Source: an uncultured Thermoleophilia bacterium (lineage in GTDB: Bacteria > Actinomycetota > Thermoleophilia > UBA2241). Taken from it: a stretch of DNA of 64,000 bases. Below, one piece after another: positions 1-64,000 of the stretch (positions are counted from its first letter, which is position 1; every line of letters begins with the position of its first letter). Below the pieces are notes generated by a model. That model was given only the letters and a program-made list of their open reading frames with translations, was not told the origin of the DNA and searched no databases. The stretch covers positions 65,014 to 129,013 of the forward strand of contig CAWHUW010000005.1 in assembly GCA_963832655.1 (NCBI GenBank), given 5' to 3'. The position numbers and the translations under genes were made by a program.

Positions 1-79
1 TGGCGGCGCGGTGCTCGTCCCAGGGATCAAGCTCCCAGGGGTACTGGCTTTCGTTGGCGTGGATCGTGGATTCCGGCAC
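1..79 (-). CDS. 5' end of an unidentified CDS running off the left edge (MPESTIHANESQYPWELDPWDEHRAA...)
   Basis: GTG at 77-79 (minus) is preceded by an AAGGAGG-like SD (complement of 83-90). All 26 visible codons have GC-rich third positions. The CDS is truncated by the window edge, so it is absent from the ORF track. Confidence 0.35.
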   Translation of the reverse strand, partial: MPESTIHANESQYPWELDPWDEHRAA

Positions 80-256
80 GGCCCCTCCTTCGCGGCGACG
101 GCCGCCATGTGACGCACGATGCGCCCACAGATCAAGTGGGAAGCATGGGAGACTCGCTGACGCCGAAGCTCCGGTTCGGTGTCACCCGCGGGAGCGCTGG
201 TTCCGCCGGGGTGCCTCGTGGAGGGAAGATCCCCGGCGACCCGGTGCCCGCGTCGG

Positions 257-535
257 TCAAGCGTCCCGAATGAGTTCGCGGGACACCTGGAAGATGACGC
301 GCTCCGCCGGATCGGGGCACTGGAGCTCGTACACCTCAGAACGCCCGTACTCCACTGGGTCGTTGGCCTTGCCCATCATGAACAGGGAGTACTGGATGGC
401 GGACAGGGCGACCGTGCAGACGCTTGTCGTCTGATCCAGGTCGATCATCGTGCCCTCGACCACCATCCGGTCGCCGACCTTCACGAGCGGGCAGCGGCTG
501 TCCTTCGCCTCAGCGATCACCTTGTAGCGGGCCAC
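257..535 (-). CDS. small Cys-containing protein, TIGR04076-like (family call from memory)
   Basis: 92-aa ORF with a GTG start and AAGGAGG about 5 nt upstream. Motifs CPLVKVGD, CTVALS and CPDP...VIFQV resemble the TIGR04076 family. Confidence 0.55.
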   Translation of the reverse strand: MARYKVIAEAKDSRCPLVKVGDRMVVEGTMIDLDQTTSVCTVALSAIQYSLFMMGKANDPVEYGRSEVYELQCPDPAERVIFQVSRELIRDA

Positions 536-625
536 CGTACCTCCTTCGTCAACACGAGGCCTTGGGACTCAAACGATAGCAGGTCGCTTCCTGTGCAGGA
601 TGTGATCACGGCACGAAGGGGTGGT

Positions 626-1126
626 CTATCGGGTCGCGAAGTGGGCGGCCACGCCGATCGTCCATACCGAGCCGGCGAGGCACACCATACCGAACTCGAC
701 GAGGACGCCGAGGCCGGTCGCCTTGAGCGTCTCCACGCTGGAAAAGAGCGCGGCGCGGAAGTCGCGGCGCCGGACAAGCTCGCTTGCGAGCAGCCCGGCG
801 CCGAAGCCCACGAACAAGCCGACCACCGGGATCAGGAACATACCGACCACGGCGGCGGCCATGGCCACGGCCACCGACCTCTTGGGGATCTGCTGCTGCT
901 TGAGCTTGCGCCCGGTGAGGACGTAGCTGGCCGACCAGCCGACGGTGACGAACAGGGCGCCGACGGCGGCGGCCGTCCACGAGACGGCGGAGCCCAGGAC
1001 CCACCCCCATGCGACCAGGGTGACGATGGCCAGGGGACTGCCGGGGAGCACCGGGTAGACGGTGCCGATGGCGGCGACGGCCAGTAAGAGCCCGGCGAAG
1101 ACGGTGACGGCGATCTCGATGTCCAC
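626..1126 (-). CDS. DUF456-like integral membrane protein
   Basis: ORF 626-1183; the probable start is GTG 1126 (VDIEIAVTVFAGLLLAVAAIGTVYPVLPGSPL...). It has four hydrophobic helices and the YPVLPGSP motif typical of DUF456. Confidence 0.65.
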   Translation of the reverse strand: MDIEIAVTVFAGLLLAVAAIGTVYPVLPGSPLAIVTLVAWGWVLGSAVSWTAAAVGALFVTVGWSASYVLTGRKLKQQQIPKRSVAVAMAAAVVGMFLIPVVGLFVGFGAGLLASELVRRRDFRAALFSSVETLKATGLGVLVEFGMVCLAGSVWTIGVAAHFATR

Positions 1127-1208
1127 GGCGTCATCCTGACATCGCGCGGGCCGAAGTGACACTCGCGCGCGCCGATGTCGCAAGCCGCGCCGCAGGGCGG
1201 CCCTTGCC

Positions 1209-1445
1209 CTAAAGGTTCTCCGAGGCCGCCGCTTCCAGTTCCTTCGCCCCCACCCTGGTGGCGGCCCAGGGCGCGTCAGGCAGAAGCGCCGAGTCCATCA
1301 GCAGCGTCGCCTGGCCGGTGTGCCTGTCGATCCTCACGCCGAAGTTGCGGTGCCAGAAGTAGACCGTGCCGTCGCTCGCGACGCAGCTCGCCTCGAAGCC
1401 CATCGAGACCACCTCCCTGCGACTGAACGTACGGTCGTCGCTCAC
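1209..1445 (-). CDS. hypothetical protein
   Basis: ORF 1209-1496; GTG at 1445 is preceded by GAAGGGAG. No family recognised. Confidence 0.35.
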   Translation of the reverse strand: MSDDRTFSRREVVSMGFEASCVASDGTVYFWHRNFGVRIDRHTGQATLLMDSALLPDAPWAATRVGAKELEAAASENL

Positions 1446-1687
1446 GCCCACTCCCTTCTCGCCTTCTCGAATGCCGCCCGTGGGCTGCACCATCACTATC
1501 GGCCGAGCAGGCGCGCGAGTCCGTGGGACGAGTGTCTAGACCCAGTCCTGACGAGAGGGCATCAGGTGCGTCGCGGCGCCCGTCGGTGGCAGCGCCGGAA
1601 GCGCCAGGGCGCGGAGGGGGTGACGCGGCCCTGCCCCGAGATGTATACAGGCAGCGAAATCGGTCATCCGCGGCAGGGGGAGCGCAG

Positions 1688-2632
1688 GTGAGCATCGTCG
1701 AGGTCCAGGCTCTTCGCAAGCAGTACGAGCCGCCGAAGGGCGTGCTCGCCGTCGACGACGTGAGCTTCGCCATCGAGCGCGGCGAGATCTTCAGCCTGCT
1801 GGGGCCGAACGGGGCCGGCAAGAGCACGACGATCTCGATGTTGTCGTGCCTGCTCCGGCCCAGCGGCGGCGACGCCCTCGTCGACGGTCACTCGGTCGTC
1901 GCCGACGCGCAGGCGGTCAAGTCGGTCATCGGCGTCGTCCCCCAGGACATCGCCGTCTACCCCGACATGACGGCGCGCGAGAACCTCGTCTTCTGGGGCC
2001 GCATGTACGGGCTCGCGGGGGCCGAGCTGAAGGGCCGGGTCGACGAGGTGCTCGAGCTCATCAGCCTCATCGACCGGCAGAACGACCGGGTCGACAAGTT
2101 CTCCGGGGGGATGAAGCGGCGCGTCAACATCGGCGTCGCCCTTCTGCACAGGCCCAAGGTCCTCTACCTCGACGAGCCGACCGTCGGCATCGATCCGCAG
2201 AGCCGGCGCTCGATCCTCGACGGCATCCTCGCCCTGCGCGACCAGGGCATGACCGTGCTCTACACGACGCACTACATGGCCGAGGCCCAGGAGCTGAGCG
2301 ACCGCATCGGCATCGTCGACCACGGCAAGATGATCGCGCTCGGCACGCACGCCGAGCTCGTGAGGATCGTCGGCGAGGAGGCGCGCGTCGACGTCACCGT
2401 GGACAAGGCCCTGGACGGCATGGTCGAGCGTTGGGCGGCCCTGAGCGGCGTGAGCAGCGCCTCCGTGGAGGAGGACCACGCCGAACTGCTCGTCGAGGAC
2501 GCGAACGAGGTACTGCCGCGGCTCTTCGAGGAGGCGGCGGCCGGGGGCTCGCGTATCACGGCGGTGAGCGTGAGCGAGCCGAACCTCGAGCTCGTCTTCC
2601 TGCACCTCACCGGCCGCGCGCTCCGCGACTAG
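1688..2632 (+). CDS. ABC transporter ATP-binding protein (ABC-2 exporter type)
   Basis: GTG 1688 follows GGGGGAG. Walker A LLGPNGAGKSTT, signature FSGGMKRRVNIG, Walker B VLYLDEPTVGIDP. Followed by two ABC-2 permease genes. Confidence 0.9.
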   Translation: MSIVEVQALRKQYEPPKGVLAVDDVSFAIERGEIFSLLGPNGAGKSTTISMLSCLLRPSGGDALVDGHSVVADAQAVKSVIGVVPQDIAVYPDMTARENLVFWGRMYGLAGAELKGRVDEVLELISLIDRQNDRVDKFSGGMKRRVNIGVALLHRPKVLYLDEPTVGIDPQSRRSILDGILALRDQGMTVLYTTHYMAEAQELSDRIGIVDHGKMIALGTHAELVRIVGEEARVDVTVDKALDGMVERWAALSGVSSASVEEDHAELLVEDANEVLPRLFEEAAAGGSRITAVSVSEPNLELVFLHLTGRALRD

Positions 2633-2669
2633 GACCGGAGAGCCTGGGGAGGCGCGAGAGAGCTCGAAG

Positions 2670-3919
2670 ATGACGAAGATCTGGGCCATCTCGTGGAAGG
2701 ACCTGCGCAGCACGATGCGCAACGTGCCGGCGCTGGCGATGATGCTGCTCGCGCCGCTGGCGCTCGGCGGCCTGCTCGGCTTCGCCTTCGGTGGCGGCGA
2801 CACGTTCCAGATCGCCGCGACGAAGGTCGCGCTCGCCAACGCCGACGAGCGGCCGGCGGCGGCCGGCGAAGCGCCGCCGCCGCTCGCCGGCGACACGTTC
2901 GCCGGCATCCTCACCAGCAAGGACCTCGAGGACGTGCTCGACGTGGCCGAGGTCGGTAGCGCGGCGGAGGCACGACGGCGAGTCGACGACGGCGATGCGG
3001 CCGTCGCCGTGATCGTGCCGCGCGACTTCACCGCCGCGCTCTATGGCAAGCAGGGCAAGCAGACCGCGGTCGAGCTGTACGTGAACCCCACGCAGGGGCT
3101 CGGGACGCTCGATCACCGAGTCGGTCGTGACGCAGGCGCTGCTCGACTTCAACGGGGCGCGGGCGGCCGCGACGGTCGCGGCAGTGATGGCCGGCGGGAC
3201 CGGCGGCCACGACGCCGCCGCGCAGGCCGCGGCCGCCCTCTTCCTTCAGGACGGCGGCGCGAGCCAGGGTCTCGTCCTCAGCGACCGCGAACCGCTCGCC
3301 GGCGGCGGAGACGAGGGCGACAAGGTCGCCCCCGTCGGCCTGATCCTCGCCGGCATGATGGTCTTCTTCATGTTCTTCGGCGCCTCCAACGTGGCCCGCA
3401 CGATCCTCACCGAGGACGCGGCACGGGACCTTGCCGCGCATGCTCACGACGCCCACGTCCACCGGGACCATCCTCGGCGGCAAGTTCTCCTCGGTGTTCC
3501 TCACCGTCACCGTGCAGACCGTCGTACTGCTCGTCGCCGGACGCGTCCTGTTCGGCATCGACTGGGGAAGCCTGGACGCCGTCACCCTCCTCACCCTCGT
3601 CGGCGCCGCAGTGGCCAGCGGTCTCGCGCTGCTCATCATCGCCGTGGTGCGGACCCCGGGACAGGCGGGCGCCATCGGCGCCGGCGTCTACCTCGTCCTC
3701 GCCCTGCTGGGCGGCAACTTCACCGGCACCGCCTCGACCAGCGGCGTCTACGCGACCATCCAGAAGTCCACTCCCAACGGCTGGCTGCTTCAAGGCTGGG
3801 ACGTGGCAATGCACGGAGGAGACCTCGCCGACGTCGCGTCCAAGCTGGTCGTCCCGCTCGTCTTCGCGGTCGTCTTCTTCACGGTCGCGGTGCTGCGCTT
3901 CAGGCGGCGGTACGCGTGA
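2670..3919 (+). pseudogene. ABC-2 family permease, reading frame broken twice as given
   Basis: N-terminus MTKIWAISWKDLRSTMRNVPALAMMLLAPL is in the frame of 2670. The middle (...SITESVVTQALLDFNG...LILAGMMVFFMFFGASNVARTIL) is in the frame of 3127. The C-terminus (LPRMLTTPTSTGTILGGKF...FFTVAVLRFRRRYA) is in the frame of 3431-3919. Shifts lie near 3105 and 3420. Confidence 0.75.
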
Positions 3920-5124
3920 ACAGGGTCTGGACACTGGCGCGCAAGGACCTGCTGGAGACGCGGCGCGACCGGCTCTCGGCGATCTTCATCGTCATCATGC
4001 CGATCGCCTTCACGACCTTCTTCGGCCTCATGTTCGGCGGCGGCAGCGACCGCCTGCCGCTCGCGCTGCACGACGCCGACGGCGGCGCCCAGGCGAAGCA
4101 GCTCGTGGCGGCGCTGGAGAGCTCCGACGCGGTCCGCGTCGTGCGCAAGAGCGCCGCCGACTTCGAGCCCTGGATGGCCGACGGGCGGGCGGCCGCCGGC
4201 CTGCTCATCCCGCCGGGCTTCTCGCAGTCCGTGCAGGCCGGAGAGCCGGTCGAGCTGACCGTCGTGAGCGATCCGACTTCGTCGGGCGCCCAGGCCGCCG
4301 CGGCCGAGATCCGCGCGGCGGCCGGGCGCCTCGTCGCCGCCGACCGGGCGGCAGTGGTCGGCGCGGAGGCGGCGCAGGCCGCCCAGGGAGATCAGGGCGC
4401 GGACCAGGGCGGGCAGGGCACCGGCCAGACTGACGTGCCGGCGGTGGCCCAGGCCATCGCGACGCAGGCGATGGAGGAGCCGGCCGTCTCGCTCCGGACC
4501 GTGCAGGCCGGCGCGGCCGAGGGTCAGATCCCCAACGGCTTCGTCCTCAGCTCGCCCGGCATGATGGTCAACTTCATCATGTTCAGCCTTCTGACCGCCG
4601 GCATGGCGCTGATCATGGAGCGGCGCTACGGCACGCTCCGGCGGCTCATGACGACCAGGGTCCGCCGCTCCGAGCTGATCGCCGGCAAGATGGCGGGCAT
4701 GTTCGCGCTCACCTTCTTGCAGCAGGTCCTGCTGATCGCCGTCGGCCAGTTGTTCTTCGGCGTCGACTACCTCAACGACCCGGCCGCCCTGCTGCTGATG
4801 ATGATCGCTCTCTCGCTGGTGGCGTCCAGCCTCGGGCTGCTGCTCGCCTCGGTGCTCACCAGCGAGCAGGCGATGGTCGCCACCGTGGTCATCGTCTCCA
4901 TGAGCGTCTCGGCCCTGTCGGGGGCGTGGTTCCCGCTGGAGATCACAGGCCCGGGGTTCCAGTTCGTCGGCCACCTGCTGCCCACGGCGTGGATCCTCGA
5001 CGGTCTTCGCGGCATCATCGTCCAGGGATACGGCGTCGAGGACGTGCTGCCCGCGTTCGCCGTCGCCCTCGCCTGGTCGGCCGGCCTGTTCGGGCTCGCC
5101 GTCGCCCGCTTCAGGCTGTCGTAG
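3916..5124 (+). CDS. ABC-2 family permease (second membrane subunit)
   Basis: GTG 3916 overlaps the previous stop (GTGA). Begins VNRVWTLARKDLLETRRDRLSAIFIVIMPIAF. It has a large extracytoplasmic loop followed by about 5 C-terminal TM helices. Confidence 0.85.
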   Translation: MNRVWTLARKDLLETRRDRLSAIFIVIMPIAFTTFFGLMFGGGSDRLPLALHDADGGAQAKQLVAALESSDAVRVVRKSAADFEPWMADGRAAAGLLIPPGFSQSVQAGEPVELTVVSDPTSSGAQAAAAEIRAAAGRLVAADRAAVVGAEAAQAAQGDQGADQGGQGTGQTDVPAVAQAIATQAMEEPAVSLRTVQAGAAEGQIPNGFVLSSPGMMVNFIMFSLLTAGMALIMERRYGTLRRLMTTRVRRSELIAGKMAGMFALTFLQQVLLIAVGQLFFGVDYLNDPAALLLMMIALSLVASSLGLLLASVLTSEQAMVATVVIVSMSVSALSGAWFPLEITGPGFQFVGHLLPTAWILDGLRGIIVQGYGVEDVLPAFAVALAWSAGLFGLAVARFRLS

Positions 5125-5193
5125 ACGACGGGGCTGCGGCCGGCAGGCGGTCCGCTGCGGTGGGCTTGCAGTGCCGTGGGATACCATTGGTCG

Positions 5194-6513
<1,320 letters not shown>

Positions 6514-6598
6514 CTGGACGCGATAGGCTCCGGGCAGAGCGAGACCCGCCGGGGTCGCGCAGCCACCCGACGTGGGACGACCTGAGAGGGGGCCTCCA

Positions 6599-8087
6599 AT
6601 GCCTGACGGCAAGCCGAACATCCTCGTCCTGTGGGGCGACGACATCGGCACCTGGAACATCAGCCACAACAACCGCGGCATGATGGGCTACTCCACGCCC
6701 AACATCGACCGCCTGGCCCGCGAAGGCATCGGCTTCACCGACTTCTACGGCCAGCAGAGCTGCACCGCCGGCCGCGCGGCCTTCATCACCGGGCAGAACC
6801 CGTTGCGCACCGGCCTCACCAAGGTCGGCCTGCCCGGCGCCGACTTCGGGCTCAGACCCGAAGACCCGACCATCGCCGAGCTGCTCAAGCCCTGCGGCTA
6901 CGCCACGGCCCAGTTCGGCAAGAACCACATCGGCGACCTCGACGAGCACCTGCCGACGAACCACGGCTTCGACGAGTTCTTCGGCAACCTCTACCACCTC
7001 AACGCCGAGGAGGAGCCGGAGCACGAGGACTACCCCAAGGATCCCGCCTTCAAGAAGCGCTTCGGGCCGCGCGGCGTCATCCACAGCTGGGCGCAGCCCG
7101 ACGGCACGCAGAAGATCGAGGACACCGGTCCGCTGACGAAGAAGCGCATGGAGACGATCGACGACGAGGTGACCGCGCGGACCCTCGAGTACCTCGACGA
7201 GGTCACGGCAGACGGGCAAGCCGTTCTTCATCTGGTGGAACGCGACGCGCATGCACTTCCGCACCCACGTCAAGGAGGAGAACCGCGGCATCAGCGGCCA
7301 GGGCGAGTACAACGACGGCATGGTCGAGCACGACCGCCACGTCGGCATGATCCTCGACAAGCTCGACGAGCTCGGCATCGCCGACGACACGATCGTCATG
7401 TACTCGACCGACAACGGCCCGCACTACAACTCGTGGCCGGACGCCGCGATCACGCCGTTCCGCTCCGAGAAGAACAGCAACTGGGAGGGCGCCTACCGGG
7501 TGCCGGCGTTCCTGCGCTGGCCGGGCGAAGTGGCAGGCAGGCGTGACGCTCAACGGCATCGTCGCCCACCAGGACATGCTGACCACGTTCCTCGCCGTCG
7601 CCGGTGAACCGGACATCGCCGCCAAGTGCAGGGCCGGCCACGCGGCCGGCGGCAAGACGTTCAAGGTCGTCCTCGACGGCAAGGACATGAACGCCTACTT
7701 CGCCGGCGAGACGCGGGAGAGCCCGCGCGACCGGTTCTTCTACGTCAACGACGACGCCGAGCTCGTGGCGCTGCGCGTCGGCGACTGGAAGTTCGTCTTC
7801 AAGGAGCAGCGCGCGCATCAGCTCGCGCTGTGGCTGGAGCCGTTCGTCGAGTTGCGCGCGCCGAAGATCGTCAACCTCCGGCGCGACCCCTTCGAGCGCG
7901 CGCTCACCGACTCCAACACCTACTGCGACTGGATGATCGACCGCATCTACATGATCGTCCCGGCACAGGCGGCGGTGGCGAGGCGATCCAGGAGTTCAAG
8001 GAGTTCCCGCCGCGGCAGAAGCCGGCGTCGTTCAACCTGGACCGGATCCTCGAGAAGCTGCAGGAGGGCGCCGGCAGCCAGAGCTGA
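6599..8087 (+). pseudogene. arylsulfatase (Cys-type, formylglycine motif C-T-A-G-R); three frame breaks as given
   Basis: [45 protein letters not shown], then ...[25 protein letters not shown] and [15 protein letters not shown] in shifted frames. Shifts lie near 7212 (GG to GGG), 7540 and 7975. The C-terminal FKEFPPRQKPASFNLD is in a fourth segment. Confidence 0.85.
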
Positions 8088-8150
8088 GGCGGCGCCCGAT
8101 GGCGGAGAACATGGGCGCGCTGACGCCCGGCACGACTGGGTAAGGCGCTG

Positions 8151-9919
8151 ATGACCACCCCTGGACGGGTCGCCCGCGTCGTGCCGGCCGTCAAGGCGTG
8201 GGCGCGTTCGATCAAGCCGTCGCGCGCTGGCGCTCAAGGGGGACATGGTCGCCGGCGTGCCCGGCGCCGTGGGCAGCGTGCCGGACGGCATGGCGGCGTC
8301 GGTGCTCGCCGGCGTCAACCCCGTCCACGGCCTGTACGCGAGCTTCGCGGGGCCGATCGCCGGCGGCCTCACGTCGAGCACCAGGCTGATGGTCATCACG
8401 ACGACGAGCGCCGCGGCGCTCGCCGCCGGATCGGCCCTCGAAGGACTTCGACCCGGCGGAGCGCACCGAGGCGCTCTTCCTGCTGACCATCCTGGCCGGC
8501 GTGCTCATGGTCGTCGCCGGCCTGCTGCGCCTCGGTCGCTACACGCGCTTCGTCTCCCTCTCGGTCATGCTCGGCTTCCTCACCGGGGTCGCCGCCAACA
8601 TCGTCCTCAGCCAGATCAGCGACCTGACGGGGGCCGAGGGCCAGGGCGATGTCGCACTCACCCGCGCACTCGACATCCTGCTCCACCCGTCGCGGATCGA
8701 CACGGCCAGCCTCCTCGTCGGCGCCATGACGCTCGCCCTGCTCCTTCTTCTTACGCGCACGCGAATGGCGACCTACGCCTCGGTCGTCGCACTCGGCATC
8801 CCCAGCGTCCTCGCCGTCCTCGCCCTGCCGGGCGTGGCCACAGTGGCCGACCTCGGTGACATCCCGACCGGGATACCGCTGCCGAGCCTGCCGCCGCTCA
8901 GCCTCTTCTTCTCGGCCAGCGTGCTGACGGGGGCCATCGTCATCGCCGTCATCGTGCTCGTGCAGGGCGCCGGCGTGGCGGAGGCCGCGCCGAACCCGGA
9001 CGGGACGCCGTCGGATACTGACGCCGACTTCAGGGCGCAGGGTCTGCGGCAACGTGGCCGCCGGGCTCTTCCGCGGCCAGCCCGTCGGCGGTTCGGTCGG
9101 GCAGACCGCCCTCAACGCCGCCGCTGGGGCTCGTACCCGGTGGGCGTCGATCTTCTCCGGGATCTGGATGCTCGCCGTCCTTTCGCTTCTGTCCGGGCTC
9201 GTAGGCAAGGTGGCGATGCCGACGCTGGCGGCGATCCTCATCTTCGCCGCCGTCGGGTCCGTCAAGGTCGATCAGATCCGCATGATCGTGCGCACGGGCA
9301 ACAGCGCGATCATCGCCATGGTGACGACCTTCCTCGCCACCCTGTTCCTGCCGATCGCCGCGGCGGTCGGCATCGGCGTGGCGCTCTCGCTCCTGCTGCA
9401 GCTCAACAGGGAGGCTCTGGACCTGCGCGTCGTCTCGCTCGTGCCTCGCGAGGACGGGCGCTTCACGGAGGAGCGTGTGCCGGCCTCGCTGGCGGGGCAC
9501 GAGGTCCTGCTTCTCGACGTCTACGGCAGCCTCTACTACGCGGGGGCGCGCACGCTGGCCGCGCGCCTGCCCGACCCGCAGGGAGCAGAGGCGCCGGTCG
9601 TGGTGCTGCGCCTTCGTGGACGCACGACCCTCGGGGCCACCTCGTTCAAGATGCTCACCGACTACGCCGGGCCCCTCGAGGCCGCCGGCGGGCGCCTCTT
9701 CCTCAGCGGGGTCGCGCCCGCGCTCCTCGAGCAGTTCACGCGCACCGGCAGGCGAGGGCGCGGAGCGCATCCACGTCTTCCCCGCGACCGACGTCGATCG
9801 GCGAGTCCAGCGCTGAGGCGTACCGCATCGCCGCAGAGTGGCGAACGGCAAGCGTCGCGGGCGAGGACGCGCGCGCCGCCGGCCGAGAGCCGAGCGAACG
9901 CTCCTCCGAGAGGGACTGA
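8151..9919 (+). pseudogene. SulP-family anion (sulfate) permease with C-terminal STAS domain; about 5 frame breaks
   Basis: Segments LKGDMVAGVPGAVGSVPDGMAASVLAGVNPVHGLYASF, LMVVAGLLRLGRYTRFVSLSVMLGFLTGVAANI, AAGLFRGQPVGGSVGQTALN and the STAS part EVLLLDVYGSLYYAGARTL...VVVLRLRG lie in different frames. Shifts lie near 8225, 8450, 9045, 9750 and 9795. Confidence 0.8.
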
Positions 9920-9920
9920 C

Positions 9921-10950
9921 GTGGGCATGCTCTCGCGCGTGATCGACGCCGGCAGGGAACACCGGAACCCGCTGCCCGAGGTCGAGACGGGGTTGTTCGT
10001 CGGCACCGCGTCGCGCGGCGCCATGCTGACGCGCTTCTGGACGCTGCTCCTGCTCGCCAGCGTGGCCGCCGCCGCCGGCGTGGTCGACGACTCGACGCCC
10101 CTGATCATCGGCGCGATGATCGTCTCGCCCCTGTCCACCCCGGTCTACGGCATCGCCCTGGGCACCGTCGTCGGCTCCCGCCGTGACCTCCGCGACGCCC
10201 TGCTCCTGCTCGCGGCCGGTATCGCTGCCAGCATCGCCATCGGCCTGCTCGTCAGCCTGCTGACCTTCGAGCGTGTCCCGGTCGAGGCCAACCCGCAGAT
10301 CGTCGGCCGCACGGCGCCGAAGGTCCTCGACCTGGTGGTCGCTATCGCCATGGGTGTGGTCGGCGCCTTCGCCCTCGTGCGCCGCGACGTCGCCAACATC
10401 GTCGCCGGGGTCGCGATCGCCATCTCGCTGGTGCCGGTGCTCGAGGTGGTCGGCATCACCCTCGGTGAGGGACGCCTCGACCTCGCCTGGGGCGCCCTCC
10501 TGCTCTTTCTCACCAACGTCGCGGCGATCATCGTCGCCGGCGTGGTCGTGTTCACGGCGGCCGGCTACCAGCACGAGGCTCGCCGTCCACGGCGCCGGCC
10601 GCCGGGCCAAGGCGTTCATCGCCGTGCTGATCGTGGTGCTCGTCGTCCCGCTGACCGTCACCTCGGTGCGCACCTATCGCTACCAGCGCTGGATGGAGGC
10701 GACCGACGTCGCGACCCGGCACTGGGCTGCCGACTCCGGCTGGCGCCTGATCGACGTGCGCCAGGAAGGTGACGAGATCGTCGCCACCGTCATCGGCCCG
10801 GGTGAGGCGCCTTCCCTCGAGGCCCTGCAGGGCACGAGTACGGCGCTCGGTGCCGAACTCGGTGACCGTGCAGGATCGTCAAGGGGAGCGGTGCAGACGG
10901 ATGAGCTCCAGGATCGGCGCCGAGAAGGGGGAGAGCATGGACCGCCTTGA
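9921..10950 (+). pseudogene. DUF389 (TIGR00341-like) membrane protein; frame broken, 3' end uncertain
   Basis: GTG 9921 lies 1 nt after the SulP stop. Contains STPLIIGAMIVSPLSTPVYGIALG and VAGVAIAISLVPVLEVVGITLG. The frame changes near 10575 and again near 10860. Confidence 0.65.
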
Positions 10951-11631
10951 GCGACAGAGCAGTCCGGGCCATCCAAGGTCGAGCGCCGGGCAACGACTCC
11001 GGTGGCCGGCGCGATCGCCGGCATCCTCTTCGCCGTGCTGTTCGGCGATCAGCGTCGTCATCATTTCGACCGACGATGACCGACGTCGCCGACGAGTACG
11101 GGTGCCTGGCTGGAGGCGGGACGCCGACAGGTTCAAGTTCGCCCTCAGCCTGCTACCCTTCGCGGGGCTGTTCTTCCTCTGGTTCATCGCCGTGACTCGC
11201 GAGCGCCTGGGCCGGTTCGAGGACCAGTTCTTCGCGACCGTCTTCCTCGGCAGCGGTCTGCTGTTCCTCGCCCTGATGTTCGCCGCCGCCGCCTCGGCGG
11301 GAGCCATCGTCGCCACCTACGCCAGGGACCCGTCCGGCTTCGCCGACAGCACGCACCTACCTCTTACGCGCGGCAGACGGTCGCCCAGATCTTCGGCGTC
11401 TACGCGCTGCGCATGGCGGCCGTCTTCCTCATCTCGCAGGCCACGCTCTGGCTGCGCACCGGGGTGATGCCGCGGTGGATGGCTTTCCTCACCTTTCCCG
11501 TGGCGCTCGTCCTGCTCTTCATCGTGACCGAGGTCACCGTTGGATCATGCTCGTCTTCCCGGCGTGGGTGCTTCCTCGTCAGCGTGTACATCCTCGTCGT
11601 GAATCTCCGCAGGCGAGGAGAGGCGGCATGA
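10937..11631 (+). pseudogene. hypothetical multi-pass membrane protein; several frame breaks
   Basis: ATG 10937 follows GAAGGGGGA. Hydrophobic segments (AGAIAGILFAVLFG, FALSLLPFAGLFFLWFIAVTRERLGRFEDQFFATVFLGSGLLFLALMF, AAVFLISQATLWLRTGVMPRWMAFLTFPVALVLLF) are spread over three frames. Confidence 0.4.
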
Positions 11632-11732
11632 CCCGTCTGCATGGCTGACGCCCAGGCAGGCGGAGCTCGATCACCTGGTCGGATCCGGGTGCTGCGCGTG
11701 AGGCCGACCGGCGGCGCGTCAGCCGAGCCCGC

Positions 11733-12875
11733 TCAGACGAGGACCTTCGCGACGTAGGGCGACGCGTATGCCCTGATCGTCGCCGCGTAACTCAGTGAGA
11801 AGCTCAGCACGTCGCCGACCTTCGGCGCGACCGACGCGTCGGTCGCGTCCAGGACGGTGTGGTCGCTGCTGCCTCCGATCACGGCGATGCCCGGCTCCAC
11901 CGGCGTCAGTCCGAGCGGGTCCACGTCCTGCTGGCCCAGGGCGACGATCACGCGGAGCCCCCTGCCCGTCCGCGTCCTCCGCGGCTTGCTGAAGAGGACC
12001 TGCTCGGCCAACGGCCCGACAGGCTCGAAGTCCTTCCACTTGGCCTCGATCACCGTCGCGCTGACCTCGATCGCGTCCTGATGGAGCCCGTCGATCGGGG
12101 CGCGGCTGATCTCGTCCCGCCCGCCGAGGATCGACTCGCCGACGCGCAGGTCGTGGATGCCGGCGGGCAGGCCGCCGGCGAGGGCGAGGTTGAGGGCGCT
12201 CGAGTTGGCGCCGCTGACGACGAGCGGGTAGCCGAGCACGGCGGCGGCCTCGTCGCGCATCGCGATCAGGGCCGCCATCTTCTCGGGCGTCGGCAGCGCG
12301 CCGCCGAGGCAGACGAAGTTGGAGCCGAGGCCGTGCACGCGCACGCCCTCCATGCGGCTCACGGCGCGCACGACGTCGGGAAGCTCCTCGGGCAGGATGC
12401 CCTCGCGCACGTCGCCCATCTCGACCATGAGCAGCACGCCGTGCTCGCGCCCGCGGCGGCGTGCCGCCGCCGCCAGCGCGGCGATGGTCACGACCTCGGT
12501 GTTGAGCGACACGTCCGCGAGATCGACCGCATCGCCGGCCTGGTCGGGCGCCGGCGCGCGGATGAGCCAGAGCGGCACGCCGAGCTCCGCGCCGCGCAGC
12601 GTCTCGAGGTCCTCGAGACGCGAGTCGCCGAGCGCGCAGGCGCCCCCGGCAAGCATCGCCCGGGCGAGGTCCACGCTGCCGCAGAAGGCCTTCGTCACGC
12701 CCACCACGCCGACGGGGTCGAGCCGCGCGACGAGGCTCGCGGTGTTCTCGCGGATCTTCGCGAGGTCGATGGCCATCGAGACGGTGGACTTCACGACGCC
12801 TCTCTCGAGTCGATCTGGCTTGCCGGGCGGGTCAAAGAGGGGCGGCTCCCCCTCGCGGAGGAGCCGCCCCGTCAC
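11733..12875 (-). CDS. alanine/ornithine racemase-family PLP-dependent enzyme (YhfX/Orr-like)
   Basis: Intact 380-aa ORF. PLP-lysine context VVGVTKAFCG, a TIM-barrel N-terminal half and a beta C-terminal half. The true start may be ATG 12776 (MAIDLAKIRENT). Confidence 0.8.
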   Translation of the reverse strand: MTGRLLREGEPPLFDPPGKPDRLERGVVKSTVSMAIDLAKIRENTASLVARLDPVGVVGVTKAFCGSVDLARAMLAGGACALGDSRLEDLETLRGAELGVPLWLIRAPAPDQAGDAVDLADVSLNTEVVTIAALAAAARRRGREHGVLLMVEMGDVREGILPEELPDVVRAVSRMEGVRVHGLGSNFVCLGGALPTPEKMAALIAMRDEAAAVLGYPLVVSGANSSALNLALAGGLPAGIHDLRVGESILGGRDEISRAPIDGLHQDAIEVSATVIEAKWKDFEPVGPLAEQVLFSKPRRTRTGRGLRVIVALGQQDVDPLGLTPVEPGIAVIGGSSDHTVLDATDASVAPKVGDVLSFSLSYAATIRAYASPYVAKVLV

Positions 12876-12894
12876 ACTGCCGTCGGGACCTGGA

Positions 12895-14499
12895 TCAGGC
12901 CGGCGGGATCTGCTGGAAGATCTGGTTGGGGTCGATGCCCTCCTTGCGGTTCTGGCTGTACATGTAGGCGACGAGGATGAAGCCGATGGTGATCACCGCG
13001 GCCATGCCGATCTGCGCGTAGGCCGTGGCGAGCTCGAGGCCCACGTACAGGATCATGTACCAGCCGATGGCGTGCACGATCGCGCCGATGATCGCCATCG
13101 CCGGTACGCCGAACCACCGCGACTGGAAGGTGGTCTTCTCGAAGAGCTCCGGCCGCGTGAACGGCAGGAACAGGCCGGCGAGACCGACGGTCCAGATGAA
13201 GAACATGCCGGTGAAGTCGAGGATCGCGAGCATGACACCGGCGGCGGTGCCGCCGAGTGCGTCGCCCAGGCCGATGAAGCAGCCGATGATGCTGATGACG
13301 CCGATGAAGTGCGTCGCCGTAGTCGGCACACCCCGCTTGCTCACGCTGCACAGGCTGAGCGGAAGCTGGCGGTCGAACGACATCGCGAAGATGCCGCGCA
13401 CGCCGCCCATCCAGATGATGACCGACGTGTTCAGGAACCAGCACATGAAGCCGACGCCGAGGACGACCGCGAGCCAGGACGAGCCGCCGCAGATCGCCGC
13501 GTAGAACGGGATCGACGGGATCGGCGGCGTGACGCCTCCCATGGCCGTCTGCAGCGCCGCGAACGACTCCTCACTCGTGTTGTACAGGTAGCTGTAGTCG
13601 CGGACGAAGTCCGAGCCGAAGCTCACGCCGGGCAGCCACGCGTTGAGCATGTACATCACCGTGACGGCGAAGAACCCGATGCCCATGCCGCGCATGAAGC
13701 TCGTGCGAGGCGTCTTCACCTCACTGCCCACGAACGAGATCGACTCGAGCGCCGTGTAGGCCCAGAAGACGGCCATGAGCATGCCGCTGATGCCGTCCCA
13801 CGTGCTGAGGAGGGCATCCTGCACGCCCTGCGCATCGGCGGCGGCAATGATCGCGTCGTAGCTGCCGGCGCCGTACACCGAATCCCACTCCGCCACGCCG
13901 TCCTTGACGGCCATGAGGACGAGCGCCAACGCGGTCACGACCAGCGGCACGTACACGACGATGCGGATGAACCACTTGAGGCGGTCGATGCCCTGCAGCT
14001 CGAAGACCCAGATGATGAGCGTCGCCGCGAGGGCGAGGTAGAGCCGCGGGTAGTTGCCTGTCAGCCACTCCCCGGCGTCGGTCAGCGACTGGGAGCCGCC
14101 GATCTGCCCTGCCACCTGCAGGACCGAGGCCAGGATGTTGAACATGATGTAGTTCAGGAAGCCGACCGAGAAGCCCACGCTGACGATCCAGAGCCAGTTG
14201 GGCAGGAAGCCCAGCAGGGGATGCGTGGCGCGGGAGATGACGACGTACATCGCGCCGCTGCGCGGGAACGAGCTCGCGTAGACGGCGATGAGAAAGACGG
14301 GCAGGAACCACAAGAGGCCGCCGAGGAGGAACGCGAGGACCATGTTGCCGCCGGGGTAGAGACCCGGCTGCTTGACGGCGTAGTAGGTCATGCCCGAGGC
14401 GGCCGGTCCGGCGATGGTGATGAGCAGGACGTCGAACCAGCTCATCTCGCGGACAAGGCCTGACGCCTTTCGTGCAAAGACGACAGTCTCTTCTGCCAT
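12895..14499 (-). CDS. APC-superfamily amino-acid permease
   Basis: ATG 14499 (MAEETVVFARKASGLVREMSWFDVLL) follows AAAGGAGGCAGC. About 12 TM helices. The gene ends 19 nt before the racemase ORF. Confidence 0.85.
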   Translation of the reverse strand: MAEETVVFARKASGLVREMSWFDVLLITIAGPAASGMTYYAVKQPGLYPGGNMVLAFLLGGLLWFLPVFLIAVYASSFPRSGAMYVVISRATHPLLGFLPNWLWIVSVGFSVGFLNYIMFNILASVLQVAGQIGGSQSLTDAGEWLTGNYPRLYLALAATLIIWVFELQGIDRLKWFIRIVVYVPLVVTALALVLMAVKDGVAEWDSVYGAGSYDAIIAAADAQGVQDALLSTWDGISGMLMAVFWAYTALESISFVGSEVKTPRTSFMRGMGIGFFAVTVMYMLNAWLPGVSFGSDFVRDYSYLYNTSEESFAALQTAMGGVTPPIPSIPFYAAICGGSSWLAVVLGVGFMCWFLNTSVIIWMGGVRGIFAMSFDRQLPLSLCSVSKRGVPTTATHFIGVISIIGCFIGLGDALGGTAAGVMLAILDFTGMFFIWTVGLAGLFLPFTRPELFEKTTFQSRWFGVPAMAIIGAIVHAIGWYMILYVGLELATAYAQIGMAAVITIGFILVAYMYSQNRKEGIDPNQIFQQIPPA

Positions 14500-14820
14500 G
14501 CTGCCTCCTTTGATCCAGGTTCGTTTGACGTTGGGACGCGAGCCTCGACGTCCCTGGACTCCCACGACGGCAGCCGCGCGTGCGCGGCCTGGAGCTGTGA
14601 CCTCTGGCCGGCATCCCCCCTTTGACTGGATCTGGACCGTGCATCTGCGTCCGTGCACGTGTCAGTTGGGCTATGCATACAGCCAGGCGGGGGACGCGGT
14701 CAAGGACTTGCCCGGCGGCGCAGGTCCGGCCGGTCTTCGATACCATCTCACCACTGGCCACGACGAACGAGCGGCGCACGCCCGTCACGGCGGGCGCTGT
14801 CGCGATCGGGAGGGACGCGG

Positions 14821-15751
14821 ATGCGCATCGTGGTGCACGGGCAGCAGGCGTTCGGCAAGGCGGTGCTCGAGGCGCTGGTCGAGCGCGGCGAGGACGTGAT
14901 CGCCGTGTACGCCGCGCCAGACCAGCCGGGCGACAGGCCAGACCCGCTCAAGGCGGCGGCGCTCGCCGCCGGACTCCCCGTCATGCAGCCGGCTTCCTAC
15001 CGGGAGCCGGCGGTCCGGGACGAGTTCCGCAGCCCTCGCACCCGACCTGCAGGTCATGGCCTTCGTCACACTGGTCGTCCCCAAGGAGTTCCTCGACGTC
15101 CCGAGCGAGGGCACGATCCAGTACCACCCCTCGCTGCTGCCCCGGCACCGGGGGCGCAGTTCCATCAACTGGCCGATCATCCAGGGCGAGACCGAGACCG
15201 GGCTGTCGATCTTCTGGCCGGACGACGGGCTCGACACCGGCGACGTGCTGCTGCAGGAGACGACCCCGATCGGGCCCGATGACACACTCGGCTCGGTCTA
15301 CTTCGACAGGCTCTTCCCCATGGGCGTCGCGGCGCTGCTCGAGGCGGTCGACCTCGTCAAGGCCGGGAAGGCGCCTCGCATGAAGCAGGACGATGCTTTG
15401 GCGACCTACGAGGGCCCCTGCGAGCGCGACAACGCGCGCATCGACTGGGGCAAGCCGTGGCGCCAGATCCACGACCTTGTCCGCGGCTGCGACCCGGCGC
15501 CGGGGGCCTGGACCGCCTTCGGCGGCCAGGCCCTCCAGGTCTTCGGGACGCAGCCGCTCCCGGCGCGCGAGCTCAGCGGGCTCGGCGGCCGGCCGGGCGA
15601 GGTGGTCGCGGTCGACGAGGACTGCGTTGACGTCGCGTGCGCCGACGGCCGCGTCCGGATACAGCATGTGAGGCCGGCCGGCGGGGCGAAGATGCCGGCC
15701 GGCGAGTGGGCGGCGGCGAGCGGCGTCCGGATCGGCGCCGGGTTGCACTGA
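14821..15751 (+). CDS. formyltransferase (methionyl-tRNA formyltransferase-like, N- and C-terminal domains); one frameshift near 15030
   Basis: MRIVVHGQQAFGKAVLEAL..., then in another frame HPSLLPRHRGRSSINWPIIQGETETGLSIFW and the C-terminal RGCDPAPGAW domain. Confidence 0.8.
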
Positions 15752-15771
15752 CGACAGAGGGAGGCTGGGCG

Positions 15772-16495
15772 ATGACCACCGAGGTGAAGATCCTGGGCTG
15801 CGCGTGGAGCCCGCGGCACAGCAACACGGAGATCCAGGTGCAGGAGGCGCTGGCGGCTGCGGCCCAGATGCCTGGCGTGACCACCGAGTACTACAGCATC
15901 GCCGGCAAGAAGATGCTGCCCTGCCGCTCGACCTACAAGTGCCAGGACGATCCGGACCGCGACGTGCTGTGCCACTGCTACAAGCCGACGGCCGACGCCT
16001 TCCGCGAGGTCGCCGAGCTGGTCTTCGACGCCGACGGCATCATCTTCGGCTGCCCCGTGTACTGGATGTCGGTGACCTCGGAGCTGAAGGCCTTCATGGA
16101 CCGCTCGATGGCGGCCGAGATGCTGGGGCGACCGTGGCGCAACAAGGCGGCCGGCTTCCTGACCGTCGCCTGGGACCGCCAGGGCGGGCACGAGCACTGT
16201 ATCCAGACGATGGCCTCCTGGGCGCAGATGCACGACATGGTCGTCGTCGGGGTAGGGCCAGAGCGCCCCGACGAGAGCATCGGCGGCTACACCGGCGCCA
16301 TGGCGCTGTCGGGGTTCCCGCTCCCCGTAGGAGACGCCCGACGCCATCCTGCAGGACGAGATCGGCCTGCACGCGACGCGCTGCGTCGGCTGGCGCGTCG
16401 TGGAGATGGCGAAGGTCCTCAAGGCCGGCCTGGGCGCGCTGGACCAGGGTGAACTCAAGTGGCCGGCGTACGGACTTGAAGAGGGCGCGGCCTGA
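15772..16495 (+). CDS. iron-sulfur flavoprotein (Isf)-like / NADPH-dependent FMN reductase family; one frameshift near 16325
   Basis: ATG 15772 follows GAGGGAGG. Compact Cys cluster LPCRSTYKCQDDPDRDVLCHC. Flavodoxin-like IIFGCPVYWMSVTSELKAFMDR. The C-terminal DAILQDEIGLHATRCVGWRVVEMAKVL is in a shifted frame ending at TGA 16493-16495. Confidence 0.7.
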
Positions 16496-16640
16496 TCCGT
16501 CGGGCGGGCGCACGGGCGTGAGCCGGGCGGATGGAGCAGACCCGGCGCGACCGCGAGGGCCGGCGCGACCGTCGCCTCGGCTCCCTCAGCGCCGGCGGGA
16601 TACACTTTCCCACCGACCGATGTGACGGCGAGGAGGACAG

Positions 16641-18240
16641 GTGACGGCGGACGCGGCAGACAAGCGCGACTGGACCCCGAGAGTGAGCTCGGCCATGCTC
16701 GCGCGCCTCACGGCGCGCGCGGCCGTGGCTGAGCCCTGCGACGCGGCTCCAGTGGAGGCGCCGTTCACCGGCGAGACGCTCGGCGAGGTGCGGCTCGGAC
16801 GCGCCGCCGACGTCGAGCCGCGCCGTCGCGACCGCTCGCGCGTCGCAGGCGGCCTGGGCCCGACGGCCCGTCGACGAGCGCAGCGCGATCCTCCTGCGCT
16901 TCCACGACCTTCTCATCGAGCGCGCTCACGAGGCCCTCGACGTCGTCCAGCTCGAGACGGGCAAGGCGCGCCGCGACGCGCTCGAGGAGGTCCTCGACGT
17001 CGCCATCCAGGTGCGGTACTACGCGCACACGGCGGCGGCGTACCTGCGCCCCCGCCGCCGCAAAGGCACCCTGCCGGTCGCGACCCGAGCCTGGGAGCTC
17101 CATCATCCGCGCGGCGTCGTCGGCATCATCACCCCGTGGAACTACCCGCTCACCCTGACCGCCGGCGACGCCATCCCGGCGCTGCTCGCCGGCAACGGCG
17201 TCGTCCTCAAGCCCGACGTGCAGACGCCGTTCAGCAGCCTTTGGGCTGCCGACCTTCTCGCCGAGGCGGGCCTGCCGGACGGCCTCCTCCAGGTCGTCAC
17301 CGGGCGCGGGGCGCCGCTCGGCGTGCCGATCATCGAGGCCGTCGACTACCTGCTGTTCACCGGCTCGACGGCCGCCGGCCGCATCGTGGCGACGGAGGCC
17401 GCCGAGCGGCTCACGCCCTGCGGGCTCGAGCTCGGCGGCAAGAACCCGCTGCTCGTGCTGGCGGACGCCGACCTCGGCAAGGCCGTGCGCGGCGCGGCGC
17501 GTGCCGTCAGCTCGAACACCGGCCAGTCCTGCATCAGTGTCGAGCGGCTGTACGTCCACGCCGACGTCTACGACGCCTTCGTGCCGGCCCTCGCCGAGGC
17601 GCTGCGTGAGGTCCGCCTCGGCGCTGAGCTCGACTTCGCCCCCGACATGGGCTCGCTCAAGAGCGCGAAGCAGCTCGCCGCTGTCTCAGCCCATGTCGAC
17701 GACGCCGTGGCGAAGGGGGCCGAGGTGCTGGCGGGCGGTCGCGCCCGCCCGGACCTCGGCCCGTACTTCTACGAACCGACCCTGCTCGCCGGCGTCACCG
17801 AGGAGATGGCGCTGTGCCGCGACGAGACCTTCGGTCCTGTCGCGGCCGTCTACCGCTGCGCCTCGGTCGACGAGATGGTCCAACGCGCCAACGACAGCGC
17901 CTTCGGCCTCAACGCCAGCATCTGGACACGCGACGTCGCCGCCGGCCGCGCGATCGCCGCTCGCCTCCAGGTCGGCGGCGTCAACATCAACGAGGGCTAC
18001 GCCGCGACATGGTCGTCGGCGAGCCCGATGGGCGGCGTCAAGGACTCCGGCTCCGGCCGCCGCCACGGCGCCCCGGGCATCCTGCAGTACACCCAGACGC
18101 AGACGGTGGCGGCGCAGCGGCTCATCCCGGTCGGCACGCCGCCGTTCCTGCGCCACGACCAGTACGCGCGAGCGATGCTGCTGGGGCTGCGGGCGCTGCG
18201 CCGCGTGCCCTGGTTCGACCGGCTCGGGCGGGGGAGCTGA
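16641..18240 (+). CDS. NAD(P)-dependent aldehyde dehydrogenase (succinate-semialdehyde dehydrogenase-like); one frameshift near 16815
   Basis: ITPWNYPL, ELGGKNPLLV, catalytic Cys in NTGQSCISVERLYV, EPTLLAGV and ETFGPV. The N-terminal 58 codons are in a different frame. Confidence 0.9.
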
Positions 18241-18297
18241 GCCAGGCCCGAGGCGAGGACGCCGCCTCTCCACGTCGAGGCGCGGCCTCGGTCCCCG

Positions 18298-19551
18298 CTA
18301 CTTGACGCTGAAGGAGACCCACCTCGACTGCGCCGCGGTGTGCCAGGCCGTCTCGGCGACCATGGTCCTGGCGCGGTACGTGCCGCGGCGGCCTGGCGTG
18401 TAGCGCCAGGAGCAGGAGGCGCCGAAGTCCGTCGTCTCGCGCTGTACCGCGCTGACCAGCCGCCATGAGCCCGCCGAGCGGCGCTGCACGACAAGCGTCA
18501 CCTTGCTGCCATCTAGTGGAGGCCAGAGCCCCCCGGTCGCCCGAACAGAGCGACCAAGCGCGAAAGTCGTCCGGCTCACCTTCAGCGTGACGCTCGCCGT
18601 GATCGGGACGAGGACGGTGAAGCTGGTGACGCTCGTGCCGGCGCCGTCTGGGCCGGTCACGGTGACCGGCCCGCTCGCGGCGCCGGTCGGGACCGCGGCC
18701 GTGATCTCCGCGTCCGAGATGACGGCGAACGACGCCGCGACGCCGCCGAAGGTGACCGAGGTGGCGCCGGCGAAGCCGGCGCCGGTCACGCTCACGACCG
18801 TCCCGGGGAAGCCCCTGAGGGGCAGGAAGGCCGCGACACTCGGCGCCGGGGTGACGGGCTCCCACCGGACGACGAAGTCCGTGGCGCTCGTCGCCGCTCC
18901 GCCGACCGTGGTGACCGCGATCGGGCCTGTCGTCGCACCCGCCGGCACCCATACCGTGATCTCCGCCGCTGAGTCCGCGGTGAACCGCGACGCCGCGACA
19001 CCGCGGAACGTGACGGACAGGACGCGGACGAAGCCGGCGCCGTTCACCGTCACCGTGGCGCCCGGCGCGCCGGAGGCCGGAGAGAAGCCCGCCACGGACA
19101 CGGCCGGCGGCACGAAGGTGTGATGCGGACTGCCGCCGGCGTGCGTGGCGGACGGGCTCACGGGATGGCACGACGTGCAGGTCGCCGGCCTGTCGGAGTG
19201 CGCAGCGTGCGTGACTGTCGTCCCATCGGCCAGGTGGCAGGTTGCGATGCATGCGCCGTCGCTGCGCGCCCCGCTCATGTCCTGTCCCGGCGTGTGGCAG
19301 GTCCAGCACGTGAGCGACGCGTCGGCGACGTCGTAGTCGCCGTGACAGGTGAGGCACTTCGAGTTCGTCGGCGGCCAGTTGGTGTGGTCGTCCTGGTGGC
19401 ACCATCCGCATGCGTCGGCATCGCCCACGATGTCGCCGTGCACGTACGAGTCGTACGCGCCGGCGGGGGGCGCAGCGACGCCGCCGGCGCCGACGAGGAG
19501 CAGAACGGCCACGGCCGCGACGCCCAGCAGTCTGAGCCGGGACAGCCTCAT
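18298..19551 (-). CDS. secreted multihaem cytochrome c (4 CxxCH + 1 Cx3CH) fused to two IPT/TIG domains and a C-terminal beta-sandwich domain
   Basis: ATG 19549-19551 overlaps the livF stop (ATGA). Signal peptide MRLSRLRLLGVAAVAVLLLVGAGG. Haem motifs CGWCH, CLTCH, CWTCH, CIATCH and CTSCH. Two tandem repeats of the type GFSPASGAPGATVTVNGAGF...VTFRGVAA / GFPGTVVSVTGAGF...VTFGGVAA. Confidence 0.75.
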   Translation of the reverse strand: MRLSRLRLLGVAAVAVLLLVGAGGVAAPPAGAYDSYVHGDIVGDADACGWCHQDDHTNWPPTNSKCLTCHGDYDVADASLTCWTCHTPGQDMSGARSDGACIATCHLADGTTVTHAAHSDRPATCTSCHPVSPSATHAGGSPHHTFVPPAVSVAGFSPASGAPGATVTVNGAGFVRVLSVTFRGVAASRFTADSAAEITVWVPAGATTGPIAVTTVGGAATSATDFVVRWEPVTPAPSVAAFLPLRGFPGTVVSVTGAGFAGATSVTFGGVAASFAVISDAEITAAVPTGAASGPVTVTGPDGAGTSVTSFTVLVPITASVTLKVSRTTFALGRSVRATGGLWPPLDGSKVTLVVQRRSAGSWRLVSAVQRETTDFGASCSWRYTPGRRGTYRARTMVAETAWHTAAQSRWVSFSVK

Positions 19552-20301
19552 TCCCCGCCCAGGTACGCGGCCCGCACGTGCGGGTCCGTGAGCAGGGCGG
19601 CGGCTTCGTCCGAGAGCGTCACCCTGCCGGTCTCGAGGACGTAGCCGCGGTCCGAGACCTCGAGCGCCGCGTTGGCGTTCTGCTCCACGAGGAGGATGGT
19701 CGTCCCCTGGGCGTTGATCTCGCGGATGATGTCGAAGATCCTCTCGACGAGCATGGGGGCGAGCCCCATGGACGGCTCGTCCAGCATGAGCAGCTTGGGG
19801 CCGGCCATGAGCGCTCGCCCCATCGCGAGCATCTGTTGCTCGCCGCCCGAAAGGGTGCCGCCGGGCTGCGACTCGCGCTCCTTGAGCACCGGGAAGAGGT
19901 CGAACACGCGGGTGAAGTCGGCGGAGAGGTCTTGGCGCGTGCGCGCGAAGGCGCCCATCTCGAGGTTCTCCTTGACCGTCATGCGCGGGAAGATCTTGCG
20001 CCCCTCGGGCGCCTGCGACAGGCCCAGGGTGACGATCTCGTACGCCGGCACGCCCGTGATGTCCTTGCCGGCGTACGCGATCCGCCCCGAGCGCGGGCGC
20101 TGCAGGCCCGAGATGGCGGCGAGCGTCGTGCTCTTGCCGGCGCCGTTGGCGCCGATCAGCGTGACGACCTCGCCGGCGCGGATCTGCAGAGAGACGCCCT
20201 TGAGCGCCTCGATGTTGCCGTAGAAGACGTGGATGTCCTCGACGTCGAGGAGGACCTCGCCGGCCGCGCGCCTGCGGCGGCGCCGCGTCCTGCGCCAGCA
20301 T
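19548..20301 (-). CDS. livF: branched-chain amino acid ABC transporter ATP-binding protein LivF; one frameshift near 20255
   Basis: ATG 20301 follows GGAGGAGG. TLIGANGAGKST, LSGGEQQMLAMGRAL and LLMLDEPSMGLAP. Length 754 nt is not a multiple of 3. Confidence 0.85.
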
Positions 20302-20315
20302 GACCTCCTCCGCCG

Positions 20316-21107
20316 TCACGCGCTCTTCCCCAGGTACGCCTCGATGACCCGCGGGTCGCGACGCACTTCGTCCGGCGACCCTTCGGCGATCTTCTCGCCG
20401 TGGTCGAGCACCACGATGCGGTCGGAGATGCCCATGACCACCTTCATGTCGTGCTCGATGAGAATGATCGTCATGCCCTCGTCGCGGATGCGCCGGATCA
20501 GTCCCATGAGGGCGGCGGTCTCCTGCGGGTTCATGCCCGCCGCCGGCTCGTCGAGGAAGAGCAGCGTCGGTTCGGTGGCCAGGGCGCGGGCGATCTCGAG
20601 CCGCCGCTGCGAGCCGTAGGGCAGGTTCTTGGCGAGCTCGCCGGCGTGCCCGCCGAGGCCCACGTACTCGAGCAGCTCGAGCGACTTGTCGTGCGCGTCC
20701 TGCTCTTCACGCTTGGCGCGCGGCGTGCGCAGCACGACGCTCAGCACGCCGCTGCTCGTGCGGCAGTGCCGCGCCACCATCACGTTCTCGAGCGCCGTCA
20801 TCTCGTTGAAGAGGCGGATGCTCTGGAAGGTGCGCGCGACACCGAGCTTCGTCACCTTCGACGGCAGCATCCCGGCGATGTCGTGACCGAGAAAGCGGAT
20901 CGCCCCGGAGGTCGGCGGATACACGCCGGTGATGGCGTTGAACAGCGTCGTCTTGCCGGCGCCGTTGGGCCCGATCAGCCCGACGATCTCGTTCTCGTCG
21001 GCGTGGAAGTCGACTTTGTTCACGGCGAGCAGACCGCCGAAGGCCTTGACGGCCTGGACGGTCTCGACGATGCGGCGCCGCTCGGCGGTCGCGTCAGCCA
21101 CGGGCAT
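20316..21107 (-). CDS. livG: branched-chain amino acid ABC transporter ATP-binding protein LivG
   Basis: MPVADATAERRRIVETVQAVKAFGG, GLIGPNGAGKTT, LPYGSQRRLEIARAL and LLFLDEPAAGMNP. Confidence 0.9.
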   Translation of the reverse strand: MPVADATAERRRIVETVQAVKAFGGLLAVNKVDFHADENEIVGLIGPNGAGKTTLFNAITGVYPPTSGAIRFLGHDIAGMLPSKVTKLGVARTFQSIRLFNEMTALENVMVARHCRTSSGVLSVVLRTPRAKREEQDAHDKSLELLEYVGLGGHAGELAKNLPYGSQRRLEIARALATEPTLLFLDEPAAGMNPQETAALMGLIRRIRDEGMTIILIEHDMKVVMGISDRIVVLDHGEKIAEGSPDEVRRDPRVIEAYLGKSA

Positions 21108-22239
21108 CGGACCACTCCTCACGCTCGTGCTCGCCCTCGCTCCGGCTTCCCGGCCGCATCTCGAGCGCCACGCGCACAGAGCCCAGGAGCCCTTGCGGGC
21201 GGAAGACCATGAGCAACACCAGCACGAGCCCCATGGCGATGCCGCGCGTCTCGGGGTGCGTCTGCACGAAAGAGAAGTCGCGCAGCCACTCCTGCAGCGA
21301 GACCCAGATGATGGCACCCAGTACCGGGCCCCAGATGTTGCCCATGCCGCCGAGCACGACCAGGCTCAGGATGAGGAACGACTCCATGAGCATGAAGCTG
21401 CTCGGCGAGATGAAGTTGATGTAGTGGCCGAAGAAGACGCCCATGACGCCGGCGAAGAAGGCGCCCGACGCGTACGAGAGCAGCTTGTAGCGCGAGGTGT
21501 GGATGCCCATCGCCTCGGCGGCGACCTCGTCCTCGCGGATCGCGGTCCAGGCCCGCCCGATGCGCGAGCGCACGATGCGCGAGATCGCCCATAACGAGAC
21601 GACGGCGATCGCCAGCGCCACGAAGTAGAGGCTGATCTGCTCCTGGAACTTGAAGCCGAAGAGCTCCGGTTTGGGGATGCCGGGAATGCCGGAGGGGCCA
21701 CGCGTGAGGCCGACCCAGTTGCTCGCCACGATGCGGATGATCTCACCGAAGGCCAGGGTCATGATCGCCAGGTAGTCTCCGCGCACGCGCAGCGTCGGGT
21801 AGCCGATGAGCACGCCGGCCAACGACGCCAACAGGCCGCCGACCAGCAGGTTGACCCACATCAGCCACCAGTAGTCGTCGACGTCGACCCCGTACTTCGT
21901 CTTCAGGACCTGGTAGAAGATGATCGCCGTGTAGTAGGCGCCGATCGCGTAGAAGGCCACGTAGCCGAGGTCGAGAAGACCCGTGAAGCCGACGACGATA
22001 TTGAGGCCGGAGGCGAGCACGACGTAGACCACGACCACCGTGAGCAGGGTGATCCAGCGGTTGGAGCCGAGCAGGAACGGCAGGACGACGGCGACGGCGA
22101 GCAGCACGCCGAGCACGATCGTCTGCGTGCGCGACGAGCCGTCGCCGACGAACGCGGACGCGATGGGGTTCAGCTTCGTCTTCCAGCGGCCGTCGCCGCC
22201 CTGACCGCCTCCCGCCTTCTGAGGCGCCGGGGTCGCCAT
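21094..22239 (-). CDS. livM: branched-chain amino acid ABC transporter permease LivM
   Basis: ATG 22239 lies 1 nt after the livH stop. GLNIVVGFTGLLDLGYVAFYAIGAY and REDEVAAEAMGI. Confidence 0.9.
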   Translation of the reverse strand: MATPAPQKAGGGQGGDGRWKTKLNPIASAFVGDGSSRTQTIVLGVLLAVAVVLPFLLGSNRWITLLTVVVVYVVLASGLNIVVGFTGLLDLGYVAFYAIGAYYTAIIFYQVLKTKYGVDVDDYWWLMWVNLLVGGLLASLAGVLIGYPTLRVRGDYLAIMTLAFGEIIRIVASNWVGLTRGPSGIPGIPKPELFGFKFQEQISLYFVALAIAVVSLWAISRIVRSRIGRAWTAIREDEVAAEAMGIHTSRYKLLSYASGAFFAGVMGVFFGHYINFISPSSFMLMESFLILSLVVLGGMGNIWGPVLGAIIWVSLQEWLRDFSFVQTHPETRGIAMGLVLVLLMVFRPQGLLGSVRVALEMRPGSRSEGEHEREEWSDARG

Positions 22240-22240
22240 C

Positions 22241-23179
22241 TCAGGCCTTCTGCGAGATCGTCGAGCCGAGCAGGCCTGACGGCCTGAACGACAGGATGAG
22301 GATGAGGATGACGAAGGCGAACGCGTCGCGGTACTGCGAACCCATCGGCAGATAGGCCGAGCCGAGCGCCTCGATGACGCCGAGCAGCAGGCCGCCGAGG
22401 AAGGCGCCGGGGATGTTGCCGATGCCGCCGAGCACGGCGGCGATGAACGCCTTGAGGCCGGGGACGAACCCCATCGTCGGCCACGCGGCGTGGTAGACGC
22501 CGCCGTACAGGCCACCGGCCAGGGCGCCCAGCGCCGAGCCGATGAGGAAGGTCAGGGCGATGACCTTGTTCACGTTCACGCCCATGAGCGCGGCGGTGCG
22601 CTTGTCCTGGGCCGAGGCGCGCATCGCGCGCCCCATGCGTGTCCGTCCCACATACAGGTTCAGGAGAAGCATGACGACGACCGTCACGACGACGACGAAG
22701 ACCTGCAGGTAGGTGATCTGCACTCCGCCGACCTCGAACGCCTTCTGCGCGCCCTCAGCGTCGGTGAACAGCGGGATGTCCGGGAAGGCGACCTGCTGCG
22801 AACCGAAGATCGCCTGAGCGACGTTCTGCAGGAGGATCGAGACGCCGATCGCCGAGATGAGCGCCGCCAGGCGAGGAGCGTTGCGCAACGGGCGGTACGC
22901 GAGACGCTCGATGATCACGCCCATGAGGCCGACCGCGGCCATGGCGATCATGATGGCGAGAAAGAAGTTGAGCTCCGGCATGGCGATGGTGCTGCCGAAG
23001 ATCGTCATCTCCGGGACCATCATCATGATGGTGATGAAGGCGCCGAACATGAAGAGCTCGCCGAAGGCGAAGTTGATGAGCTCGATGATGCCGTAGACCA
23101 TCGTGTAGGCCACGGCGATGAGCGCGTAGAGGCAGCCGATCATGAGGCCGTTGACGAGTTGCTGGGCCAGTTCGCTCAT
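22241..23179 (-). CDS. livH: branched-chain amino acid ABC transporter permease LivH
   Basis: MSELAQQLVNGLMIGCLYALIAVAYTMVYGIIELINFAFGE; RAMRASAQDKRTAALMGVN. Confidence 0.9.
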   Translation of the reverse strand: MSELAQQLVNGLMIGCLYALIAVAYTMVYGIIELINFAFGELFMFGAFITIMMMVPEMTIFGSTIAMPELNFFLAIMIAMAAVGLMGVIIERLAYRPLRNAPRLAALISAIGVSILLQNVAQAIFGSQQVAFPDIPLFTDAEGAQKAFEVGGVQITYLQVFVVVVTVVVMLLLNLYVGRTRMGRAMRASAQDKRTAALMGVNVNKVIALTFLIGSALGALAGGLYGGVYHAAWPTMGFVPGLKAFIAAVLGGIGNIPGAFLGGLLLGVIEALGSAYLPMGSQYRDAFAFVILILILSFRPSGLLGSTISQKA

Positions 23180-23273
23180 GCGGTCCTTCGCTTGCCTCGC
23201 GTCGCTCGGGTGGTCGGTCGGGGAGGGGCGACGCCTGCTACGCCGCGCGCCCCTCCCCGCGTGATGCTCTAGC

Positions 23274-24446
23274 TTATTCGGCCGCCGGCTGCACCGGCGC
23301 GGTGGCCAGCGCGCCGTCCTGCACGATGACGATGCTAAGTGGCTTGATGACGTCGCCGTTCTCGTCGAAGGTGATCGGGCCGGAGATGCCCTCGTAGGTG
23401 CCGATCTCGGCAAGCGCGTCGTTGATTGCCGTGCGGTCGTTCGAGCCGGCCTTCTCGGCCGCGGCCGCGGCGAGCATGGTCACGTCGTACGCGTTGGCCG
23501 CGAACCAGTCGGGGTTGGCGCCCTCGAACTTGGCCTTGTACGCCTCGACGAACGCCTGCACCGCCGGATCGTCCTTGGTGTAGTCGAAGAAGGTCGAGAC
23601 GAGCATGCCCTCGACCGCCGCCTTGCCGAGCTTGGGCAGCTCGTCGGAGGCGTACCCGTCGGAGCCGAGAAGCTGGACGTCCATGCCGAGCTCGCTGGCC
23701 TGCTGGGCGATCTTCGAGCCCTCCGGGTAGTAGCCCGAGAGGAAGATCAGCTCGGGGCCGGCGCCCTTGACCTTGGTGAGCTGGGCTTTGAAGTCGGTGT
23801 CGCCGGCGGCGTACTGCTCCTTGGCGACGACCGAGCCGCCGGCCGCCTTGATGCCGGCGTCGTAGGCATCGGCGAGGCCGCGCCCATAGTCGGAGTTGTC
23901 GTAGATGATGGCCACGTTCTTCATGCCGAGATCGTTCACGCTGTAGTTGGCGAGACCCGCGCCCTGGACGGCGTCGGTCATGCAGATGCGCCAGACGAAA
24001 GCGCCCAGGGAGGTGATGTCCGGCTGGGTGGCCGACGGCGTGATCATGGGCAGGCCGGCGGCCTCGTACTTGGCGCCGGCCGCGATGGTCGCGCCGGAGA
24101 ACATGTGGCCGTTCACAAGGACGAGTTCGCTGTCGTCGATGAACTTCTGGGCCACGAGCACGGCCTCTTTCGGGTCGCCCAGGTCGTCGCCCAGTTCCAT
24201 GGACGCGTCGGCGCCGTTGACGCCGCCGTCGGCGTTGAGCTCTTCGATGGCGATCTCGACGCCGGCCTTGTGCGAGGCGCCGTAGGTGGCGTACTGGCCG
24301 GTCATGGGGCCGGCGACGCCGATCTTGAACGGCGCGGCGGCTTCGTCGCCGCCGTCGTCGCCGCCGCAACCGGCCACGACAAACACGGCCACGGCCGCGA
24401 GGACGAGAACGGAGAACAGGATGAGTTTCGCGCGCGTGTCCTTCAA
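23274..24446 (-). CDS. branched-chain amino acid ABC transporter substrate-binding lipoprotein (LivK/LivJ family)
   Basis: TTG start follows AAGGGAGG. Lipobox LAAVAVFVVAGCGG. Type-1 periplasmic binding fold (IGVAGPMTGQYATYG...). Confidence 0.9.
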   Translation of the reverse strand: MKDTRAKLILFSVLVLAAVAVFVVAGCGGDDGGDEAAAPFKIGVAGPMTGQYATYGASHKAGVEIAIEELNADGGVNGADASMELGDDLGDPKEAVLVAQKFIDDSELVLVNGHMFSGATIAAGAKYEAAGLPMITPSATQPDITSLGAFVWRICMTDAVQGAGLANYSVNDLGMKNVAIIYDNSDYGRGLADAYDAGIKAAGGSVVAKEQYAAGDTDFKAQLTKVKGAGPELIFLSGYYPEGSKIAQQASELGMDVQLLGSDGYASDELPKLGKAAVEGMLVSTFFDYTKDDPAVQAFVEAYKAKFEGANPDWFAANAYDVTMLAAAAAEKAGSNDRTAINDALAEIGTYEGISGPITFDENGDVIKPLSIVIVQDGALATAPVQPAAE

Positions 24447-24536
24447 GTTGCCTCCCTTTGGGGACTGCAGTGACGACGCGGGACCACGCCGCCGGAACGG
24501 TAGGCTCCGGAGGCCGGTCCCGCTCGATTGCCGGGG

Positions 24537-24566
24537 AGTCTAGAGGCGCACTGAGGGCTCCGTCAA
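24537..24566 (-). promoter_or_regulatory. candidate sigma-70-type promoter of the liv operon (-35 TTGACG, 18-nt spacer, -10 TAGACT)
   Basis: The minus strand reads TTGACG-GAGCCCTCAGTGCGCCTC-TAGACT about 90 nt upstream of the livK TTG start. Pattern match only. Confidence 0.35.
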
Positions 24567-24754
24567 ATCCCGCGCCTCGTGGAGAGCCGCCCCGCCACGA
24601 TCTGAGGCACGCGGGCGCCGGACGGATACAATCGGGAGCACGGACGGGACTGACCGTGGATGACCTCCTGCGGCCCGGCGCGTCAGAACGGCGCCGGCCG
24701 CGTCCTGGCCTCAGCCCAGGTCCTCGCCCGATGCCCGAAGAGAAGGAGCCCGCG

Positions 24755-25967
24755 ATGCCCGACGAGCCGCAGAACCCCGTCACCGCCCCCGCCCGCGACC
24801 TCTCGCCCGCGACGCTCGCCGTCTGGGCGGGCGAGGGTGAGTCGCTTGTCCAGGGCGCGACCCAGGTCGCCGATCGTGTACAGCGCCGCCTACGGCTACC
24901 CCGACGTCGACGAGTGGCTCGACGTCGCCTTGGGCCGCAAGCCGGGTCACATCTACAGCCGCAACACGAACCCGACCGTGTGCGCCTTCGAGGAGAAGCT
25001 CCGGATCCTCGAAGGGGCCGACGCGGCGACGAGCTTCGCCACGGGCATGGCGGCGGTCAGCAACACGCTCTTCGCCCTGCTCTCACCCGGCGACCGCGTC
25101 GTCTCGGTCAAGGACACTTACGGCGGCACCAACGTCGTCTTCACCGACTTCCTTCCGCGCTTCGGCATCGAGGTGGAGCTCTGTGACACGACCGACCACG
25201 AGCAGATCGAGGCCACAGTCGCGGGCGGCTGCACGTTGCTCTACCTCGAGACGCCGACGAACCCGACGCTCAAGGTGGTCGACATCGCCCGCCTCGCCGC
25301 CGCCGGGCGCGCCGCGGGAGCGACAGTGGTCGTGGACAACACGTTCGCGACGCCGCTCAACCAGAGCCCGCTCCAGCTCGGAGCCGGCCTCGTCCTGCAC
25401 AGCGCCACCAAGTACCTCGGCGGGCACGCCGACGTGCTCGGCGGCGCGATCTGCGGGTCGTCGGAGCTCGTCAAGAAGGTCTACCACTACCGCGAGATCA
25501 CCGGCGCCACGCTCGATCCCATGGCGGCCTACCTGCTCATCCGCAGCATGAAGACGCTGGCGCTGCGGGTCGGCCGGCAGAACGAGAGCGCCCTGCGCAT
25601 CGCGCAGTGGCTCGAGGCGCAGCCGGCCGTCGTCGTCGTCAACTACCCCGGACTCGCCTCCCACCCGGGACACGAGATCGCGGCGCGGCAGATGCGCGGC
25701 TTCGGCGGCATGCTCAGCTTCGGCCTCGAAGGAGGCTTCGAGGCCGTCAAGCGCGTCCTGCCGCGCCTCAAGCTCGCCCACCGCGCCGCCAACCTCGGCG
25801 CCGTCGAGACCGTCGCCGGGCCGCCGGCGACGACGAGCCACGTCGAGTGCACGCCCGAGGAGCGCGCGGCGATGGGCATCCCGGAAGGGCTGATCCGCTA
25901 CTCCGTCGGCATCGAGGACGCCGGCGACCTCATCGCCGACCTCGAGCAGGCGCTGACGGCCGCTTAG
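24755..25967 (+). CDS. Cys/Met-metabolism PLP-dependent enzyme (cystathionine gamma-synthase/lyase family); one frameshift near 24865
   Basis: ATG 24755 follows GAAGGAG. SRNTNPT, DNTFATP and PLP-lysine HSATKYLGGHAD. The N-terminal 37 codons are in a different frame. Confidence 0.85.
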
Positions 25968-26005
25968 GGCTGCCGCGCCCGCTGATCAGGTGGCCGGCGG
26001 CTCGT

Positions 26006-27829
26006 TCAGCCGCCGGCTGCAGACGACCGCGCAGGCCGGCTGTCGCCCCGACCCTGCGCGAGTATTGTCAACCGCACCCGGGACGGGTGAGCGGCGTCGT
26101 GCAGCACCGTCTGGTCCGCGACGACGGGCTCCGTCTCACGGCCGAAGATGCCTCCCCCATTGAGGTTGCGGTCCCAGCGGTCGAAGGAGCTGCTCGAGAT
26201 CTCGAGCCGCAGGCGGTGTCCGGACGGCACGCGATAGGCCACGGAGCCGAGGTCGATCGCGTACTCGTACACCCGCCCCGGCTCGATGAGCGTCGGCGCC
26301 CGCTCTGAGTCGCGGTAGCGGGCGCGCACGATGCCCTCGCGGATGAGCTGGGCGAAGCCGTCGGGGAAGACGTCCACGAGGGCGGCCGTGAAGTCGGTGT
26401 CTCGCGCCGAGCTGGCGGCGAAGAGCGTGACGGCGACCGGCCCGGCGAGGTCGAAGCCGGACGCCGACTCCTCACCGGTGTAGACGAGCACGTCCGGCCG
26501 ATCCTCAAGTGGGCGTCGGTCGCCCATGACCCCGGCCATCTCCCAGACGTTGCGGTCCAGCCAGTGCGCGGCCGGGTCGGCGGGATCGTAGCGATACTGG
26601 TCCGCGGCCGGCTCGCCGGACGGCGACGAGCTCAGGCGGCCGTCAGAAGGGGCCGCGGCAGCGCCACCGTCGCTGCGCAGGAAGAGTTCGCGGCTCGTCG
26701 CCTCCGGCGGCGGCCACGATCCGGCACCGCGCCACTCGTCGGCGCCCGTCAGGTAGTAGCGCACCCGTGGCTCGTCACCGACCCCGTTGTCCTCGCCCTT
26801 CAGGTAGTGATCCATGAAGCGGCGCACGCGATCGTGGGTGAACCCCAGCCCCGGCACCGGCGTTCTGCCGGCGACACCCGAGAACTCGGGACTGAGTTCG
26901 TGGTCGCCGGCGCCGAGCGCGAGGTGCTGCCGGCGTCGGGTCTCCGGGTCGCGGCTTCGCTCGCTCACCAGAGACCAGCCGTCGATAGCGCCGTTGGTGT
27001 GGACGTCGTACCAGCCGCTCCAGTGCAGCATCGGCACGGTCACGTCCTCGTAGCGGATGTGCTCCACCGCCGCGTCCCAGAACTCGTCACGCGAGGGATG
27101 CGCGATGAGGTTCTGGTACCAGGGACTGCGCCTGCCGGCCGCCGCGTCGGTCGACTCCAGCGGCAGGTGCCACGCATCGCAGCGGTAGTGGTTCAGATAC
27201 CGCTGGTGGTTCATCTCGAAGTGCCAGACGGCGGCGGTGGCGAAGCTCAGCGCGCCGCCGTCGTGTACGTTCGTGTAGCGGTCAGGGTGAACGTCGCCGG
27301 GCGCCAGGCATCGCAGGTTGGGATGGCCGAGAGACGCCACGGCCCACTGCGTGCTGCCGTAGTAGGACTCGCCGGTCATGCCGATGTCGCCGTTGCACCA
27401 GGGCTGCGCGGCGACCCATTCAAGCGTGTCCCAGCCATCGGCGCCCTCGTCGACGTAGGGCTCGAAGACGCCCTCGGACCTGAACCGGCCGCGCACGTCC
27501 TGCACGACACAGGCGTAGCCCTTGCGCGCCCAGAAGCGTCCGTGGGCGGGCATGTAGCAGTACGCCTCGTCCTTGCCGTACGGCAAGCGGATGAGGACGG
27601 TCGGGAACGAGGGCGGGCGATCGGGCAGATCGTCGCCGGGAAGATACACGTTCGCGAACAGGCGCACGCCGTCGCGCATCGGCGCCGGCAGGTCCCGCAG
27701 CTCCCTCACCCGCCGGCACAGGTCGGGCGTGCCGGTGGGCAGCTCCTGCCTGCCCAGGCGCAACGTGCGCTTGAGCCGCTGGCGCAGGCGCTCCCACGCC
27801 CAGCGGGCTTCGGCCTCGAGGCGGTCCAC
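26006..27829 (-). CDS. CocE/NonD-family hydrolase (X-Pro dipeptidyl-peptidase S15 family)
   Basis: Intact 607-aa ORF. VLIRLPYGKD, YACVVQDVRGRFRSEG and the nucleophile elbow GMTGESYYG. The start lies 7 nt after the stop of the upstream SBP gene. Confidence 0.85.
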   Translation of the reverse strand: MDRLEAEARWAWERLRQRLKRTLRLGRQELPTGTPDLCRRVRELRDLPAPMRDGVRLFANVYLPGDDLPDRPPSFPTVLIRLPYGKDEAYCYMPAHGRFWARKGYACVVQDVRGRFRSEGVFEPYVDEGADGWDTLEWVAAQPWCNGDIGMTGESYYGSTQWAVASLGHPNLRCLAPGDVHPDRYTNVHDGGALSFATAAVWHFEMNHQRYLNHYRCDAWHLPLESTDAAAGRRSPWYQNLIAHPSRDEFWDAAVEHIRYEDVTVPMLHWSGWYDVHTNGAIDGWSLVSERSRDPETRRRQHLALGAGDHELSPEFSGVAGRTPVPGLGFTHDRVRRFMDHYLKGEDNGVGDEPRVRYYLTGADEWRGAGSWPPPEATSRELFLRSDGGAAAAPSDGRLSSSPSGEPAADQYRYDPADPAAHWLDRNVWEMAGVMGDRRPLEDRPDVLVYTGEESASGFDLAGPVAVTLFAASSARDTDFTAALVDVFPDGFAQLIREGIVRARYRDSERAPTLIEPGRVYEYAIDLGSVAYRVPSGHRLRLEISSSSFDRWDRNLNGGGIFGRETEPVVADQTVLHDAAHPSRVRLTILAQGRGDSRPARSSAAGG

Positions 27830-27836
27830 GACGGCG

Positions 27837-29768
27837 CTAGGCGATCGTCTCCGGCCGGCGCCGTCTCCTCACGACGACCACCACTATGGCGATGACGACG
27901 GCCGCGGCGACGACGATGGCCGCGATCCACAGCGTCGACGAGCCCTCATCGGCCGCCGCGGTGGCGGCCGGCTGCACCTTGATGTAGCTCTCGAGGACGT
28001 ACTGACAGCCGATGGCGGGGCCAGTCTCGGCCGGCGAGCGCACCCAGCCCTCCCAGTCCTGCGTGTTCCACGCCGTGAGCACGCCCGGCTCGGCGAAGAA
28101 GATCTCGGGGCTCTCGCGGTAGACCAGCTCCTGCATGTCGTGGATGATGGCTTGCCGCTCGGTGGGGTCGATCGCGCGCTGCTGCTGGAGGTAGAGGTCG
28201 TCGTACTCCGCATTGGACCAGTTGCAGTCGCTCCAGTTCTCGATCTGCCCCGTGGTGAACGCGGCGAGCAGGAAGTCCGGATCGATGTCGCCGCTCCAGC
28301 CCCAGAGGAACATGTCGAAGTCCGGCGCGAAGGCGTCGCCCTCGTAGTTCCACATGCGGTCGATGAGGACGCCCTCGTCCAGGACCTCGTACTTGATGTC
28401 CAGGCCGATGTCCTCGAACCAGCCGGTCATGAACTTGCCGGCCGACTGGCGCTCCGGCGACCGCTTGAGCACCCAGAAGCGGAGGGAGATAGGCTCGCCC
28501 TCGTACTCGCGGATCCCGTCGCCGTCGGCGTCCGTGTAGCCGGCGGCCTCGAGTTCCGCCTTGGCCTTCTCGAGATCGAAGGTGTAGCGCACGTCGTCCG
28601 GCGGGGTCCAGTGCCAGTCGGGGTCCTTGTAGTAGTCCGTGACGATCACCGTCTCGGCCGGCACCGCGTAGCCGGAGTACGCGACCTCGACGATCTTCTC
28701 CTTGTCGATCGCGTAGTTGAGCGCCCGCCTGAAGGCCGGGTCGAGCAGCACCGGGTTCCCCTTCGTCTTGGGGTACACCTTCGGGTCTGCGCAGTTGAAG
28801 CCGAGGTCGTGGACCAGCCGGAAGGGGTCACTCGTGGAGGTGGCGAAGCGAGCGTCGCTCTCGACGTTGATGAACGTGGCCGGCAGCAGCTCCGTGGCGG
28901 CATCGAGCGTGCCCGAGAGCAGGTCCTGCGCCATCGTGTCTGCGTTCTGGTAGGTCTGGAAGATCAGTTCGTCGACCTGCGGGGTGCCCCCCCAGTAGTC
29001 CTTGTTGGCCTCCAGCCGCACGAAGTCGCTCTTCTTGCGCTCGACGATCTGAAAGGGTCCCGTCCCGACGATGGGCGGCGGGTTCTGGAAGGCCTCCTCG
29101 GCGTCCGCCGGATCGATCTTCGACCACACGTGCTCGGGCAGGATCGGGATGACGAGCGAGAGCATGTTCGCTTTGGGCTGCGAGCAGACGAACTTCACGG
29201 TGTGGTCGTCGATCGCGGTCACGGTCTCGATCGAGGTGGTGAACCCCAGGAACATGCCCAGCTCGTTGTCCATGATGTAGTTGAACGTGAACGCCACGTC
29301 ATCGGCCGTGAACGCCTCTCCGTCGTGCCAGGTGACGCCCTGGCGCAGGTTGAAGGTCCACTCCTTGCCGTCGTCGGACGTCGTCCAGCTCTCGGCCAGC
29401 CCTGGCCGCGTCTCGAGCGTGGCGGCGTCCCAGCTCGTGAGGTAGTCGTAGTTGAGGCCGAACAGCTCGTACGACGACGTCTCGATGCCGACGAACGGGT
29501 TCAGGCTGTCGGGGTCGGTCGTCCATCCCACGCGGAGGATCAACTTGTCCTCGGCGGCGCTCGGGCTCGCCCCGTCGTCGCCGAGCGCCGACGTCACGCC
29601 GAGCGCCCCGAAGATGACCAACAGACTCGGCCGCCAGCAGAGCGCCACGTCGTCCCAGATGACCTGCGGAATGACGGCGCCTCGCGGAGCCGCGCGACTT
29701 GCGTCCCATGAATCCCCCCTGTTGCCGTGGCGGCGTGTCCGCGGGGACACGTCAGACGTGACTGTCAA
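27837..29768 (-). CDS. family-5 (peptide/nickel-type) solute-binding protein with C-terminal transmembrane anchor
   Basis: LRVGWTTDPDSLNPFVG, WHDGEAFTADDVAFTFNY. N-terminal signal-like LLVIFGALGVTSALG. C-terminal WIAAIVVAAAVVIAIVVVVVRRRRR. No ABC permease or ATPase gene is adjacent. Confidence 0.85.
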   Translation of the reverse strand: MTVTSDVSPRTRRHGNRGDSWDASRAAPRGAVIPQVIWDDVALCWRPSLLVIFGALGVTSALGDDGASPSAAEDKLILRVGWTTDPDSLNPFVGIETSSYELFGLNYDYLTSWDAATLETRPGLAESWTTSDDGKEWTFNLRQGVTWHDGEAFTADDVAFTFNYIMDNELGMFLGFTTSIETVTAIDDHTVKFVCSQPKANMLSLVIPILPEHVWSKIDPADAEEAFQNPPPIVGTGPFQIVERKKSDFVRLEANKDYWGGTPQVDELIFQTYQNADTMAQDLLSGTLDAATELLPATFINVESDARFATSTSDPFRLVHDLGFNCADPKVYPKTKGNPVLLDPAFRRALNYAIDKEKIVEVAYSGYAVPAETVIVTDYYKDPDWHWTPPDDVRYTFDLEKAKAELEAAGYTDADGDGIREYEGEPISLRFWVLKRSPERQSAGKFMTGWFEDIGLDIKYEVLDEGVLIDRMWNYEGDAFAPDFDMFLWGWSGDIDPDFLLAAFTTGQIENWSDCNWSNAEYDDLYLQQQRAIDPTERQAIIHDMQELVYRESPEIFFAEPGVLTAWNTQDWEGWVRSPAETGPAIGCQYVLESYIKVQPAATAAADEGSSTLWIAAIVVAAAVVIAIVVVVVRRRRRPETIA

Positions 29769-29887
29769 CTATGTGATTGTCTACCGTCTTGTCAAGGCCG
29801 ACATCACCGCCGAGGAGTTCGAGGAGACGGCGAAGCGGGCGCTCGCGCCGGTCTGATCCAGGCCCGCGAGGCTTCGCGCCGAGCAGC

Positions 29888-29927
29888 GAAAAGGTAAGGG
29901 GCGGGGCGCCGTACGGCGCCCCGCCCC
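29888..29927 (-). terminator. intrinsic terminator-like hairpin after the DUF1269-like gene
   Basis: GGGGCGGGGCGCC-GTAC-GGCGCCCCGCCCC (29898-29927), followed on the minus strand by TTACCTTTTC. Confidence 0.5.
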
Positions 29928-29949
29928 GCGACCCCGGCTGAGGACAGCC

Positions 29950-30462
29950 TCAGGCCTCCTGCTTCTTGGTCTCCTCGAGAGCGTCCTTGAGTTCCTTGGC
30001 GGTCTGCTTGTCGGCCTCTTTGACCGCCTTCTTCTCGGCCTTGGCCAGCTGCTTCTCGACCGCCTCCACCCAGATCTCCTCGAAGACGGCGACGACGCCC
30101 GACGTTCCGGGCGGGATCACGTCTTCGAGGTCCTTCTCGAGGCCCTTCTCCTGGTGGTGGTCGCGGAGCTTGCCGACGACACCGCCGATCAAGCCGCCGA
30201 CGACCATGGCGCCGAGAAGCGGCGGGGCGAACAGGCCGAGGACGAGGCCGCCGGTGACACCGACCGTGGCGCCCTTGAAGACGTCGTGGTCGCCGGTGTC
30301 CTTGACGTGCATGGTGCCGTCGGCGTCGCGAGCCACCAGGATGGCGCCGTCGATCATGATAAGGCCCTCGCGCTGAGCCTTCTTGAGGGCGTCGTAGTCG
30401 ATCTTCGCCGCGGTGGGGTCGCTGTACCCGGCGATGTAGAGGTCGAGCGGTGCGTCCGTCAT
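29950..30462 (-). CDS. DUF1269-like membrane protein (Gly-zipper TM segment, Lys/Glu-rich tail)
   Basis: ATG 30462 follows GGAGGAAT (MTDAPLDLYIAGYSDPTAAKIDYDALKKAQREG...). Only the last 171 codons of the 1120-aa ORF 29950-33312 look coding. Confidence 0.7.
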   Translation of the reverse strand: MTDAPLDLYIAGYSDPTAAKIDYDALKKAQREGLIMIDGAILVARDADGTMHVKDTGDHDVFKGATVGVTGGLVLGLFAPPLLGAMVVGGLIGGVVGKLRDHHQEKGLEKDLEDVIPPGTSGVVAVFEEIWVEAVEKQLAKAEKKAVKEADKQTAKELKDALEETKKQEA

Positions 30463-30669
30463 GATTCCTCCCGGAGATGATACGAGCGTGCGGTGAGCTT
30501 CCCGCCTGAGGCTTGTATCCGGATTCCTCGCACGGGAAACGACTCGCGCACGGCGGTCCTTCCGCGGTCTCTTCCCTGGACCGCCACGCTGGTGTACCTT
30601 GTGGGATAGTCCGGCATACGACCGGCTGAAACCACACAAGTCGACCGACGACGAAGGGGAGTCGCGCGT

Positions 30670-31500
30670 ATGCACACGATCATCGACCGCCAGGAGCTCA
30701 CCAAGGGAGATATGATCTCGATCACCGTCGAGGCGCCGGCCATCGCCCGCAAGATCCACCCCGGGCAGTTCATCGTCCTGCGCGTCAACGAGACCGGCGA
30801 GCGCACGCCCCTCACCGTCGCCTACAAGGACGAGGTCCACGGCACCATCACCATCATCTTCCAGGTGCTCGGCAAGACCACGGCCATGCTCTCCTCCCTC
30901 AAGATCGGCGACGCCATCAAGGACCTGGTCGGCCCGCTGGGCTGCGACGAGCGCTTCAAGAAGGTCGGCACGGTCGTCGGCATCGGCGGGGGTTCGGGCA
31001 TCGCCGTGCTGCATCACATCCTGCAGGGCTCCAAGGAGGCCGGGAACTCGCTGATCGGCATCGTCGGCGCGCGTGAGAAGGCGCTTTTGATCCTCGAGAA
31101 CGAGATGGACGACCTCTGCGAACGGCTGCTGATCACCACCGACGACGGCAGCTACGGCATTCACGGACTGGTCACCGACGCCCTCGCCCAGCTGGTCGAG
31201 GAACAGGTGCATATCGACGAGGTGATCGCCGTCGGTCCCCTGATCATGATGCGTGCCGTCTGCGAGATGACCCGGTTGTACCAGATCCCCACCCTCGTGA
31301 GCCTCAACCCGATCATGGTCGACGGCACCGGCATGTGCGGCGGCTGTCGGGTGACGGTCGGGGGCGAGACAAGGTTCGCCTGCGTCGATGGCCCGCACTT
31401 CGACGGTCATAAGGTCGACTTCGACGAGCTGATGCGGCGCAACATGATGTACTCGCGCGACGAACGCACGTCGCTGCTGACCTCGATCAAGGCGCGATAG
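30670..31500 (+). CDS. NfnA/SudB-like ferredoxin-NADP+ reductase subunit alpha (PyrK-like FAD/NAD-binding, 2Fe-2S)
   Basis: RVNETGERTPLTVA, GIGGGSGIAVLHHI and the C-terminal CGGCRVTVGGETRFACVDGP. Confidence 0.85.
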   Translation: MHTIIDRQELTKGDMISITVEAPAIARKIHPGQFIVLRVNETGERTPLTVAYKDEVHGTITIIFQVLGKTTAMLSSLKIGDAIKDLVGPLGCDERFKKVGTVVGIGGGSGIAVLHHILQGSKEAGNSLIGIVGAREKALLILENEMDDLCERLLITTDDGSYGIHGLVTDALAQLVEEQVHIDEVIAVGPLIMMRAVCEMTRLYQIPTLVSLNPIMVDGTGMCGGCRVTVGGETRFACVDGPHFDGHKVDFDELMRRNMMYSRDERTSLLTSIKAR

Positions 31501-31509
31501 GGGGCCGGG

Positions 31510-33348
31510 ATGATGCAGTCCAAAGAGCTGCTCGCCAGCATCCTCGATGAGACCGATGTGCCGGCCTTCTGTCCCCAGTGCCATGAGGCGCTCAACCGCT
31601 ACGAGCTCAAGCCGCGCAAGGTGTGGATGCGCCTGCACGTGCGGGCCGCGGGCAAGAACGGCGAGCTGCTGCTCGCCCCGGGCTGGGACGTCGTCGACGG
31701 CCGCGTCGCCGTGCAGTTCGAGCGCCGCACCGACCTCGAGCTCGAAGAGGGCCAGGTGGTCGACGACCTTCTCTGCCCGCACTGCGGCGGCTCGCTGATC
31801 GAAAAGGACGCCCATTGCGAGGAGTGCGCCTCGCCGGTCGCCGTGGTGGTCGCCTCCATGCAATCCAAGCTCGTCGACTTCACCATCTGCAGCAAGGTGG
31901 GCTGCAGCGGGCACGGCATCTCTCCCACCGACGAAGCCCGCATCAAGCCCAAGGTCGGGCGCCAGAAGAAGCCCGAACAGGACGCGCTGCTGCGCACCCG
32001 CAACTTCCAGGAGGTCTCGTACGGGTTCGACCGCGAACTCGCTGTCATGGAAGCCGGCCGCTGCATCCAATGCAAGAAGCCGGCGTGTGTGGCCGGGTGC
32101 CCGGTGGGCGTCGACATCCCCGGGTTCATCGGCCTCATCAAGGAGAGCAGGTTCGTCGAGGCGGCGCGGATGATCAAGGAGAAGAACGCCCTGCCGGCGA
32201 TCTGCGGCCGCGTCTGTCCCCAGGACGACCAATGCGAGAAGATCTGCGTGCTGGGAAAGAAAGAGCAGCCCGTGGCGATCGGCAACCTCGAACGCTTCGC
32301 GGCCGACTTCGAGCGTGAGACCGACGCGGTGACGATCCCCCGCAGGGCCGCCTCGACCGGCAAGCGCGTCGCCGTGGTCGGCGCCGGTCCGGCCGGCCTC
32401 ACCCTGGCCGCCGATATGGTCGCCAAGGGCCACTCGGTGACGGTGTTCGAGTCGCTGCACGAGCCCGGTGGTGTGCTGGTCTACGGCATCCCCGAGTTCC
32501 GTTTGCCCAAGGCCATCGTCAGGGCCGAGATCGACTACCTGCGGCGGCTGGGCGTCAAGATCGAGGTCAACTCGATCGTCGGGCGTCTCTACACGGTCGA
32601 TGAGCTCTTCGAGACCGGCTACGACGCCGTCTTCGTGGGTACCGGCGCCGGTCTGCCGGTCTTCATGAAGCTGCCCGGCGAGAACCTCTGCAACATCCTC
32701 TCGGCCAACGAGTACCTCACGCGGGTCAATCTCATGAAGGCGTACGCGTTCCCCGAGTACGACACGCCGGCGCCACACGGGCGCCAGGTCGCGGTGCTGG
32801 GCGGCGGAAACGTCGCCATGGACTGCGCACGCACCGCAGTGCGCATGGGCAGCCGCGAGGTCTCGATCGTCTACCGCCGTACGCGCGACGAGATGCCGGC
32901 ACGTACCGAGGAGATCGAGCACGCCGAGCAGGAGGGCGTCCGCTTCCGTTACCTGACCAACCCGATCCGCTACATCGGCGACGACCAGAGCTGGGTGCGG
33001 CAGATGGAGTGCATCCAGATGCAGCTCGGCGAACCCGACGACTCGGGCCGACGCAAGCCCATCCCCAAGGCGGGGTCCAACTTCCTCATGGACGTCGACA
33101 TGGTCGTGGTGGCCGTCGGCGCCGGACCAAACCCGGTGCTCTTCTCCGGCGCGCCCAAGCTCGAGCGCAACGACTGGGGCTACATCGACGCGCGGACCGA
33201 GGCTGGCCGCACCAGCATGAAGGGCGTTTGGGCCGGCGGCGACATCGTCACCGGCTCGGCGACGGTGATCCTCGCCATGGGCGCCGCCCGCCAGGCGGCC
33301 GACGACATGCACGAGTACCTCACGAACGGCGGCGGCGCCTGGGCGTAG
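31510..33348 (+). CDS. NfnB/GltD-like NADPH-dependent oxidoreductase beta subunit with about 150-aa Cys-rich N-terminal extension
   Basis: The core from about residue 155 contains RNFQEVSYGF, RCIQCKKPACVAGCPVGVDIP, ICGRVCPQDDQCEKIC, VAVVGAGPAGL, VAVLGGGNVAMDCART and GVWAGGDIV. The extension carries CPQC, CPHC, CEEC and two further Cys. Confidence 0.85.
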   Translation: MMQSKELLASILDETDVPAFCPQCHEALNRYELKPRKVWMRLHVRAAGKNGELLLAPGWDVVDGRVAVQFERRTDLELEEGQVVDDLLCPHCGGSLIEKDAHCEECASPVAVVVASMQSKLVDFTICSKVGCSGHGISPTDEARIKPKVGRQKKPEQDALLRTRNFQEVSYGFDRELAVMEAGRCIQCKKPACVAGCPVGVDIPGFIGLIKESRFVEAARMIKEKNALPAICGRVCPQDDQCEKICVLGKKEQPVAIGNLERFAADFERETDAVTIPRRAASTGKRVAVVGAGPAGLTLAADMVAKGHSVTVFESLHEPGGVLVYGIPEFRLPKAIVRAEIDYLRRLGVKIEVNSIVGRLYTVDELFETGYDAVFVGTGAGLPVFMKLPGENLCNILSANEYLTRVNLMKAYAFPEYDTPAPHGRQVAVLGGGNVAMDCARTAVRMGSREVSIVYRRTRDEMPARTEEIEHAEQEGVRFRYLTNPIRYIGDDQSWVRQMECIQMQLGEPDDSGRRKPIPKAGSNFLMDVDMVVVAVGAGPNPVLFSGAPKLERNDWGYIDARTEAGRTSMKGVWAGGDIVTGSATVILAMGAARQAADDMHEYLTNGGGAWA

Positions 33349-33420
33349 CCCGTCGCGGCGTTCGCTCGCTCAGGCCGACCGGGAACTCGCGGCCCCTCGA
33401 GGGCTGCGGTCCACGCGCGT

Positions 33421-34719
33421 CTATCCCTTGCGGCGATAGACGCGGCGCAGCTCGTCGATGCGGTGCTTCGAGAGGAAGACGCAGTCTCCCTTGGCGGCAT
33501 GGCCGGTCGTCACGTCGTGAGCCATCACTCTGCACGACGGCGCACCGCAAAGCCCGCAGTCGAGCCCGGGGAGAAGGCTCTCGATCTGGTCAGCCTCCTT
33601 CAGGCGTCGCACTCGCTCGCGCAGGTCGCCGACCATGACGGTGGTGCGGGGCTCGGGCACGCGCGAGAGCGAGAAGTCCTCGTTGGCGTACCGCCGCGCG
33701 ACCTCGGCCTCGGTGTGCGGATCCGTGTGGGGAAGCTCCGACGCGAGACTCTGCAGCTTCGCCTGCGACAGATACACGTTGTCCACAGTGAGGTTGCCGT
33801 TGCCACAGCCCGCCCAGCACGCGCTGCACTCGAGGAAGTCGATGTTCTTGAGCCTTCCCTGCTCCACGTCGTCGAAGACCCGGATCACGTTGGGCAGACC
33901 CGTGACGGACAGGTAGCGGTGCTGGCTGGGGAGGTCGGCGAGCGGGCGCGGCGTGGACCAGCTCACCATCGAGGCCGAGCGCACGGGATCCAGCTCCGTG
34001 CGCGCCTCGCCCTGCTTCACCGCGTCGCGCGCGGCGGCCAGCACCGAGTTGTAGATCTGCGGTATGCCGATCGCGCCGTCAAGCGTGCTGCGCCCGCCCT
34101 CGGCGGGCTGTTCGATGGAGACGGTCTTGGCCTGGCAGGTCGCCACGTAGATGGCGGCGATCTGTTCCTCGGGGAGTCCGAGCTCACGCGAGTAGTGCCG
34201 CTTCACCTCGCGCCCCGCGATCTCGCGCGGCGGCTTCATGCGGATGAGCTGCTCGAGCAGCTTCGGGTAGGAGACCTGCAGAAGGCGGACGACCACCGGG
34301 CAGGTGATGGCGATGACCGGACGAGGGCCGGTCCACTTGTCGACGTAGTCGACGATCGCGAGCGTCGTCAGCCTCAGGTCGACGCCGAAGTCCCAGACCG
34401 CGTCGAAGCCGACCGCGAGCAGACCGTGCACGATGTGCTCCGGGTGGACCTCCGGCGGGAACTGCCCGAAGAGCACCGGCGACGGCACGGCCACCTTGAA
34501 CGGGAAGTCGGCGAAGTCGGCGAGCGTGCGTGAGGTCGGCCGGATGGCCCCCGACGCGCACACCGTGAGGCACGCACCGCAGTCGATGCAGAGCTCGTTG
34601 ATCGCCCGCGCCTTGCCCTCGCGCACCCTGATCGCATCCGTCGGGCAGGCCCTCATGCAGGTCATGCAGCCCGTGCAGTCGTCCTCGCAGATGACGAAGC
34701 CGTGGGCGTACTCAACCAA
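33421..34719 (-). CDS. [FeFe]-hydrogenase-like protein, putative sensory type (2x[4Fe-4S] N-terminus, H-domain, C-terminal 4-Cys motif)
   Basis: CTGCMTCMRACP and CIDCGACLTVCA. H-cluster-like motifs AITCPVV (compare TSCCP), ATCQAKTVSIE (compare MPCxxKxxE) and ECSACWAGCGNG (compare ExMxCxxGCxxG). C-terminal CGLCGAPSCRV...DCVF. Confidence 0.8.
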   Translation of the reverse strand: MVEYAHGFVICEDDCTGCMTCMRACPTDAIRVREGKARAINELCIDCGACLTVCASGAIRPTSRTLADFADFPFKVAVPSPVLFGQFPPEVHPEHIVHGLLAVGFDAVWDFGVDLRLTTLAIVDYVDKWTGPRPVIAITCPVVVRLLQVSYPKLLEQLIRMKPPREIAGREVKRHYSRELGLPEEQIAAIYVATCQAKTVSIEQPAEGGRSTLDGAIGIPQIYNSVLAAARDAVKQGEARTELDPVRSASMVSWSTPRPLADLPSQHRYLSVTGLPNVIRVFDDVEQGRLKNIDFLECSACWAGCGNGNLTVDNVYLSQAKLQSLASELPHTDPHTEAEVARRYANEDFSLSRVPEPRTTVMVGDLRERVRRLKEADQIESLLPGLDCGLCGAPSCRVMAHDVTTGHAAKGDCVFLSKHRIDELRRVYRRKG

Positions 34720-35149
34720 GGCCGTCGAGCCTTATCCTCGAGGTGACCGTGGTCCCGACCCCTACCTCGGAGCGGAGGTCGAAGGTGTCGGAGTTCCTCC
34801 TGATGTTCGGCAGTCCCATGCCGAAGCCGAACCCCATCTCGCGCATCTCGTCGGTGGCGGTCGACCAGCCCTCCTCCAGGGCCTGGTCGAGATCGGCGAT
34901 CCCCGGGCCGAGGTCGGCGATCTCGATGCCGATGTCCTCGTCGGTGAGCACGAAGGTCAGCGTTCCCTCGTTGGCGTACATCACGACGTTCATCTCGGCC
35001 TCGAAGCAGACGACGACGACGCGGCGGATGATCTGCGAGTCGATGCCCAGCTCCTTCAGCATCGCCTTGATCTCGGTGGAGATCTCGCCGGCCTTGTCGA
35101 AGTCGTGGCTGTGCAGGGTGAACGAGCGCGAGAGCAGCTCCTCCGTCAC
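34712..35149 (-). CDS. HATPase_c-type anti-sigma-factor-like Ser/Thr kinase (RsbW/SpoIIAB-like)
   Basis: 145 aa; EAEMNVVMYA, IADLGPGIADLD and GFGMGLPNIRR (N, G1 and G2 box-like). Overlaps the hydrogenase-like gene start by 8 nt. Confidence 0.75.
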   Translation of the reverse strand: MTEELLSRSFTLHSHDFDKAGEISTEIKAMLKELGIDSQIIRRVVVVCFEAEMNVVMYANEGTLTFVLTDEDIGIEIADLGPGIADLDQALEEGWSTATDEMREMGFGFGMGLPNIRRNSDTFDLRSEVGVGTTVTSRIRLDGLG

Positions 35150-35515
35150 CTACATCACTCCCTCCAGGCCCGCTTCGTAGAGGATGCCGCAGCTGTCGAA
35201 CATGCCCAGTGCCGTCGCCAGGACGGGGATGCCGTTCTGGACGGCGAGGTCGAGGACCTTCTGCTCGGGGCGCTTGTCGCGCACGTACACCAGGGCGGCC
35301 ACGTCGGCCACGACCGCGGTCCGCACCGACTGGATGTTTGTCAGCCCCGTGAGCATCAGGGCGTGAGGGCGATGAAAGGCGAGGATCTCGCTCATGCCGT
35401 CGGAGGCCACGACGGTGTCGACCTCGATGGCGCGGTCGACCGTCATGAGCGTCTCGCAGCTCAGGAGCTCGGCGATCTCGCTGAGCCTCATCGCCGTGCG
35501 CCCTCGCGCCGTCAC
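35150..35515 (-). CDS. DRTGG domain protein
   Basis: MRLSEIAELLSCE..., ALMLTGLTN and RDKRPEQKVLDLAVQNGIPVLAT. GTGA overlap with the upstream gene; an alternative ATG lies at 35491. Confidence 0.7.
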   Translation of the reverse strand: MTARGRTAMRLSEIAELLSCETLMTVDRAIEVDTVVASDGMSEILAFHRPHALMLTGLTNIQSVRTAVVADVAALVYVRDKRPEQKVLDLAVQNGIPVLATALGMFDSCGILYEAGLEGVM

Positions 35516-35841
35516 CGCAGGCCGAGATCGGCGAGCTTGAGGGCGAACTTCCAGGTGTCGTCGGCCGTCGTGAACAGCGCCAGGCCCACCCGGTCGGCCA
35601 GCTGGATCACGTCGTCGTCCGGCTTCTTGCCATGCGCGAACACGACCATCCCCGCGTCGACCAGGTTCGCGGCGGCGATGAAGTTCTTGTGCGTCTGCAG
35701 CGTCACGAGCATGCTGCCTGCCGTGGCGCCGGTGATGACGTCCGACGCCATGTCGGAAACGTAGACGCCCCCCACCTCCGCGTCGTCGTGGGTGTTGAGC
35801 GGCTCGAGTCCCGTCTTCTCAACGATCTCGGACATCTTCAC
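35512..35841 (-). CDS. DRTGG domain protein
   Basis: MKMSEIVEKTGLEPL..., SMLVTLQTH and HGKKPDDDVIQLADRVGLALFTT. Confidence 0.7.
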   Translation of the reverse strand: MKMSEIVEKTGLEPLNTHDDAEVGGVYVSDMASDVITGATAGSMLVTLQTHKNFIAAANLVDAGMVVFAHGKKPDDDVIQLADRVGLALFTTADDTWKFALKLADLGLR

Positions 35842-35887
35842 TTGGCGTCCCCTTCCCTTTCGCGCGCGGCTTGGCCGGCGGGTGGTC

Positions 35888-36410
35888 CTAGAGTTCGATG
35901 AGGCCGCTGTCGGCGATCACGATGCCCGGACAGCAGTCGACATCGCCGCACATCTTGCAGGGCAGCACGAGGATCTTCTTGGGCCCTTCGCGGAGACGCT
36001 GATTGAAGTACTCGTTCAGCGCCGCGATACCCTCGTCGCTGACGCAGTCGGGGTTCGTCTCGTGGGTCGAGTCGGAGCACAGGGCGACGTAGATCGACGT
36101 GTTCCGGCCCATCTCATGGGCCATGCGGCCGATCTCGCAATCGGGGTTCTCGCAAGTACAGAGCATGAGACCTTCGACGTCGCCGAGGTCGACCGTCTCG
36201 CCGCAGATGTCGCAGCGCATGTTGAACGAGACGGCCTGGGAGCTGACCATGTACTGCCAGTGGTGAGGCCCTTCCTGGTACTCCTCGACCGGAGGGGCGA
36301 CCTCGGTCGAGAAGTACGTTCCCCTGGCTCCACAGTGGTGGCACCCCTCGACGACCAGGTACCCGCTGCGGATATCGATCAGGGACCAACGGTGAGCGCA
36401 CGAGCTCATC
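35888..36410 (-). CDS. cysteine-rich hypothetical protein (14 Cys in 173 aa), first gene of the sensory module
   Basis: ATG 36410 follows CTGGAGGACCG. Motifs CHHCG, CDICG, CTCENPDC and CKMCGDVDCC. No family recognised. GC is visibly lower than in flanking genes. Confidence 0.65.
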
Positions 36411-36435
36411 GGTCCTCCAGTCTCTGAGGCGAAGC

Positions 36436-38679
36436 TCAGATCGTGCCGGTCAGGCCGGATTCCCGCTCGAATGCTACCACAGGCGGGCGCAAGCTCCAGG
36501 GGGTATCCCCGGCAACGCGGACCCGGGGCGGCGGGGCGCTCGCGAGCGCCCCGCCGCCGCGTCCCCTCAGGTCTTGCGGCGCTTCGGCTTCGCCTTGTCG
36601 GGCTTGAAGGACGCCCAGCTCCGTGCGCCGGCGCGGCTTGCGCGACACGTCGACGCGGCCGCGACCGAAGGCGTCCACGTGGCCCCAGCGGCCGGGGATG
36701 TCGAGCAGCTCGAGACGGCCGATGCCCTGGGGCAGGACCGGGTCGACGATGAGATGCTCGCCGCTCGGCTCGAGCCCGAGCATGGTCCTCAGAAGAAGCA
36801 GAGGGGTGCCGGTCGACCAGGCCTGCGGGCTGCACGCCGTCGGGTATTGCACGGGGTACTTCGTGAGCTCGCGCGCGTAGCCGCCGAACGCCTCCGGCAG
36901 GCGGCCGTCGAAGCACTGCGCCGCGTCGAGGATGCCGGCGGCGATGCGCGCCGCCTCCTCCTTGAAGCCGTACCTCCGCAGGCCCCAGGCGATGAACGAG
37001 CAGTCGAACGGCCAGACCGTGCCGACGTGGTAGCCGATCGGGTTGTAGCGCCCCTGGCCCTCGGCGAGCGTCCGCACGCCCCACCCGCTGTACATGGCCG
37101 GCGACATGAGGTGCCGGGACACCGCCTTCGCCTTGGACTTGTCGACGATACCGCTCCACAGCAGGTGGCCGATGTTCGAGGCCAGGGCGTCGACCTGGCT
37201 CCCGTCGACGTCCAGGGCGAGCGCGTAGTACTGGCCGTCGTCGACCCAGAAGTCGCGGTTGAAGCGCCGTTTGAGCGCCGCGGCCTCCTTCTCGAGCCGG
37301 TCGGCGTAGGCCGGGTCGCGCCAGACCTCGCGCGCCAGCCGCGCTCCGCGCACCTTGGCGTCGTAGGCGTACCCCTGCAGCTCGCAGGTCGCGCGCGGAA
37401 AGCCCGGCAGGCGCCCGTCGCGGTACGAGATCGAATCCCACGAGTCTTTCCAGCACTGGTTCTCGAGCCCGGAGGTCTCGTTGCGGCGCTGGTAGGCGAC
37501 GTACCCGTTGCCCTGCAGGTCGGCGTACTCGTCGATCCAGGCGAGCGCCGCCCGCGCCACCCCTTCGAGGTTACGCACCAGCTTCGTGTCGCCGGTCCAG
37601 CGCTCGTACTCGTCGAGCAGCACGACGTAGAGCGGCGTGGCGTCGACCGACCCGTAGTAGGGCGAGTGCGGTCGTTCCTCGAACGCGGTCATCTCGCCGA
37701 AGCGCAGCTCGTGCAGGATCCTGCCCGGGTCCTCGTCGCGAAAGTCGTCGCGGCGCGAGCCCTGCCACAGACCGAGAGCGACGAGCGTCGTGCGCGCGAG
37801 GTCAGGCGCGAAGGGCAGCGCCTGCAGACTGGTGAAGACGCTGTCACGACCGAACATGGTCATGAACCACGGCAGCCCCGCGGCCGGCAGATAGTGGCCC
37901 GGCAGCGAGACCGGCGAGAAGCGCAGGGCCGCGAGGTCGACGAGGCTGCGCTGGTACGTCCGCTTGAGCGCGTCCCAGTCGCAGTCGAGCTGGGGCGCCT
38001 CCTCAAGCCAGGTCTCGAGGCTGAGTTCCATGTTCGGCCGCGCCCGCTTCGCCTGGCGGCCGTACTTCGGTCGCTCGACGCTCGTGCCCCGGACGCCCCG
38101 CCCGATGGCCACGTCGAGGTCGGTCGTCCACCTCCCGTGCGGTTCGAGGTGGACGGCGAACGCGAGGCCGTGCTCGTCGACCGAGCAGGCCGCCGACGCC
38201 GAGATCCAGGTCTCGCGCGCGTAGGTCTCGCGGCGGTAGCCCAGGACCAGCTTGCCGTCCTCGACGCGCGCGGAGTACTCGCCCTTCTTCTCGAGCGCGT
38301 CCTTGACCTCGAACAGGTCGGCGAAGTCGCAGGCCGCCTCGAGGCGCACCTCCAGGTCCACGGCCTTGTCGTCGTGGTTCATCACCGTCAGTTCCTCGTG
38401 GAAGCCGCCGCCCACGGCGCGCTCGCGGATCACCGAGAGCTTGGCGTCGATGTACACGGTGCCGGTCCCCGGGACGAGGAAGAACCGGGTCTCGAAGTAC
38501 TGCAGGTCGTCCACCGACAACGGGTTGAGGCGCTGGCCGTTCACGGTCAGCACCCATTTGGAGAGGAACCGCGTGTCGAACGAGAAGAGGCCGGTCGGGT
38601 CGGTCGGCGACGCCTCGATGTCGCCGCGGTCGTCGCTGACGACGAAGGTGTTGCCGTCGAGGATCTTGACCTCGCTCAT
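36436..38679 (-). CDS. amylo-alpha-1,6-glucosidase / glycogen debranching enzyme family protein
   Basis: 747-aa ORF; ATG overlaps the SCP2 stop (ATGA) and follows GAGGAGG. N-terminal GDE domain MSEVKILDGNTFVVSDDRGD; GLPWFMTMFGRDS; (alpha/alpha)6 barrel part. The last ~45 codons (36436-36566) look non-coding, so the true stop is probably 36567. Confidence 0.85.
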   Translation of the reverse strand: MSEVKILDGNTFVVSDDRGDIEASPTDPTGLFSFDTRFLSKWVLTVNGQRLNPLSVDDLQYFETRFFLVPGTGTVYIDAKLSVIRERAVGGGFHEELTVMNHDDKAVDLEVRLEAACDFADLFEVKDALEKKGEYSARVEDGKLVLGYRRETYARETWISASAACSVDEHGLAFAVHLEPHGRWTTDLDVAIGRGVRGTSVERPKYGRQAKRARPNMELSLETWLEEAPQLDCDWDALKRTYQRSLVDLAALRFSPVSLPGHYLPAAGLPWFMTMFGRDSVFTSLQALPFAPDLARTTLVALGLWQGSRRDDFRDEDPGRILHELRFGEMTAFEERPHSPYYGSVDATPLYVVLLDEYERWTGDTKLVRNLEGVARAALAWIDEYADLQGNGYVAYQRRNETSGLENQCWKDSWDSISYRDGRLPGFPRATCELQGYAYDAKVRGARLAREVWRDPAYADRLEKEAAALKRRFNRDFWVDDGQYYALALDVDGSQVDALASNIGHLLWSGIVDKSKAKAVSRHLMSPAMYSGWGVRTLAEGQGRYNPIGYHVGTVWPFDCSFIAWGLRRYGFKEEAARIAAGILDAAQCFDGRLPEAFGGYARELTKYPVQYPTACSPQAWSTGTPLLLLRTMLGLEPSGEHLIVDPVLPQGIGRLELLDIPGRWGHVDAFGRGRVDVSRKPRRRTELGVLQARQGEAEAPQDLRGRGGGALASAPPPRVRVAGDTPWSLRPPVVAFERESGLTGTI
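36527..36558 (-). terminator. perfect 32-nt GC palindrome (possible terminator/attenuator) between the debranching-enzyme gene and the sensory module
   Basis: GGCGGCGGGGCGCTCG/CGAGCGCCCCGCCGCC gives 16-nt perfect arms. It lies just downstream of an alternative in-frame stop (TGA, complement of 36567-36569) that a 1-nt correction near 36610 would expose. Confidence 0.4.
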
Positions 38680-39062
38680 GACTGCCTCCTCGCGTAGCCG
38701 GCCGCGGGCACATCGGCACCCTTCTCCTCGCCGGGCGAGAATCGCTGGAGGGCGACCAGCAGGAGCATCCTGCCTTCGACCTCGAGGGCTCCCCGCAGGA
38801 TCGCCGCCATCATGTTCGCCTCGCCGCTCAGCACGGCGGTGAAGATCGCGGCGTCGCCGCGCAGGACGGCGTCCGGATCGCCTCCTTTGCGGGCGATGGT
38901 CACCGTGCCTTTCGCGATGGTGAGGTACCAGTGGTCGGTCCGCCCGGCGTCCTCGACGTCCAGGCGGACGACGCCGCTGATGGCAGCCGGCAGGCGCCGC
39001 TCGCGCGACTGCGCCGCGATCGCCTCCAGGAGGTCCTTCATCCGTGCCGCCATGGTGCTCAT
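38676..39062 (-). CDS. SCP2 sterol-carrier-like domain protein
   Basis: AAISGVVRLDVEDAGRTDHWYLTIAKGTV...GEANMMAAILRGALEVEG. The probable start is ATG 39053 (AAGGAG 9 nt upstream). Confidence 0.75.
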   Translation of the reverse strand: MSTMAARMKDLLEAIAAQSRERRLPAAISGVVRLDVEDAGRTDHWYLTIAKGTVTIARKGGDPDAVLRGDAAIFTAVLSGEANMMAAILRGALEVEGRMLLLVALQRFSPGEEKGADVPAAGYARRQS

Positions 39063-39068
39063 CTCCTT

Positions 39069-39836
39069 CTAGAGGCCCTTGTTCCAGTGGGACATGCCGC
39101 CGTCGACGTAGTAGGTGCTGCCGGTGACGTACGCCGCCTCATCCGAGGCGAGGAAGACGGCGACGGAGGCGACCTCATCGGGCTCGCCGAGGCGGCCCAG
39201 CGGGATCACGCCCTGCAGCTCGTGCAGCAGCTCGCCGTCGCCCAGGGTGCGCTTGTTGATCGGCGTGGCGATCGCGCCGGGGGCGATGTCGTTGACGGTG
39301 ATGCCGTGCGGCGCGAGCTCCTGGCAGACGGTGCGCGTGAACATGCGCATGCCGCCCTTGGACGCCGTGTACGTGCTGAACTGAAGAAAGGCGACGTCCT
39401 CGTGGATCGACGAGACGTTGATGATGCGGCCTCCGGCGCCGGCATCGATCATGAGCTTGGCGGCCGCTTGGGCGGCGAAGAACGCGCCCTTGAGATTGAC
39501 GCCGAGAACGAGGTCGAAGTGCTCCTCGCTCACGTCGACGAACGGCTCGCGGACCTCGACGCCGGCGTTGTTGACGAGGATGTCGAGGCGGCCGAGCGAG
39601 GCGTGCGCGTCGCGCACCAGGCGCTCGGCCTCGTCCGCCTCACCGACGTTCGCGCCCAGCGCGACCGACTTCCTGCCCAGCTTCTCGATCTCGGCCACCA
39701 CGGCGCGCGCGGTGTCGCCGCCGTGGTGGTAGTGCACGGCCACGTCGGCGCCCTCGCGGGCGAAGCGCAGCGCGATGGCCTCTCCGATGCCGCTGGAGCT
39801 GCCGGTCACGAGCGCCGCCTTGCCTTGGAGTCTCAT
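39069..39836 (-). CDS. SDR-family oxidoreductase (glucose 1-dehydrogenase-like)
   Basis: ALVTGSSSGIGEAIA, NNAG and catalytic YTASKGG. Confidence 0.9.
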   Translation of the reverse strand: MRLQGKAALVTGSSSGIGEAIALRFAREGADVAVHYHHGGDTARAVVAEIEKLGRKSVALGANVGEADEAERLVRDAHASLGRLDILVNNAGVEVREPFVDVSEEHFDLVLGVNLKGAFFAAQAAAKLMIDAGAGGRIINVSSIHEDVAFLQFSTYTASKGGMRMFTRTVCQELAPHGITVNDIAPGAIATPINKRTLGDGELLHELQGVIPLGRLGEPDEVASVAVFLASDEAAYVTGSTYYVDGGMSHWNKGL

Positions 39837-39844
39837 CGGTCATC

Positions 39845-40738
39845 TCACCTTTCTTCGCTCATCCCGCGAACGGCGTGCGTCGGGAGGCCGGCGACCCCCA
39901 CGTCCAGGCGCAGCAGGGCGCCGGCGAGGGGCTGCGCCGCGGCGTCCGCCGCGCCGAGTCCCTCTCGTCGGGTCGTCACGTACAGGTCGCGCAGCTCAGG
40001 TCCCCCGAAGCAGCAGCTCGTGACCCGGGCCACGGGCAGGTCCACGACCGCCGACGATCTCGCCGTCGGGCGAGTAGCGGTCGCAGGCCCCAGCCGCCGT
40101 GCAAGGCGACCCAGACGCCAGCCCTCGGCGTCGACCGTGAGGCCGTCGGGGACGGCGCCCTCGACCTCGACGGCGGCCAGCGGCCGCCGGTCCTCGAGGG
40201 CGCCCGTCTCCGGGTCGAAGTCGAAGACGTCGACGCGGCGCGTCGGACTATCGATGAAGTAGAAGTCCTGCCCCGACGGGCTCCATCCCAAGCCGTTCGA
40301 GATCGTCGTCCCCGTGAGCACGGTCGTCACGCTCAGATTCGCGTCCACCCGGTACAGCGCGCCCAGCGGGGAACGCTCGTCGAGCGCCATGGTGCCGACC
40401 CACAGCCGCCCCGCCGCGTCGCAGGCGCCGTCGTTGGTGCGCGTTCCGGCCTGTTCGGATTCGATGGGCGCGACGAGAGGTGACTGCTCGCCGTCGAGGA
40501 GATGCAGGCCGTCGGGCAGCCCGATCACGACGCCGCCCCGCCGGCGCGGCAGGGCGAGACTGACGACATCCGCGACCTGCTGCGCCGCGTTTGTCCGCGT
40601 CGAAGGATCGTAGCGGTGGACGAGCTTCGCTGGGATGTCGACCCAGAGCAAGGTCTGGGTCGCGGCATCCCAGCGTGGGCCCTCACCGAGTCCCGCCCGG
40701 GCACCGACGGCGACCTCGAAGTCAGTGAAACGCGGCAC
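39845..40738 (-). CDS. SMP-30/gluconolactonase/LRE-family protein; three compensating frame shifts within 40045-40125
   Basis: GEGPRWD, NDGACDAAGRLWVGT and SNGLGWSP. The expected DAEGxVWVALHGGWG..RYSPDGEIVGVVDLP is spread over three frames, while the listed ORF reads GWRLGRLARRLGPATATRPTARSSA. Confidence 0.8.
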   Translation of the reverse strand: MPRFTDFEVAVGARAGLGEGPRWDAATQTLLWVDIPAKLVHRYDPSTRTNAAQQVADVVSLALPRRRGGVVIGLPDGLHLLDGEQSPLVAPIESEQAGTRTNDGACDAAGRLWVGTMALDERSPLGALYRVDANLSVTTVLTGTTISNGLGWSPSGQDFYFIDSPTRRVDVFDFDPETGALEDRRPLAAVEVEGAVPDGLTVDAEGWRLGRLARRLGPATATRPTARSSAVVDLPVARVTSCCFGGPELRDLYVTTRREGLGAADAAAQPLAGALLRLDVGVAGLPTHAVRGMSEER

Positions 40739-40741
40739 GTG

Positions 40742-41035
40742 TCACGCTTCGGCCGACGAACCGGGGATGCGGTCGCGGTTGCCCCAGGCGCCCCCGGTCC
40801 AGAAGGCGACGTCGGCGAAGATCCCGAGCGCGATCCAGACCCAGTCGAAGCCGTTGATCCCCGCGGGCTTCACGAGCACGTAGCTCATCGTCGTCCAGGG
40901 CACGAAGACGATGCCGAACGCGGGCCACAGCCAGCTGCTGAAGGCGAGGTCCCAGCGCTCCGGCTGGATCGCCCACCAGATGATGCCGGCGGCGCGAGGC
41001 CCGAGCAGGAACAGCGAGGTGAAGAAGCAGCACAT
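40742..41035 (-). CDS. small (97 aa) Trp-rich membrane protein, unknown family
   Basis: ATG follows GGAGGGACC. Three hydrophobic segments. Lies immediately downstream of the CoADR-rhodanese gene. Confidence 0.6.
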   Translation of the reverse strand: MCCFFTSLFLLGPRAAGIIWWAIQPERWDLAFSSWLWPAFGIVFVPWTTMSYVLVKPAGINGFDWVWIALGIFADVAFWTGGAWGNRDRIPGSSAEA

Positions 41036-41065
41036 GGTCCCTCCATTACAGTTGTTTGGACTCGT

Positions 41066-42781
41066 TCAGACCGTCGCGAAGATCTCGTGCGACAGCATGC
41101 CGCCGGCGACGGTCCGCGCAGTGAAACCGTTCTGCAGCAGGATCCGCGTCGCGTAGTAGGCCCGCTGGCCCGACCGGCAGATTACGAGGATCTCACGATC
41201 GCGGGGCAGCTCATGCAGGCGCCCGCGGAGCTCATCCACCGGGATGTTGACCACCCCCGGCAGTTGCTCGAGCGCAAGCTCCTCAGGATGGCGCACGTCG
41301 AGGAGGAAGCCGTCTTTCGTGGCGTCCCAATGGATGAGCGGCATGTCGCCCCGCAGGACGTCGGCGCCCACCATCCCGGCGAAGTTGGCGGGCGACTTCG
41401 CCATGCCGAACTGGGGCGCGTAGCAGAGCTCGCACTCCTCCAGATCGTAGACGGTGCCACCCATCTGGATGGCCATGGCCAAGGCGTCGATCCGCTTGTC
41501 CACGCCCTCCCTCCCCACGGCCTGCGCCCCGAGGAGCCGCCCGTCGGATCTGCGGAAGATGACCTTGATGGCGAGCAAAGTAGCGCCGGGGTAGTACCCT
41601 GCGTGGGAGTTCGGGTAGAGGTAGATCTTCTCGAAGTCGTCGTCGCCCAGGCGCCTGAGGGTCTTCTCGTTCACGCCGGTCCAGGCGACTGCGCCCCCGA
41701 AGGCTCCGAGGATCGCCGTGCCCTGGGTGCCGCGGAACCGCGAGTCCCGCCCGGAGATCACGTCGGCCACGATGCGACCTTGCCGGTTCGCCGGCCCGGC
41801 CAGCGCGACGAGACAGTCTTCGCCGGTCATGCAGTCCGTCTTCTCGACAGCGTCGCCGACGGCGAAGATGTCCGGGTCGCTCGTGCGCATCTGGTCGTCG
41901 ACGCGGATGCCGCCGAGCTTGCCGACCTCGATGCCGGCCATCTCGGCGAGCGCGGTCTCGGGCTTCACGCCGATACCGAGGATCACGATGTCCGCCGGAT
42001 ACGCCTCGCCGGATGCGGTGAGGACCTCGAGGGATCCGTCCGCCGCCTTCCGGAACCCGGACGCCGCACTGTTCAGCAGGATCCGCACGCCGTTCTTGCT
42101 GAGATGGCGCTCCACGTAGCGCGCCATCTCGATGTCGAGCGGCCCCATGATCTGCTCGCCGCGTTGCAGCAGCGTGACCTCGAAGCCGAGCCCGACCAGG
42201 TTCTCGGCCGTCTCGATGCCGATGAAGCCCCCGCCGACGACGACCGCGCGCAAGCCCCTGGTGCGTGTCTGGAACCCGGTGTAGGAGTCCATGCCTCCCG
42301 ACCTGCCGCGACGCTCGTCGATCCAGGCACGGATCTGGGCGGCGTCCGGTACCGTCCTCACCCCGAAGATCCCGGGAAGGTCGATCCCCGGCAGCGGCGG
42401 GCGGATGGGAGCCGCCCCGGGTGAGAGGACGAGCCTGTCGTAGTGCTCGGTGGTCACCTCACCCGTCAAGCGGTCCGTGAGCTGCACAGTCTTCTCGCGC
42501 GCCGCGATCCCGACCACCTCGCAGTCAGTGCGGGCATCGACGGCGAACATGTCGCGAAAGGTATCCGTGGTCGCGACCAGCAGAGTCGACTGCTGCTCGA
42601 TCACGCCGCCGATGAAGTACGGGAGGCCGCAGTTCGCGTACGAGACGTACGGACCGCGTTCGACCATGAGGATCTCGGCGTTCTCGTCGAGGCGGCGCAG
42701 GCGCGCGGCGCACGAGGCGCCGCCGGCCACGCCGCCCACGATGATCACCTTCGTGCCTGCGGGTTTGTCTGTGGGTCCCAT
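41066..42781 (-). CDS. CoA-disulfide reductase / NADH-dependent persulfide reductase fused to a C-terminal rhodanese domain
   Basis: VIIVGGVAGGASCAARLRR, redox Cys in SYANCGLPYFIGG, second Rossmann VVVGGGFIGIE. Rhodanese active-site loop VICRSGQRA near the C-terminus. Confidence 0.9.
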   Translation of the reverse strand: MGPTDKPAGTKVIIVGGVAGGASCAARLRRLDENAEILMVERGPYVSYANCGLPYFIGGVIEQQSTLLVATTDTFRDMFAVDARTDCEVVGIAAREKTVQLTDRLTGEVTTEHYDRLVLSPGAAPIRPPLPGIDLPGIFGVRTVPDAAQIRAWIDERRGRSGGMDSYTGFQTRTRGLRAVVVGGGFIGIETAENLVGLGFEVTLLQRGEQIMGPLDIEMARYVERHLSKNGVRILLNSAASGFRKAADGSLEVLTASGEAYPADIVILGIGVKPETALAEMAGIEVGKLGGIRVDDQMRTSDPDIFAVGDAVEKTDCMTGEDCLVALAGPANRQGRIVADVISGRDSRFRGTQGTAILGAFGGAVAWTGVNEKTLRRLGDDDFEKIYLYPNSHAGYYPGATLLAIKVIFRRSDGRLLGAQAVGREGVDKRIDALAMAIQMGGTVYDLEECELCYAPQFGMAKSPANFAGMVGADVLRGDMPLIHWDATKDGFLLDVRHPEELALEQLPGVVNIPVDELRGRLHELPRDREILVICRSGQRAYYATRILLQNGFTARTVAGGMLSHEIFATV

Positions 42782-42809
42782 CGTCACGTCCTTTCTCGAT
42801 GACCTGCTG

Positions 42810-43211
42810 CTACGCAACGTCACGCCCCTCGTCCATCGGAGCTCCAGTCACGAGCTCGACCGCGGGCAGCAGATCGGTCACGATCGCCCGCTTGAGGACG
42901 AAGGCGTCGGCGCCGGCTTCGATCGCTGCCCGGCGCACGCTCTGCTCGTCGTGCACGCTGAGGACGATCACCTTGAGCTCGGGGCAGCGCTGCCGGACCG
43001 CTCGCAACCAGTCCAGACCGCTGTTCTGAGCCAGAGACAGATCCACGACCGCCACGTCAGGCTGCAGCCGGCTCGCGCTCTCGAGCAGCGACGCCTCGTC
43101 GGCGACCATGACGACCGCTCCGAACGCCGTCTCGAGCAAGCCGCGCACGCCTTCTGTGAGGCCCTGATGGCGGTCCGCCAGCAGCACGCAACTGAGATGC
43201 TTCTCGGGCAT
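42810..43211 (-). CDS. stand-alone response-regulator receiver domain protein (no output domain)
   Basis: MPEKHLSCVLLADRHQG..., phospho-acceptor context DVAVVDLSL, VIVLSVH and AFVLKRA. The acidic pair is degenerate (DR instead of DD). Confidence 0.8.
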   Translation of the reverse strand: MPEKHLSCVLLADRHQGLTEGVRGLLETAFGAVVMVADEASLLESASRLQPDVAVVDLSLAQNSGLDWLRAVRQRCPELKVIVLSVHDEQSVRRAAIEAGADAFVLKRAIVTDLLPAVELVTGAPMDEGRDVA

Positions 43212-43271
43212 GGGGCAGTCTCTCTCCGCTACCGTGCTCGCCACCATGCCGGTCGGCATACGGCGTCGAGT

Positions 43272-43343
43272 GGAGACTAGTGCGGATCCGGAGCGCTGTG
43301 ACCTCGGGAAACTACCGGGCCTGTCGCTGGGAAACTACGAGGG
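43272..43343 (-). promoter_or_regulatory. conserved promoter-like element, copy A (drives receiver / CoADR-rhodanese unit)
   Basis: The minus strand reads CCCTCGTAGTTTCCCAGCGACAGGCCCGGTAGTTTCCCGAGGTCACAGCGCTCCGGATCCGCACTAGTCTCC. TAGTCT lies about 62 nt upstream of ATG 43211. Confidence 0.6.
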
Positions 43344-43383
43344 TGCCGGACGCTGCTGGGGCCAATGCCCACGTACGGACCGA

Positions 43384-45393
43384 ATGGTAGACTCCGGCAA
43401 CGTGGCCACGATCGATGAGACGTCGCGCTCTGCCGAGCCCCTGGGGAGCCGTCTCGAGTTCGAGACGCTGATCTCCGACCTCTCCGCGAGGTTCATCAAC
43501 CTGCCGGGCGGCGAGGTGGACGGCGCGATCAAGGACGCGCTGCGCAGCGTCTGCGAGTTCCTCGCCATCGACTATGCCGTGCTCTGGCAATGGTCGGCCG
43601 CGGCGCAGGACGCCATCACGCCCACTCACGCCTTCCCCGCCGAGGAAGGCTCGCGACCTCCCGGGCCGCTTCGTCAGGAGCAGTACCCCTGGACGGTACG
43701 GCAGATGCAGGCCGGCCACATGGTCGTGCTTGCCGCGCTGGAGGACCTGCCGGCTGAGGCCGCCGTCGACCTGGAGCACGCCCGCCTCGGCGGTATCAAG
43801 TCGACGTTGTGCCTGCCGCTGCGGGTGGGAGGCGAGTCGACCGTTGGCGCCCTGGCCCTCAATGCCCTGCGGACGGAGCGCGACTGGCCGGACGCGCTGG
43901 TGAGGCGACTGCAACTGGTCGCGCAGGTCTTCGCCAATGCATTGGCTCGAAAGCGGGCAGACGATGCCTTGCGCGAGAGCGAGGAGCGCCTGGCCCTGGC
44001 GGCGGACTCCGCCGAGGCGGGGCTCTGGACCCTGGAGTACGGCACGGGCGTCTTCTGGGCCACTGAGAGGGCTCGGGCGATCTTCGGGTATACGCCGGAC
44101 GAGGTCGTCACGATGGAGCGTTTCCAGGCTTCGGTGCATCCCGACGACTGGGAGCTCGTTCGGGGAGCCATCGAGCGGTCCGCGCGTGCGGGCGAACCCG
44201 TCAACGTGGACTACCGGATCCTGACGGAAGGGGGCGGCGAGCGTTGGATCGTGTCTCGCGGGCGACCCCACTTCACGTCGCTTTGGGAGCCGGATCGCCT
44301 GACGGGCCTCTCCATCGACATGACCGGGCGCAAACGCGGCGAAGAGGCGCTTCACATCAGCGAGGCTCGCCTGGCGGCGGGCGCTGACCTCGCAGGCCTC
44401 GCGTTCTACGAGGTGGACTTCGGCGAACGCGTCGCCATCGTCGACGACCGGTTTCGCGACATCTGCGGCATTCCCCAGGAACAGGAGAAGGGCCTTCAGC
44501 CAGTGGAGTTCTGGATTGAGCACTTGCACCCTGACGATCGCCGACGCGTGTTGCACCAGCGCGAGGAGCTGCACGAAGGGAGGCTGGAGCGGCTCTCCAT
44601 CGAGTATCGATACCTGCATCCGGCCCATGGGGAGAAGTGGCTTGATCACGAGTCCCGCGTCACCGCGCGCGACGCCACCGGACGCGTGGTCAAGACATTC
44701 GGCGTCCTCCGCGACATCACCGAGCGAAAGCGAGTCGAGGAAGAGCTGCGCGACCTGAGCCGGCGCCTGATCGGAGCCCACGAGGAAGAGCGCGCGCTGC
44801 TCGCGCGCGAGTTGCACGACGACGTGAGCCAGCGGCTCGCCGTGCTGGCGATCGACGTCGGCCGCGCCGAGCTGGCCGCCCCGGACAGGGCGCAGGCAGA
44901 GGCCATGACGGCGGTCCGTGAGGGACTCACGCGCCTCAGCGAAGACGTCCACTCCCTGGCGTACCAGCTGCACCCGTCGGTCCTGGAGGAGCTGGGCCTG
45001 GACGAGGCGCTTCGGGCGGAATGCGAACGGCGGGGTCGTCAGGGCGCGCTCGACATCTCGGTCGACCTCGGCCCGCTGCCCGCCGTCGTAGGCAAGGGCG
45101 AAGCGCTGTGCCTGTTTCGGGTGGCCCAGGAGGCGCTCAACAACGTGGCCCGCCACGCGGGTGCGCGCGCCGCGAGCGTCACGCTACGGGAGATGGACGA
45201 CGGGTTGCTCCTCGCCGTCCGTGACGACGGCGTCGGCTTCGATCCTGAGAATCCGCGAAAGGGGATGCGCCTCGGCCTCGTGGGTATGCGCGAGCGCGTG
45301 CGACTGGTGCGCGGCACGCTCGACGTCGAGAGCGCGCCCGGCCGGGGCACGACGATCGTCGCCTGGGTACCCGCGGAAGCGGAGTCGCGATGA
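43384..45393 (+). CDS. cytosolic sensor histidine kinase, GAF-PAS-PAS-HisKA_3-HATPase_c
   Basis: No TM segment. GAF (LAIDYAVLWQW...LCLPLRVGGESTVGALAL) and two PAS/PAC repeats (...VHPDDWELV...; ...LHPDDRRRV...). H-box EEERALLARELHDDVSQ. NNVARHA, DDGVGFD and GLVGMRERV. Confidence 0.9.
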   Translation: MVDSGNVATIDETSRSAEPLGSRLEFETLISDLSARFINLPGGEVDGAIKDALRSVCEFLAIDYAVLWQWSAAAQDAITPTHAFPAEEGSRPPGPLRQEQYPWTVRQMQAGHMVVLAALEDLPAEAAVDLEHARLGGIKSTLCLPLRVGGESTVGALALNALRTERDWPDALVRRLQLVAQVFANALARKRADDALRESEERLALAADSAEAGLWTLEYGTGVFWATERARAIFGYTPDEVVTMERFQASVHPDDWELVRGAIERSARAGEPVNVDYRILTEGGGERWIVSRGRPHFTSLWEPDRLTGLSIDMTGRKRGEEALHISEARLAAGADLAGLAFYEVDFGERVAIVDDRFRDICGIPQEQEKGLQPVEFWIEHLHPDDRRRVLHQREELHEGRLERLSIEYRYLHPAHGEKWLDHESRVTARDATGRVVKTFGVLRDITERKRVEEELRDLSRRLIGAHEEERALLARELHDDVSQRLAVLAIDVGRAELAAPDRAQAEAMTAVREGLTRLSEDVHSLAYQLHPSVLEELGLDEALRAECERRGRQGALDISVDLGPLPAVVGKGEALCLFRVAQEALNNVARHAGARAASVTLREMDDGLLLAVRDDGVGFDPENPRKGMRLGLVGMRERVRLVRGTLDVESAPGRGTTIVAWVPAEAESR

Positions 45394-46040
45394 GCTCTCC
45401 GCGTCGTCCGCGCGTGCTCCTCGCCGACGACCATCTGCTGGTCGCCGAGGCGCTCAAGAGCCTGCTCACCCCCGAGTTCGATCTGGTGGGCGTGGTGGAA
45501 GACGGGCTCGCTTTGGTCGAGGCGGCCGGGAGGCTGCGCCCGGACGTGATCGTCGCCGACGTCACCATGCCCCACCTCAACGGCATCGACGCCCTGGCGC
45601 GGTTGAGGCAGGGCGGCGATCGAGTTCCCGTGGTGTTCCTCACCATGCACCGGGACGTGACCTTCGCGCGGCGCGCGCTCGAAGCCGGGGCCTCGGGCTT
45701 CGTGCTCAAGCACTCGGCGTCGGTCGAGTTGATCGCCGCCCTCCACGCCGCACTCGAAGGCAAGACCTACCTCACGCCGCAGCTCGCGGGGGAGGTCCTG
45801 GAGGCCATGAAGCAGGGGCCGGGGCAGGCGGCCGATCCAGTCGCATCCCTCACGCCGCGGCAACGAGAAGTCTTGCAGCTTCTGGCGGAGGGGCGCTCGG
45901 CCAAGCAGATCGCCTCGAGCCTCTCGATCTCGACCCGGACGGTGGAGTTCCACAAGTACCAGATGATGGAGACGCTGGGCCTTCACACCAACGCCGACCT
46001 GATCCACTTCGCGATCAAGAACGGCCTCGTCGAGTTCTGA
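45390..46040 (+). CDS. NarL/LuxR-family response regulator
   Basis: ATGA overlap with the kinase. VLLADDHLLV, VIVADVTMPHLNG. HTH LTPRQREVLQLLAEGRSAKQIASSLSISTRTVEFHK. Confidence 0.9.
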   Translation: MSSPRRPRVLLADDHLLVAEALKSLLTPEFDLVGVVEDGLALVEAAGRLRPDVIVADVTMPHLNGIDALARLRQGGDRVPVVFLTMHRDVTFARRALEAGASGFVLKHSASVELIAALHAALEGKTYLTPQLAGEVLEAMKQGPGQAADPVASLTPRQREVLQLLAEGRSAKQIASSLSISTRTVEFHKYQMMETLGLHTNADLIHFAIKNGLVEF

Positions 46041-46054
46041 ACCCCCGCCCCGGA

Positions 46055-46125
46055 CCTCGTAGTCTCCCGCGAACACGCCCGTAGTTTCCCGAGGTCACAG
46101 CCCCTCGGATCCCGGCTAGTCTCCC
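46055..46125 (+). promoter_or_regulatory. conserved promoter-like element, copy B
   Basis: CCTCGTAGTCTCCCGCGAACACGCCCGTAGTTTCCCGAGGTCACAGCCCCTCGGATCCCGGCTAGTCTCCC. Starts 15 nt after the regulator stop. Confidence 0.6.
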
Positions 46126-46211
46126 GCGTGGAGGCCAGTATCGGGAGGCAAGACCATAACGATTCACGAGGAATCCACCCCCCATTCGGCCACGCGCGGC
46201 CAGAGGAGAAG

Positions 46212-46724
46212 GTGCTCGAGCGAGTCTGGGAGTGGCGCATCTGCGACCGCTGCGGCGAGACCATCATGCTTGGCGAGGAGAGACTCCGACCGCGACGTGG
46301 TCTGGGCCGGCAGCCCCGGCATTGTCCAAGCCATCGACGTCCCGCGGATCATTGGCGCAGCTCGCGACGCCGACGTCGCGGTCGAGATCGTAGTCCCCCT
46401 CGGCGAGACGGTGCAACAGCACACCCCGGTGGCTGTCATCCACGGGACCGCCGACCCGTCGCTGGACGCCGTGGTGGTGAAGGCGCCCCGGAGTGCGGCG
46501 TGCGCGCGGTCGCGGTCCACAGGCGCCGCCTGCACTATACCGTCAATGGGTGCATGTCGGAGGTGACCGAGGTGGTCGCGGAGGGAAAGAAGGTGCGAAC
46601 GCTGGCCATCGAGTCGGAAGGCGCCGACCGAGTGGTCGCCGCCGTGCGGGAACTCGGGCTCGCCGACCGCGCAAACACCAGCTACCCGCGATTGCTCAAG
46701 GCCGCCGTCGGCATGGAAGGCTGA
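46212..46724 (+). pseudogene. mosaic of gene remnants: CxxC N-terminus / DUF2254-like fragment / CYTH-like C-terminal fragment
   Basis: GTG 46212 follows AGAGGAGAAG (VLERVWEWRICDRCGETIMLGEE). Frame +1 reads DVVWAGSPGIVQAIDVPRIIGAARDADVAVEIVVPLGETVQQHTPVAVIHG. The original frame again reads HRRRLHYTVNGCMSEVTEVVAEGKKVRTLAIESEGADRVVAAVRELGL. Family assignments are from memory. Confidence 0.4.
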
Positions 46725-46734
46725 GGCGGCCCAC

Positions 46735-47646
46735 ATGCCCATCTATGCGGTCATCGACGTCGGCACCAACTCGGTCAAGTCCCACATCGGGGAGCGGCGC
46801 GCGGACGGCTCGTGGGTCACGATCGTCGACCGCGCCGAGGTCACGCGCCTCGGCGAGGGCATCGCGGAGACGGGCGACATCGCGCCGGCGGCGATCGCGC
46901 GGACGGCGGAGGCGATCGCCGGCATGGCCGACGAGGCGCGGCGGCACCACGCTGCGGCCCTGGTCGCCGTCGGGACCATGGGGCTTCGCAGCGCGGGCAA
47001 CAGCGACAGCTTCATCGCCCGCGTGCGGGAGCGGTGCGGCGTCACCATCGAGGTGATCCCTGGGAAGGAAGAGGGACGGCTCGCCTATCTGGCGGCGAAG
47101 GCCGGAATCGGCCCCGCCGAGGGACGCCTGGTCGTGTTCGACACCGGCGGCGGCAGCACCCAGTTCACCTTCGGCCGCGGCGACGAGGTGGACGAGCAGT
47201 TCAGCCTGAACATCGGCGCCGCGCGCCTCACCGCGCAGTTCAGGCTGAGCGGCCCCATCGCCCGCGAACGGCTGGACGAGGCGCTGGCCGCCATCTCCAG
47301 CGAGTTCGGGCGCCTCGACGCCGTCCCGTCCCCGGACGCGCTCGTCGGCATAGGCGGCGCCGTCACCAGCATGACCGCGGTGATGCTCGGTCTGTCACCC
47401 TACGATCCGGATGTCGTGCAAGGCACCGTGCTCAGTCGCGCCGAGGTCGACAGCCAGATCGAGCTCTACCGGACGCGCGACGTCGAGGCGCGCCGGCAGA
47501 TCGTCGGCCTGCAGCTCAAGCGCGCCGACGTCATCCTCGCCGGCGCGTGCGTGGTGCGCACCGTCATGGACAAGCTGGGAAGGGACGCCCTGACCGTGAG
47601 CGACCGGGGGCTGCGGCATGGCGTGCTGCTCGAACGCTTCGGCTGA
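46735..47646 (+). CDS. Ppx/GppA-family phosphatase (exopolyphosphatase-like)
   Basis: AVIDVGTNSVKSHI, VFDTGGGSTQF and GIGGAVTS; ASKHA-fold motifs. Intact 303 aa. Confidence 0.9.
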   Translation: MPIYAVIDVGTNSVKSHIGERRADGSWVTIVDRAEVTRLGEGIAETGDIAPAAIARTAEAIAGMADEARRHHAAALVAVGTMGLRSAGNSDSFIARVRERCGVTIEVIPGKEEGRLAYLAAKAGIGPAEGRLVVFDTGGGSTQFTFGRGDEVDEQFSLNIGAARLTAQFRLSGPIARERLDEALAAISSEFGRLDAVPSPDALVGIGGAVTSMTAVMLGLSPYDPDVVQGTVLSRAEVDSQIELYRTRDVEARRQIVGLQLKRADVILAGACVVRTVMDKLGRDALTVSDRGLRHGVLLERFG

Positions 47647-47811
47647 GTCGGTGGGCCGTCGCGTACCGTGCCCTTGTGCGCACGGTGGTCACCGGACATC
47701 ATGCGCACACGGTAACCCTTTGGAAACGAAGATGGCCTCGCGGCGTCACGGTCCGCGCGAGGCTCCAGCGGGGCGCTACAGGATAGCGTGCCGGGCGAAA
47801 GGAGAGAGGCG

Positions 47812-48594
47812 ATGACCCCCAAGGCGGCCCAAGGCGGGCTCGACACCGAGCAGTTCGCGACGTTGCTGGAGCTCGTCAAGGGCTCGAAGAGCGTCGAGAT
47901 GAAGTTGACGATCCCCCAGGAGAGCACCCGCGCGGCGATCGAGGCACTAGGCCTCGATCCGCTCGACGGGCAGATCCGGCTGGTGACCTTCTTCGACACC
48001 CCCGACCTCGCCCTCAATCAGGCCGGCGTCGTGGTGCGCGCCCGCCGCATCCAGGGCAAGGGCGCCGACTCCGTGGTCAAGCTGCGCCCGGTCGTGCCCG
48101 ACGAGCTCCCCGCCAAGCTGCGCCGCCTGCCCACCTTCGGCATCGAGGTCGACGCCATGCCCGGCGGCTTCGTGTGCTCGGCGTCCTTCAAGGGCGTCGC
48201 CGACCCCGGCAAGGCGAAGCTGGTCAGCCTCGGACAGGCCCCCGTGCGCAAGGCGTTCAACAAGGAGCAGCGCGCCTTCTACAAGGCCCACGCCCCCGAA
48301 GGCCTCGAGCTCGACGACCTCGCGGCCCTCGGCCCGATCTTCGTGGTCAAGGTGCCGTTCACGCCCAAGGAGCTCGCCCACAAGCTCGTCGCCGAGCTGT
48401 GGCTCTACCCCGACGGCAGCCGCATCTTCGAGCTCTCCACGAAGTGCGCCCCGCCCGACCTGATGCAGGTCTTCACCGAGGTGCGCCATTTCCTGATCCA
48501 GCGGAGCATCGACCGCCAGGGCGAGCAGCAGACGAAGACGAAACGCGCCCTTGAGTACTTCGCCAAGGGCCTCAAGACTGCCAAGGCCTCGTAG
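47812..48594 (+). CDS. uncharacterised protein, CYTH-like (triphosphate tunnel) fold suspected
   Basis: ATG 47812 follows AAAGGAGAGAGG. SVEMKLTIP..., VVVRARRIQGKGADSVVKLRP. The TAG stop lies inside element C. Confidence 0.6.
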   Translation: MTPKAAQGGLDTEQFATLLELVKGSKSVEMKLTIPQESTRAAIEALGLDPLDGQIRLVTFFDTPDLALNQAGVVVRARRIQGKGADSVVKLRPVVPDELPAKLRRLPTFGIEVDAMPGGFVCSASFKGVADPGKAKLVSLGQAPVRKAFNKEQRAFYKAHAPEGLELDDLAALGPIFVVKVPFTPKELAHKLVAELWLYPDGSRIFELSTKCAPPDLMQVFTEVRHFLIQRSIDRQGEQQTKTKRALEYFAKGLKTAKAS

Positions 48595-48634
48595 TTTCCC
48601 GAGGTCACAGCCGCCGGCGTCCGCACTAGTCTGC
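48587..48634 (+). promoter_or_regulatory. conserved promoter-like element, copy C (drives rhodanese / DszB-like unit)
   Basis: CCTCGTAGTTTCCCGAGGTCACAGCCGCCGGCGTCCGCACTAGTCTGC. TAGTCT lies about 100 nt upstream of ATG 48731. The upstream box is only weakly present. Confidence 0.6.
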
Positions 48635-48730
48635 GGTGTGCGCCCTGTCGCCACGGCGCCGCGTCAGCCACGCCCCTTGCCGGAAAGACCATCGGTATGG
48701 CGTGGAAACCAGGCAGCAGGAGGGCCGACC

Positions 48731-49261
48731 ATGGCACCCCCCGAGGGATCAGGCTCGCCGCCGAAGCACGAGGTGCCCGAGAAGAAGCAGACGTCTCTGG
48801 GGCTCTACGTGACGGCGCGGGAGGCCTACGAGATGTGGAAGGCAGCGCCCGAGAAGGTCCACGTCATCGACGTCCGCACCCCCGAGGAGTACGTCTTCGT
48901 CGGCCACGCGGAGATGGCGCGCAACATCCCGCTCGTCTTCATGCGCTACCAGTGGGACGCGGAGAAGGACGAGCCTGTCGTCGAGCCCAACGCCGAGTTC
49001 GTCGCCAGGGTGCAGGCGCGCCACAGGCCGACCGACACGCTCCTCCTCATCTGTCGCTCCGGGGGCCGCAGCGCCTGGGCGGTCAACTTCCTCGCCAAGG
49101 CCGGCTTCACCAACGCCTACAACGTGATCGACGGCACCGAGGGCGACAAGGTCGACGACCCCGGCAGCGCCTATCACGGCAAGCGCGTGAGGAACGGCTG
49201 GAAGAACTCAGGATCGCCGTGGACCTACGACTGCGATCCAGACCTGCTTTGGACCGCCTAG
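48731..49261 (+). CDS. rhodanese-like sulfurtransferase domain protein
   Basis: ATG follows GCAGGAGGG. VIDVRTPEEY, active-site loop LICRSGGRS and C-terminal NGWKNSGSPW. Confidence 0.85.
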   Translation: MAPPEGSGSPPKHEVPEKKQTSLGLYVTAREAYEMWKAAPEKVHVIDVRTPEEYVFVGHAEMARNIPLVFMRYQWDAEKDEPVVEPNAEFVARVQARHRPTDTLLLICRSGGRSAWAVNFLAKAGFTNAYNVIDGTEGDKVDDPGSAYHGKRVRNGWKNSGSPWTYDCDPDLLWTA

Positions 49262-49296
49262 CCAGTCGCGAAGACCCCCCACGAAAGGACTCAGAT

Positions 49297-50463
49297 ATGG
49301 CTGAGACAGAGAGAGTGAGCACCACCGTTCCGCTGAACTGGAAAGAGGTGTGGTTCACCAACTGCCCCATGGTGTCGGCGAACAACGTCGATCAGGAGCT
49401 CGGCTGGTGCCGCGAGGAGTTCAAGAAGATCGGCGTCGAGTACGCCTACTTCCGCCACGCGCCCGAGAACAACTGGTACCCGCACTACATCCACAACCTC
49501 GATAACCTGGTCCGCTTCGGCGGCCTGTATCCCCCGATCCACGTGCACGCCGACCTCCGGCGGACCGTACTGCTGGGAGCCACGTGGGTGTACGAGGGCG
49601 GCTGCATGGCCGTGCGCGCCCGCGACAAGATCTTCCGGATGAAGGATCTCAAGGGCAAGAAGATCGGCATCTCCAAGAGCCTGAACACCATCAAGAACGA
49701 CTGGTGGCGCATCCAGGAGCACATGGGCATCGAGAACATGCTGATGCTCAACGACATGACCATGGACGACATCGAGCTCGTCGAGTTCCCCTACCCGGAC
49801 GACTGGTACGACAAGCCCGAGATGCTGGTCCCACCGATGAACAACCCGTCCGAACTCTGGATGCGCCGCGACCACAAGCACGACCTGGCCTTCCGGCCGC
49901 TGGAGAACGCACTGCTCGGCGGCAAGGTCGACGCCATCTACACGCAGAGCAAGGTCTTCCAGCATCTGCAGGAGGCTACGGGCAAGATCAAGATGATCGA
50001 GGACCTGTCCAAGTACCCGGACTGGTCCATACAGGTCGCCAACACTCCCGCTGTCATCACCTGCACAGACGTGATGGCCAAGGAGCACCCTGAGCTCGTC
50101 ATCGCCTACATGAAGGCCATGATCAAGGTCGGGCGCTGGGCAAACGAGAACAAGCACGCCGCAGGAGCGATCCTCAACCGGCAGACGTTCTATCTGGACG
50201 CCGAGGACACGTACCAGGGCATCAAGGACGTCGACATGGTGCCGAGCCTGTGTGCGCAGAACCTTGAGTGCGTCAAGATCGGCAAGGACTTCATGGTCAG
50301 CCACGGCTACATCAAGAACGACTTCGATGTGGACGAGTGGGCCGCGCCTGAGTTCCTGGAGAAGGCGGCCGAGGAAGTGCTCAAGGAGGAGTGGGCGAGA
50401 AGGAGCTGGAGCAAGCTTCCTCAGGGTGGCGGGCTCGAGGTCGAGGGCACGCGGCTCGGCTAG
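49297..50463 (+). CDS. DszB-like (2'-hydroxybiphenyl-2-sulfinate desulfinase family) / NMT1-THI5-type periplasmic-binding-fold protein
   Basis: FTNCPMVSANN, VRFGGLYPPI and the C-terminal DEWAAPEFLEKAAEE. These recall DszB YSNCPVPNA (Cys27), RFGGEIPPL (Arg70) and DQWAAPEFLNNSL, from memory. No signal peptide. GC is visibly lower (one hand-counted 60-nt line gave 35/60). Confidence 0.7.
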   Translation: MAETERVSTTVPLNWKEVWFTNCPMVSANNVDQELGWCREEFKKIGVEYAYFRHAPENNWYPHYIHNLDNLVRFGGLYPPIHVHADLRRTVLLGATWVYEGGCMAVRARDKIFRMKDLKGKKIGISKSLNTIKNDWWRIQEHMGIENMLMLNDMTMDDIELVEFPYPDDWYDKPEMLVPPMNNPSELWMRRDHKHDLAFRPLENALLGGKVDAIYTQSKVFQHLQEATGKIKMIEDLSKYPDWSIQVANTPAVITCTDVMAKEHPELVIAYMKAMIKVGRWANENKHAAGAILNRQTFYLDAEDTYQGIKDVDMVPSLCAQNLECVKIGKDFMVSHGYIKNDFDVDEWAAPEFLEKAAEEVLKEEWARRSWSKLPQGGGLEVEGTRLG

Positions 50464-50588
50464 CCGAGCCGACGTTGGGTAGAATGCCGTGACCCCTTGG
50501 TTACCGACCGCCCCGATGTGTGGGGCGATGTGCGATCGGGGCGCAGGGGCTCTCAAGGCGTGACGACACAACGAGAATGGAGACGCCG

Positions 50589-51055
50589 ATGAACGACGCT
50601 GCCATGGACGAACTGGGGCCGATCGACTACCTGGTGGTCGAGTTCCCCGCCGGTAAGGCCGCCTTCTCGGGAGAGATGGGGGGAAACTGAAGGCGCTGGT
50701 CGAGGCTGGCACCATCCGGGTGCTCGACATGCTGATCATCACCAAGGAGGCCGACGGCTCGGTCGACGCCTTCGAGGTCCACGACTTCGAGGGCGACGAC
50801 GTCGGCGCGCTGCGCGAGTTCGGCGCCGAGCTGGCGCAGCTGCTCTCCGAGGAGGACGTCGGCCACATCGCCGCGGCGCTCGAGCCCGGCACCGTCGCCG
50901 CGGCGCTGGTCTGGGAGAACACCTGGGCGGCGCCGTTCGCCTCGTCGATCCGCCGCTCGGGCGGCCAGCTCGTGGGCAGCGGCCGTATCCCCATGCAGGC
51001 GATCCTCGCCGCCGTCGAGGCGGACGAGGACGCGGCACAGACGGAAGGAGCCTGA
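50589..51055 (+). CDS. DUF6325-family protein; 1-nt deletion in a G-run (50672-50677)
   Basis: MNDAAMDELGPIDYLVVEFPAGKAAFSGEMGG, then in the shifted frame LKALVEAGTIRVLDMLIITKEADGSVDAFEV...ALVWENTWAAPFASSIRRSGGQLV. Confidence 0.65.
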
Positions 51056-51056
51056 G

Positions 51057-51251
51057 ATGCCTCTTGGACCAGGACGTAGAGGACCTGGCGTGATCGGCCG
51101 GCCGGTCGCACGCACCGCTGCCGTGGTCGCCGTGGCTACGCCCGGTCGCGGCGCGCCCGGGCCGGGTATGAGGCCGGGACGTGGCGTCGGCGCGCCGGGG
51201 ATAGGCATCAGGCCGGGCCCGGGACCGGGAGGACTCGGCCCCGGACGCTGA
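51057..51251 (+). CDS. Gly/Pro/Arg-rich 64-aa ORF (doubtful)
   Basis: Starts 1 nt after the DUF6325 stop. Only GVIGRPVARTAAVVAVAT looks protein-like; the rest is low complexity. Confidence 0.3.
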   Translation: MPLGPGRRGPGVIGRPVARTAAVVAVATPGRGAPGPGMRPGRGVGAPGIGIRPGPGPGGLGPGR

Positions 51252-51300
51252 CGGAAGGTGCGGCAGGGGTGAGGGCGACGCCCTCACCCCTGCCGTCTCC

Positions 51301-51768
51301 ATGCCTGAGCCGCCCGCCCCTGCTCGGGCCAGGCGCCTTCGTCATCGCACGCTTCCTGCTGGCGAGGAACGACCTGCCAACGCCATCGCCGCCGACCTTG
51401 ACGTGCCCAGCGCGGACGTTCTGGCGCGCATGGCCGAGGAGCTGAGCGGCAGCGACGTCCGCCTCATGCTGACGCGCGTGATCACGCCCGTGCTCGAGAT
51501 GATGGAGCGCGCCGGTGTCCTGGAGAAGATCGGTCCGCAGGGAGTCTTCGTCCGTCCGCCCGAAGCGATCCTGGACTACCTCTCGTCCCAGTACGATGCC
51601 GCCGGTGTCCAGGAGCTGCTTCGGAGCGCGGTCATCAGGGTGCGCGTGCTGCTGCAGGCGCACGTGTCGAACGTCCCGGTCGAGCGACAGGTCGCGCTCG
51701 CCGAGATCCTGAAAGGTCTGGACGAGGCGATCGAGCGCAGCGGCACCTCCGGCCCGGGAGCCTCGTAG
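51301..51768 (+). CDS. STAS-domain-like protein (possibly a truncated SulP C-terminus)
   Basis: DVPSADVLARMAEELSGSDVRLMLTRVITPVLEMMERAGVLEKIG resembles the end of a STAS domain. The Arg/Pro-rich first ~30 codons are doubtful. The TAG stop lies inside element D. Confidence 0.45.
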   Translation: MPEPPAPARARRLRHRTLPAGEERPANAIAADLDVPSADVLARMAEELSGSDVRLMLTRVITPVLEMMERAGVLEKIGPQGVFVRPPEAILDYLSSQYDAAGVQELLRSAVIRVRVLLQAHVSNVPVERQVALAEILKGLDEAIERSGTSGPGAS

Positions 51769-51832
51769 ATCCTCAGCCACGAGCCCCGTAGTTTCCCGAG
51801 GTCACGGCTCTCCGGATGCGGGCTAGTCTCCA
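51762..51832 (+). promoter_or_regulatory. conserved promoter-like element, copy D (drives HdeD-like gene)
   Basis: CCTCGTAGATCCTCAGCCACGAGCCCCGTAGTTTCCCGAGGTCACGGCTCTCCGGATGCGGGCTAGTCTCC. TAGTCT lies about 60 nt upstream of ATG 51891. Confidence 0.6.
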
Positions 51833-51890
51833 CCCGAGGCCGCCGGCGATCGCCGGCGCCTGTCACGGACTGAGACGGAGGTATCGGGAT

Positions 51891-52271
51891 ATGAACAAGG
51901 GACTCGGCTGGATCATGTTCGCGTGGGTCATGCTGCTCACGGCTGGGATCATGAACATCATCGACGGTGTCGTCGCCCTCGGCCAGACGAAGTTCTGGAC
52001 GGACTACGGCGCCGTGTACGTGTACGGCGACCTGCGCACCTGGGGCTGGATCGTCCTCATCTGGGGCATCGTCCTCTGTTTCGCCGCCGCCAGCGTCTGG
52101 CGCGGCGGCGGCTTCGGCCGCTGGCTCGGCATCTTCGCCGCGGCCATCAACCTCTTCCTGCAGATGTTCTTCCTGCCGGCCTATCCGTTCTGGGCGCTCA
52201 CGATCATGGCGCTCGACGTCCTCGTGATCTACGGGCTCACCGTGTACGGCGGGTCCGCTCAGGAGGACTGA
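51891..52271 (+). CDS. HdeD/DUF308-like small membrane protein
   Basis: ATG follows GGAGGTATCGGG. Four TM segments (GWIMFAWVMLLTAGIMNIIDGVVAL...). Confidence 0.7.
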   Translation: MNKGLGWIMFAWVMLLTAGIMNIIDGVVALGQTKFWTDYGAVYVYGDLRTWGWIVLIWGIVLCFAAASVWRGGGFGRWLGIFAAAINLFLQMFFLPAYPFWALTIMALDVLVIYGLTVYGGSAQED

Positions 52272-52363
52272 GCTCGTCCGGCTCGACCAGAGACTGGGTG
52301 CGGGACGTCAAGACCGCCGAGAAGCGACCTCAAAGCGCCGCGACCTCGAGGCGGGCGGAATGA

Positions 52364-52400
52364 CCGGCGGGGGAGGGGCACGCAGTCCCTCCCCCGCCGG
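52364..52400. terminator. 14-bp GC hairpin between convergent genes (bidirectional terminator candidate)
   Basis: CCGGCGGGGGAGGG-GCACGCAGT-CCCTCCCCCGCCGG; no U-tract. Confidence 0.4.
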
Positions 52401-52419
52401 TCCGATGATCCCAGCGGAA

Positions 52420-53076
52420 TCAGTCGCTTCGATGCAGCCAGCGTCGCAGCGTCTGCACCGGGAGGAGCAGGAAGACGCCGATCAGGACGTACAGGGCTAC
52501 GGCGAGATAGGGCGAGAAGAGGCCGCACACGATCGCCACGGCGTAGAGAACGAGGCTCGGGGCGAGCTGGTAGCGGATCCTGCTCTCCTCGGTGCGTTCC
52601 TCCGCGGCGTCATCGCCGAAGAGGCCCTCGCGCTCGGCGTAGCGCCCCAGCCCGAGCAGCACCAGGCTGATCAGGAAGAGCGCGACGCCGAAGAAGGCGA
52701 CCGCGACCTGCTCTCCCCCCTGTTTGTCGTCGACGGTGCTCAGGTACTCCGACATGACGCTCGTCGGGAAGGGCAGGAAGCCGACGAGCAGCAGGAGCAG
52801 CAGGTTCAGCCGCTGGAACCCGGAATCGACGTGGTCGAGGGCCTCGGTGAGGGCGCTGTGCTCAATCCAGGCGATGCCGATGGTCATGAAGGCGATGAAG
52901 TAGGCGAGGTAGGTCGGGCGCTCGCGGAGGAGCTCTTCGAGAAGACGGTCGCCGGAGACCTGTGGTACCGCGATCTCGAGGACCAGCAGCGTGATCGCGA
53001 TCGCGAAGACCCCGTCACTGAACGCCTCGAGCCGGCCTTTCGCTCTGTCTCCGGAACGTGTGACTACCCGTTTCAT
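52420..53076 (-). CDS. TMEM175-family potassium channel (DUF1211)
   Basis: RLEAFSDGVFAIAITLLVLEI signature, repeated as GFQRLNLLLLLLVGFLPF. Confidence 0.85.
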   Translation of the reverse strand: MKRVVTRSGDRAKGRLEAFSDGVFAIAITLLVLEIAVPQVSGDRLLEELLRERPTYLAYFIAFMTIGIAWIEHSALTEALDHVDSGFQRLNLLLLLLVGFLPFPTSVMSEYLSTVDDKQGGEQVAVAFFGVALFLISLVLLGLGRYAEREGLFGDDAAEERTEESRIRYQLAPSLVLYAVAIVCGLFSPYLAVALYVLIGVFLLLPVQTLRRWLHRSD

Positions 53077-53188
53077 GCGCAGAGCCTCCTGTGGCTTCTG
53101 GCGAGGCGCTCCGATGCCCCGATCCGAGGCCCCTCAGAACTCCCGCGGCGTCGGCATGCCCGCTATGGTAACCGCCTGGTGAAGAACA

Positions 53189-54739
53189 TCAATCCGGCAC
53201 GTCGCCGGACTGACCCGGGTGCCCGCGCGACCCGCCGTGTTCGCCGGACCATCCGCGACGGCGCTGCCATCCCGCGAGGGCGTGCGCCTGCAGCAGCGTC
53301 GCCTGCGCCAACCCCCGGTACTGGGCGTAGAGCTCGTCGTACGTCTCGCGCAGCGCGACGCAGGGCTCGACGGTCGCGCCGGGGGCGGGCCAAGCGTCGG
53401 CGAGCGTCGCCGCGCCCGCGGCGACGGCCGCGAAGAAGGCCGCGCCGAGGCCCGCCCCTGACCCGCCGTGGCGGACCTCCTGAACGAGCCCGGTGACGTC
53501 CGAGACGATCTGCGGCCACAACGGGTCCGACGTCCCGCCTCCGCTGCTTCGCAGACGCGAGATCGTCGCGCCGGCCTCGCCCATCGTCTCGAGGTCCTGG
53601 CGCACGGCGAACGCCGTGGCCTCAAGCAGAGCGCGGAAGAGGTGGCCCCGCCCGTGCGCCGCAGTGAGCCCGAGAAGCGCGCCGCGCAGGTCGGGGTCGA
53701 ACAGCGGCGCGCGCTCGCCGGCGAAGTAGGGCAGGGCGAGGAGGCCGCCGGCGCCGGGCCCGGCGCCGGCGGCCTCCTCGTACAGCTCGTCGAACGACGC
53801 CCCGCCGGTGAGCTCGCGCAGCCACGCCATGAGCGCCCCTGCCGAGCCCACCCCGGCGGCGACGTTCAGCGCGCCGGGCGCGAACCCGACGGTGCCCCAC
53901 AGACGCCGGTCGAGGCGCGCCGGCGTATGGACCTCGGTCACGAACATGCTGGTGCCGTACACGAGCAGACCCTCGCCGGGCCCGCGCAGGCCCGAGGCGG
54001 CGACCTCGGCCCACGAGTCGATCGTGCCGCCGGCCACGGGGATGCCCTCGGGCAGCCCCGTCGCGGCGGCCGCCTCGCGGCTCAGCCGCCCGCTGGTCTC
54101 GTGCGGCCAGACCAGGCGCGGCAGCGCCAGTCCTGAGGCGACGACGTCGCTCCACTCCCCGATCCACTCGTTCCGCGACACATCGTAGAGGGGCGCCCAG
54201 TGGCTGGCGCTGTGATGGTCGAGGACGTACTCGCCGGTCAGGCGGAAGACGAGGTACGAGCCCGCGCCGAAGACGCGCCGCGCGGCGGCCCACACCTCGG
54301 GCTCGCGCTCGGCAAGCCAGCGGAGCTTCGGCCCCACCGACTGGCTCGAGAGGATCGAGCCGCAGCGCGCGAGGATCTCGTCCGCCCCGAGCTCGACGGT
54401 CAGGCGCTCGATCTGCTCTCGCGCCCGCGTGTCGATGCCGTAGAGGATCGCGGGGCGCAGAGGGAGCCCGTCGCCGTCGGCCGGGAGGAGACACGGTCCG
54501 AGGCCGCAGATCCCCACAGCGGTCACGCGCGCCGCGCGCCCGTCCGCCAGCCGGCGGCAGGCCTCGGCGACGCTGTCCCACCAGTCGCGCTCGGCGTCCT
54601 GCTCGGCCCAACCGGGTCGCGGCCGCGAGATGGTGTGCGGCAGTTCGACGACGGCCTCGGTCCTGCCGCTGGCGTCCACGAGCACCCCCTTGGTGCTCGA
54701 GGACCCGACATCGAGGCCGAGGAACAGCGCGTCGGTCAC
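53189..54739 (-). CDS. FGGY-family carbohydrate kinase (xylulokinase-like)
   Basis: LGLDVGSSSTKGVLVD, YGTSMF and SSGGGTSDPLWPQIVSDV. The C-terminal ~35 residues look atypical. Confidence 0.9.
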   Translation of the reverse strand: MTDALFLGLDVGSSSTKGVLVDASGRTEAVVELPHTISRPRPGWAEQDAERDWWDSVAEACRRLADGRAARVTAVGICGLGPCLLPADGDGLPLRPAILYGIDTRAREQIERLTVELGADEILARCGSILSSQSVGPKLRWLAEREPEVWAAARRVFGAGSYLVFRLTGEYVLDHHSASHWAPLYDVSRNEWIGEWSDVVASGLALPRLVWPHETSGRLSREAAAATGLPEGIPVAGGTIDSWAEVAASGLRGPGEGLLVYGTSMFVTEVHTPARLDRRLWGTVGFAPGALNVAAGVGSAGALMAWLRELTGGASFDELYEEAAGAGPGAGGLLALPYFAGERAPLFDPDLRGALLGLTAAHGRGHLFRALLEATAFAVRQDLETMGEAGATISRLRSSGGGTSDPLWPQIVSDVTGLVQEVRHGGSGAGLGAAFFAAVAAGAATLADAWPAPGATVEPCVALRETYDELYAQYRGLAQATLLQAHALAGWQRRRGWSGEHGGSRGHPGQSGDVPD

Positions 54740-55410
54740 CCCTCACCGCCAGCTTCGTCGACGCCCGCCGACGCCGCCCGCCGGCGGCGCACGCGGTGCA
54801 CGACGTAGATGACCAGTGCCGGGATCGCCGACGCGGCAACGATGACGGCGAGCGCGACGGCGAGGTAGTCCTGGACCCATGCGTAGCTACCGAACCAGTA
54901 GCCCGCGCCGAGGAAGATGGTCACCCAGAGCCCCGAGGCGATGGCGGCGAAGAACATGAGCCGGTGGATCTCCATCCCGGCGACGCCGGCGGTGAACGGC
55001 GCCAGCGTCCGCACCACCGGCAGGAAGCGCGCGAACACGATCGCCATGCCGCCGTGCCGCTCGTAGAACTCGGTCGCCTGCGCCACGTGCTCGGGCTTCA
55101 GATAGCGCCGCGGCTTGGCCAGAAGGTGCCGCCCGACGTAGCGTCCGATGAGGTAGTTGCAGACGTCGCCGAGAAAGGCCGCCGCGAACAGGACCGGCGC
55201 GAGAATGAGGATGTTGAGGATCCCCGACCCGGCGAGCGTGCCGCTCGTCAGGAGCAGCGACTCGCCGGGCAGCCACGGCATGACCACCAGGCCGGTCTCG
55301 GCGAAGATCACGGCGGCGATCGCCGCGTAGACCCACGGACCGAGCTTATCGACGAGCTCGGCCAGGTAGACGTCCATGTTGAGGACGTAGTTGACGAAGC
55401 GGTCGATCAT
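54736..55410 (-). CDS. DedA-family membrane protein
   Basis: PGESLLLTSG and VFARFLPVVRTLAPFTAGVAGM. Overlaps the FGGY kinase start by 4 nt. Confidence 0.9.
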   Translation of the reverse strand: MIDRFVNYVLNMDVYLAELVDKLGPWVYAAIAAVIFAETGLVVMPWLPGESLLLTSGTLAGSGILNILILAPVLFAAAFLGDVCNYLIGRYVGRHLLAKPRRYLKPEHVAQATEFYERHGGMAIVFARFLPVVRTLAPFTAGVAGMEIHRLMFFAAIASGLWVTIFLGAGYWFGSYAWVQDYLAVALAVIVAASAIPALVIYVVHRVRRRRAASAGVDEAGGEG

Positions 55411-55466
55411 GTCCCCGGCCTACCCCGCCGACGCGCGCGCCGCCCGGACGTCCCGGGCGCGCGGCA

Positions 55467-56664
55467 TCACGTCGCCTGCGGCTGCTCCGCGGCGCCGACC
55501 GGCGGCTGCCCCTGCGCCTCGTCCGCCCGCTTCGCCAGCACGCCGCGCGCCGTGAACACCGTGCGGTAGCGGTCGAACAGCACCGTGATCACCGTGAACA
55601 GGAAGACGAAGAACAGCCTCGTGCCCAGCGGCCCCCGCTGCTCGATGACGCCCAGCACGCGCTCGAAGAGGAGCAGGATGCCCACGATGCCGTAGTTGAC
55701 GACGAACATCACGATCAGCTCGGCCATCACCGAGCTCCACTCCCGGCCGCGGCGCGCAAGCCACTGGCTGACGAACGCGTTCACGACGACGAAGAGGGCG
55801 ACGAAGGCCAGGACGGCGATGCTCTTCACGTCGTCGCTGACCAGGTACTGCGCGAAGATCACGCTGATCAGGCCGGTGAGCACGATCTTCTCAAGCAGCG
55901 CGCGGTCGAACATCCCCTCCGCGGCCCGCGCCGTGCGGTAGAGCTCTGAACCCTGGCACTCGGGCGGCAGCGGCTCGGCCTTGAGGCGGATGCCGTGGTC
56001 GCCGGCCGGCGCCTTGCGCGTCACGATCCAGTAGATGAGGGCCAGCAGCGCCACGACGGCGACGATGGCGAACACCAGCACCTCGGGGCGCGTTGCTGAT
56101 CGCCTCGCTCCACGAGGCGTCGGCGCTCACGCCGAAGAGCTCCGTCTTGATGGCGTCGGTCATGTCCTTCTGGGCGATGTGGATCCAGTACTCCTGCGGC
56201 AGCTTGATGAAGATCCAGATCGCGGCGATGGAGAGGATCACCGTCCACTTGCCCATGCGCATCGTGTTCCAGCGCATGCGCACCGCCTCGACGAAGTCCC
56301 AGAAGTACTCGAACGTGTTCGGGAAGATGAAGAGGATCGCGCGCACCTGCGAGAGCTCGAAGATGACGACGCCGACGAGCCGGTAGTAGTACAGGAAGAA
56401 GCTGCCCTTGAAGGCGATCGGGTTCACCCAGTTGCGCATCGTCGCCATGTACATGATCGCCAGGTAGTAGATGTCGAGCGACTTGTCGTACGACTGGTAG
56501 CCCTCGAGCGGGATGGCGGGGAACTGCTGGAAGATGCTCTGGTCGATCGAGTCGACGAGCATGCAGGCAACGGCGGCCGGCAGCGGCCAGTAGGGGATGG
56601 CGAACGGCAGCAACAGGCGCGTGCCGACGACGAGGATGACCACCGTCCACTCTGTAGCGCCCAT
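55467..56664 (-). CDS. polytopic membrane protein, unknown family; 1-nt insertion in a homopolymer (56085-56088)
   Basis: ORFs 55891-56664 and 55467-56081 join as ...SWSEAISNAP/EVLVFAIVAVVALLAL when CCCC is read as CCC. Confidence 0.6.
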
Positions 56665-56860
56665 CTCGTCCCCCCAGTCGTGAGGCGGTCCGCCGCCTCG
56701 GCGGCACGGTTCGCCGGCGGCGATCGCTCACGCCGAGGGCGGTCCGCGCCGGTTTCATGGCACGTGTTGCGCGCCAGTATACTCGCGACCCGGCCGCGGA
56801 CCAGCGGGTCAGGTCGCGAGCCGGGCGACGCGCGCCTCCGGTCACCCGGGCGACACGACG

Positions 56861-57934
56861 TCAGTCTCCAGCGATCTCCCCCCGCAAGGTCGCCGCGATC
56901 GCCTCCGGCGTCTCGAAGATCAGCTCCCCGCCGAGCTGCTTCTGCAGGAAGTAGTCGTCGGTGCGGTAGTCGGGCTTGAAGGCCGAGCGGGCGATGACGC
57001 GCAGGACGACCGGATGGGCCACCTCGTCCGCGCTCTCGAGCGGGCCGCCATAGAGCGTGAAGTTGAAGGCGGACAGGCTTTCGCGCTCGTACCAGGCGAG
57101 GACCTTGGAGAGGCCGTCGGCGAGCGCCGCCACCTGCTCGGCGCCCAGCGCCGAGACCCTGGCGGCGCCCGGCACGACGGCCATGACCTCGCGGTTGCCG
57201 AGCGGCGCGAACGGCACCAGCCAGGTGCAGCCGGCGCGCTCGGCGACGAAGCGCTCGCCGAGCGCGCGCTCCTCGTCGACCAGCGTTCGCCAGTACGAGG
57301 CGCCGTGCTCGCGCCGAAACGCCGCCGAGCGCTCCCACGTCAGGCGCACCAGCCACGGCACCGCAGGGCCCCCGAACACCTGGAAGTGCGCGTGCACCAG
57401 GCTGGCGCCGGCGGGCAGCATGTGGTTGCAGCACAGCTCGAGGTGCTCGAGGCCGGGGTAAGCGCGTTCGGCGCGGCCGGCGAAGTCGACCGCCGCGCCG
57501 AGTCCCTCTTCCAGAAGGTCGGGCGTGAACTCCGACGGACGGATGAAGTGCCGCTCGGGATAGGTCACCACCGCGTGCAGCGCGGCGAGCGGGAACAGGT
57601 TCGGGAAGACGAGGGCGCGTCCGCGCCGCAGCCGCCCGCCTTCTACCACGTCCTCGGGGTACCGCGGCGTCGTGTCCATCACCTTCTCGGGGCAGAAGAA
57701 GCAGCCCTCGCGCGAACGCCGTGCGAGGTCCTCGGCGTGCCCCCAGTCCGTCTTGCCGAAGAACATCTCCTCCTTGGTCGCGAGTTCGGAGGATGAGGTC
57801 GCCGTCGCCCCGGTGAGCGGGTCGCGGCGCACCTCGATGGTCTGCTCCGCGAACTCCATCCCGGCCAATGGGCTGAAGAAGCCCGCCTTCTCCACGCTGC
57901 GCTCGAACCGGATGAGACCCATGTGACCCTCCAC
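56861..57934 (-). CDS. galactose-1-phosphate uridylyltransferase (GalT/HIT-superfamily) like nucleotidyltransferase
   Basis: Zinc knuckle GCFFCPEK and HxHxQ motif LVHAHFQV. 357 aa, intact. Confidence 0.8.
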   Translation of the reverse strand: MEGHMGLIRFERSVEKAGFFSPLAGMEFAEQTIEVRRDPLTGATATSSSELATKEEMFFGKTDWGHAEDLARRSREGCFFCPEKVMDTTPRYPEDVVEGGRLRRGRALVFPNLFPLAALHAVVTYPERHFIRPSEFTPDLLEEGLGAAVDFAGRAERAYPGLEHLELCCNHMLPAGASLVHAHFQVFGGPAVPWLVRLTWERSAAFRREHGASYWRTLVDEERALGERFVAERAGCTWLVPFAPLGNREVMAVVPGAARVSALGAEQVAALADGLSKVLAWYERESLSAFNFTLYGGPLESADEVAHPVVLRVIARSAFKPDYRTDDYFLQKQLGGELIFETPEAIAATLRGEIAGD

Positions 57935-58262
57935 GACGCGGTGTGTTCCGCGCCGATGCTATGGCCGTCGCGCGCCCCGGGCAACGTTGCGGGGCGCGAC
58001 CACGTTCGCCGGCGCTTCCCCTGGATCGCCGCTGGGGTCGCCCTCGATGAAGCAGATTGTGTGCGTCGTCGCCCACAACTGTTGTGTCGTCCCGCGGATT
58101 TGCGTTAGTATCTCGCTTCACAAAACCCCCCCGGGTATGCGGCCTGGCGAGCGCCGAGCCGCTGTTGTGCTCCCGGGGATGTCGTGTTGGGGGATCGACG
58201 CGAGGAGGAATGTGCGCGACATCGACTGGACCGTGTCCAACAAGACCTCTCACGGAGGGAGC

Positions 58263-60826
58263 ATGGGGAAGAAGACAATCCTGTTCATGATCGTGGCACT
58301 CGCGGCCTTTGCCGTCGTGCCGGCGACCGCATCCGCGGACCTCGTCAACGAGTACGGGATGCACTTCGTCGGCAAGACCAAGTGCGTCGAATGCCACAGC
58401 GCGGCGGCGGACGCCACCGTGCACGGGCGCATGGCGCGCACCGGGATCAACCCGACGCCGCCCGCCGAGTGGACCATGTTCAGGTCCGCCGGCGACGCCC
58501 CCCAGGTGCCCGGCACCGCGCCCGCCGTCTGGGCGGCCGGCGGCGAGTACCCCTACGACATGCCCTGGATCACCCTGGGCGACGACACGTCGGGCCTCGC
58601 CACGGAGTACCTCTTCTGGAGGGGCAGCACCGATCCGACCGTCATGCCCTGGAACCTCGTCGAGGGCCTCGTCTACGAGCATGACGAGTGGATGGTCGGC
58701 GAGAGCCCGAGCGGCCTGTACGACGTGACGTACGCGTGCCAGCGCTGTCACCAGCTCGGCAGCACCAACAAGGCCACCAAGGGCGAGATCGTGCCGAACC
58801 CGGAGGCGACCATCGCGCCGACGGCGACAACCGCCGTCCAGTGGGCCCGTGACGCGAGCAAGTCGGTCGCCGACTTCATGAGCGACCCGACCGTGTCTCA
58901 GGCCGGCATGAGCATCCAGTGCGAGTCGTGCCACGGCACCGGTGCCCCGCGTCCGCCGGCCACCACGGCGCCCGCCGACAAGCACTGGAACTCGGGCACG
59001 CAGCTCTCGAACCGCATGCCCGACACCACCTGGCGTCAGCTCGCGACCTCGCAGGTCTGCGGCCAGTGCCACGGTAGCTACACCGCCGTGACCGGCACGG
59101 ACGGCAAGACCACGCTCGGCGTCTACGGCTACACGCCGAACCTGCCGTTCCGCACGTTCGGCGACATCAACGGCCTGTCGGGCGGCGCGTCGTACACCTA
59201 CATCCCGACCGAGGCCGAGTTCATGGCTGCCCCGACGAAGTTCTTCATGTTCCCCAACGGGAGCAACGCCAAGGGCAACCACTACTACTACAACGAGTGG
59301 TCGGCCTCTGCGCACTCGTATCGCGGTGCCTACTACACGGCTACGCCGCCAACGACGAACCCCGACGCCATGACCTACCAGGCCGCCGGCAACGGGCACT
59401 TCAACGCCACCGCGCAGTCGTCCATCGACAGCAAATGCTACAGGTGCCACACCGGCGAGGGCTATCTCGAGAGCAAGGGCGTCATCGACAAGTACCTCGC
59501 CTACAACGAGACGTTCACAGCCACCAAGGACAACACCGGCTTCCTCGGCCAGGAGTGCTCGACCTGCCACGGCGGGCATCCGGCCTCTCTGGACGAGGCC
59601 GACGTGGTGCGTGCGCCCGACAAGGCGGGTCAGCGCAGCGCAACCGGCCTCACCGTGGACAACCAGAGCATCTGCGAGGACTGTCACAACTGGCAGTACG
59701 AGGTGCAGGGCACGAGCCGGTCTACAAGCCGATCGACACGCTCGCTTCGCGCGGCGGCCCGAGTCATCCGCAGCGTGAAACGCTCCGCGGCAAGGTCATG
59801 CTGGACGTCCCCGTCGCCGGCGACTTCATGCCCGGCGTCAAGTGCGAGGACTGCCACATGCCCAAGACCAACAAGGGCGCCAACCGCTACTCGCACGGCA
59901 TGGGCATCATGGAGCCGGGCGACGCCCAGACGTGGATGACGGCAGCCGGCGCAAGCTACATGGGCGAGGACTCGTGCTCGACCTGCCACCCGGCGCAGAC
60001 GCGCATGGAGCTGCAGGACAGCCTCGAGGGCTGGCAGGGTGACGCGACGGCGGCGGCCGACGCAGCCGGAGTCGCGATCACCGCGGCCAAGACCCGCAGC
60101 GAGTTCTCCATGACCGACGCGAGCAACCCCGGTTACATCCTGGTCGGGCGTGCCACGTGGAACTACAAGTCGTGGCAGAGCGATCTCTCGGGCGGCGTCC
60201 ACAACCCCGAGTACGTCGTCGAGGGACTCGAGAAGGCCACGCAGCTGGCGAAGTCGGTCGGCGGTTCGTTCGCCGCCGTCCAGGCGCCGGCTTCCGTCCT
60301 TCCGGGTGGCAACGCGATCGTGTCGGGCAAGCTCGTCAACGGCGACGGCTCTCCGGCCGCCGACGCGACCGTCCAGATCAGCAGCGGCGGGAGCGTCATG
60401 ACGTCCGCGAACGGCGGCTTCGCCTTCCTCGTCAACCCGACCGTGGCCACGACCTACAGCGTGACCTGGGTCCGTTCGGGCGATACTCGCACGAACCTCA
60501 CCAGCCCGAGCGTGACGGTCGCCATGGCCAAGTACGCGTCGACGACGACGATCGCCAGGTCGGCGTCGTCAGTGACCGTCGGCAAGGCGGTGAAGATCTC
60601 CGGCAAGGTCACGTCATCGGTGGCCGTGACCGGCAAGGTCAAGATCTACTTCCGCAAGGGAACGAGCGGGAGCTGGAAGTACTACTCGGTCACCCTGAGC
60701 TCGGGCAGCTACAGCAAGTCGATCACGCTCAGCTCCAAGGGCACCTGGTACTTCAAGTCCGAGTACCTCGGGACCAGCACCATCGCGACGTCCAAGGCAG
60801 CCGAGATCAGCGTGAACGCCAAGTAG
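58263..60826 (+). CDS. secreted nine-haem cytochrome c with C-terminal Ig-like/beta-sandwich domains; one frameshift near 59712
   Basis: ATG follows GGAGGGAGC. Signal peptide MGKKTILFMIVALAAFAVVPATASA. Haem motifs CVECH, CQRCH, CESCH, CGQCH, CYRCH, CSTCH, CEDCH, CEDCHMPK and CSTCH. The C-terminal ~230 aa are Ser/Thr/Val-rich beta repeats. Confidence 0.85.
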
Positions 60827-60866
60827 TCCACGCGCCAGACGCGGCCGGCGACGGCCGTGACGAAAA

Positions 60867-60910
60867 GGGGCCGCAGCGGCGATACGCCGCTGCGGCCCCT
60901 TTCTTTCTCT
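60867..60910 (+). terminator. rho-independent terminator of the cytochrome gene
   Basis: GGGGCCGCAGCGGCG-ATA-CGCCGCTGCGGCCCC followed by TTTCTTTCTCTT. Confidence 0.7.
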
Positions 60911-61038
60911 TCACGTCCTCGCTCGCGCATGCGACGCATCGCTACGGACGGTCGCCACGCGCACTCATCGGCGGAGCGCGCGGTACACTACGATCTCGCG
61001 CGAGCACGAGCGCGTCGTGAGGAGGTGGGGGGCAGCGC

Positions 61039-62781
61039 ATGAACGCGTACGGGATGACGAATGGACGGACGGCAAGGGCGAGCGGCGTCAGCCTGCCGCG
61101 ATGGTGCCGCCACCTCTGCCTCCTGCTCCTCTCGCGGCGCTGCTGTGCGGCGACGCGTCTGCCGGGCTGCGACGGACGCCGCGATCGCCGCCAGACCCGC
61201 GACAGCGCAGCGTGACGCGGTGGCACGAGTGAGGGGCACGGAGCGGACGACGCGACCCGGTCGCTATCAGTATGCCAGCGAAGGCACCGCGTGGACGTTG
61301 AGTAGCGCGACCGGCTGGACGAGCGGCTACGTCGCCGGCGAGCTGTGGCTCATCTACAGATGAGCGGCGGACCGCTGGTGGCGCAGAACGCGCCGCAGTC
61401 GCGCAGGCGCGCGATCGGCGCCGCTCGACATCTCGCCGGCGCTCATGGACCTCGGCGTGCGCTACTACCGAGCTACGTGCGGGGCTCGCGCTGACGGGCG
61501 ACCCGCGTTGAAGGAGGTGGCCCTTCGGGCGGCGGCCGCCCTGGCGGCGCGCTACAGCCCCTGACGTCGGCGTGGTGCGCTCGCGCCGCACGCCGGACGG
61601 CTTCTTCGTGAACGTTGACTCGTTGATGGACCTGCACTTGTTGTGGTGGGGTGCCGCCAACGGCGGGTCGCGGGCATGGCGCGAGATCGCGCGCAGCCAC
61701 GCCCTGACCGTCGCGCGAGATCTCGTGCGTACCGACGGCAGCACGTGCCACGTGGTGCTGTACGACGAGTTGAGCGGCGAGGTGCTGGAACGGCGCCGGG
61801 GGCAGGGCTACTCGGCCGACTCGATGTGGGCGCGCGGGCAGGCCTGGGCGATCGACGGCTTCGCCGATGCCTACCGCGAGACACGCGACCCTCGCTGCTC
61901 GCGGCCGTCGCGCCGGGTAGCGGACCGCTACCTGCTGGATCTGCCGGAAGACTGGGTGCCGTTCTGGGACTTCGATGCGCCGGGCGTCCCGGCCGAGCCA
62001 CGCGACTCGTCGGCGGCGGCTGTGGCCGCGTCGGGGCTGATCGACCTCGCGCTGCTCGAGCCGAACGCGTGAGGGCGGACCACTACGCGGCGGCGGCCCG
62101 CGCCACGCTCGGCGGCCTGGCCTGGGACACATACGCGTCGTTCGGTGAGACGCCGTCCGTGCTCGCCCGTGGGACGCTGGACTTCTGGTCGGGCGACGAT
62201 CGACTCGAGGGCTGGTCTACGGCGACTACTTCTACCTCGAGGCCATGCTGCGTCTGCGTCGGCTTGCCGCCCACGACGCGGAGTCCGAGGTGACGCGCTC
62301 CGGGCGAGCGCCGGCGACGCCGGCCGCGCCGTGGACGGCGACCTCGGCACCGAGCTGGACGACGGACGGGCCGTCAGCGGCTCGACCTGGACCTCGGGAG
62401 CACGCGGACGCTGTGAGCGGCGGTGAGCGTGGCCATGCGCACGAGGGTCCAGACGTGGCGGCAAGCCTGAAGGTCATGACATCGGACGACCGCGAAGGCT
62501 GGGCTCCCGGCCGGCGTCCATGACCAGCGGCGAGGCGGCCGGCTTCGAGACCTACGACTTCTCGCCTCGACAGGCTCGCTGGGTGCGCGTGGAGTGCTTC
62601 GGGACGACCTCGTGCCGGGCGCAGGGTGAACGAGATCGAGGTCTACGAGGCCGACGACACGGCCGCCGCGCCGGTCATCTCGCGATGGCGGAGAGGACGG
62701 GCGCATGACCGGCCGCCGCGCGCTCGCTCGGTTGGGCCGCGCCCGAGCGCTCGTCCGGCGCGCACGACGCCCGACGCCTGA
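61039..62781 (+). pseudogene. decayed glycoside hydrolase family 88 (unsaturated glucuronyl hydrolase)-like gene fused to an F5/8 type C (discoidin) domain
   Basis: Fragments lie in all three frames with internal stops. GH88-like: WTSGYVAGELWLIY, VDSLMDLHLLWWGA, DGSTCHVVLYD, WARGQAWAIDGF, VPFWDFDAPG...RDSSAAAVAASGL and GLVYGDYFYLEAMLRL. Discoidin-like: AVDGDLGT, ARWVRVECFGT and VNEIEVYEADD. Boundaries are approximate. Confidence 0.55.
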
Positions 62782-62808
62782 CGACGCCGGCCCGTCGTCA
62801 GGTAGACT
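62779..62808 (+). promoter_or_regulatory. candidate rubrerythrin promoter with embedded perfect 8-nt inverted repeat
   Basis: TGACGACG-CCGGCC-CGTCGTCA (62779-62800) is followed by TAGACT (62803-62808), then AAGGAG and ATG 62843. Confidence 0.3.
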
Positions 62809-62842
62809 CTCGGCACAGCACATCCGCACACAAGGAGCCGAC

Positions 62843-63417
62843 ATGCCGAGCATCAAGGGCACCCAGACCGAGCAGAACCTGCTCAAGGCGTTCGCCGGCG
62901 AGAGCCAGGCGCGCAACCGCTACACCTACGCCGCCAAGGCCGCCCGGAAGGAGGGCTTCGAGCAGATCGCGGCGATCTTCGAAGAGACCGCCCTCAACGA
63001 GCAGCAGCACGCGAAGAAGTACTTCAGCTTCCTCGAGGGCGGCGGCGTCGAGATCACGGCGATGTACCCGGCCGGCAAGACGGGCACGACCGCCGAGAAC
63101 CTGCTCGCCGCCGCCGAGGGCGAGAAGGAGGAGTGGACCGAGCTCTACCCGGCTTCGCCGACGTCGCCGAGAAGGAGGGCTTCAAGGACGTCGCCAACGC
63201 CTTCCGCCAGATCGCCAAGGCCGAGTCGTGGCACGAGAGCCGGTACCGCAAGGTGCTCGCGAACGTCGAGAAGGGCGAGGTCTTTGCCAAGCCGGAGAAG
63301 GTGAGATGGGTCTGCCGCAAGTGCGGTTTCGTGCACGAGGGGCCGAAGGCACTGGCGAAGTGCCCGGCGTGCGACCACCCGCAGTCCTACCAGGAGGTCT
63401 ACGCCGAGAACTTCTGA
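62843..63417 (+). CDS. rbr: rubrerythrin; one frameshift near 63140
   Basis: Di-iron ExxH helices (ESQARNRY, EQQHAKKY, AESWHESRY) and a C-terminal rubredoxin-like CRKCG...CPACD. Confidence 0.9.
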
Positions 63418-63435
63418 GAGGGCGTGAAGTGCGAC

Positions 63436-63470
63436 GGGGGCGGGAGAGGCCATCGGCCTCTCCCGCCCCC
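63436..63470. terminator. 16-bp hairpin between convergent rbr and typA (bidirectional terminator candidate)
   Basis: GGGGGCGGGAGAGGCC-ATC-GGCCTCTCCCGCCCCC. Confidence 0.55.
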
Positions 63471-63489
63471 TTCGCACGCCCGGCGCCCA

Positions 63490-64000
63490 TCAGCCGGCCG
63501 CGCCGGCTCTCTTCTCGGCCTTCTTGCGCTCCTCGGCGCTGAGGATGTGCTTGCGCACGCGCACGGTCTTGGGCGTCACCTCGACGAGCTCGTCGTCGGC
63601 GATCCACTCCAGGGCGCTCTCGAGCGTGAGCGGGCGCGGCACCTTGAGGCCGGCGTCGATCTCCTTGGTGCGACGGGCGGTAGTTGCCGAGCTGCTTGCG
63701 CTTGGTGGGGTTGCAGAGCATGTCGTCGCCGCGCGAGTTCTCGCCGACGATCATGCCTTCGTAGACGCGGTCCATGGGGCTGATGAACAGGGTCGCGCGC
63801 TGCTGCAGGTTCTCGAGCGAGTAGCCGGCGGCCTCGCCGGCCGCCTGGCTGACGAGCGAGCCGCGGTCGCGGCCGGGGAGCTCGCCGCGCCAGGGGCCGT
63901 AGCCGGTGAAGCGCGAGCTCATCACGCCCAGGCCGCGCGTCTCGGTGAGGAAGTCGGAGCGGTAGCCGATGAGGCCGCGCGTCGAGATCGTGAACTCGAG
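63490..64000 (-). CDS. typA: 3' portion of translational GTPase TypA/BipA (continues beyond right edge); one frameshift near 63690
   Basis: ...TRGLGVMSSRFTGYGPWRGELPGRDRGSLVS...VYEGMIVGENSRGDDMLCNPTKRKQL, then in a shifted frame ...LESALEWIADDELVEVTPKTVRVRKHILSAEERKKAEKRAGAAG ending at TGA (complement of 63490-63492). Confidence 0.85.

Follow-up and report, generated by a model that had tools for sequence, protein, structure and literature searches.

A secreted pentahaem cytochrome with a predicted IPT/TIG stalk, encoded behind a liv operon in Thermoleophilia, is a candidate extracytoplasmic electron relay

In this work, we describe a gene for a secreted cytochrome, P0001, in a stretch of 64,000 nucleotides from an uncultured Thermoleophilia bacterium (hereafter the window). 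The protein combines an N-terminal module bearing five haem motifs with two IPT/TIG domains and a C-terminal Ig-like domain (Table 1). Sequence comparisons suggest that it is probably an extracytoplasmic electron relay partnered with an OcwA-like cytochrome, and that it merely hitch-hikes on the transcription of the liv operon behind which its gene lies. A preliminary description had proposed a secreted multihaem cytochrome with two IPT/TIG domains and a C-terminal beta-sandwich, and the motifs, the Pfam matches and the AlphaFold model bear this out. The genome had also been called high-GC and Gram-positive-like; it is indeed actinobacterial, and the homologues come nearly all from Thermoleophilia MAGs.

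The cytochrome ORF runs from an ATG (19551-19549) to a TAG (18300-18298), with a GC3 of 0.91 in its frame against about 0.64 in the remaining two, and the protein can be aligned end to end with homologues of 416-422 aa. The signal peptide announced earlier is present: direct reading of the sequence (MRLSRLRLLGVAAVAVLLLVGAGGVAAPPAGA/YDS) shows an n-region of positive charge, then a hydrophobic core, with AGA as the cleavage motif, and the alignment shows homologue N-termini of the same shape. No LPXTG motif, lipobox or transmembrane anchor was found in P0001; the surface exposure put forward in the preliminary description is therefore only putative, and the protein may be simply soluble. Long spurious ORFs arise from the high GC in the window. 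A 673-aa ORF (18298-20319), considered as a LivF'-cytochrome fusion, was rejected: GC3 reaches 0.96 over 19548-20051 in the livF frame, and this ORF is a high-GC artefact in which the cytochrome frame is merely open across livF. On its 3' side, the cytochrome gene is separated by 57 nt from a convergent aldehyde dehydrogenase gene, and no terminator was found in this gap, which is no more prone to folding than its shuffled counterparts (z = -0.47).

Table 1. Features of the cytochrome gene, the liv operon and the candidate partner in the window
Feature	Position	Strand	Remarks
Pentahaem-TIG-TIG-Ig gene (protein P0001)	18298..19551	(-)	417 codons; GC3; full-length alignment to homologues
Sec-type signal peptide	19456..19551	(-)	residues 1-32, predicted cut after AGA; read from sequence
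Pentahaem module	19102..19455	(-)	residues 33-150; five haem motifs + H38, H115, H118, H143, H144
IPT/TIG domain 1	18844..19101	(-)	residues 151-236; PF01833, pLDDT >90
IPT/TIG domain 2	18601..18843	(-)	residues 237-317; tandem duplicate of TIG1
C-terminal Ig-like domain (Big_3_5-like)	18301..18600	(-)	residues 318-417
livF (ABC ATPase)	19548..20319	(-)	apparent +1 frameshift near 20266
livG (ABC ATPase, BCA_ABC_TP_C tail)	20316..21107	(-)	domain match
livM (permease)	21094..22239	(-)	
livH (permease)	22241..23179	(-)	
livK (Peripla_BP_6 lipoprotein-type binding protein)	23274..24446	(-)	TTG start behind GGGAGG
Sigma-70-like promoter match TTGACG-18-TAGACT	24537..24566	(-)	upstream of livK
Nonahaem OcwA-like cytochrome	58263..60826	(+)	CarboxypepD_reg-like domain, extra Big_3-like C-terminal domain

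The haem motifs are CGWCH, CLTCH, CWTCH, CIATCH and CTSCH (first C codon at 19410, 19356, 19308, 19251 and 19179, respectively), so that the earlier count of four CxxCH and one Cx3CH (CIATCH) holds, and all five are invariant across 20 homologues. In this alignment ten haem cysteines, five motif histidines and five extra histidines (H38, H115, H118, H143 and H144) never vary, and H56 is nearly invariant. There would thus be, as expected for a class III-like (c3/c7/STC type) multihaem c-type cytochrome, one conserved distal His per haem, five candidate ligands for five haems. The haem domain is under purifying selection, with a dN/dS of 0.12-0.20 compared with 0.09-0.15 in adjacent housekeeping genes, and the Ig domains evolve faster (0.25-0.85). 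The module stays below the Pfam thresholds of Cytochrome_C7 (16.9 vs 24.8 bits) and Cytochrom_c3_2 (17.5 vs 25), as does P0001 below that of the NCBIfam model decahem_GSU2203 (12.7 vs 325); certain remote family members exceed the cut-offs of cytochrome family models. The top PDB profile matches of the module are small tetrahaem cytochrome and Hmc (E ~0.004). AlphaFold, which modelled the domain without haems, gave pLDDT <50 across it, and because such a model is uninformative for the haem domain, Foldseek matches were limited to generic Ig-domain proteins. Within the 64-kb window we found no cytochrome c maturation gene (as for System II, CcsBA/ResBC and CcdA), no W-rich CcsA/ResC motif and no gene for a quinol-oxidising cytochrome.

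Beyond a Pro/Ala-rich linker (HHTFVPPAVSV) between the haem domain and TIG1, two stretches of P0001 match Pfam TIG (PF01833; 53.9 bits, cut-off 20.9) and share 57% identity (E 2e-19). AlphaFold predicts three beta-sandwiches over residues ~150-417 with pLDDT >90, and in Foldseek the TIG domains match plexin IPT3-6 (E 1e-10) and SGBP-B. Profile score and modelled Ig-like fold thus point to IPT/TIG domains for the tandem stretches. As the alignment shows, the 335-aa relatives lack TIG2. The C-terminal Ig-like domain is kept in every family member, whether the number of TIG domains is 0, 1 or 2, and is 59% identical between strains with 95% identical haem domains. The copy in the window has no match to Big_3_5 (PF16640) at E up to 1, whereas 7 of the 16 family copies match it (best E 4e-5); a sequence search found no solved relative. 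Moreover, the scaffold of TIG and C-terminal domain bears different N-terminal heads in P0068 and P0083.

The gene order livK-H-M-G-F had led to the claim that the cytochrome gene is the sixth of the operon, and physically it is the sixth cistron: its ATG shares letters with the livF TGA (19550-19548), which gives the ATGA overlap reported at 19548-19551. The liv genes themselves overlap by 4-14 nt; only livK and livH are set apart, by 94 nt. No promoter- or terminator-like site was found between livK-F and the cytochrome gene, and the match upstream of livK (24537..24566) is the only sigma-70-like promoter match in 17900-24800. Given the common strand, the ATGA coupling and the lack of an intervening promoter or terminator, the gene may be regarded as a putative sixth cistron. 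The whole window is without Rfam families, hence no riboswitch or leader was recognised upstream of livK. In its own frame, livF has no ATG, GTG or TTG before codon 90, and the removal of one base at 20266 gives a 256-aa LivF from GTG 20319. Exactly this base is missing in a short-read soil contig, so the livF frameshift is probably a consensus indel error. The identical livF-cytochrome junction was found in a Logan contig, a 2012 soil run and the P0002 contig; its recurrence in independent short-read contigs speaks against the assembly artefact that the preliminary description had considered.

The livF-then-cytochrome order also occurs in L007 and in L026; in the latter the two genes lie 61 nt apart instead of overlapping, and the spacer brings its own Shine-Dalgarno sequence. 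Synteny holds within the clade made up of P0001, P0002, P0004 and P0008, and the two-TIG genes P0007, P0009, P0013, P0014 and P0018 have unrelated neighbours and no liv linkage. The linkage is real, yet it appears restricted to one narrow clade and not to be a family trait. Nested inside this clade is a lineage (L004, L005, L006; P0003 has lost the linkage in this way) in which a deletion that starts near codon 20 of livK and ends about 16 codons short of the livF stop has removed ~4.8 kb and kept the promoter and the cytochrome gene, the conserved promoter of L004 lying ~100 bp upstream of the latter. Purifying selection is maintained in this lineage, with a haem-domain dN/dS of 0.12. Since the linkage is found in one clade only, with a spacer variant and a liv-deleted sister lineage, it needs no functional rationale, the lack of which the preliminary description had remarked on. 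The position of the gene behind the liv operon seems to have arisen recently and by chance. In the one-TIG loci the liv operon is convergent to the pentahaem gene and, for this reason, not co-transcribed with it. Nevertheless, in both subfamilies a pentahaem gene borders the same liv operon on its 3' side, with opposite orientations, and this recurrent adjacency could hint at the functional link that we dismiss. A derivation of the order in the window from the one-TIG order by a single inversion was rejected, since no one inversion yields both neighbours and the amino-acid permease of the window is only 24% identical to the permease beside the one-TIG genes.

The candidate partner is encoded 39 kb from the pentahaem gene. 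Nine CxxCH motifs are present in this large protein and in its orthologues in the relatives, to which it is 52-56% identical; the large protein of the relatives matches Pfam Cytochrom_C552. For the orthologue in L017 (7467-9707), the best solved relative is 6i5b (E 3e-18), that is OcwA, which serves Thermincola potens as terminal reductase at the cell surface (PMC6703420). Homology and the nine haem motifs place the product of 58263-60826 in the OcwA family. Its gene has an apparent frameshift near 59710, and one of the short-read contigs across this site has 109 letters against 108 in the window, which is suggestive only. A further apparent frameshift in the window lies in a formyltransferase gene. 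In at least 8 Thermoleophilia loci, a one-TIG gene lies 60-220 bp 3' of a co-directional nonahaem gene of 746-872 aa. Moreover, the extra last domain of the OcwA-like protein resembles the profile of the P0001 C-terminal domain (hhalign probability 83%, E 9e-6); a BLASTP comparison of the C-terminal domain with the OcwA-like tail is marginal (E 0.058), so that the support comes from the profile comparison only. None of the two-TIG genes examined adjoins an OcwA-like gene, and a two-TIG/OcwA partnership is thus an extrapolation from the one-TIG subfamily. The suggestion of extracellular electron transfer made in the preliminary description gains support as a possible function, given that the one-TIG relatives lie behind an OcwA homologue and that the window has one too. 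OcwA also reduces nitrite and hydroxylamine (PMC6703420), and the pair therefore need not serve mineral reduction.

The pentahaem family is small and nearly restricted to uncultured Thermoleophilia, and it has variants with 0, 1 or 2 TIG domains. Of 1.84 billion representatives, 284 match at E up to 1e-3 and only 10 at E up to 1e-30. The runs matching the gene are soil, wetland and freshwater-sediment metagenomes. A survey has already noted multihaem cytochromes in MAGs of this class (bioRxiv 10.1101/2022.03.26.485925), and our literature search combining 'multiheme' and 'TIG domain' found no paper.

Among known systems, the multihaem pathway of Thermincola (ImdcA-PdcA-CwcA-OcwA; PMC6703420, PMC7911101) offers the closest parallel for a relay: P0001 too is a secreted, haem-dense cytochrome of a Gram-positive phylum, bis-His ligation is predicted for all its haems, as in the CwcA model, and the gene of its relatives is paired with a true OcwA homologue (6I5B). 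In contrast, P0001 carries fewer haems (five, where CwcA has six and PdcA ten), has no detectable sequence kinship to either, and belongs to a family whose stalk comprises between one and three Ig-like domains, a part lacking in those proteins, in mesophilic soil and wetland Thermoleophilia rather than thermophilic Firmicutes. The best, weak profile matches (6hr0, 2k3v and 1m1p; 1h29 and 1gws; E 0.004-0.04) belong to the small compact multihaem cytochromes of similar haem density, such as the Shewanella small tetrahaem cytochrome STC and the c3, c7 and Hmc modules, from which P0001 differs by its scores below Pfam cut-offs, its five haems, its Ig fusion and its own small family. In cytochrome c3, too, the two Cys of one haem motif are farther apart. 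As for the LIV-I operon livKHMGF, the five upstream genes are canonical in domains and order. What differs is an appended, unrelated sixth cistron, which is not known from any described LIV system and without which the operon can be lost.

Two other known cytochromes suggest different roles for P0001. It might be, like NrfB, a pentahaem donor to an enzyme of the NrfA/OcwA family that reduces soluble N or S compounds in the wall zone. Both proteins have five haems, predicted to be bis-His ligated in P0001, and in the relatives the pentahaem gene lies directly 3' of a large cytochrome of the NrfA superfamily. This order of a large cytochrome followed by a pentahaem one mirrors nrfA-nrfB of E. 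coli. The match of the large protein to Cytochrom_C552 and the in vitro activity of OcwA on nitrite and hydroxylamine (PMC6703420) point the same way; however, OcwA turns nitrite over very slowly (kcat 1 per min; PMC6703420), and the partner would be OcwA-like rather than a CxxCK nitrite reductase. Moreover, NrfB has nothing comparable to the Ig stalk and foot, no NrfB-named chain is among the PDB profile matches at E up to 10 (NrfH is a weak match, E 0.008), and nrf accessory genes are absent from the window. We consider this role unlikely, though it is the most plausible of the alternatives. Less probable still would be a pro-protein like OmcZ of Geobacter sulfurreducens, the Ig domains of which are removed by OzpA (PMC9473688): the Ig domains would block assembly until proteolysis, after which the pentahaem domains would polymerise into a conductive filament. 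The domain architecture indeed equals that of the OmcZ preprotein (signal peptide, N-terminal multihaem domain, tandem C-terminal Ig domains), and the linker before TIG1 would suit such a reading. Against it, P0001 has five haems and not eight, and OmcZ, OmcS and OmcE chains are absent from its PDB profile matches (E up to 10). Five distal His for five haems leave no obvious spare ligand for inter-subunit coordination. The gene tables examined and the Pfam-scanned ORFs near the cytochrome gene contain no subtilisin-like (peptidase S8) gene and no adjacent OzpA-type protease, the flanks of L009-L025 being covered only in part. Finally, the Ig domains are of the IPT/TIG and Big_3-like types and conserved as if functional after maturation, the C-terminal one being retained even in TIG-less forms.

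A true coupling with the Liv importer, either as electron disposal co-regulated with amino-acid uptake or as redox control of the transporter, appears very unlikely. It would agree with the ATGA overlap, with the conservation of the livF-cytochrome order in at least 4 assemblies at 68-100% identity, with the adjacency of the one-TIG genes to the same liv operon or to an amino-acid permease, and with the neighbours in the window (a peptide binding protein, an X-Pro dipeptidyl-peptidase, a Cys/Met PLP enzyme, an amino-acid permease and an aldehyde dehydrogenase). Nevertheless, the cytochrome remains constrained in the deletion lineage that has lost livK-F, five two-TIG genes have unrelated neighbours, and in L026 the overlap has given way to a spacer and a separate Shine-Dalgarno sequence. 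That the locus is not functional, being an ORF open by chance, a pseudogene or a chimeric assembly around the livF junction, might be suspected from the apparent frameshifts in the window (livF, OcwA-like, formyltransferase) and the spurious long ORFs under high GC. The full-length homologues with invariant haem motifs, the GC3 of the coding frame, the purifying selection and the junction in independent contigs essentially refute this.

We favour a probable electron relay whose place behind livF looks accidental. From the sequence we infer that P0001 would be exported via Sec, freed from its signal peptide and loaded as a c-type cytochrome, its N-terminal 118 residues carrying five covalent haems (~22 residues per haem). 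With bis-His ligation predicted for every one of them, the domain would be a short electron wire and not a catalyst. It would be placed on a non-conducting stalk made of the two IPT/TIG domains and the conserved C-terminal Ig-like domain, a 'foot' that probably docks the protein on the wall or on a partner. A stalk of 0-2 TIG domains might act as a spacer fixing the position of the relay outside the membrane, which fits the variation in the family. The likeliest partner would be the OcwA-like nonahaem cytochrome, and the pair may pass respiratory electrons outward to Fe(III), Mn(IV), humics or other cells. Having landed behind livF, the gene would most likely share the livK promoter, with translation by termination-reinitiation at the ATGA; its relation to liv would be a promoter hitch-hike that implies no joint function with the transporter.

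Thermoleophilia occur commonly in soils and sediments, yet hardly any of them have been cultured, and little is known about how they respire. One may speculate, as a doubtful extension of the relay, that those of soils and wetlands possess an envelope conduit of their own, in which a minimal pentahaem relay, kept at a fixed distance by a modular Ig stalk with 0-2 TIG domains and a fast-evolving foot, feeds an OcwA-type reductase that may bear the same foot; in the lineage of the window the relay would be wired to an amino-acid-uptake promoter. If so, extracellular electron disposal would be switched on alongside amino-acid catabolism, and a second architecture would join the very few known from Gram-positive phyla. 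The overlap of a start and a stop codon is by itself no proof of common function. Indeed, the liv junction and its deletion variant illustrate how a gene may gain a foreign promoter by rearrangement and retain it after the loss of the operon.

The pentahaem cytochrome of the window is real, well conserved and narrowly distributed, and the Ig-domain architecture of this secreted protein is novel. The signal peptide, the four CxxCH motifs with one Cx3CH (CIATCH), the two TIG domains and the C-terminal beta-sandwich listed in the preliminary description were all recovered, from the sequence, the Pfam profile and an AlphaFold model (Table). GC3 is 0.91 in the cytochrome frame versus ~0.64 in the other frames, so that the frame carries the coding signature of a 70% GC genome. 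Residues ~150-417 were modelled as three Ig-like domains (pLDDT >90), and the Foldseek matches of the protein were plexin IPT domains, Bacteroides SGBP-B and macroglobulin domains; the haem region was left unmodelled (pLDDT <50), as expected since the prediction contains no haems. The two TIG domains are 57% identical to each other, which points to a tandem duplication.

Table. Coordinates and parts of the genes discussed in the text
Feature	Position	Strand	Remarks
Window cytochrome ORF	18298-19551	-	417 codons; ATG at 19551-19549
Signal peptide	N-terminal		MRLSRLR-LLGVAAVAVLLLVGAGGVAA-PPAGA/YDS
Haem stretch	118 residues		CGWCH, CLTCH, CWTCH, CIATCH, CTSCH
Two IPT/TIG domains			PF01833, 53.9 bits (cut-off 20.9), two stretches
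Third beta-sandwich	C-terminal		AlphaFold model
Formyltransferase-like gene	14818-15748	+	two-piece alignment to L020 orthologue, in different frames; apparent frameshift near 15030
Aldehyde dehydrogenase ORF	17011-18240	+	convergent with cytochrome; begins at Pfam profile position 100
OcwA-like cytochrome	58263-60826	+	nine CxxCH; 52-56% identical to orthologues; CarboxypepD_reg-like domain

A search of 5.8 billion proteins returned full-length relatives with two TIG domains (407-424 aa) and a larger set with one (~335 aa). Against 1.84 billion representatives, a profile of the haem module (residues 33-150, hereafter the head) matched 284 proteins at E <=1e-3 and 10 at E <=1e-30, among them ~255-aa forms with zero TIG and ~590-aa forms with more haems, both ending in the C-terminal domain common to the family (hereafter the foot; Big_3_5-like in 7 of 16 copies). 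Haem head and Ig foot are thus the constant parts of the family, separated by a spacer of 0 to 2 TIG copies. Proteins P0068 and P0083 combine TIG repeats and foot with a proprotein-convertase P-domain in the cytochrome's place; together with P0053, they represent a scaffold bearing a P-domain or TIG repeats alone, without the cytochrome. In these bacteria, the TIG-plus-foot scaffold thus seems to be a display module of general use. With one genome per GTDB species, 17 loci were confirmed: by label, 14 Thermoleophilia, one Actinomycetes, one "uncultured bacterium" and one "Deltaproteobacteria" MAG. Runs with near-identical DNA came from soil, wetland and freshwater-sediment metagenomes.

Ten haem cysteines, five motif histidines and H38, H115, H118, H143 and H144 are invariant in an alignment of 20 sequences. 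The protein has an export signal, and a conserved distal histidine goes with each of its five conserved attachment sites; as five distal ligands would serve five haems, the haems are predicted to be bis-His, low-spin and of the electron-transfer type, at ~22 residues per haem. Matches to the Pfam c7 and c3 models and the NCBIfam decahaem model fell below cut-offs, and a profile search of the whole PDB gave weak matches only (Shewanella small tetrahaem cytochrome, E 0.004-0.04; Hmc and NrfH; MtrC far lower in the list), with no chain named OmcZ, OmcS, OmcE or NrfB. From these comparisons, the head is a compact multihaem domain, broadly of the c3/STC kind, that forms its own family. A survey has noted multihaem cytochromes among Thermoleophilia MAGs (bioRxiv 10.1101/2022.03.26.485925), and they are also recorded in iron-reducing Coriobacteriia isolates (PMC9686372); our literature search found no description of a TIG-fused cytochrome.

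The livK-H-M-G-F order proposed upstream of the cytochrome agrees with domain content and order, the junctions being overlapping or nearly so, and the cytochrome start does share ATGA with the livF (ABC ATPase) stop, as had been described. This linkage is not an assembly artefact: an independent Logan assembly (L001) has the identical junction, a soil contig covers 19303-19635 gaplessly, and on the contig encoding P0002 (89% identical) the gene and its upstream neighbour overlap by the same 4 nt. The more distant loci L007 (76%) and L026 (68%) keep the order livF, cytochrome, convergent aldehyde dehydrogenase, L026 with a 61-nt spacer and its own GGAGG instead of the overlap. The only sigma-70-like site in 17900-24800 (TTGACG-18-TAGACT, 24566-24537) precedes livK, and the same scan found no terminator-like site between the liv genes and the cytochrome; given the reproduced junction, predicted co-transcription of livK-F and the cytochrome is the parsimonious expectation. 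The sole purine-rich stretch, GGCGGGG, ends one base before the cytochrome ATG, too close for a normal Shine-Dalgarno sequence. In this lineage, the cytochrome would be made whenever the liv operon is transcribed, via reinitiation at ATGA.

Several window genes have frame breaks; rather than pseudogenes, these probably reflect indel errors in the consensus of a long-read assembly. In the frame of window livF no canonical start precedes codon 90, and the GTG at 20319 that overlaps the livG stop lies in the +1 frame relative to it; deleting one base at 20266 (within 20240-20319, -) restores a normal 256-aa LivF, and exactly this base is missing from a 206-nt soil-metagenome contig of 2012 that has three mismatches to the window. 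The extra base is shared by L007, the closest long assembly, which is also long-read and riddled with broken genes, and LivF is intact (239 aa) in the short-read contig L026. Further breaks occur in the formyltransferase gene and, near 59710, in the OcwA-like gene, where a wetland contig has 109 letters between 59710 and 59819 versus 108 in the window. The N-terminal part of the aldehyde dehydrogenase must be in another frame upstream of its ORF.

The liv linkage does not extend across the family. The liv-linked genes group as a single clade in a neighbour-joining tree; the sister of this clade, P0007, stands alone, as do four other two-TIG genes (P0009, P0013, P0014 and P0018), in unrelated neighbourhoods. 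Within the clade, three contigs from three sources (L004, L005, L006) encode P0003, 81% identical to the window protein, between Cys/Met PLP-enzyme and aldehyde dehydrogenase genes as in the window, with no liv operon. The PLP-enzyme gene is 91-92% identical in DNA (protein 96% over 360 tblastn-aligned residues, 88% in a global alignment of 403) and the aldehyde dehydrogenase 98% in protein. Their 464-bp spacer keeps the livK promoter, leader and first ~20 codons (window 24549-24387), joined to the last ~16 livF codons (window 19598 onward). A deletion of ~4.8 kb has left the cytochrome directly behind the liv promoter. At L004 3160-3640, and in L005 and L006, what remains of livK begins with a TTG behind GGGGAGG that shares the reading frame of the cytochrome ATG, so a product with 33 extra N-terminal residues is possible; the cytochrome start is also where a 20-codon livK'-'livF remnant ORF terminates, in TGATG. 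Between window and deletion lineage, the heads share 95% identity (dN/dS 0.12; 0.09 for the flanking aldehyde dehydrogenase), so the cytochrome remained under selection after transporter loss. The cytochrome is predicted to use the liv promoter without needing Liv, and the linkage is genuine but incidental.

The pentahaem gene abuts the 3' end of an orthologous liv operon (80-89% identical proteins) in the one-TIG loci as well as in the window clade, convergently in the former (L010-L016; L020 with two genes between) and co-directionally in the latter; despite this common position the tree separates the two subfamilies. The one arrangement cannot be derived from the other by a single inversion, and an ancestral inverted duplication is possible. 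An OcwA-like/one-TIG pair is convergent with livKHMGF at ~10000-16000 of L010-L016 and L020, and in L017 and L019-L021 the pair is followed by an amino-acid permease and one further gene; cytochrome and amino-acid transport genes are recurrent neighbours with no common orientation.

One subfamily is genetically paired with an OcwA homologue. In eight loci (L009, L010, L011, L013, L015, L017, L019, L020), the one-TIG gene follows, after 60-220 bp and on the same strand, a gene whose 746-872-aa product has nine CxxCH motifs and matches to Pfam MtrC/MtrF domain II/IV, cytochrome c7 and cytochrome c552 models. The sole significant solved relative of this product is 6I5B (E 3e-18, L017 orthologue). 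This structure is OcwA, which the Gram-positive Thermincola potens carries on its cell surface as a nonahaem terminal reductase; OcwA reduces electrodes and iron oxides as well as, at a slow rate, nitrite and hydroxylamine (PMC6703420). The window OcwA-like protein has an extra Big_3-like C-terminal domain, absent from orthologues in the other loci, which matches the pentahaem foot profile (hhalign probability 83%, E 9e-6). A rubrerythrin gene lies ~2 kb downstream (62840-63304, +); the actinobacterium Anaerosoma tenue has a cluster of MtrA-like, OcwA-like and rubrerythrin genes (PMC9686372). Elsewhere, 30670-34719 encodes a DHODB-type Fe-S/FAD subunit and a Fer4_20/Pyr_redox_2 protein (an NfnAB- or sulphide-dehydrogenase-like pair) and, on the other strand, a protein with an Fe-only hydrogenase large-subunit domain, a hint of an anaerobic or fermentative lifestyle.

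The nonahaem-pentahaem gene order matches nrfA-nrfB, as in E. coli. The pentahaem protein might therefore be an NrfB-like donor to an enzyme acting on soluble substrates, on some of which OcwA is active, but this seems unlikely as the PDB profile search revealed no homology to NrfB. The domain order is identical to that of the OmcZ preprotein, whose Ig domains are removed prior to polymerisation (PMC9473688); such processing is improbable here, with no protease neighbour among the annotated loci, no OmcZ homology and a foot kept in all variants. Against true functional coupling with Liv, which we consider very improbable, speak the deletion lineage and the scattered gene contexts, and conservation together with independent assemblies excludes an artefact that is not a working gene.

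In Thermincola, the proposed electron route leads from a membrane decahaem via a periplasmic decahaem and then a wall-embedded hexahaem to OcwA (PMC7911101); by analogy, the pentahaem protein is the best candidate for a relay that would serve the OcwA-like protein. The mature pentahaem protein would be located outside the membrane; its foot would attach it to a partner or the wall, its reach would be fixed by the TIG domains, and the head would transfer electrons to or from the OcwA-like reductase. The head is strongly constrained, the Ig domains change faster and the spacer varies in length. Where the heads are 95% identical, the foot (window 18301-18600, -, versus L004 and L026) is only 59% identical, with a dS three times that of the rest of the gene, a pattern suggesting either that alleles were exchanged by recombination or that an exposed domain is under diversifying selection. 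Most probably, the pentahaem cytochrome belongs to an extracytoplasmic electron-transfer system of the OcwA type in Thermoleophilia.

Follow-up and report, generated by a model that had tools for sequence, protein, structure and literature searches.

A five-gene module with a group-D-like [FeFe]-hydrogenase homologue and a predicted SpoIIAB/RsbW-fold kinase, associated with NfnAB transhydrogenase genes in many bacterial phyla

Group D (M2e) [FeFe]-hydrogenases have already been proposed to be sensory (PMC8163306, PMC10407848). TamHydS from Thermoanaerobacter mathranii (Land et al. 2020, PMC8163306; PMC10407848; PMC13104023) combines two [4Fe-4S] clusters, an H-domain and a Cx2Cx4Cx16C motif, with no PAS domain. 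It incorporates [2Fe]adt and is reactive towards H2 (PMC8163306); its turnover is slow and its Km for H2 relatively low (PMC8163306, PMC10407848). Its C-terminal cluster is not reduced by H2 (PMC13104023), which weakens the simplest relay model. The group C sensory enzymes (TmHydS, R. albus HydS, HfsB) have a PAS domain and Ser/Thr kinase/phosphatase partners. Small HATPase genes ('hisK') are also embedded among the NuoE/F-type bifurcating enzyme genes of Bfu-type operons (HydABC, NiFe-HydABCSL); these HATPases did not co-purify with the bifurcating hydrogenases ('hisK ... not part of the holoenzyme', Schut et al. 2022, PMC9304861). Two further groups of GHKL-fold Ser kinases are relevant: the partner-switching anti-sigma kinases SpoIIAB, RsbW and UsfX, and mitochondrial PDK/BCKDK, which regulate metabolic enzyme complexes by Ser phosphorylation.

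We analysed a 64 kb stretch of Thermoleophilia DNA (the window). The genes of interest are:
30670..31500, plus strand, nfnA, NfnS-type small subunit (PF10418), convergent with the module
31510..33348, plus strand, nfnB, NfnL-type large subunit, convergent with the module
33421..34719, minus strand, HydLike, 432 aa, [FeFe]-hydrogenase homologue of M2e (group-D-like) architecture by HMM domains
34712..35149, minus strand, HATPase, 145 aa, GHKL Ser/Thr kinase/ATPase with predicted SpoIIAB/RsbW fold (HMM and AF2)
35150..35515, minus strand, DRTGG2, 113-121 aa, single-domain DRTGG protein (PF07085, 29.7 bits)
35512..35841, minus strand, DRTGG1, 109 aa, single-domain DRTGG protein (PF07085, 27.6 bits; cutoff 25.2)
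35888..36409, minus strand, CysRich, 173 aa, Cys/His-rich protein of an undescribed family

A preliminary description of the locus had reported five tightly packed or overlapping minus-strand genes. All five ORFs are indeed present between 33421 and 36409 with the domains (HMM matches against Pfam and NCBIfam) and motifs ascribed to them. The order, 5′ to 3′, is CysRich, DRTGG1, DRTGG2, HATPase, HydLike, with intergenic distances of 46, -4 (or +20 with the ATG start of DRTGG2), 0 and -8 nt, so that the HATPase and HydLike genes overlap. Recurrence of this set of genes in 80 genome loci puts the arrangement far beyond chance.

HydLike matches two Fer4 motifs, Fe_hyd_lg_C (E 2e-20) and the PF04060 FeS domain (E 1e-9). 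The motifs AITCP, TCQAK and ECSACWAGCGNG are read directly from the translation, as is the C-terminal C388-x2-C391-x4-C396-x16-C413, the additional four-Cys motif of the preliminary description. Retention of the H-cluster cysteines and replacement of the proton-relay Cys (AITCP) had also been proposed, and both are borne out by alignment with CpI (reference sequence 100% identical to PDB 1FEH/3C8Y). HydLike C140, C195, C301 and C305 align with CpI C300, C355, C499 and C503 and are invariant in 20/20 family members; T139 aligns with the proton-relay C299, a position that across the clade is mostly a hydroxyl residue (T in 9/20, S in 6/20). HydLike keeps K198 (=K358), P81 and P164, and K358 (as K/R), P231 and P324 are conserved in the family alignment. 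M353 is replaced by A193, Q325 by the invariant R165 and G421-G422-V423 by R258-P259-L260.

The protein matches TamHydS in length and domain composition, and both keep the four H-cluster cysteines, have lost C299 and lack Met at the M353 position. The charged residues conserved in group D are also present (TamHydS R30/R32/K35/D378/D393/D403 correspond to HydLike R31/R33/K36/D387/D402/D412). The earlier assignment to a sensory-type rather than catalytic class therefore holds at the level of M2e architecture (PMC8163306). However, the HydLike clade lacks the proposed 'group-D-exclusive' proton pathway: the Glu (TamHydS E252) is lost as GGE becomes R-P-L, and the Asp (D265) is Thr (T273 in HydLike). 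The change from GG to R-P adjoins an adt-facing position. With these residues missing and GG replaced, H2 chemistry, and even binding of [2Fe], is uncertain. The M353 position is Ala in the window protein and not Ser/Thr as in group D, and the clade has invariant residues of its own (R165, Q196, C298, W302 and N309). It is monophyletic in an NJ tree and is carried by complete genomes such as CP070744.1, OY970261.1 and CP113000.1. At E<1e-30, 252 representatives are related to HydLike; its identity to canonical M2e representatives is only about 30-35%. HydLike belongs to a divergent, NfnAB/Bfu-linked clade with M2e ("group D", TamHydS-like) architecture. With group C it shares an H-domain without the proton-relay Cys, the C-terminal Cx2Cx4Cx16C cluster and partners that are signalling proteins of the Ser/Thr type, not histidine kinases; unlike in group C, neither a PAS domain nor a PP2C phosphatase is present, and the module does not appear to control any hydrogenase gene.

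The HATPase scores above threshold with both PF02518 (35.9 bits) and PF13581 (30.5 bits); its best NCBIfam match is TIGR01925 (SpoIIAB), below the cutoff of that model. The ATP-binding boxes are invariant (N-box E50/N54, G1 D79xGPG, G2 GFGFGMG). An AF2 model (pLDDT 85) is closest in the PDB to SpoIIAB, UsfX and RsbW (TM 0.72-0.81, of which SpoIIAB 0.73-0.81; E about 1e-8), with PDK/BCKDK as second-tier matches. By HMM and predicted structure the 145-aa ATPase is thus a SpoIIAB/RsbW-fold kinase, in agreement with the first, RsbW-like call. It resembles these anti-sigma kinases in size, HATPase_c_2 family and intact boxes. The conserved gene set differs from theirs in having no STAS antagonist, PP2C phosphatase or sigma factor; the invariant neighbours of the HATPase are instead the DRTGG proteins and the Fe-S protein. 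PDK/BCKDK, which inactivate a metabolic redox enzyme complex by phosphorylating it, offer a functional analogy for the output proposed below. They are much larger, with an extra N-terminal helical domain, have no Fe-S sensor partner and share no homology with the HATPase beyond the GHKL core. In the best 120 90%-identity clusters, HATPase identity to the window protein never falls below 73%. Across the 80 loci the HATPase (55-91% identity) is more strongly conserved than HydLike (48-86%), consistent with a hub that has several partners. In every case the gene for HydLike is translationally coupled to that of the kinase.

The module contains a CysRich protein and a second DRTGG protein in addition to the HATPase and DRTGG neighbours that it shares with the group D loci inspected. 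DRTGG1 (conserved motifs GVYxSDMxSDxI and TLQTHK) comes after CysRich in 50+ loci. DRTGG2 (conserved motifs VASDGMSEILAF and TGLTNxQSxRTA) lies directly upstream of the HATPase in 70+ loci; translation more likely begins at the ATG at 35491, for a product of 113 aa, the length also called for this gene in the relative L081. DRTGG domains usually accompany regulatory CBS domains, according to the Pfam description, and we know of no demonstrated role for DRTGG proteins as kinase substrates. CysRich has no Pfam or NCBIfam match, and all of its homologues (n=68) are unnamed or 'hypothetical'. Residues C4, H6, C23, H49, C66, C69, C91, C111, H116, C122, C151 and C160 are invariant, 9-10 Cys and 3 His in total. 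Its AF2 model (pLDDT 82.8) has no significant fold match in the PDB. The NfnAB-linked locus L084, a distant one, also encodes a CysRich homologue (hhalign probability 99.9).

NfnAB is an NADH-dependent reduced-ferredoxin:NADP+ oxidoreductase. Residues 155-611 of NfnB match T. maritima NfnB (PDB 4YLF_B, E 8e-170); the clade-specific N-terminal extension of about 150 aa carries CxxC pairs and has only a weak double-zinc-ribbon match. This 611-612-aa form is confined to window-type loci. The nfnA genes of L001, L003 and L069 are 92-93% identical to that of the window and have the same position, convergent with the module. Convergence with nfnAB had been called unusual, wrongly: nfnAB adjoins the module in about 66 of the 80 related loci, from at least 8 phyla, and NfnA-like genes do so in about 60 loci. 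The linkage spans Thermoleophilia, other Actinomycetota, Planctomycetota, Aminicenantes, Krumholzibacteriota, Desulfobacterota, Firmicutes-like MAGs and others. Sister lineages of the HydLike clade (43-47% identity) and a 39%-identical outgroup are likewise linked. NfnAB linkage is the rule and the defining context of the clade, which is not found upstream of a group A3 hydrogenase as in group D. The colinear operon CysRich-DRTGG1-BfuC/B/A-NfnA-NfnB-DRTGG2-HATPase-HydLike is seen in 41/80 loci, a further 21/80 being truncated but consistent with it; another 4 have the five-gene unit and Bfu-Nfn in divergent orientation. Related loci differ from the Bfu-type 'hisK' operons in encoding BfuCBA with separate NfnA and NfnB, and in that the HATPase is always accompanied by DRTGG and M2e proteins. 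The window has NfnAB alone and no NuoF-like gene anywhere in its 64 kb; lacking Bfu genes and with the N-terminal extension of its NfnB, it is a reduced Thermoleophilia version. In the window and L084, nfnAB is on the opposite strand from the module. As nfnAB in the window is convergent and not co-transcribed, the conserved neighbourhood is the one thing that speaks for a functional link with the module. In many bacterial phyla the module thus travels with NAD(P)H/ferredoxin transhydrogenase genes and not with hydrogenases: none of the 86 loci examined has a canonical H-domain gene within 10 kb.

The reading we prefer, at about even odds, is that the five genes form a sensor-kinase operon for post-translational, redox/H2-sensing regulation of NfnAB, to which the unit would be dedicated. 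The input would be HydLike, through its two N-terminal [4Fe-4S] clusters, H-cluster-type site and C-terminal Cx2Cx4Cx16C cluster, reporting H2 or, alternatively, how reduced the low-potential ferredoxin/NAD(P)H pool is. Its state would be passed to the HATPase. DRTGG1 and DRTGG2 may be partners of the kinase, either ligand-binding modulators or phospho-acceptor 'antagonists' in a STAS-like role, and CysRich a metal-binding accessory or adaptor. The output would be control of NfnAB by phosphorylation or sequestration rather than transcription; most other lineages would have a BfuCBA+NfnAB complex as its target. Gene content, close packing, domain and fold identities, motif states and co-inheritance with NfnAB/Bfu genes across phyla are observed; the signal, these roles and the target are what we infer. 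In favour of this reading we count the packing of the genes, the M2e architecture, the DRTGG-HATPase-HydS triad shared with canonical M2e loci, the NfnAB linkage, the lack of hydrogenase and DNA-binding genes in the conserved set, the strong conservation of the HATPase, and its intact ATP-binding boxes and SpoIIAB/RsbW fold, with PDK/BCKDK as the next structural matches. Counting against it are the missing group D Glu and Asp and the R-P in place of GG, the lack of hydE/F/G-like genes in the window and flanks, the C-terminal cluster of TamHydS that H2 does not reduce, the convergent nfnAB of the window, and the failure of related HATPases to co-purify with bifurcating hydrogenases.

We give perhaps half as much weight to a genuine H2 sensor, as initially proposed. 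HydLike would then carry a complete H-cluster, matured by HydEFG encoded elsewhere, and its binding or slow turnover of H2 would switch the RsbW-like kinase, whose partner-switching would act on a sigma factor or regulator elsewhere, with transcriptional output. The conserved H-cluster cysteines, K358, P231 and P324 are consistent with this, as are the mostly hydroxyl residue at C299, the reactivity of the M2e relative TamHydS with [2Fe]adt and H2, and the fold of the HATPase, closest to anti-sigma factors. Cys-to-Ser variants of group A enzymes, too, keep the cofactor. The gene context argues otherwise. The conserved partners are transhydrogenase genes, and the conserved set of related loci contains no DNA-binding or sigma gene. 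As first described, the window has no maturase genes (no radical-SAM HydE/G-like ORF in the whole 64 kb, and no hydE/F/G-like gene in it or in any flank of related loci); likewise no STAS or sigma-factor gene is found among the ~20 genes annotated (about 17-50 kb of the window, ~33 kb). The missing group D Glu and Asp, and R-P beside the adt-facing position, also count against it. The preliminary proposal of H2 as the signal, drawn from analogy alone, is not supported.

It seems unlikely that HydLike is catalytic, docking on NfnAB or Bfu-NfnAB to form an H2-dependent NADP+/ferredoxin oxidoreductase with the small proteins as accessory subunits. In most lineages its gene does share an operon with BfuCBA-NfnAB, its N-terminal 2x[4Fe-4S] domain is suited to electron transfer and TamHydS is competent, though slow. 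However, both the proton-relay Cys and the group D Glu are missing, translational coupling is always to the kinase gene and not to an enzyme subunit gene, and nfnAB can lie on the opposite strand (window, L084). Moreover, among canonical Firmicutes M2e loci, L083 has the DRTGG-HATPase-HydS triad standing alone, with no redox enzyme, and L082 has it next to Rnf, together with an additional DRTGG, PHP and HATPase. Slightly less probable still is a role in assembly or maturation, in which the GHKL ATPase as chaperone, a protein resembling an Fe-S scaffold and the Cys-rich protein as metal binder would together serve the cofactor-rich Bfu/Nfn flavo-iron-sulfur enzymes. GHKL ATPases do include chaperones, the invariant Cys and His of CysRich would suit such a role, and the genes are co-inherited with different Fe-S flavoenzymes (HydABC in the literature, Rnf, Bfu-NfnAB). 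The ATPase is, however, specifically of SpoIIAB/RsbW kinase and not Hsp90/MutL type, the usual company of DRTGG domains is regulatory, and many organisms that lack such genes make NfnAB.

Upstream of CysRich lies the palindrome that had been described as preceding the genes (36524-36561; 19-nt arms with one mismatch, 32 nt perfect), whose hairpin belongs to a -50 kcal/mol fold (z = -2.2). The palindrome exists, but it is not conserved in the upstream regions of related loci that were compared and therefore lies outside the module, probably as terminator of the gene upstream. Two conserved elements follow:
36471..36479, minus strand, putative extended -10 promoter element TGGTAGCAT (TGn + TAGCAT)
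36410..36465, minus strand, conserved 5′ leader with a small hairpin (CTGAG-cttcgc-CTCAG) and RBS GGAGGA

A generic sigma-70 scan gave no match, and no Rfam family matches the leader. TGGTAGCAT sits ~60 nt 5′ of the CysRich ATG, downstream of the palindrome, and may act as a promoter: CTGTGGTAGCAT(T/G)CG is kept 5′ of CysRich in the window, L001, L003, L069 and L081 despite differing upstream genes. L001 and L081 retain most of the leader sequence ...GACCGGCACGATCTGAGCTTCGCCTCAGAGACTGGAGGACCGATG, L003 and L069 parts of it. Both elements are conserved upstream of the first gene only which, with the close packing, suggests that the five genes are co-transcribed as a single operon, as the preferred reading supposes.

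The module consists of five genes on the minus strand between 33421 and 36409, given here in transcription order under their working names.

Genes of the module (coordinates, strand, name, length and domain matches)
35888-36409, minus: CysRich, 173 aa, no Pfam match
35512-35841, minus: DRTGG1, 109 aa, PF07085 at 27.6 bits (cutoff 25.2)
35150-35515, minus: DRTGG2, PF07085 at 29.7 bits (cutoff 25.2); likelier start ATG 35491, giving 113 aa
34712-35149, minus: HATPase, 145 aa, HATPase_c and HATPase_c_2 (Pfam)
33421-34719, minus: HydLike, 432 aa, two Fer4 motifs, Fe_hyd_lg_C (PF02906) and PF04060 (Pfam)

The preliminary description of these five genes was borne out in every descriptive point (ORFs, Pfam domains, motifs). 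Successive genes of the module are separated by 46, -4/+20, 0 and -8 nt, and each likely start is preceded by a Shine-Dalgarno-like sequence. The five ORFs carry the high-GC3 coding signature of the window and the GC content of the module is that of its surroundings. An annotated relative, L081 (protein P0005), served as a proxy for the gene calls; since a DRTGG2 of 113 aa is called there, we prefer ATG 35491 as the start. HydLike starts with TTG, a choice backed by 432-aa homologues starting MVEY or MAEY.

The best PDB sequence matches of HydLike are catalytic subunits of [FeFe]-hydrogenases, at E-values of only 1e-19 to 1e-11. The protein comprises an N-terminal 2x[4Fe-4S] region, the H-domain and a C-terminal Cx2Cx4Cx16C motif (C388, C391, C396 and C413), which is invariant; Pfam recognises nothing else. 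This predicted architecture is exactly that of M2e, the group D defined by Land et al., whose sole characterised member is TamHydS from Thermoanaerobacter mathranii (PMC8163306). Of the charged residues conserved around the clusters in 70 group D sequences (R30, R32, K35, D378, E392, D393 and D403; PMC13104023), all are present in HydLike (R31, R33, K36, D387, D402 and D412) except E392, which is replaced by His401. Group C sensory [FeFe]-hydrogenases carry a C-terminal PAS domain, whereas HydLike has no PAS match and ends 19 residues past its last cysteine.

HydLike was aligned with CpI, the [FeFe]-hydrogenase used as reference for residue numbering, in a sequence that is 100% identical to 1FEH/3C8Y. 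All four H-cluster cysteines had been described as kept and the proton-relay cysteine as replaced, and the alignment upholds both claims. C300, C355, C499 and C503 of CpI correspond to C140, C195, C301 and C305, which are conserved in 20/20 sampled members of the clade, the divergent group of NfnAB/Bfu-linked HydLike proteins; the position of C299 is occupied by T139.

Active-site residues of CpI and their counterparts in HydLike and in the clade (n = 20)
C299 (proton-relay Cys): T139; in the clade T 9, S 6, N 2, M 2
M353: A193; T in 15/20 of the clade, Ala in the window protein and its four closest relatives
K358: K198; K or R in the clade
M497: S299; variable in the clade
P231: P81; kept
P324: P164; kept

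TamHydS has Ala at the C299 position, and replacement of M353 by a hydroxyl residue (Ser/Thr) is described as 'well conserved in M2e' (PMC8163306). Binding of the [2Fe] subcluster by HydLike would be favoured by the hydroxyl residue in place of C299 and by the Lys/Arg that is kept; the Arg-Pro found instead of Gly-Gly beside the adt-facing residue would count against it. The replacement of I268 and A272 by F111 and L115, a hint of a filled pocket, was set aside because the region holds an indel, FGAD being missing in M2e proteins.

A group-D-exclusive proton pathway, E252-E289-S249-D265 in TamHydS numbering, has been published (PMC10407848). E289 is kept in HydLike as E297, whereas the E252 position is L260 (L, Q or F in the clade, never E) and the D265 position is T273 (Thr in 20/20 of the clade). 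The E252 and D265 positions were mapped through the ungapped W-x-x-x-G-G-E of P0234, a canonical M2e protein from a Clostridia MAG, and CpI F417-V423, using the published residue numbers. An exhaustive HMMER search with HydLike across 1.84 billion representatives gave 252 proteins at E<1e-30. The matches listed are mostly 410-460 aa long and match over their full length; among these full-length matches listed, only three are more than 43% identical to HydLike, the rest lying at 25-41%. Across 111 full-length representatives the motif at CpI F417-G-A-T-G-G-V423 is W-x-x-(S/T)-G-G-E, with E at the E252 position in 79/111, the two glycines in 82 and 103/111, and D at the D265 position in 72/111. 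The same ungapped stretch of the window protein reads W-S-T-P-R-P-L, its last three positions being R/Q/K, P/A/G and L/Q/F across the clade. R165 (CpI Q325), Q196, C298, W302 and N309 are invariant in the clade and rare or absent in other M2e proteins. In a neighbour-joining tree rooted on CpI, without bootstrap and without group B or C references, the members of the clade form one monophyletic branch within the M2e radiation, with P0193, P0189 and P0190 as its successive sisters. This nesting, together with the loss of the E252/D265 signature, suggests that HydLike is derived from group D yet off-type: it would descend from, and putatively work like, group D-type proteins, but it misses one published defining feature.

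The closest genome matches to HydLike are in Thermoleophilia MAGs, at 86% identity, which assigns the window to this class. We collected 80 related loci, among which orthologues of all five window proteins are present. They come from Thermoleophilia, other Actinomycetota, Anaerolineae, Phycisphaerae/Planctomycetota, Acidobacteriota, Krumholzibacteriota, Desulfobacterota, Aminicenantes, 'Eubacteriales' MAGs, WOR-3 and Brocadiia.

Gene order in the related loci and in the window
41/80 loci: colinear on the same strand, CysRich-DRTGG1-(NuoE-like, NuoF-like, NuoG/FdsA-like)-NfnA-NfnB-DRTGG2-HATPase-HydLike
21/80 loci: truncated, compatible with that colinear Bfu-Nfn operon
4 Actinomycetes loci: the five module genes contiguous, divergent from NuoE-F-G-NfnA-NfnB
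3 Thermoleophilia loci, L081 and the window: the five genes contiguous, nfnAB convergent downstream, no Bfu genes

In some of the 41 colinear loci the NuoE/F-like genes are placed after HydLike. By Pfam the three intervening proteins are of BfuC/B/A type: BfuC with 2Fe-2S_thioredx, BfuB with Complex1_51K, NADH_4Fe-4S and Fer4, and BfuA with Fer2_4, NADH-G, Molybdop_Fe4S4 and Molybdopterin; their best PDB matches are FdsA and NiFe-HydA. NuoE-like BfuC, NuoF-like BfuB and NuoG/Fdh-like BfuA are present in 60/80 related loci. No Bfu or NuoF-like gene was found in the whole 64-kb window, where the sole match is the ferredoxin motif inside HydLike. The window does encode NfnAB, the NADH-dependent reduced-ferredoxin:NADP+ oxidoreductase: residues 155-611 of NfnB match the T. 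maritima protein (4YLF_B) at E 8e-170 and that of P. furiosus (5JCA_L) at E 2e-153, and NfnA carries PF10418, a DHODB-type Fe-S domain. Linkage to a group A bifurcating hydrogenase, with the M2e gene placed upstream or alongside, served as one criterion for group D; no second H-domain gene was found within 10 kb in the 86 loci examined or in the 64-kb window.

The association extends beyond the clade. Sister lineages at 43-47% identity to HydLike have the same Bfu-Nfn operon, and the 39%-identical outgroup locus combines a CysRich homologue, DRTGG, HATPase and HydS with convergent NfnB-NfnA, the layout of the window. Canonical Firmicutes M2e loci have a DRTGG-HATPase-HydS triad beside Rnf (L082) or alone (L083); as the triad is kept in these other settings, it is the invariant core. 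Every enzyme linked to it interconverts ferredoxin, NAD(P)H or H2.

Several features of these loci were noted in passing. The window NfnB has an N-terminal extension of about 150 aa (31510-31970, plus strand) with the Cys pairs CPQC, CPHC, CEEC and CSKVGC and only a weak double-zinc-ribbon match in Pfam; it occurs only in the Thermoleophilia loci missing Bfu genes (611-612 aa, against about 465 aa elsewhere). CysRich was considered as its kin and rejected, the two being unrelated on comparison. The conserved 10-gene operon, seen in L034 (positions 1-11300; Phycisphaerales chromosome CP070744.1) and 40 other loci, encodes BfuC/B/A, a NuoE/F/G-FdsA-like core without an H-domain, together with separate NfnA and NfnB. 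It resembles the Stn/Nfn-Bfu transhydrogenases (PDB 8OH5, 9BOV, 9N5U), of which it would be an unfused relative; a type with BfuCBA and separate NfnA/NfnB was not found among the Bfu types in the searched parts of PMC9304861. In L082 (positions 7718-12337; Selenihalanaerobacter, FUWM01000011.1) the M2e gene set, directly upstream of rnfC-D-G-E-A, comprises DRTGG, CBS-HATPase, HydS, DRTGG, a PHP phosphoesterase, HATPase and a 118-aa unknown protein. A kinase and a phosphatase might form a pair here, with the PHP protein as the candidate phosphatase. The Actinomycetes MAGs that have the full module in L016 and L074 also hold, in L014 and L015 (9998-11290), a second HydLike paralogue, 62% identical. 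This copy is solitary, without a neighbouring DRTGG or HATPase gene; cell-wall and pilin genes surround it, and its context gives no functional clue.

The HATPase scores 30.5 bits against PF13581 (HATPase_c_2; cutoff 27.4), and its N, G1 and G2 boxes are invariant (E50/N54, D79xGPG and G106-G112). The best 120 clusters at 90% identity are each at least 73% identical to the window protein. Foldseek searches with its AF2 model (pLDDT 85) placed SpoIIAB at the top (1TIL, 1L0O, 1TH8, 1TID and 1THN; TM 0.72-0.81, E 1e-8 to 5e-7), followed by UsfX and RsbW and then by PDK/BCKDK. It scores only 40.3 bits against the SpoIIAB equivalog TIGR01925, for which the cutoff is 135. DRTGG1 and DRTGG2 are paralogues with common SD(M/G)xS(D/E)xI and T-x-x-T-(H/N) motifs; the name-giving DR...TGG residues have diverged, and the closest PDB sequence is 2IOJ, at only E 0.25. 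The CysRich family (~172 aa, annotated only as hypothetical) has twelve invariant Cys/His and matches no Pfam or NCBIfam entry. Its AF2 model is confident (pLDDT 83) and found no significant fold in the PDB, the best being MCM/NusG-like fragments at E 0.05.

We favour a sensor-kinase system that exerts post-translational control over NfnAB, or over Bfu-NfnAB elsewhere, a reading that we hold to be evenly poised between right and wrong. Composition, conservation, folds and motif states are shown directly by the sequences and models; the signal, the parts played by the DRTGG and CysRich proteins and the target are proposed. A sensor-kinase pair is suggested by the translational coupling of an M2e sensor-type protein to an anti-sigma-type kinase, and NfnAB is suggested as the target by the cross-phylum co-inheritance of the module with the enzyme genes. 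The structural analogy to PDK-type kinases, which regulate enzyme complexes, argues likewise for kinase control of NfnAB. A true H2 sensor with a transcriptional output is a rival reading, and the kinship of the HATPase with SpoIIAB and RsbW would suit it. For a kinase of that type a STAS antagonist and a sigma factor would be expected nearby; no cognate STAS antagonist or sigma factor was found among the genes annotated from about 17 to 50 kb in the window or in the conserved operon. An ECF sigma/anti-sigma pair does lie 2 kb upstream in L081; it is not conserved. The conserved gene set contains no transcription factor, which argues for the post-translational alternative.

HydLike might instead be a catalytic hydrogenase subunit of NfnAB. 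Its place in one operon with the BfuCBA-NfnAB genes in most lineages would fit; the substituted proton-relay position and the coupling to a kinase fit sensor-kinase control better. A CX3CX2C-motif scan for HydE/G in all loci and the window returned only unrelated radical-SAM enzymes. The module could also be an assembly system, for which the co-inheritance with several Fe-S flavoenzymes and a Cys/His-rich protein would speak; against it stands the SpoIIAB/RsbW kinase type of the ATPase. Within sensor-kinase control of NfnAB, we divide the signal roughly equally between H2, detected through a modified H-cluster, and low-potential redox state, detected through the Fe-S clusters only. A more far-reaching version, which we consider unlikely to hold as a whole, is a widespread, undescribed post-translational control of electron-bifurcating transhydrogenases. 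An Fe-S protein with re-tooled or lost H2 chemistry would sense ferredoxin/NAD(P)H and drive an anti-sigma-type Ser/Thr kinase. The DRTGG proteins, rather than STAS proteins, would be the antagonists, the Cys/His-rich metal protein would be an adaptor, and NfnAB or Bfu-NfnAB would be the target of phosphorylation or sequestration.

That such a cluster exists is not in itself surprising; group D/M2e proteins, the hypothesis of their sensory role and their HATPase neighbour have been published (PMC8163306). The searchable literature yielded no description of the partnership with DRTGG proteins, of the CysRich family, of a linkage to NfnAB/Bfu-Nfn or of the divergent active-site signature of the clade, and a search for Aminicenantes with HydEFG gave nothing relevant. 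The regulation of electron-bifurcating enzymes (NfnAB, Bfu/HydABC) in anaerobes is essentially unknown, and the physiology of group D 'sensory' [FeFe]-hydrogenases is an open question, argued so far from one Firmicute enzyme and gene neighbours. The locus is one member of a large clade spread across phyla, whose M2e protein is co-inherited with a SpoIIAB-like kinase, DRTGG proteins, a new Cys-rich protein and transhydrogenase genes, and with no hydrogenase. The question of the group D role thereby gains a specific, testable link to transhydrogenase regulation, from sensor to kinase to NfnAB. The clade also supplies natural active-site variants (GGE to R-P-L, with an invariant Arg and Trp) for probing what the H-domain senses. 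If its members are without the [2Fe] subcluster, they would form a parallel, among prokaryotes, to the hydrogenase-like proteins Nar1/NARF of eukaryotes.

The 32-nt perfect palindrome that the preliminary description placed ahead of the module is real and lies at 36524-36561, behind an upstream gene of glycogen-debranching type (GDE-like). It was rejected as an operator or part of the module: it is missing in four related loci that have other genes upstream (L001, L003, L069 and L081), and a promoter-like element downstream of it is kept. The window and these four loci have in common CTGTGGTAGCAT(T/G)CG, in which TGn and TAGCAT make up an extended -10 of TANNNT type, and a leader ending GGAGGA-N4-ATG. 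The absence of the palindrome and the conservation of element and leader in the four relatives point to 36471-36479, element TGGTAGCAT, as the putative promoter of the module and to the palindrome as a probable U-tail-less terminator of the neighbouring gene. The leader has no credible family match in Rfam. The palindrome falls within the last ~40 codons of the longest ORF of the GDE-like gene (36436-38679, minus strand). As the Pfam domains of this ORF stop near residue 625 of 747, its true stop may be earlier, owing to a frameshift or to over-extension of the ORF, and the hairpin would then be its terminator.

At the other end of the module, the 72-nt gap between the convergent nfnB and HydLike stops (33349-33420) holds a 10-nt perfect palindrome, CCCTCGAGGG, which may be a bidirectional terminator. 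A radical-SAM ORF followed by further same-strand ORFs (5124-8151, plus strand) is, HydLike apart, the one credible CX3CX2C candidate for a radical-SAM enzyme in the window, and it is not HydE/G-like; its motif, GARCNLRCDYCF, presumably resembles those of anaerobic sulfatase-maturating enzymes. Immediately ahead of nfnA, but on the other strand, is a gene for a DUF1269 membrane protein (29950-30480, minus strand); in the mechanical ORF list it was fused into a spurious 1120-aa antisense ORF over nfnAB. About 5 kb from the module, 41066-46040 holds a separate redox/sulfur-related signalling cluster. Its products are a flavoprotein of CoA-disulfide-reductase type that includes a rhodanese domain, a stand-alone receiver protein, a histidine kinase of GAF-PAS-PAS-HisKA_3 architecture and a response regulator of LuxR type.

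Follow-up and report, generated by a model that had tools for sequence, protein, structure and literature searches.

Four near-identical promoter-like elements around a NarL-family two-component gene pair suggest a local regulon shared by uncultured bacteria assigned to several phyla

What do four near-identical elements of ~70 bp each do around a sensor kinase/response regulator gene pair, and is this gene pair likely to act on them? The elements (A to D, Table 1) lie in a window of 64,000 nucleotides, the whole stretch of DNA analysed here, from an uncultured Thermoleophilia bacterium. A first-pass annotation of this DNA had read them as a shared activator-dependent promoter.

In the window, the 18-mer GTAGTTTCCCGAGGTCAC has exactly four exact matches, and no further site was found there when up to three mismatches were allowed. 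In shuffled sequence, the mean number of matches was 0.03, and none of 100 shuffles reached four, which bears out the claim that this recurrence is beyond chance. Position-weight-matrix scores were bimodal (≥ 39 or ≤ 24), and only the four copies scored as sites in the window. Three of the 18-mer positions given earlier are correct, namely 43298-43315 (−), 46081-46098 (+), and 48591-48608 (+), whereas copy D lies one base further to the left, at 51788-51805 (+). As had been described, the 18-mer is followed by A or G, 17 nt, and TAGTCT in 4/4 copies. The second upstream box reported for three copies was also found, 23 nt upstream in A (GTAGTTTCCC), 22 nt in B (GTAGTCTCCC), and 23 nt in D (GTAGATCCTC). 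It is absent from copy C because its position falls in the 3′ end of ORF 47788-48594. The observation that the TAG of a box doubles as the stop codon of the upstream ORF in C and D holds as well: the stop of ORF 47788-48594 (48592-48594) is within box U2 of element C, and that of ORF 51301-51768 is within box U1 of element D. Element A is located in the divergent region that separates the receiver gene from the kinase gene, and it is oriented toward the former. Element B begins 15 nt past the stop codon of the regulator gene.

Table 1 Elements, regulatory genes, and downstream units in the window (U1 and U2, upstream boxes; strand in brackets)
Feature	Position	Description
Element A	43274..43342 (−)	U1 43329-43342; U2 43306-43319 + GAG; −35-like GTCACA 43297-43302; −10-like TAGTCT 43274-43279; predicted start ~43267
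Element B	46055..46122 (+)	U1 GTAGTCTCCC 46055-46068; U2 46077-46090; −35-like GTCACA 46094-46099; −10-like TAGTCT 46117-46122; predicted start ~46129
Element C	48587..48632 (+)	No U1; U2 48587-48600; −35-like GTCACA 48604-48609; −10-like TAGTCT 48627-48632; predicted start ~48639
Element D	51761..51829 (+)	U1 51761-51774; U2 51784-51797; −35-like GTCACG 51801-51806; −10-like TAGTCT 51824-51829; predicted start ~51836
Sensor histidine kinase	43402..45393 (+)	Pfam domains GAF, PAS, PAS, HisKA_3, HATPase_c
NarL/FixJ-family response regulator	45390..46040 (+)	Pfam: Response_reg (receiver) and GerE helix-turn-helix
Unit of element A	36436..43211 (−)	Seven genes, from receiver-only protein to GDE/MGH-like glycosidase
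Receiver-only protein	42810-43211 (−)	Unit of element A
CoA-disulfide-reductase-like protein with rhodanese domain	41066-42823 (−)	Unit of element A
97-aa ORF; SGL-family protein (Pfam "SMP-30/Gluconolactonase/LRE-like region"); SDR; SCP2 protein	(−)	Unit of element A
GDE/MGH-like glycosidase	36436-38679 (−)	Unit of element A
Unit of element B	46128..48594 (+)	Three genes listed below
Chimeric ORF	46128 or 46209 to 46724 (+)	Unit of element B
Ppx exopolyphosphatase-family protein	46735-47646 (+)	Unit of element B
268-aa protein	47788-48594 (+)	Unit of element B; without assigned function
Unit of element C	48731..50463 (+)	Two genes listed below
Rhodanese	48731-49261 (+)	Unit of element C
NMT1/SsuA-like protein	49297-50463 (+)	Unit of element C
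DUF6325-like ORF	50720-51055 (+)	Might belong to unit of element C
ORF	51301-51768 (+)	Might belong to unit of element C
Unit of element D	51891..52271 (+)	DUF7144 protein; start codon 55 nt past predicted transcription start

Several gene starts had to be corrected: that of the receiver gene is ATG 43211 and not 43259, that of the rhodanese gene ATG 48731, and that of the DUF7144 gene ATG 51891. The 588-aa ORF beginning at 48697 is a spurious frame across two genes, rhodanese and the NMT1/SsuA-like gene. Because of these corrections, the distance between the end of the 18-mer and the start codon, initially given as 60–100 nt for all copies, stands for A (~87 nt) and D (~86 nt) but not for B (~30 or 111 nt) and C (~123 nt). 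As the genes downstream of element A overlap or are separated by tiny gaps, they probably form one operon.

Relatives of the element were found in metagenome-assembled genomes (MAGs) labelled Thermoleophilia, Holophagae/Acidobacteriota, and Betaproteobacteria. Their architecture is U1 (CCYCGTAnTTTCCC), 23 nt, U2 with GAG, a weak −35, a 17-nt spacer, and a TANNNT −10, between flanks that are unconserved. U2 ends directly against the −35-like hexamer, and the boxes are spaced in whole helical turns. Among the 72 unique elements listed, 64 carry U1, at an offset of −23 (44 elements), −22 (10), or −24 (10); copy C and seven other elements lack it. Boxes in reverse orientation are almost missing (one offset, +87, with three). 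Only the outer CTCG and CGAG of a box are symmetric and U1 has no right arm, so a clear palindrome is not seen.

Two scans bear on the promoter part of this architecture. The genome scan used a strict pattern in which the GAGGTCACAGC bases were fixed and the −10 was left out. Among the matches listed, those with element-like flanks almost always had TANNNT exactly 17 nt past the −35-like hexamer, and those inside coding sequence never did. The metagenome scan used the two upstream boxes only; its 102 unique box pairs were followed by TANNNT at the position set by a 17-nt spacer in 40 cases, by a GTCACA-type hexamer in 34, and by both in 33. A relaxed pattern of the whole element fits 43 of 110 metagenome loci. 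Nearly all elements keep the 17-nt spacing, also in the sample collected by the boxes. In the −10, T1, A2, and T6 are kept and the inner bases vary (TAGTCT, TAGCCT, TAACCT, TAATCT, TACGCT), with a tendency toward TAGNCT in Actinomycetota, TAACCT in Holophagae, and TAATCT in Betaproteobacteria. Such drift would be expected of a hexamer read by a housekeeping sigma factor. The −35 is GTCACA or, more rarely, GTGACA or TTCACA, which are nearer to TTGACA. The predicted start position is mostly a purine. A stricter TTGACA/TATAAT promoter scan gave no match, as would be expected of a weak −35 with TAGTCT as the −10.

Of 115 elements, 90 fall outside the regions called coding, which make up 78% of the sequence (p = 1e-37). 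In 67 of 77 cases, a coding-like ORF on the same strand starts 0–210 nt past the predicted transcription start; counting only start codons with a ribosome-binding site, the first is usually 30–210 nt downstream, most often ~55. Orthologs of the regulator (≥ 79% identity) are encoded in 20 of the 47 element-bearing 8-kb genome blocks listed and in 0/71 chance blocks (p = 5e-10). Likewise, they occur in 20/43 metagenome loci with the element versus 0/67 without (p = 2e-10). On Mb-scale contigs, the elements among the matches listed are at most 20 kb from two-component genes. A local regulon is what these matches, listed under a strict pattern, suggest.

The first-pass annotation had named many sites without relation to gene starts as the mark of a REP/MITE-type repeat. 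What we found are elements outside genes that point toward gene starts. The identity of the four copies and the spread of the element among taxonomically distant MAGs might lead one to suspect a dispersed repeat, be it a REP, a MITE, or a mobile promoter cassette, or else a leader RNA with structure, in either case without a specific link to the two-component system. We give this reading hardly any credence, and it is largely refuted by several observations: the 64-kb window holds four copies only, all upstream of genes; the matches listed cluster by two-component genes; terminal inverted repeats are missing and the flanks are unconserved. For a leader RNA, the conserved part would be on the wrong side, as it lies upstream of the predicted start. 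The elements have no Rfam match and no RNA fold signal (z-scores −0.24 to +0.79). Both the REP/MITE class and the cis-regulatory RNA class were therefore rejected.

The gene pair near the elements consists of a NarL-family regulator and a cognate HisKA_3 kinase, as seen from Pfam domains and ortholog co-localisation, and it adjoins the elements in ~40% of element-bearing blocks. Regulator orthologs near elements are 79–94% identical to that of the window, and the cross-phylum values (79.6–88%) largely overlap those of Actinomycetota MAGs (82–94%). The regulator is presumed to be the box-binding protein; in seven aligned orthologs, its predicted recognition helix, RTVEFHKYQMME, does not vary. 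The kinase gene probably starts at GTG 43402, 8 nt past the extended −10 TGGTAGACT (43385-43393); therefore, its mRNA would be leaderless.

The 11-nt GAGGTCACAGC is conserved beyond the need of a simple −35, in part through search selection, since these bases were fixed in the genome scan. Its unusual invariance across phyla would also suit a promoter served by an alternative (ECF-type) sigma factor of its own, in which the 18-mer is an extended −35 read by sigma and not by a response regulator. ECF promoters have a GGAAC-like −35, a CGTC-like −10, and an adjacent autoregulated sigma gene. Here, the inner bases of the TANNNT −10 vary freely and do not form a fixed CGTC/GTC motif, and the direct-repeat box 23 nt upstream plays no part in ECF recognition. 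The recurring neighbour is the kinase–regulator pair, and neither the gene tables nor the Pfam scans of element loci showed a gene for a sigma factor. We consider an ECF promoter very improbable and rejected this class, given the variable core of the −10 and no sigma gene among the neighbours listed or scanned.

The sequence-level predictions of the activator-dependent promoter all hold in independent relatives and support this reading. We think it likely that each element is a housekeeping-sigma promoter dependent on the adjacent two-component system. In the proposed mechanism, the cytoplasmic GAF-PAS-PAS kinase would phosphorylate the NarL-type regulator, which would then bind the two direct-repeat boxes, 23 bp or about two helical turns apart. 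The proximal box would cover ~−52 to −36 (centre ~−44, with the start set 7 nt past the −10) and abut the weak −35 GTCACA. Bound at this place, the regulator would bring RNA polymerase to the TANNNT −10, 17 bp downstream of the −35. Architecture, conservation in relatives, placement outside genes with orientation toward them, and co-localisation with the regulator are observed; that the regulator binds and activates, where transcription starts, and that a signal is involved are what we infer in this model. The four promoters, together with a kinase–regulator operon driven by the leaderless extended −10 promoter, would form a local regulon whose members include receiver-only proteins, rhodanese, the CoA-disulfide-reductase-like protein with rhodanese domain, the Ppx-family exopolyphosphatase, and the DUF7144 protein, among others. 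The receiver-only proteins may serve as a phosphate sink or in feedback.

A proximal box that abuts the −35 could equally repress. The same promoter could thus carry operators at which the regulator or another protein blocks RNA polymerase at the −35 flank and spacer until a signal arrives. The activator model leaves unexplained why the spacer is semi-conserved (CG.AT..CGAC). The TCCCGAC stretch of the spacer, 23 nt past U2, resembles a third box in degenerate form and would lie beneath the polymerase. However, the −35 matches TTGACA at only 4/6 positions and no TGn extension precedes the −10, which is typical of activator-dependent promoters and not of strong repressed ones. In addition, in-phase boxes at ~−44 and −67 fit the layout of the activator DevR, and the nearby kinase promoter with its extended −10 has no U1/U2-type boxes at the corresponding position. 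Hence, we regard repression as unlikely and prefer activation.

The closest layout among known systems is that of the DevR/DosR promoters of Mycobacterium tuberculosis (tgs1-Rv3131, hspX, narK2-Rv1738). There, too, a NarL-family regulator works with a cytoplasmic HisKA_3 kinase with GAF, divergent promoter regions have common boxes, and secondary sites are of low conservation. The DevR boxes at tgs1 are tandem and in phase, with centres at −42.5 and −63.5, and at hspX a box at −43.5 is beside a suboptimal −35 (PMC3177182, PMC13486717); in our elements, the proximal box is at ~−44 and the distal box 23 bp further upstream. The DevR/DosR box, however, is an 18–20-bp palindrome with essential G5 and C7 per half-site, whereas we see direct repeats of CCYCGTAnTTTCCC. 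The kinase with GAF-PAS-PAS and the regulon content also differ. In a PDB sequence comparison, VraR and NarL matched our regulator best and DosR (3c3w, E = 1e-21) ranked lower, being no nearer than other NarL-family structures. The recognition helix of our regulator differs from that of DosR. Lacking a Dev box palindrome, and with DosR one of many equally distant NarL-family matches, the locus was not assigned to the DosR/DevR regulon proper; judged by sequence, neither box nor regulator is DosR's.

NarL/NarP (7-2-7 sites), VraR, LiaR, UhpA, and BvgA share the DNA-binding domain family of the regulator. NarL-family dimers usually prefer inverted repeats, and the NarL heptamer is TACYYMT. With some imperfection, each box could be parsed as a 7-2-7 site, CTCGTAG-TT-TCCCGAG, but only 4/7 positions are symmetric, the heptamer is absent, and the main signal is the 23-bp direct repeat. 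NreBC of Bacillus licheniformis, a sulfide-responsive PAS/HisKA_3 kinase with a NarL-type regulator, activates sulfur-detoxification genes from an adjoining site (PMC9918477). Rhodanese and the CoA-disulfide-reductase-like protein with rhodanese domain are among the candidate targets here; the sensor domain architecture differs, and the targets of NreBC are sqr and pdo.

The unusual aspect of this system is the strict conservation of the regulator and a ~45-bp promoter core across MAGs assigned to different phyla. Across hosts, the boxes and the −35 flank are unchanged and the genes behind them differ (Ppx, PPK2, PhaC-like DUF3141 protein, glycosidase, rhodanese, cardiolipin synthase); their predicted functions are in reserve polymers, sulfur transfer, and membranes. 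Tentatively, and with more doubt than confidence, kinase, regulator, and portable 70-bp promoters may be seen as a self-contained regulon moved horizontally between phyla, which would serve dormancy or energy stress in the manner of DosR in abundant uncultured bacteria of soil and sediment. The best 120 regulator clusters (90% identity) are all 84–93% identical to the query and nearly all metagenomic, and among uncultured bacteria of soil and sediment the system seems to be common. Work in culture could begin with a distant version found on a plasmid of Rhizobium leguminosarum.

The analysis provides a precise and testable operator/promoter model for an uncharacterised two-component system, a motif for annotating its regulon in MAGs, and a first regulon list, to which PPK2 is added beside the members named above. 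In conceptual terms, the gain is modest, as tandem sites and polymerase recruitment are familiar from the NarL family. Since the element and the regulator accompany each other in uncultured bacteria assigned to three phyla, the elements seem to switch on a stress regulon that is of an ordinary kind, though unstudied.

The 64-kb window contains the 18-mer GTAGTTTCCCGAGGTCAC four times, as the first-pass annotation had reported, and there is no further site with up to three mismatches. In shuffled sequence, the mean was 0.03 matches, and none of 100 shuffles reached four. Copies A, B and C lie where they had been placed, while copy D had been set one base too far to the right. Alignment of the copies showed that the 18-mer is followed by A or G, 17 nt and TAGTCT in all four cases. 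The second box of the type GTAG(T/A)(T/C)(T/C)C, described earlier for copies A, B and D, is present 22–23 nt upstream of each. Likewise, the TAG of a box does serve as the stop codon of the ORFs 47788-48594 (copy C) and 51301-51768 (copy D). A position-weight matrix made from the elements of relatives gave bimodal scores (at least 39 or at most 24) and returned only the four known sites from the window (G+C, 69%). The match TAGTCTCC at 21773 was rejected as a chance match, as it lies inside coding sequence and the rest of the element is absent.

The gene layout around the elements was derived from Pfam, NCBIfam and codon-position G+C. The elements lie upstream of gene units and point at them, as had been proposed, but some of the gene starts had to be corrected, and the 588-aa ORF formerly read as "rhodanese/DszB-like" is in fact two genes in different frames. 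Assuming a transcription start 7 nt past the -10, the predicted 5' UTRs are ~56 nt (A), 0 or 80 nt (B), 92 nt (C) and 55 nt (D).

Copies of the 18-mer and the genes around them in the window
Feature	Position	Strand	Remark
18-mer, copy A	43298-43315	-	exact match
18-mer, copy B	46081-46098	+	exact match
18-mer, copy C	48591-48608	+	exact match
18-mer, copy D	51788-51805	+	exact match
Five further tightly packed genes	downstream of 41066-42823, down to 36436	-	
CoA-disulfide-reductase-like protein with C-terminal rhodanese domain	41066-42823	-	Pfam/NCBIfam
Receiver-only protein	42810-43211	-	Pfam/NCBIfam, codon-position G+C
GAF-PAS-PAS-HisKA_3-HATPase kinase	from 43402	+	GTG 43402, probable start
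NarL/GerE response regulator	45390-46040	+	after kinase gene
Chimeric ORF	46128-46724	+	
Ppx-family exopolyphosphatase	46735-47646	+	
268-aa protein of unknown function		+	plus-strand target
Rhodanese	48731-49261	+	
NMT1/SsuA-like protein	49297-50463	+	
Two small ORFs	between NMT1/SsuA-like and DUF7144 genes	+	
DUF7144 protein	51891-52271	+	

Element A heads seven minus-strand genes (36436-43211), which encode the receiver, the CoA-disulfide-reductase-like/rhodanese protein, a 97-aa ORF, an SGL-family protein, SDR, SCP2 and a GDE/MGH-like glycosidase, and which probably form one operon. In L001, a comparison locus from another genome, positions 1443-7826 hold the same gene set minus the 97-aa ORF in a different order; hence, the promoter has stayed constant while the genes behind it were rearranged. 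The chimeric ORF behind element B shares 81% identity over its last 80 aa with the 195-aa protein encoded ahead of Ppx in L001 (18837-19424). Its N-terminal part (..LERVWEWRICDRCGETIMLGEE..) is similar to a small zinc-ribbon-like protein encoded after the element in four other loci (L049, L072, L073 and L091). The ORF appears to be two regulon genes fused by deletion. A sub-threshold Rfam match to the Vibrio antisense RNA V_AS7 at 42560-42735 (+) (44.8 bits against a gathering score of 90, E = 4e-6) runs antisense to the CoA-disulfide-reductase-like gene, inside its coding part, and is probably spurious.

The element also stands in front of neighbouring genes at loci encoding three regulator homologs. 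We scanned genomes, one per species, with the pattern CGTANNNYCCCGAGKTSACRGC, from which the -10 was left out, and obtained at least 118 loci. The matches listed fall into two clean classes. Chance matches lie inside coding sequence (e.g., in a conserved Streptomyces gene) and have neither TANNNT nor an upstream box. The true elements among the listed matches all come from MAGs, labelled as Thermoleophilia and other Actinomycetota, as Holophagae/Acidobacteriota, or as Propionivibrio, Rhodocyclaceae and Burkholderiales, and nearly all of them carry TANNNT exactly 17 nt past the -35-like hexamer. This pattern itself fixed part of the proximal box (U2) and of the -35. We, therefore, ran an independent metagenome scan with only U2 and the distal upstream box (U1), which gave 110 loci with 102 unique box pairs. 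TANNNT stood at the position set by the 17-nt spacer in 40 of the 102 pairs, a GTCACA-type hexamer was found in 34, and 33 had both; a relaxed whole-element pattern matched 43 of the 110 loci. The other box-only matches were rejected as elements, being unrelated tandem repeats. The same scan caught an unrelated, AT-richer conserved sequence, CGTAGTTCCCCCACAATGTCGCACGTAATTTCCC...CAACCTTTCAGGTTTTGAAAT..GGTCGTTGCAATTGCAACG, in at least 11 metagenome contigs (L126, L134, L139, L142, L150, L182, L187, L188, L196, L200 and L221), for which no Rfam family was matched in the three checked (L134, L139 and L182).

Over 60 unique elements, the consensus reads CCYCGTAnTTTCCC (U1), ~9 nt, CCCCGTAnT(T/A)TCCC (U2) and GAG, followed by GTCACA, GC plus 15 nt, and TA(G/A)(T/C)CT. 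A strict U-box position-weight matrix proved too stringent for counting U1, and the box was instead counted as present at up to 3 mismatches in 10 positions. By this measure, 64 of 72 unique elements have U1, at an offset from U2 of -23 (44 elements), -22 (10) or -24 (10); copy C of the window is among the 8 without it. Boxes in reverse orientation are almost absent, and one offset (+87) has three. The box can be written as an imperfect 7-2-7 repeat (CTCGTAG-TT-TCCCGAG), with symmetry limited to the outer CTCG/CGAG, and U1 has no right arm. Three box positions that vary freely elsewhere (e.g., GTAGATTCCC, GTACTATCCC and GTAGTTTCCC within L001) do not differ among the four window copies, with a chance probability of roughly 0.007 by a hand estimate from consensus frequencies, which may reflect homogenisation of the promoter module within the genome or its recent duplication.

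Four features of the sequence point to a housekeeping-sigma promoter. Rare variants of the -35-like hexamer GTCACA, namely GTGACA and TTCACA, are nearer to TTGACA. In the -10, T1, A2 and T6 are kept and the inner bases vary: Actinomycetota mostly have TAGNCT (TAGTCT, TAGCCT, TAGGCT), Holophagae TAACCT and Betaproteobacteria TAATCT. A purine predominates 7–8 nt past the -10, and the spacing between -35 and -10 is fixed at 17 nt. A consensus promoter scan returned zero sites, as a 4-of-6 -35 combined with a TAGTCT -10 falls short of its thresholds. An ECF-type sigma promoter does not fit the variable TANNNT -10 or the upstream direct repeat, and none of the neighbouring genes listed is a sigma gene. 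The 17-nt spacer (e.g., 46100-46116 in the window) is semi-conserved between MAGs of different phyla (~CG.AT..CGAC, with T at +30 in 43 of 60); within it, TCCCGAC repeats bases of U2 at a distance of 23 nt, resembling a degenerate third box. This conservation is left unexplained by a simple recruitment model.

The elements co-localise with orthologs of the regulator and lie close to gene starts. Among the matches listed, a regulator ortholog (at least 79% identical) occurs in 20 of 47 element-bearing 8-kb genome blocks vs 0 of 71 chance blocks (Fisher p = 5e-10), and on long contigs, the listed matches sit in adjacent blocks beside two-component genes. The metagenome sample gave 20 of 43 element loci vs 0 of 67 others (p = 2e-10). 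Called coding sequence makes up 78% of the loci, yet 90 of 115 elements fall outside it (p = 1e-37); the 25 placed inside include artefacts of this simple caller, which over-extends N-termini. Element C of the window is such an artefact, as the downstream ORF was called back to TTG 48551 and the real start is ATG 48731. In 67 of 77 cases, the predicted transcription start is followed after 0–210 nt by a coding-like ORF of the same strand, and the distance from it to the first start codon that has a ribosome-binding site is usually 30–210 nt (mode ~55). The copy number and position of the elements speak against a dispersed repeat or a leader RNA, as do the folding of the four window elements, which was no better than that of shuffled sequence (z-scores -0.24 to +0.79), and the absence of an Rfam match at the elements within 42500-52500.

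The downstream genes encode receiver-only and DUF7144 proteins (one 28-member cluster, merged via an over-extended ORF), a rhodanese or a CoA-disulfide-reductase-like protein with a rhodanese domain (n = 7), and a 195-aa protein followed by Ppx (n = 4). Small membrane and zinc-ribbon-like proteins, SGL-family (Pfam "SMP-30/Gluconolactonase/LRE-like region"), cardiolipin synthase/PLD and NMT1-like proteins also occur, and in Betaproteobacteria PPK2, a DUF3141 protein and one long protein. Receiver-only genes are among the commonest, and hence one may speculate that their products provide phosphate-sink feedback.

The regulator is an ordinary NarL-family member. It has thousands of homologs, and the best 120 of the 90%-identity clusters are all 84–93% identical and nearly all metagenomic. 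PDB sequence searches with regulator and kinase gave generic family matches only (~30% identity), so no characterised ortholog emerged; VraR, NarL, DesR and DevR were at roughly equal distance from the regulator. The regulator reached no curated-family cut-off in NCBIfam, and membership in MctR/MctS or PRK15369 was rejected with scores far under the cut-offs. Its predicted recognition helix RTVEFHKYQMME is invariant in seven aligned orthologs, including a 62%-identical Rhizobium plasmid homolog, which was the best match in a plasmid collection that held no close homolog.

At the tgs1 promoter, DevR/DosR uses tandem boxes at -42.5 and -63.5 and requires helical phase (PMC3177182). At hspX, the -35 is suboptimal and adjoins a box centred at -43.5; sigma region 4 and the alpha subunits are contacted by the regulator (PMC13486717). 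The window elements have the same layout: a start 7 nt past the -10 would place the -10 at -12 to -7, the -35 at -35 to -30, and U2 with GAG at -52 to -36, with a predicted centre near -44 and U1 23 bp farther upstream. Because this layout has been shown experimentally for DevR/DosR, we infer by analogy that the phosphorylated regulator would bind U1 and U2 cooperatively and recruit RNA polymerase. The weak -35 and the absence of a TGn extension in the element consensus fit activator dependence. The sole serious rival is that the boxes serve repression, not activation. Sequence and comparative evidence support the activator-dependent reading, which the first-pass annotation had proposed as a promoter shared by a local regulon; its coordinates and gene starts needed small corrections. 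By sequence, the box is neither a Dev box nor a NarL heptamer; the regulon works like that of DosR in architecture, and the system lies outside the DosR family.

The kinase–regulator operon, by contrast, carries a conserved extended -10-like motif, which reads TGGTAGACT in the window (within 43385-43404, +) and ATGGTGTAnCGT in ~30 related loci. The motif lies 6–8 nt before the GTG or ATG start of the kinase gene; hence, the transcript probably has no leader and a basal level of expression. In compact loci, U1 of the divergent element directly abuts this motif, and the regulator may thus control its own operon.

Regulator identity to the window is 82–94% in Actinomycetota MAGs, 82.5–88% in Holophagae and ~80% in Betaproteobacteria, and kinase identity is ~50–73% (mostly 62–73%) with no taxonomic trend. 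The promoter core has hardly changed between MAGs of different phyla. This pattern suggests that the whole module has spread horizontally, a reading that depends on the taxonomic labels of the MAGs. One bin or more seems to be misassigned, since L051 carries the label "Chloroflexia" but almost matches the Thermoleophilia locus L033.

Locus L234, on the Rhizobium leguminosarum ATCC 14479 plasmid NZ_CP030763.1, encodes the 62%-identical regulator next to a kinase, and also a receiver-only protein. A long repeat of ~60 nt occurs there twice, near 8642 and 9736, without a difference over the part compared; the copies precede the receiver gene and a 2-hydroxyacyl-CoA dehydratase operon. The repeat starts with CCTCGTAAATTTTCAACGTCAC, includes the near-palindrome CCAGTAATATTGCTGG and keeps only CCTCGTAAATTTTC of the box. 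L234 is a diverged version of the system and, being in a cultured bacterium, a possible experimental model.

A literature search for the motif returned only unrelated eukaryotic primers and sequences, and one on Thermoleophilia, rhodanese, two-component systems and DUF names gave no description of this system. As the regulator is an ordinary NarL-family member, the box differs from the Dev box and the NarL heptamer, and neither motif nor system was found in these searches, we assign the system to a known type, a regulon defined by tandem response-regulator sites. The mechanism is conventional, and the unusual point is the conservation in MAGs assigned to different phyla. The result is a useful and solid regulon prediction for an abundant uncultured lineage.
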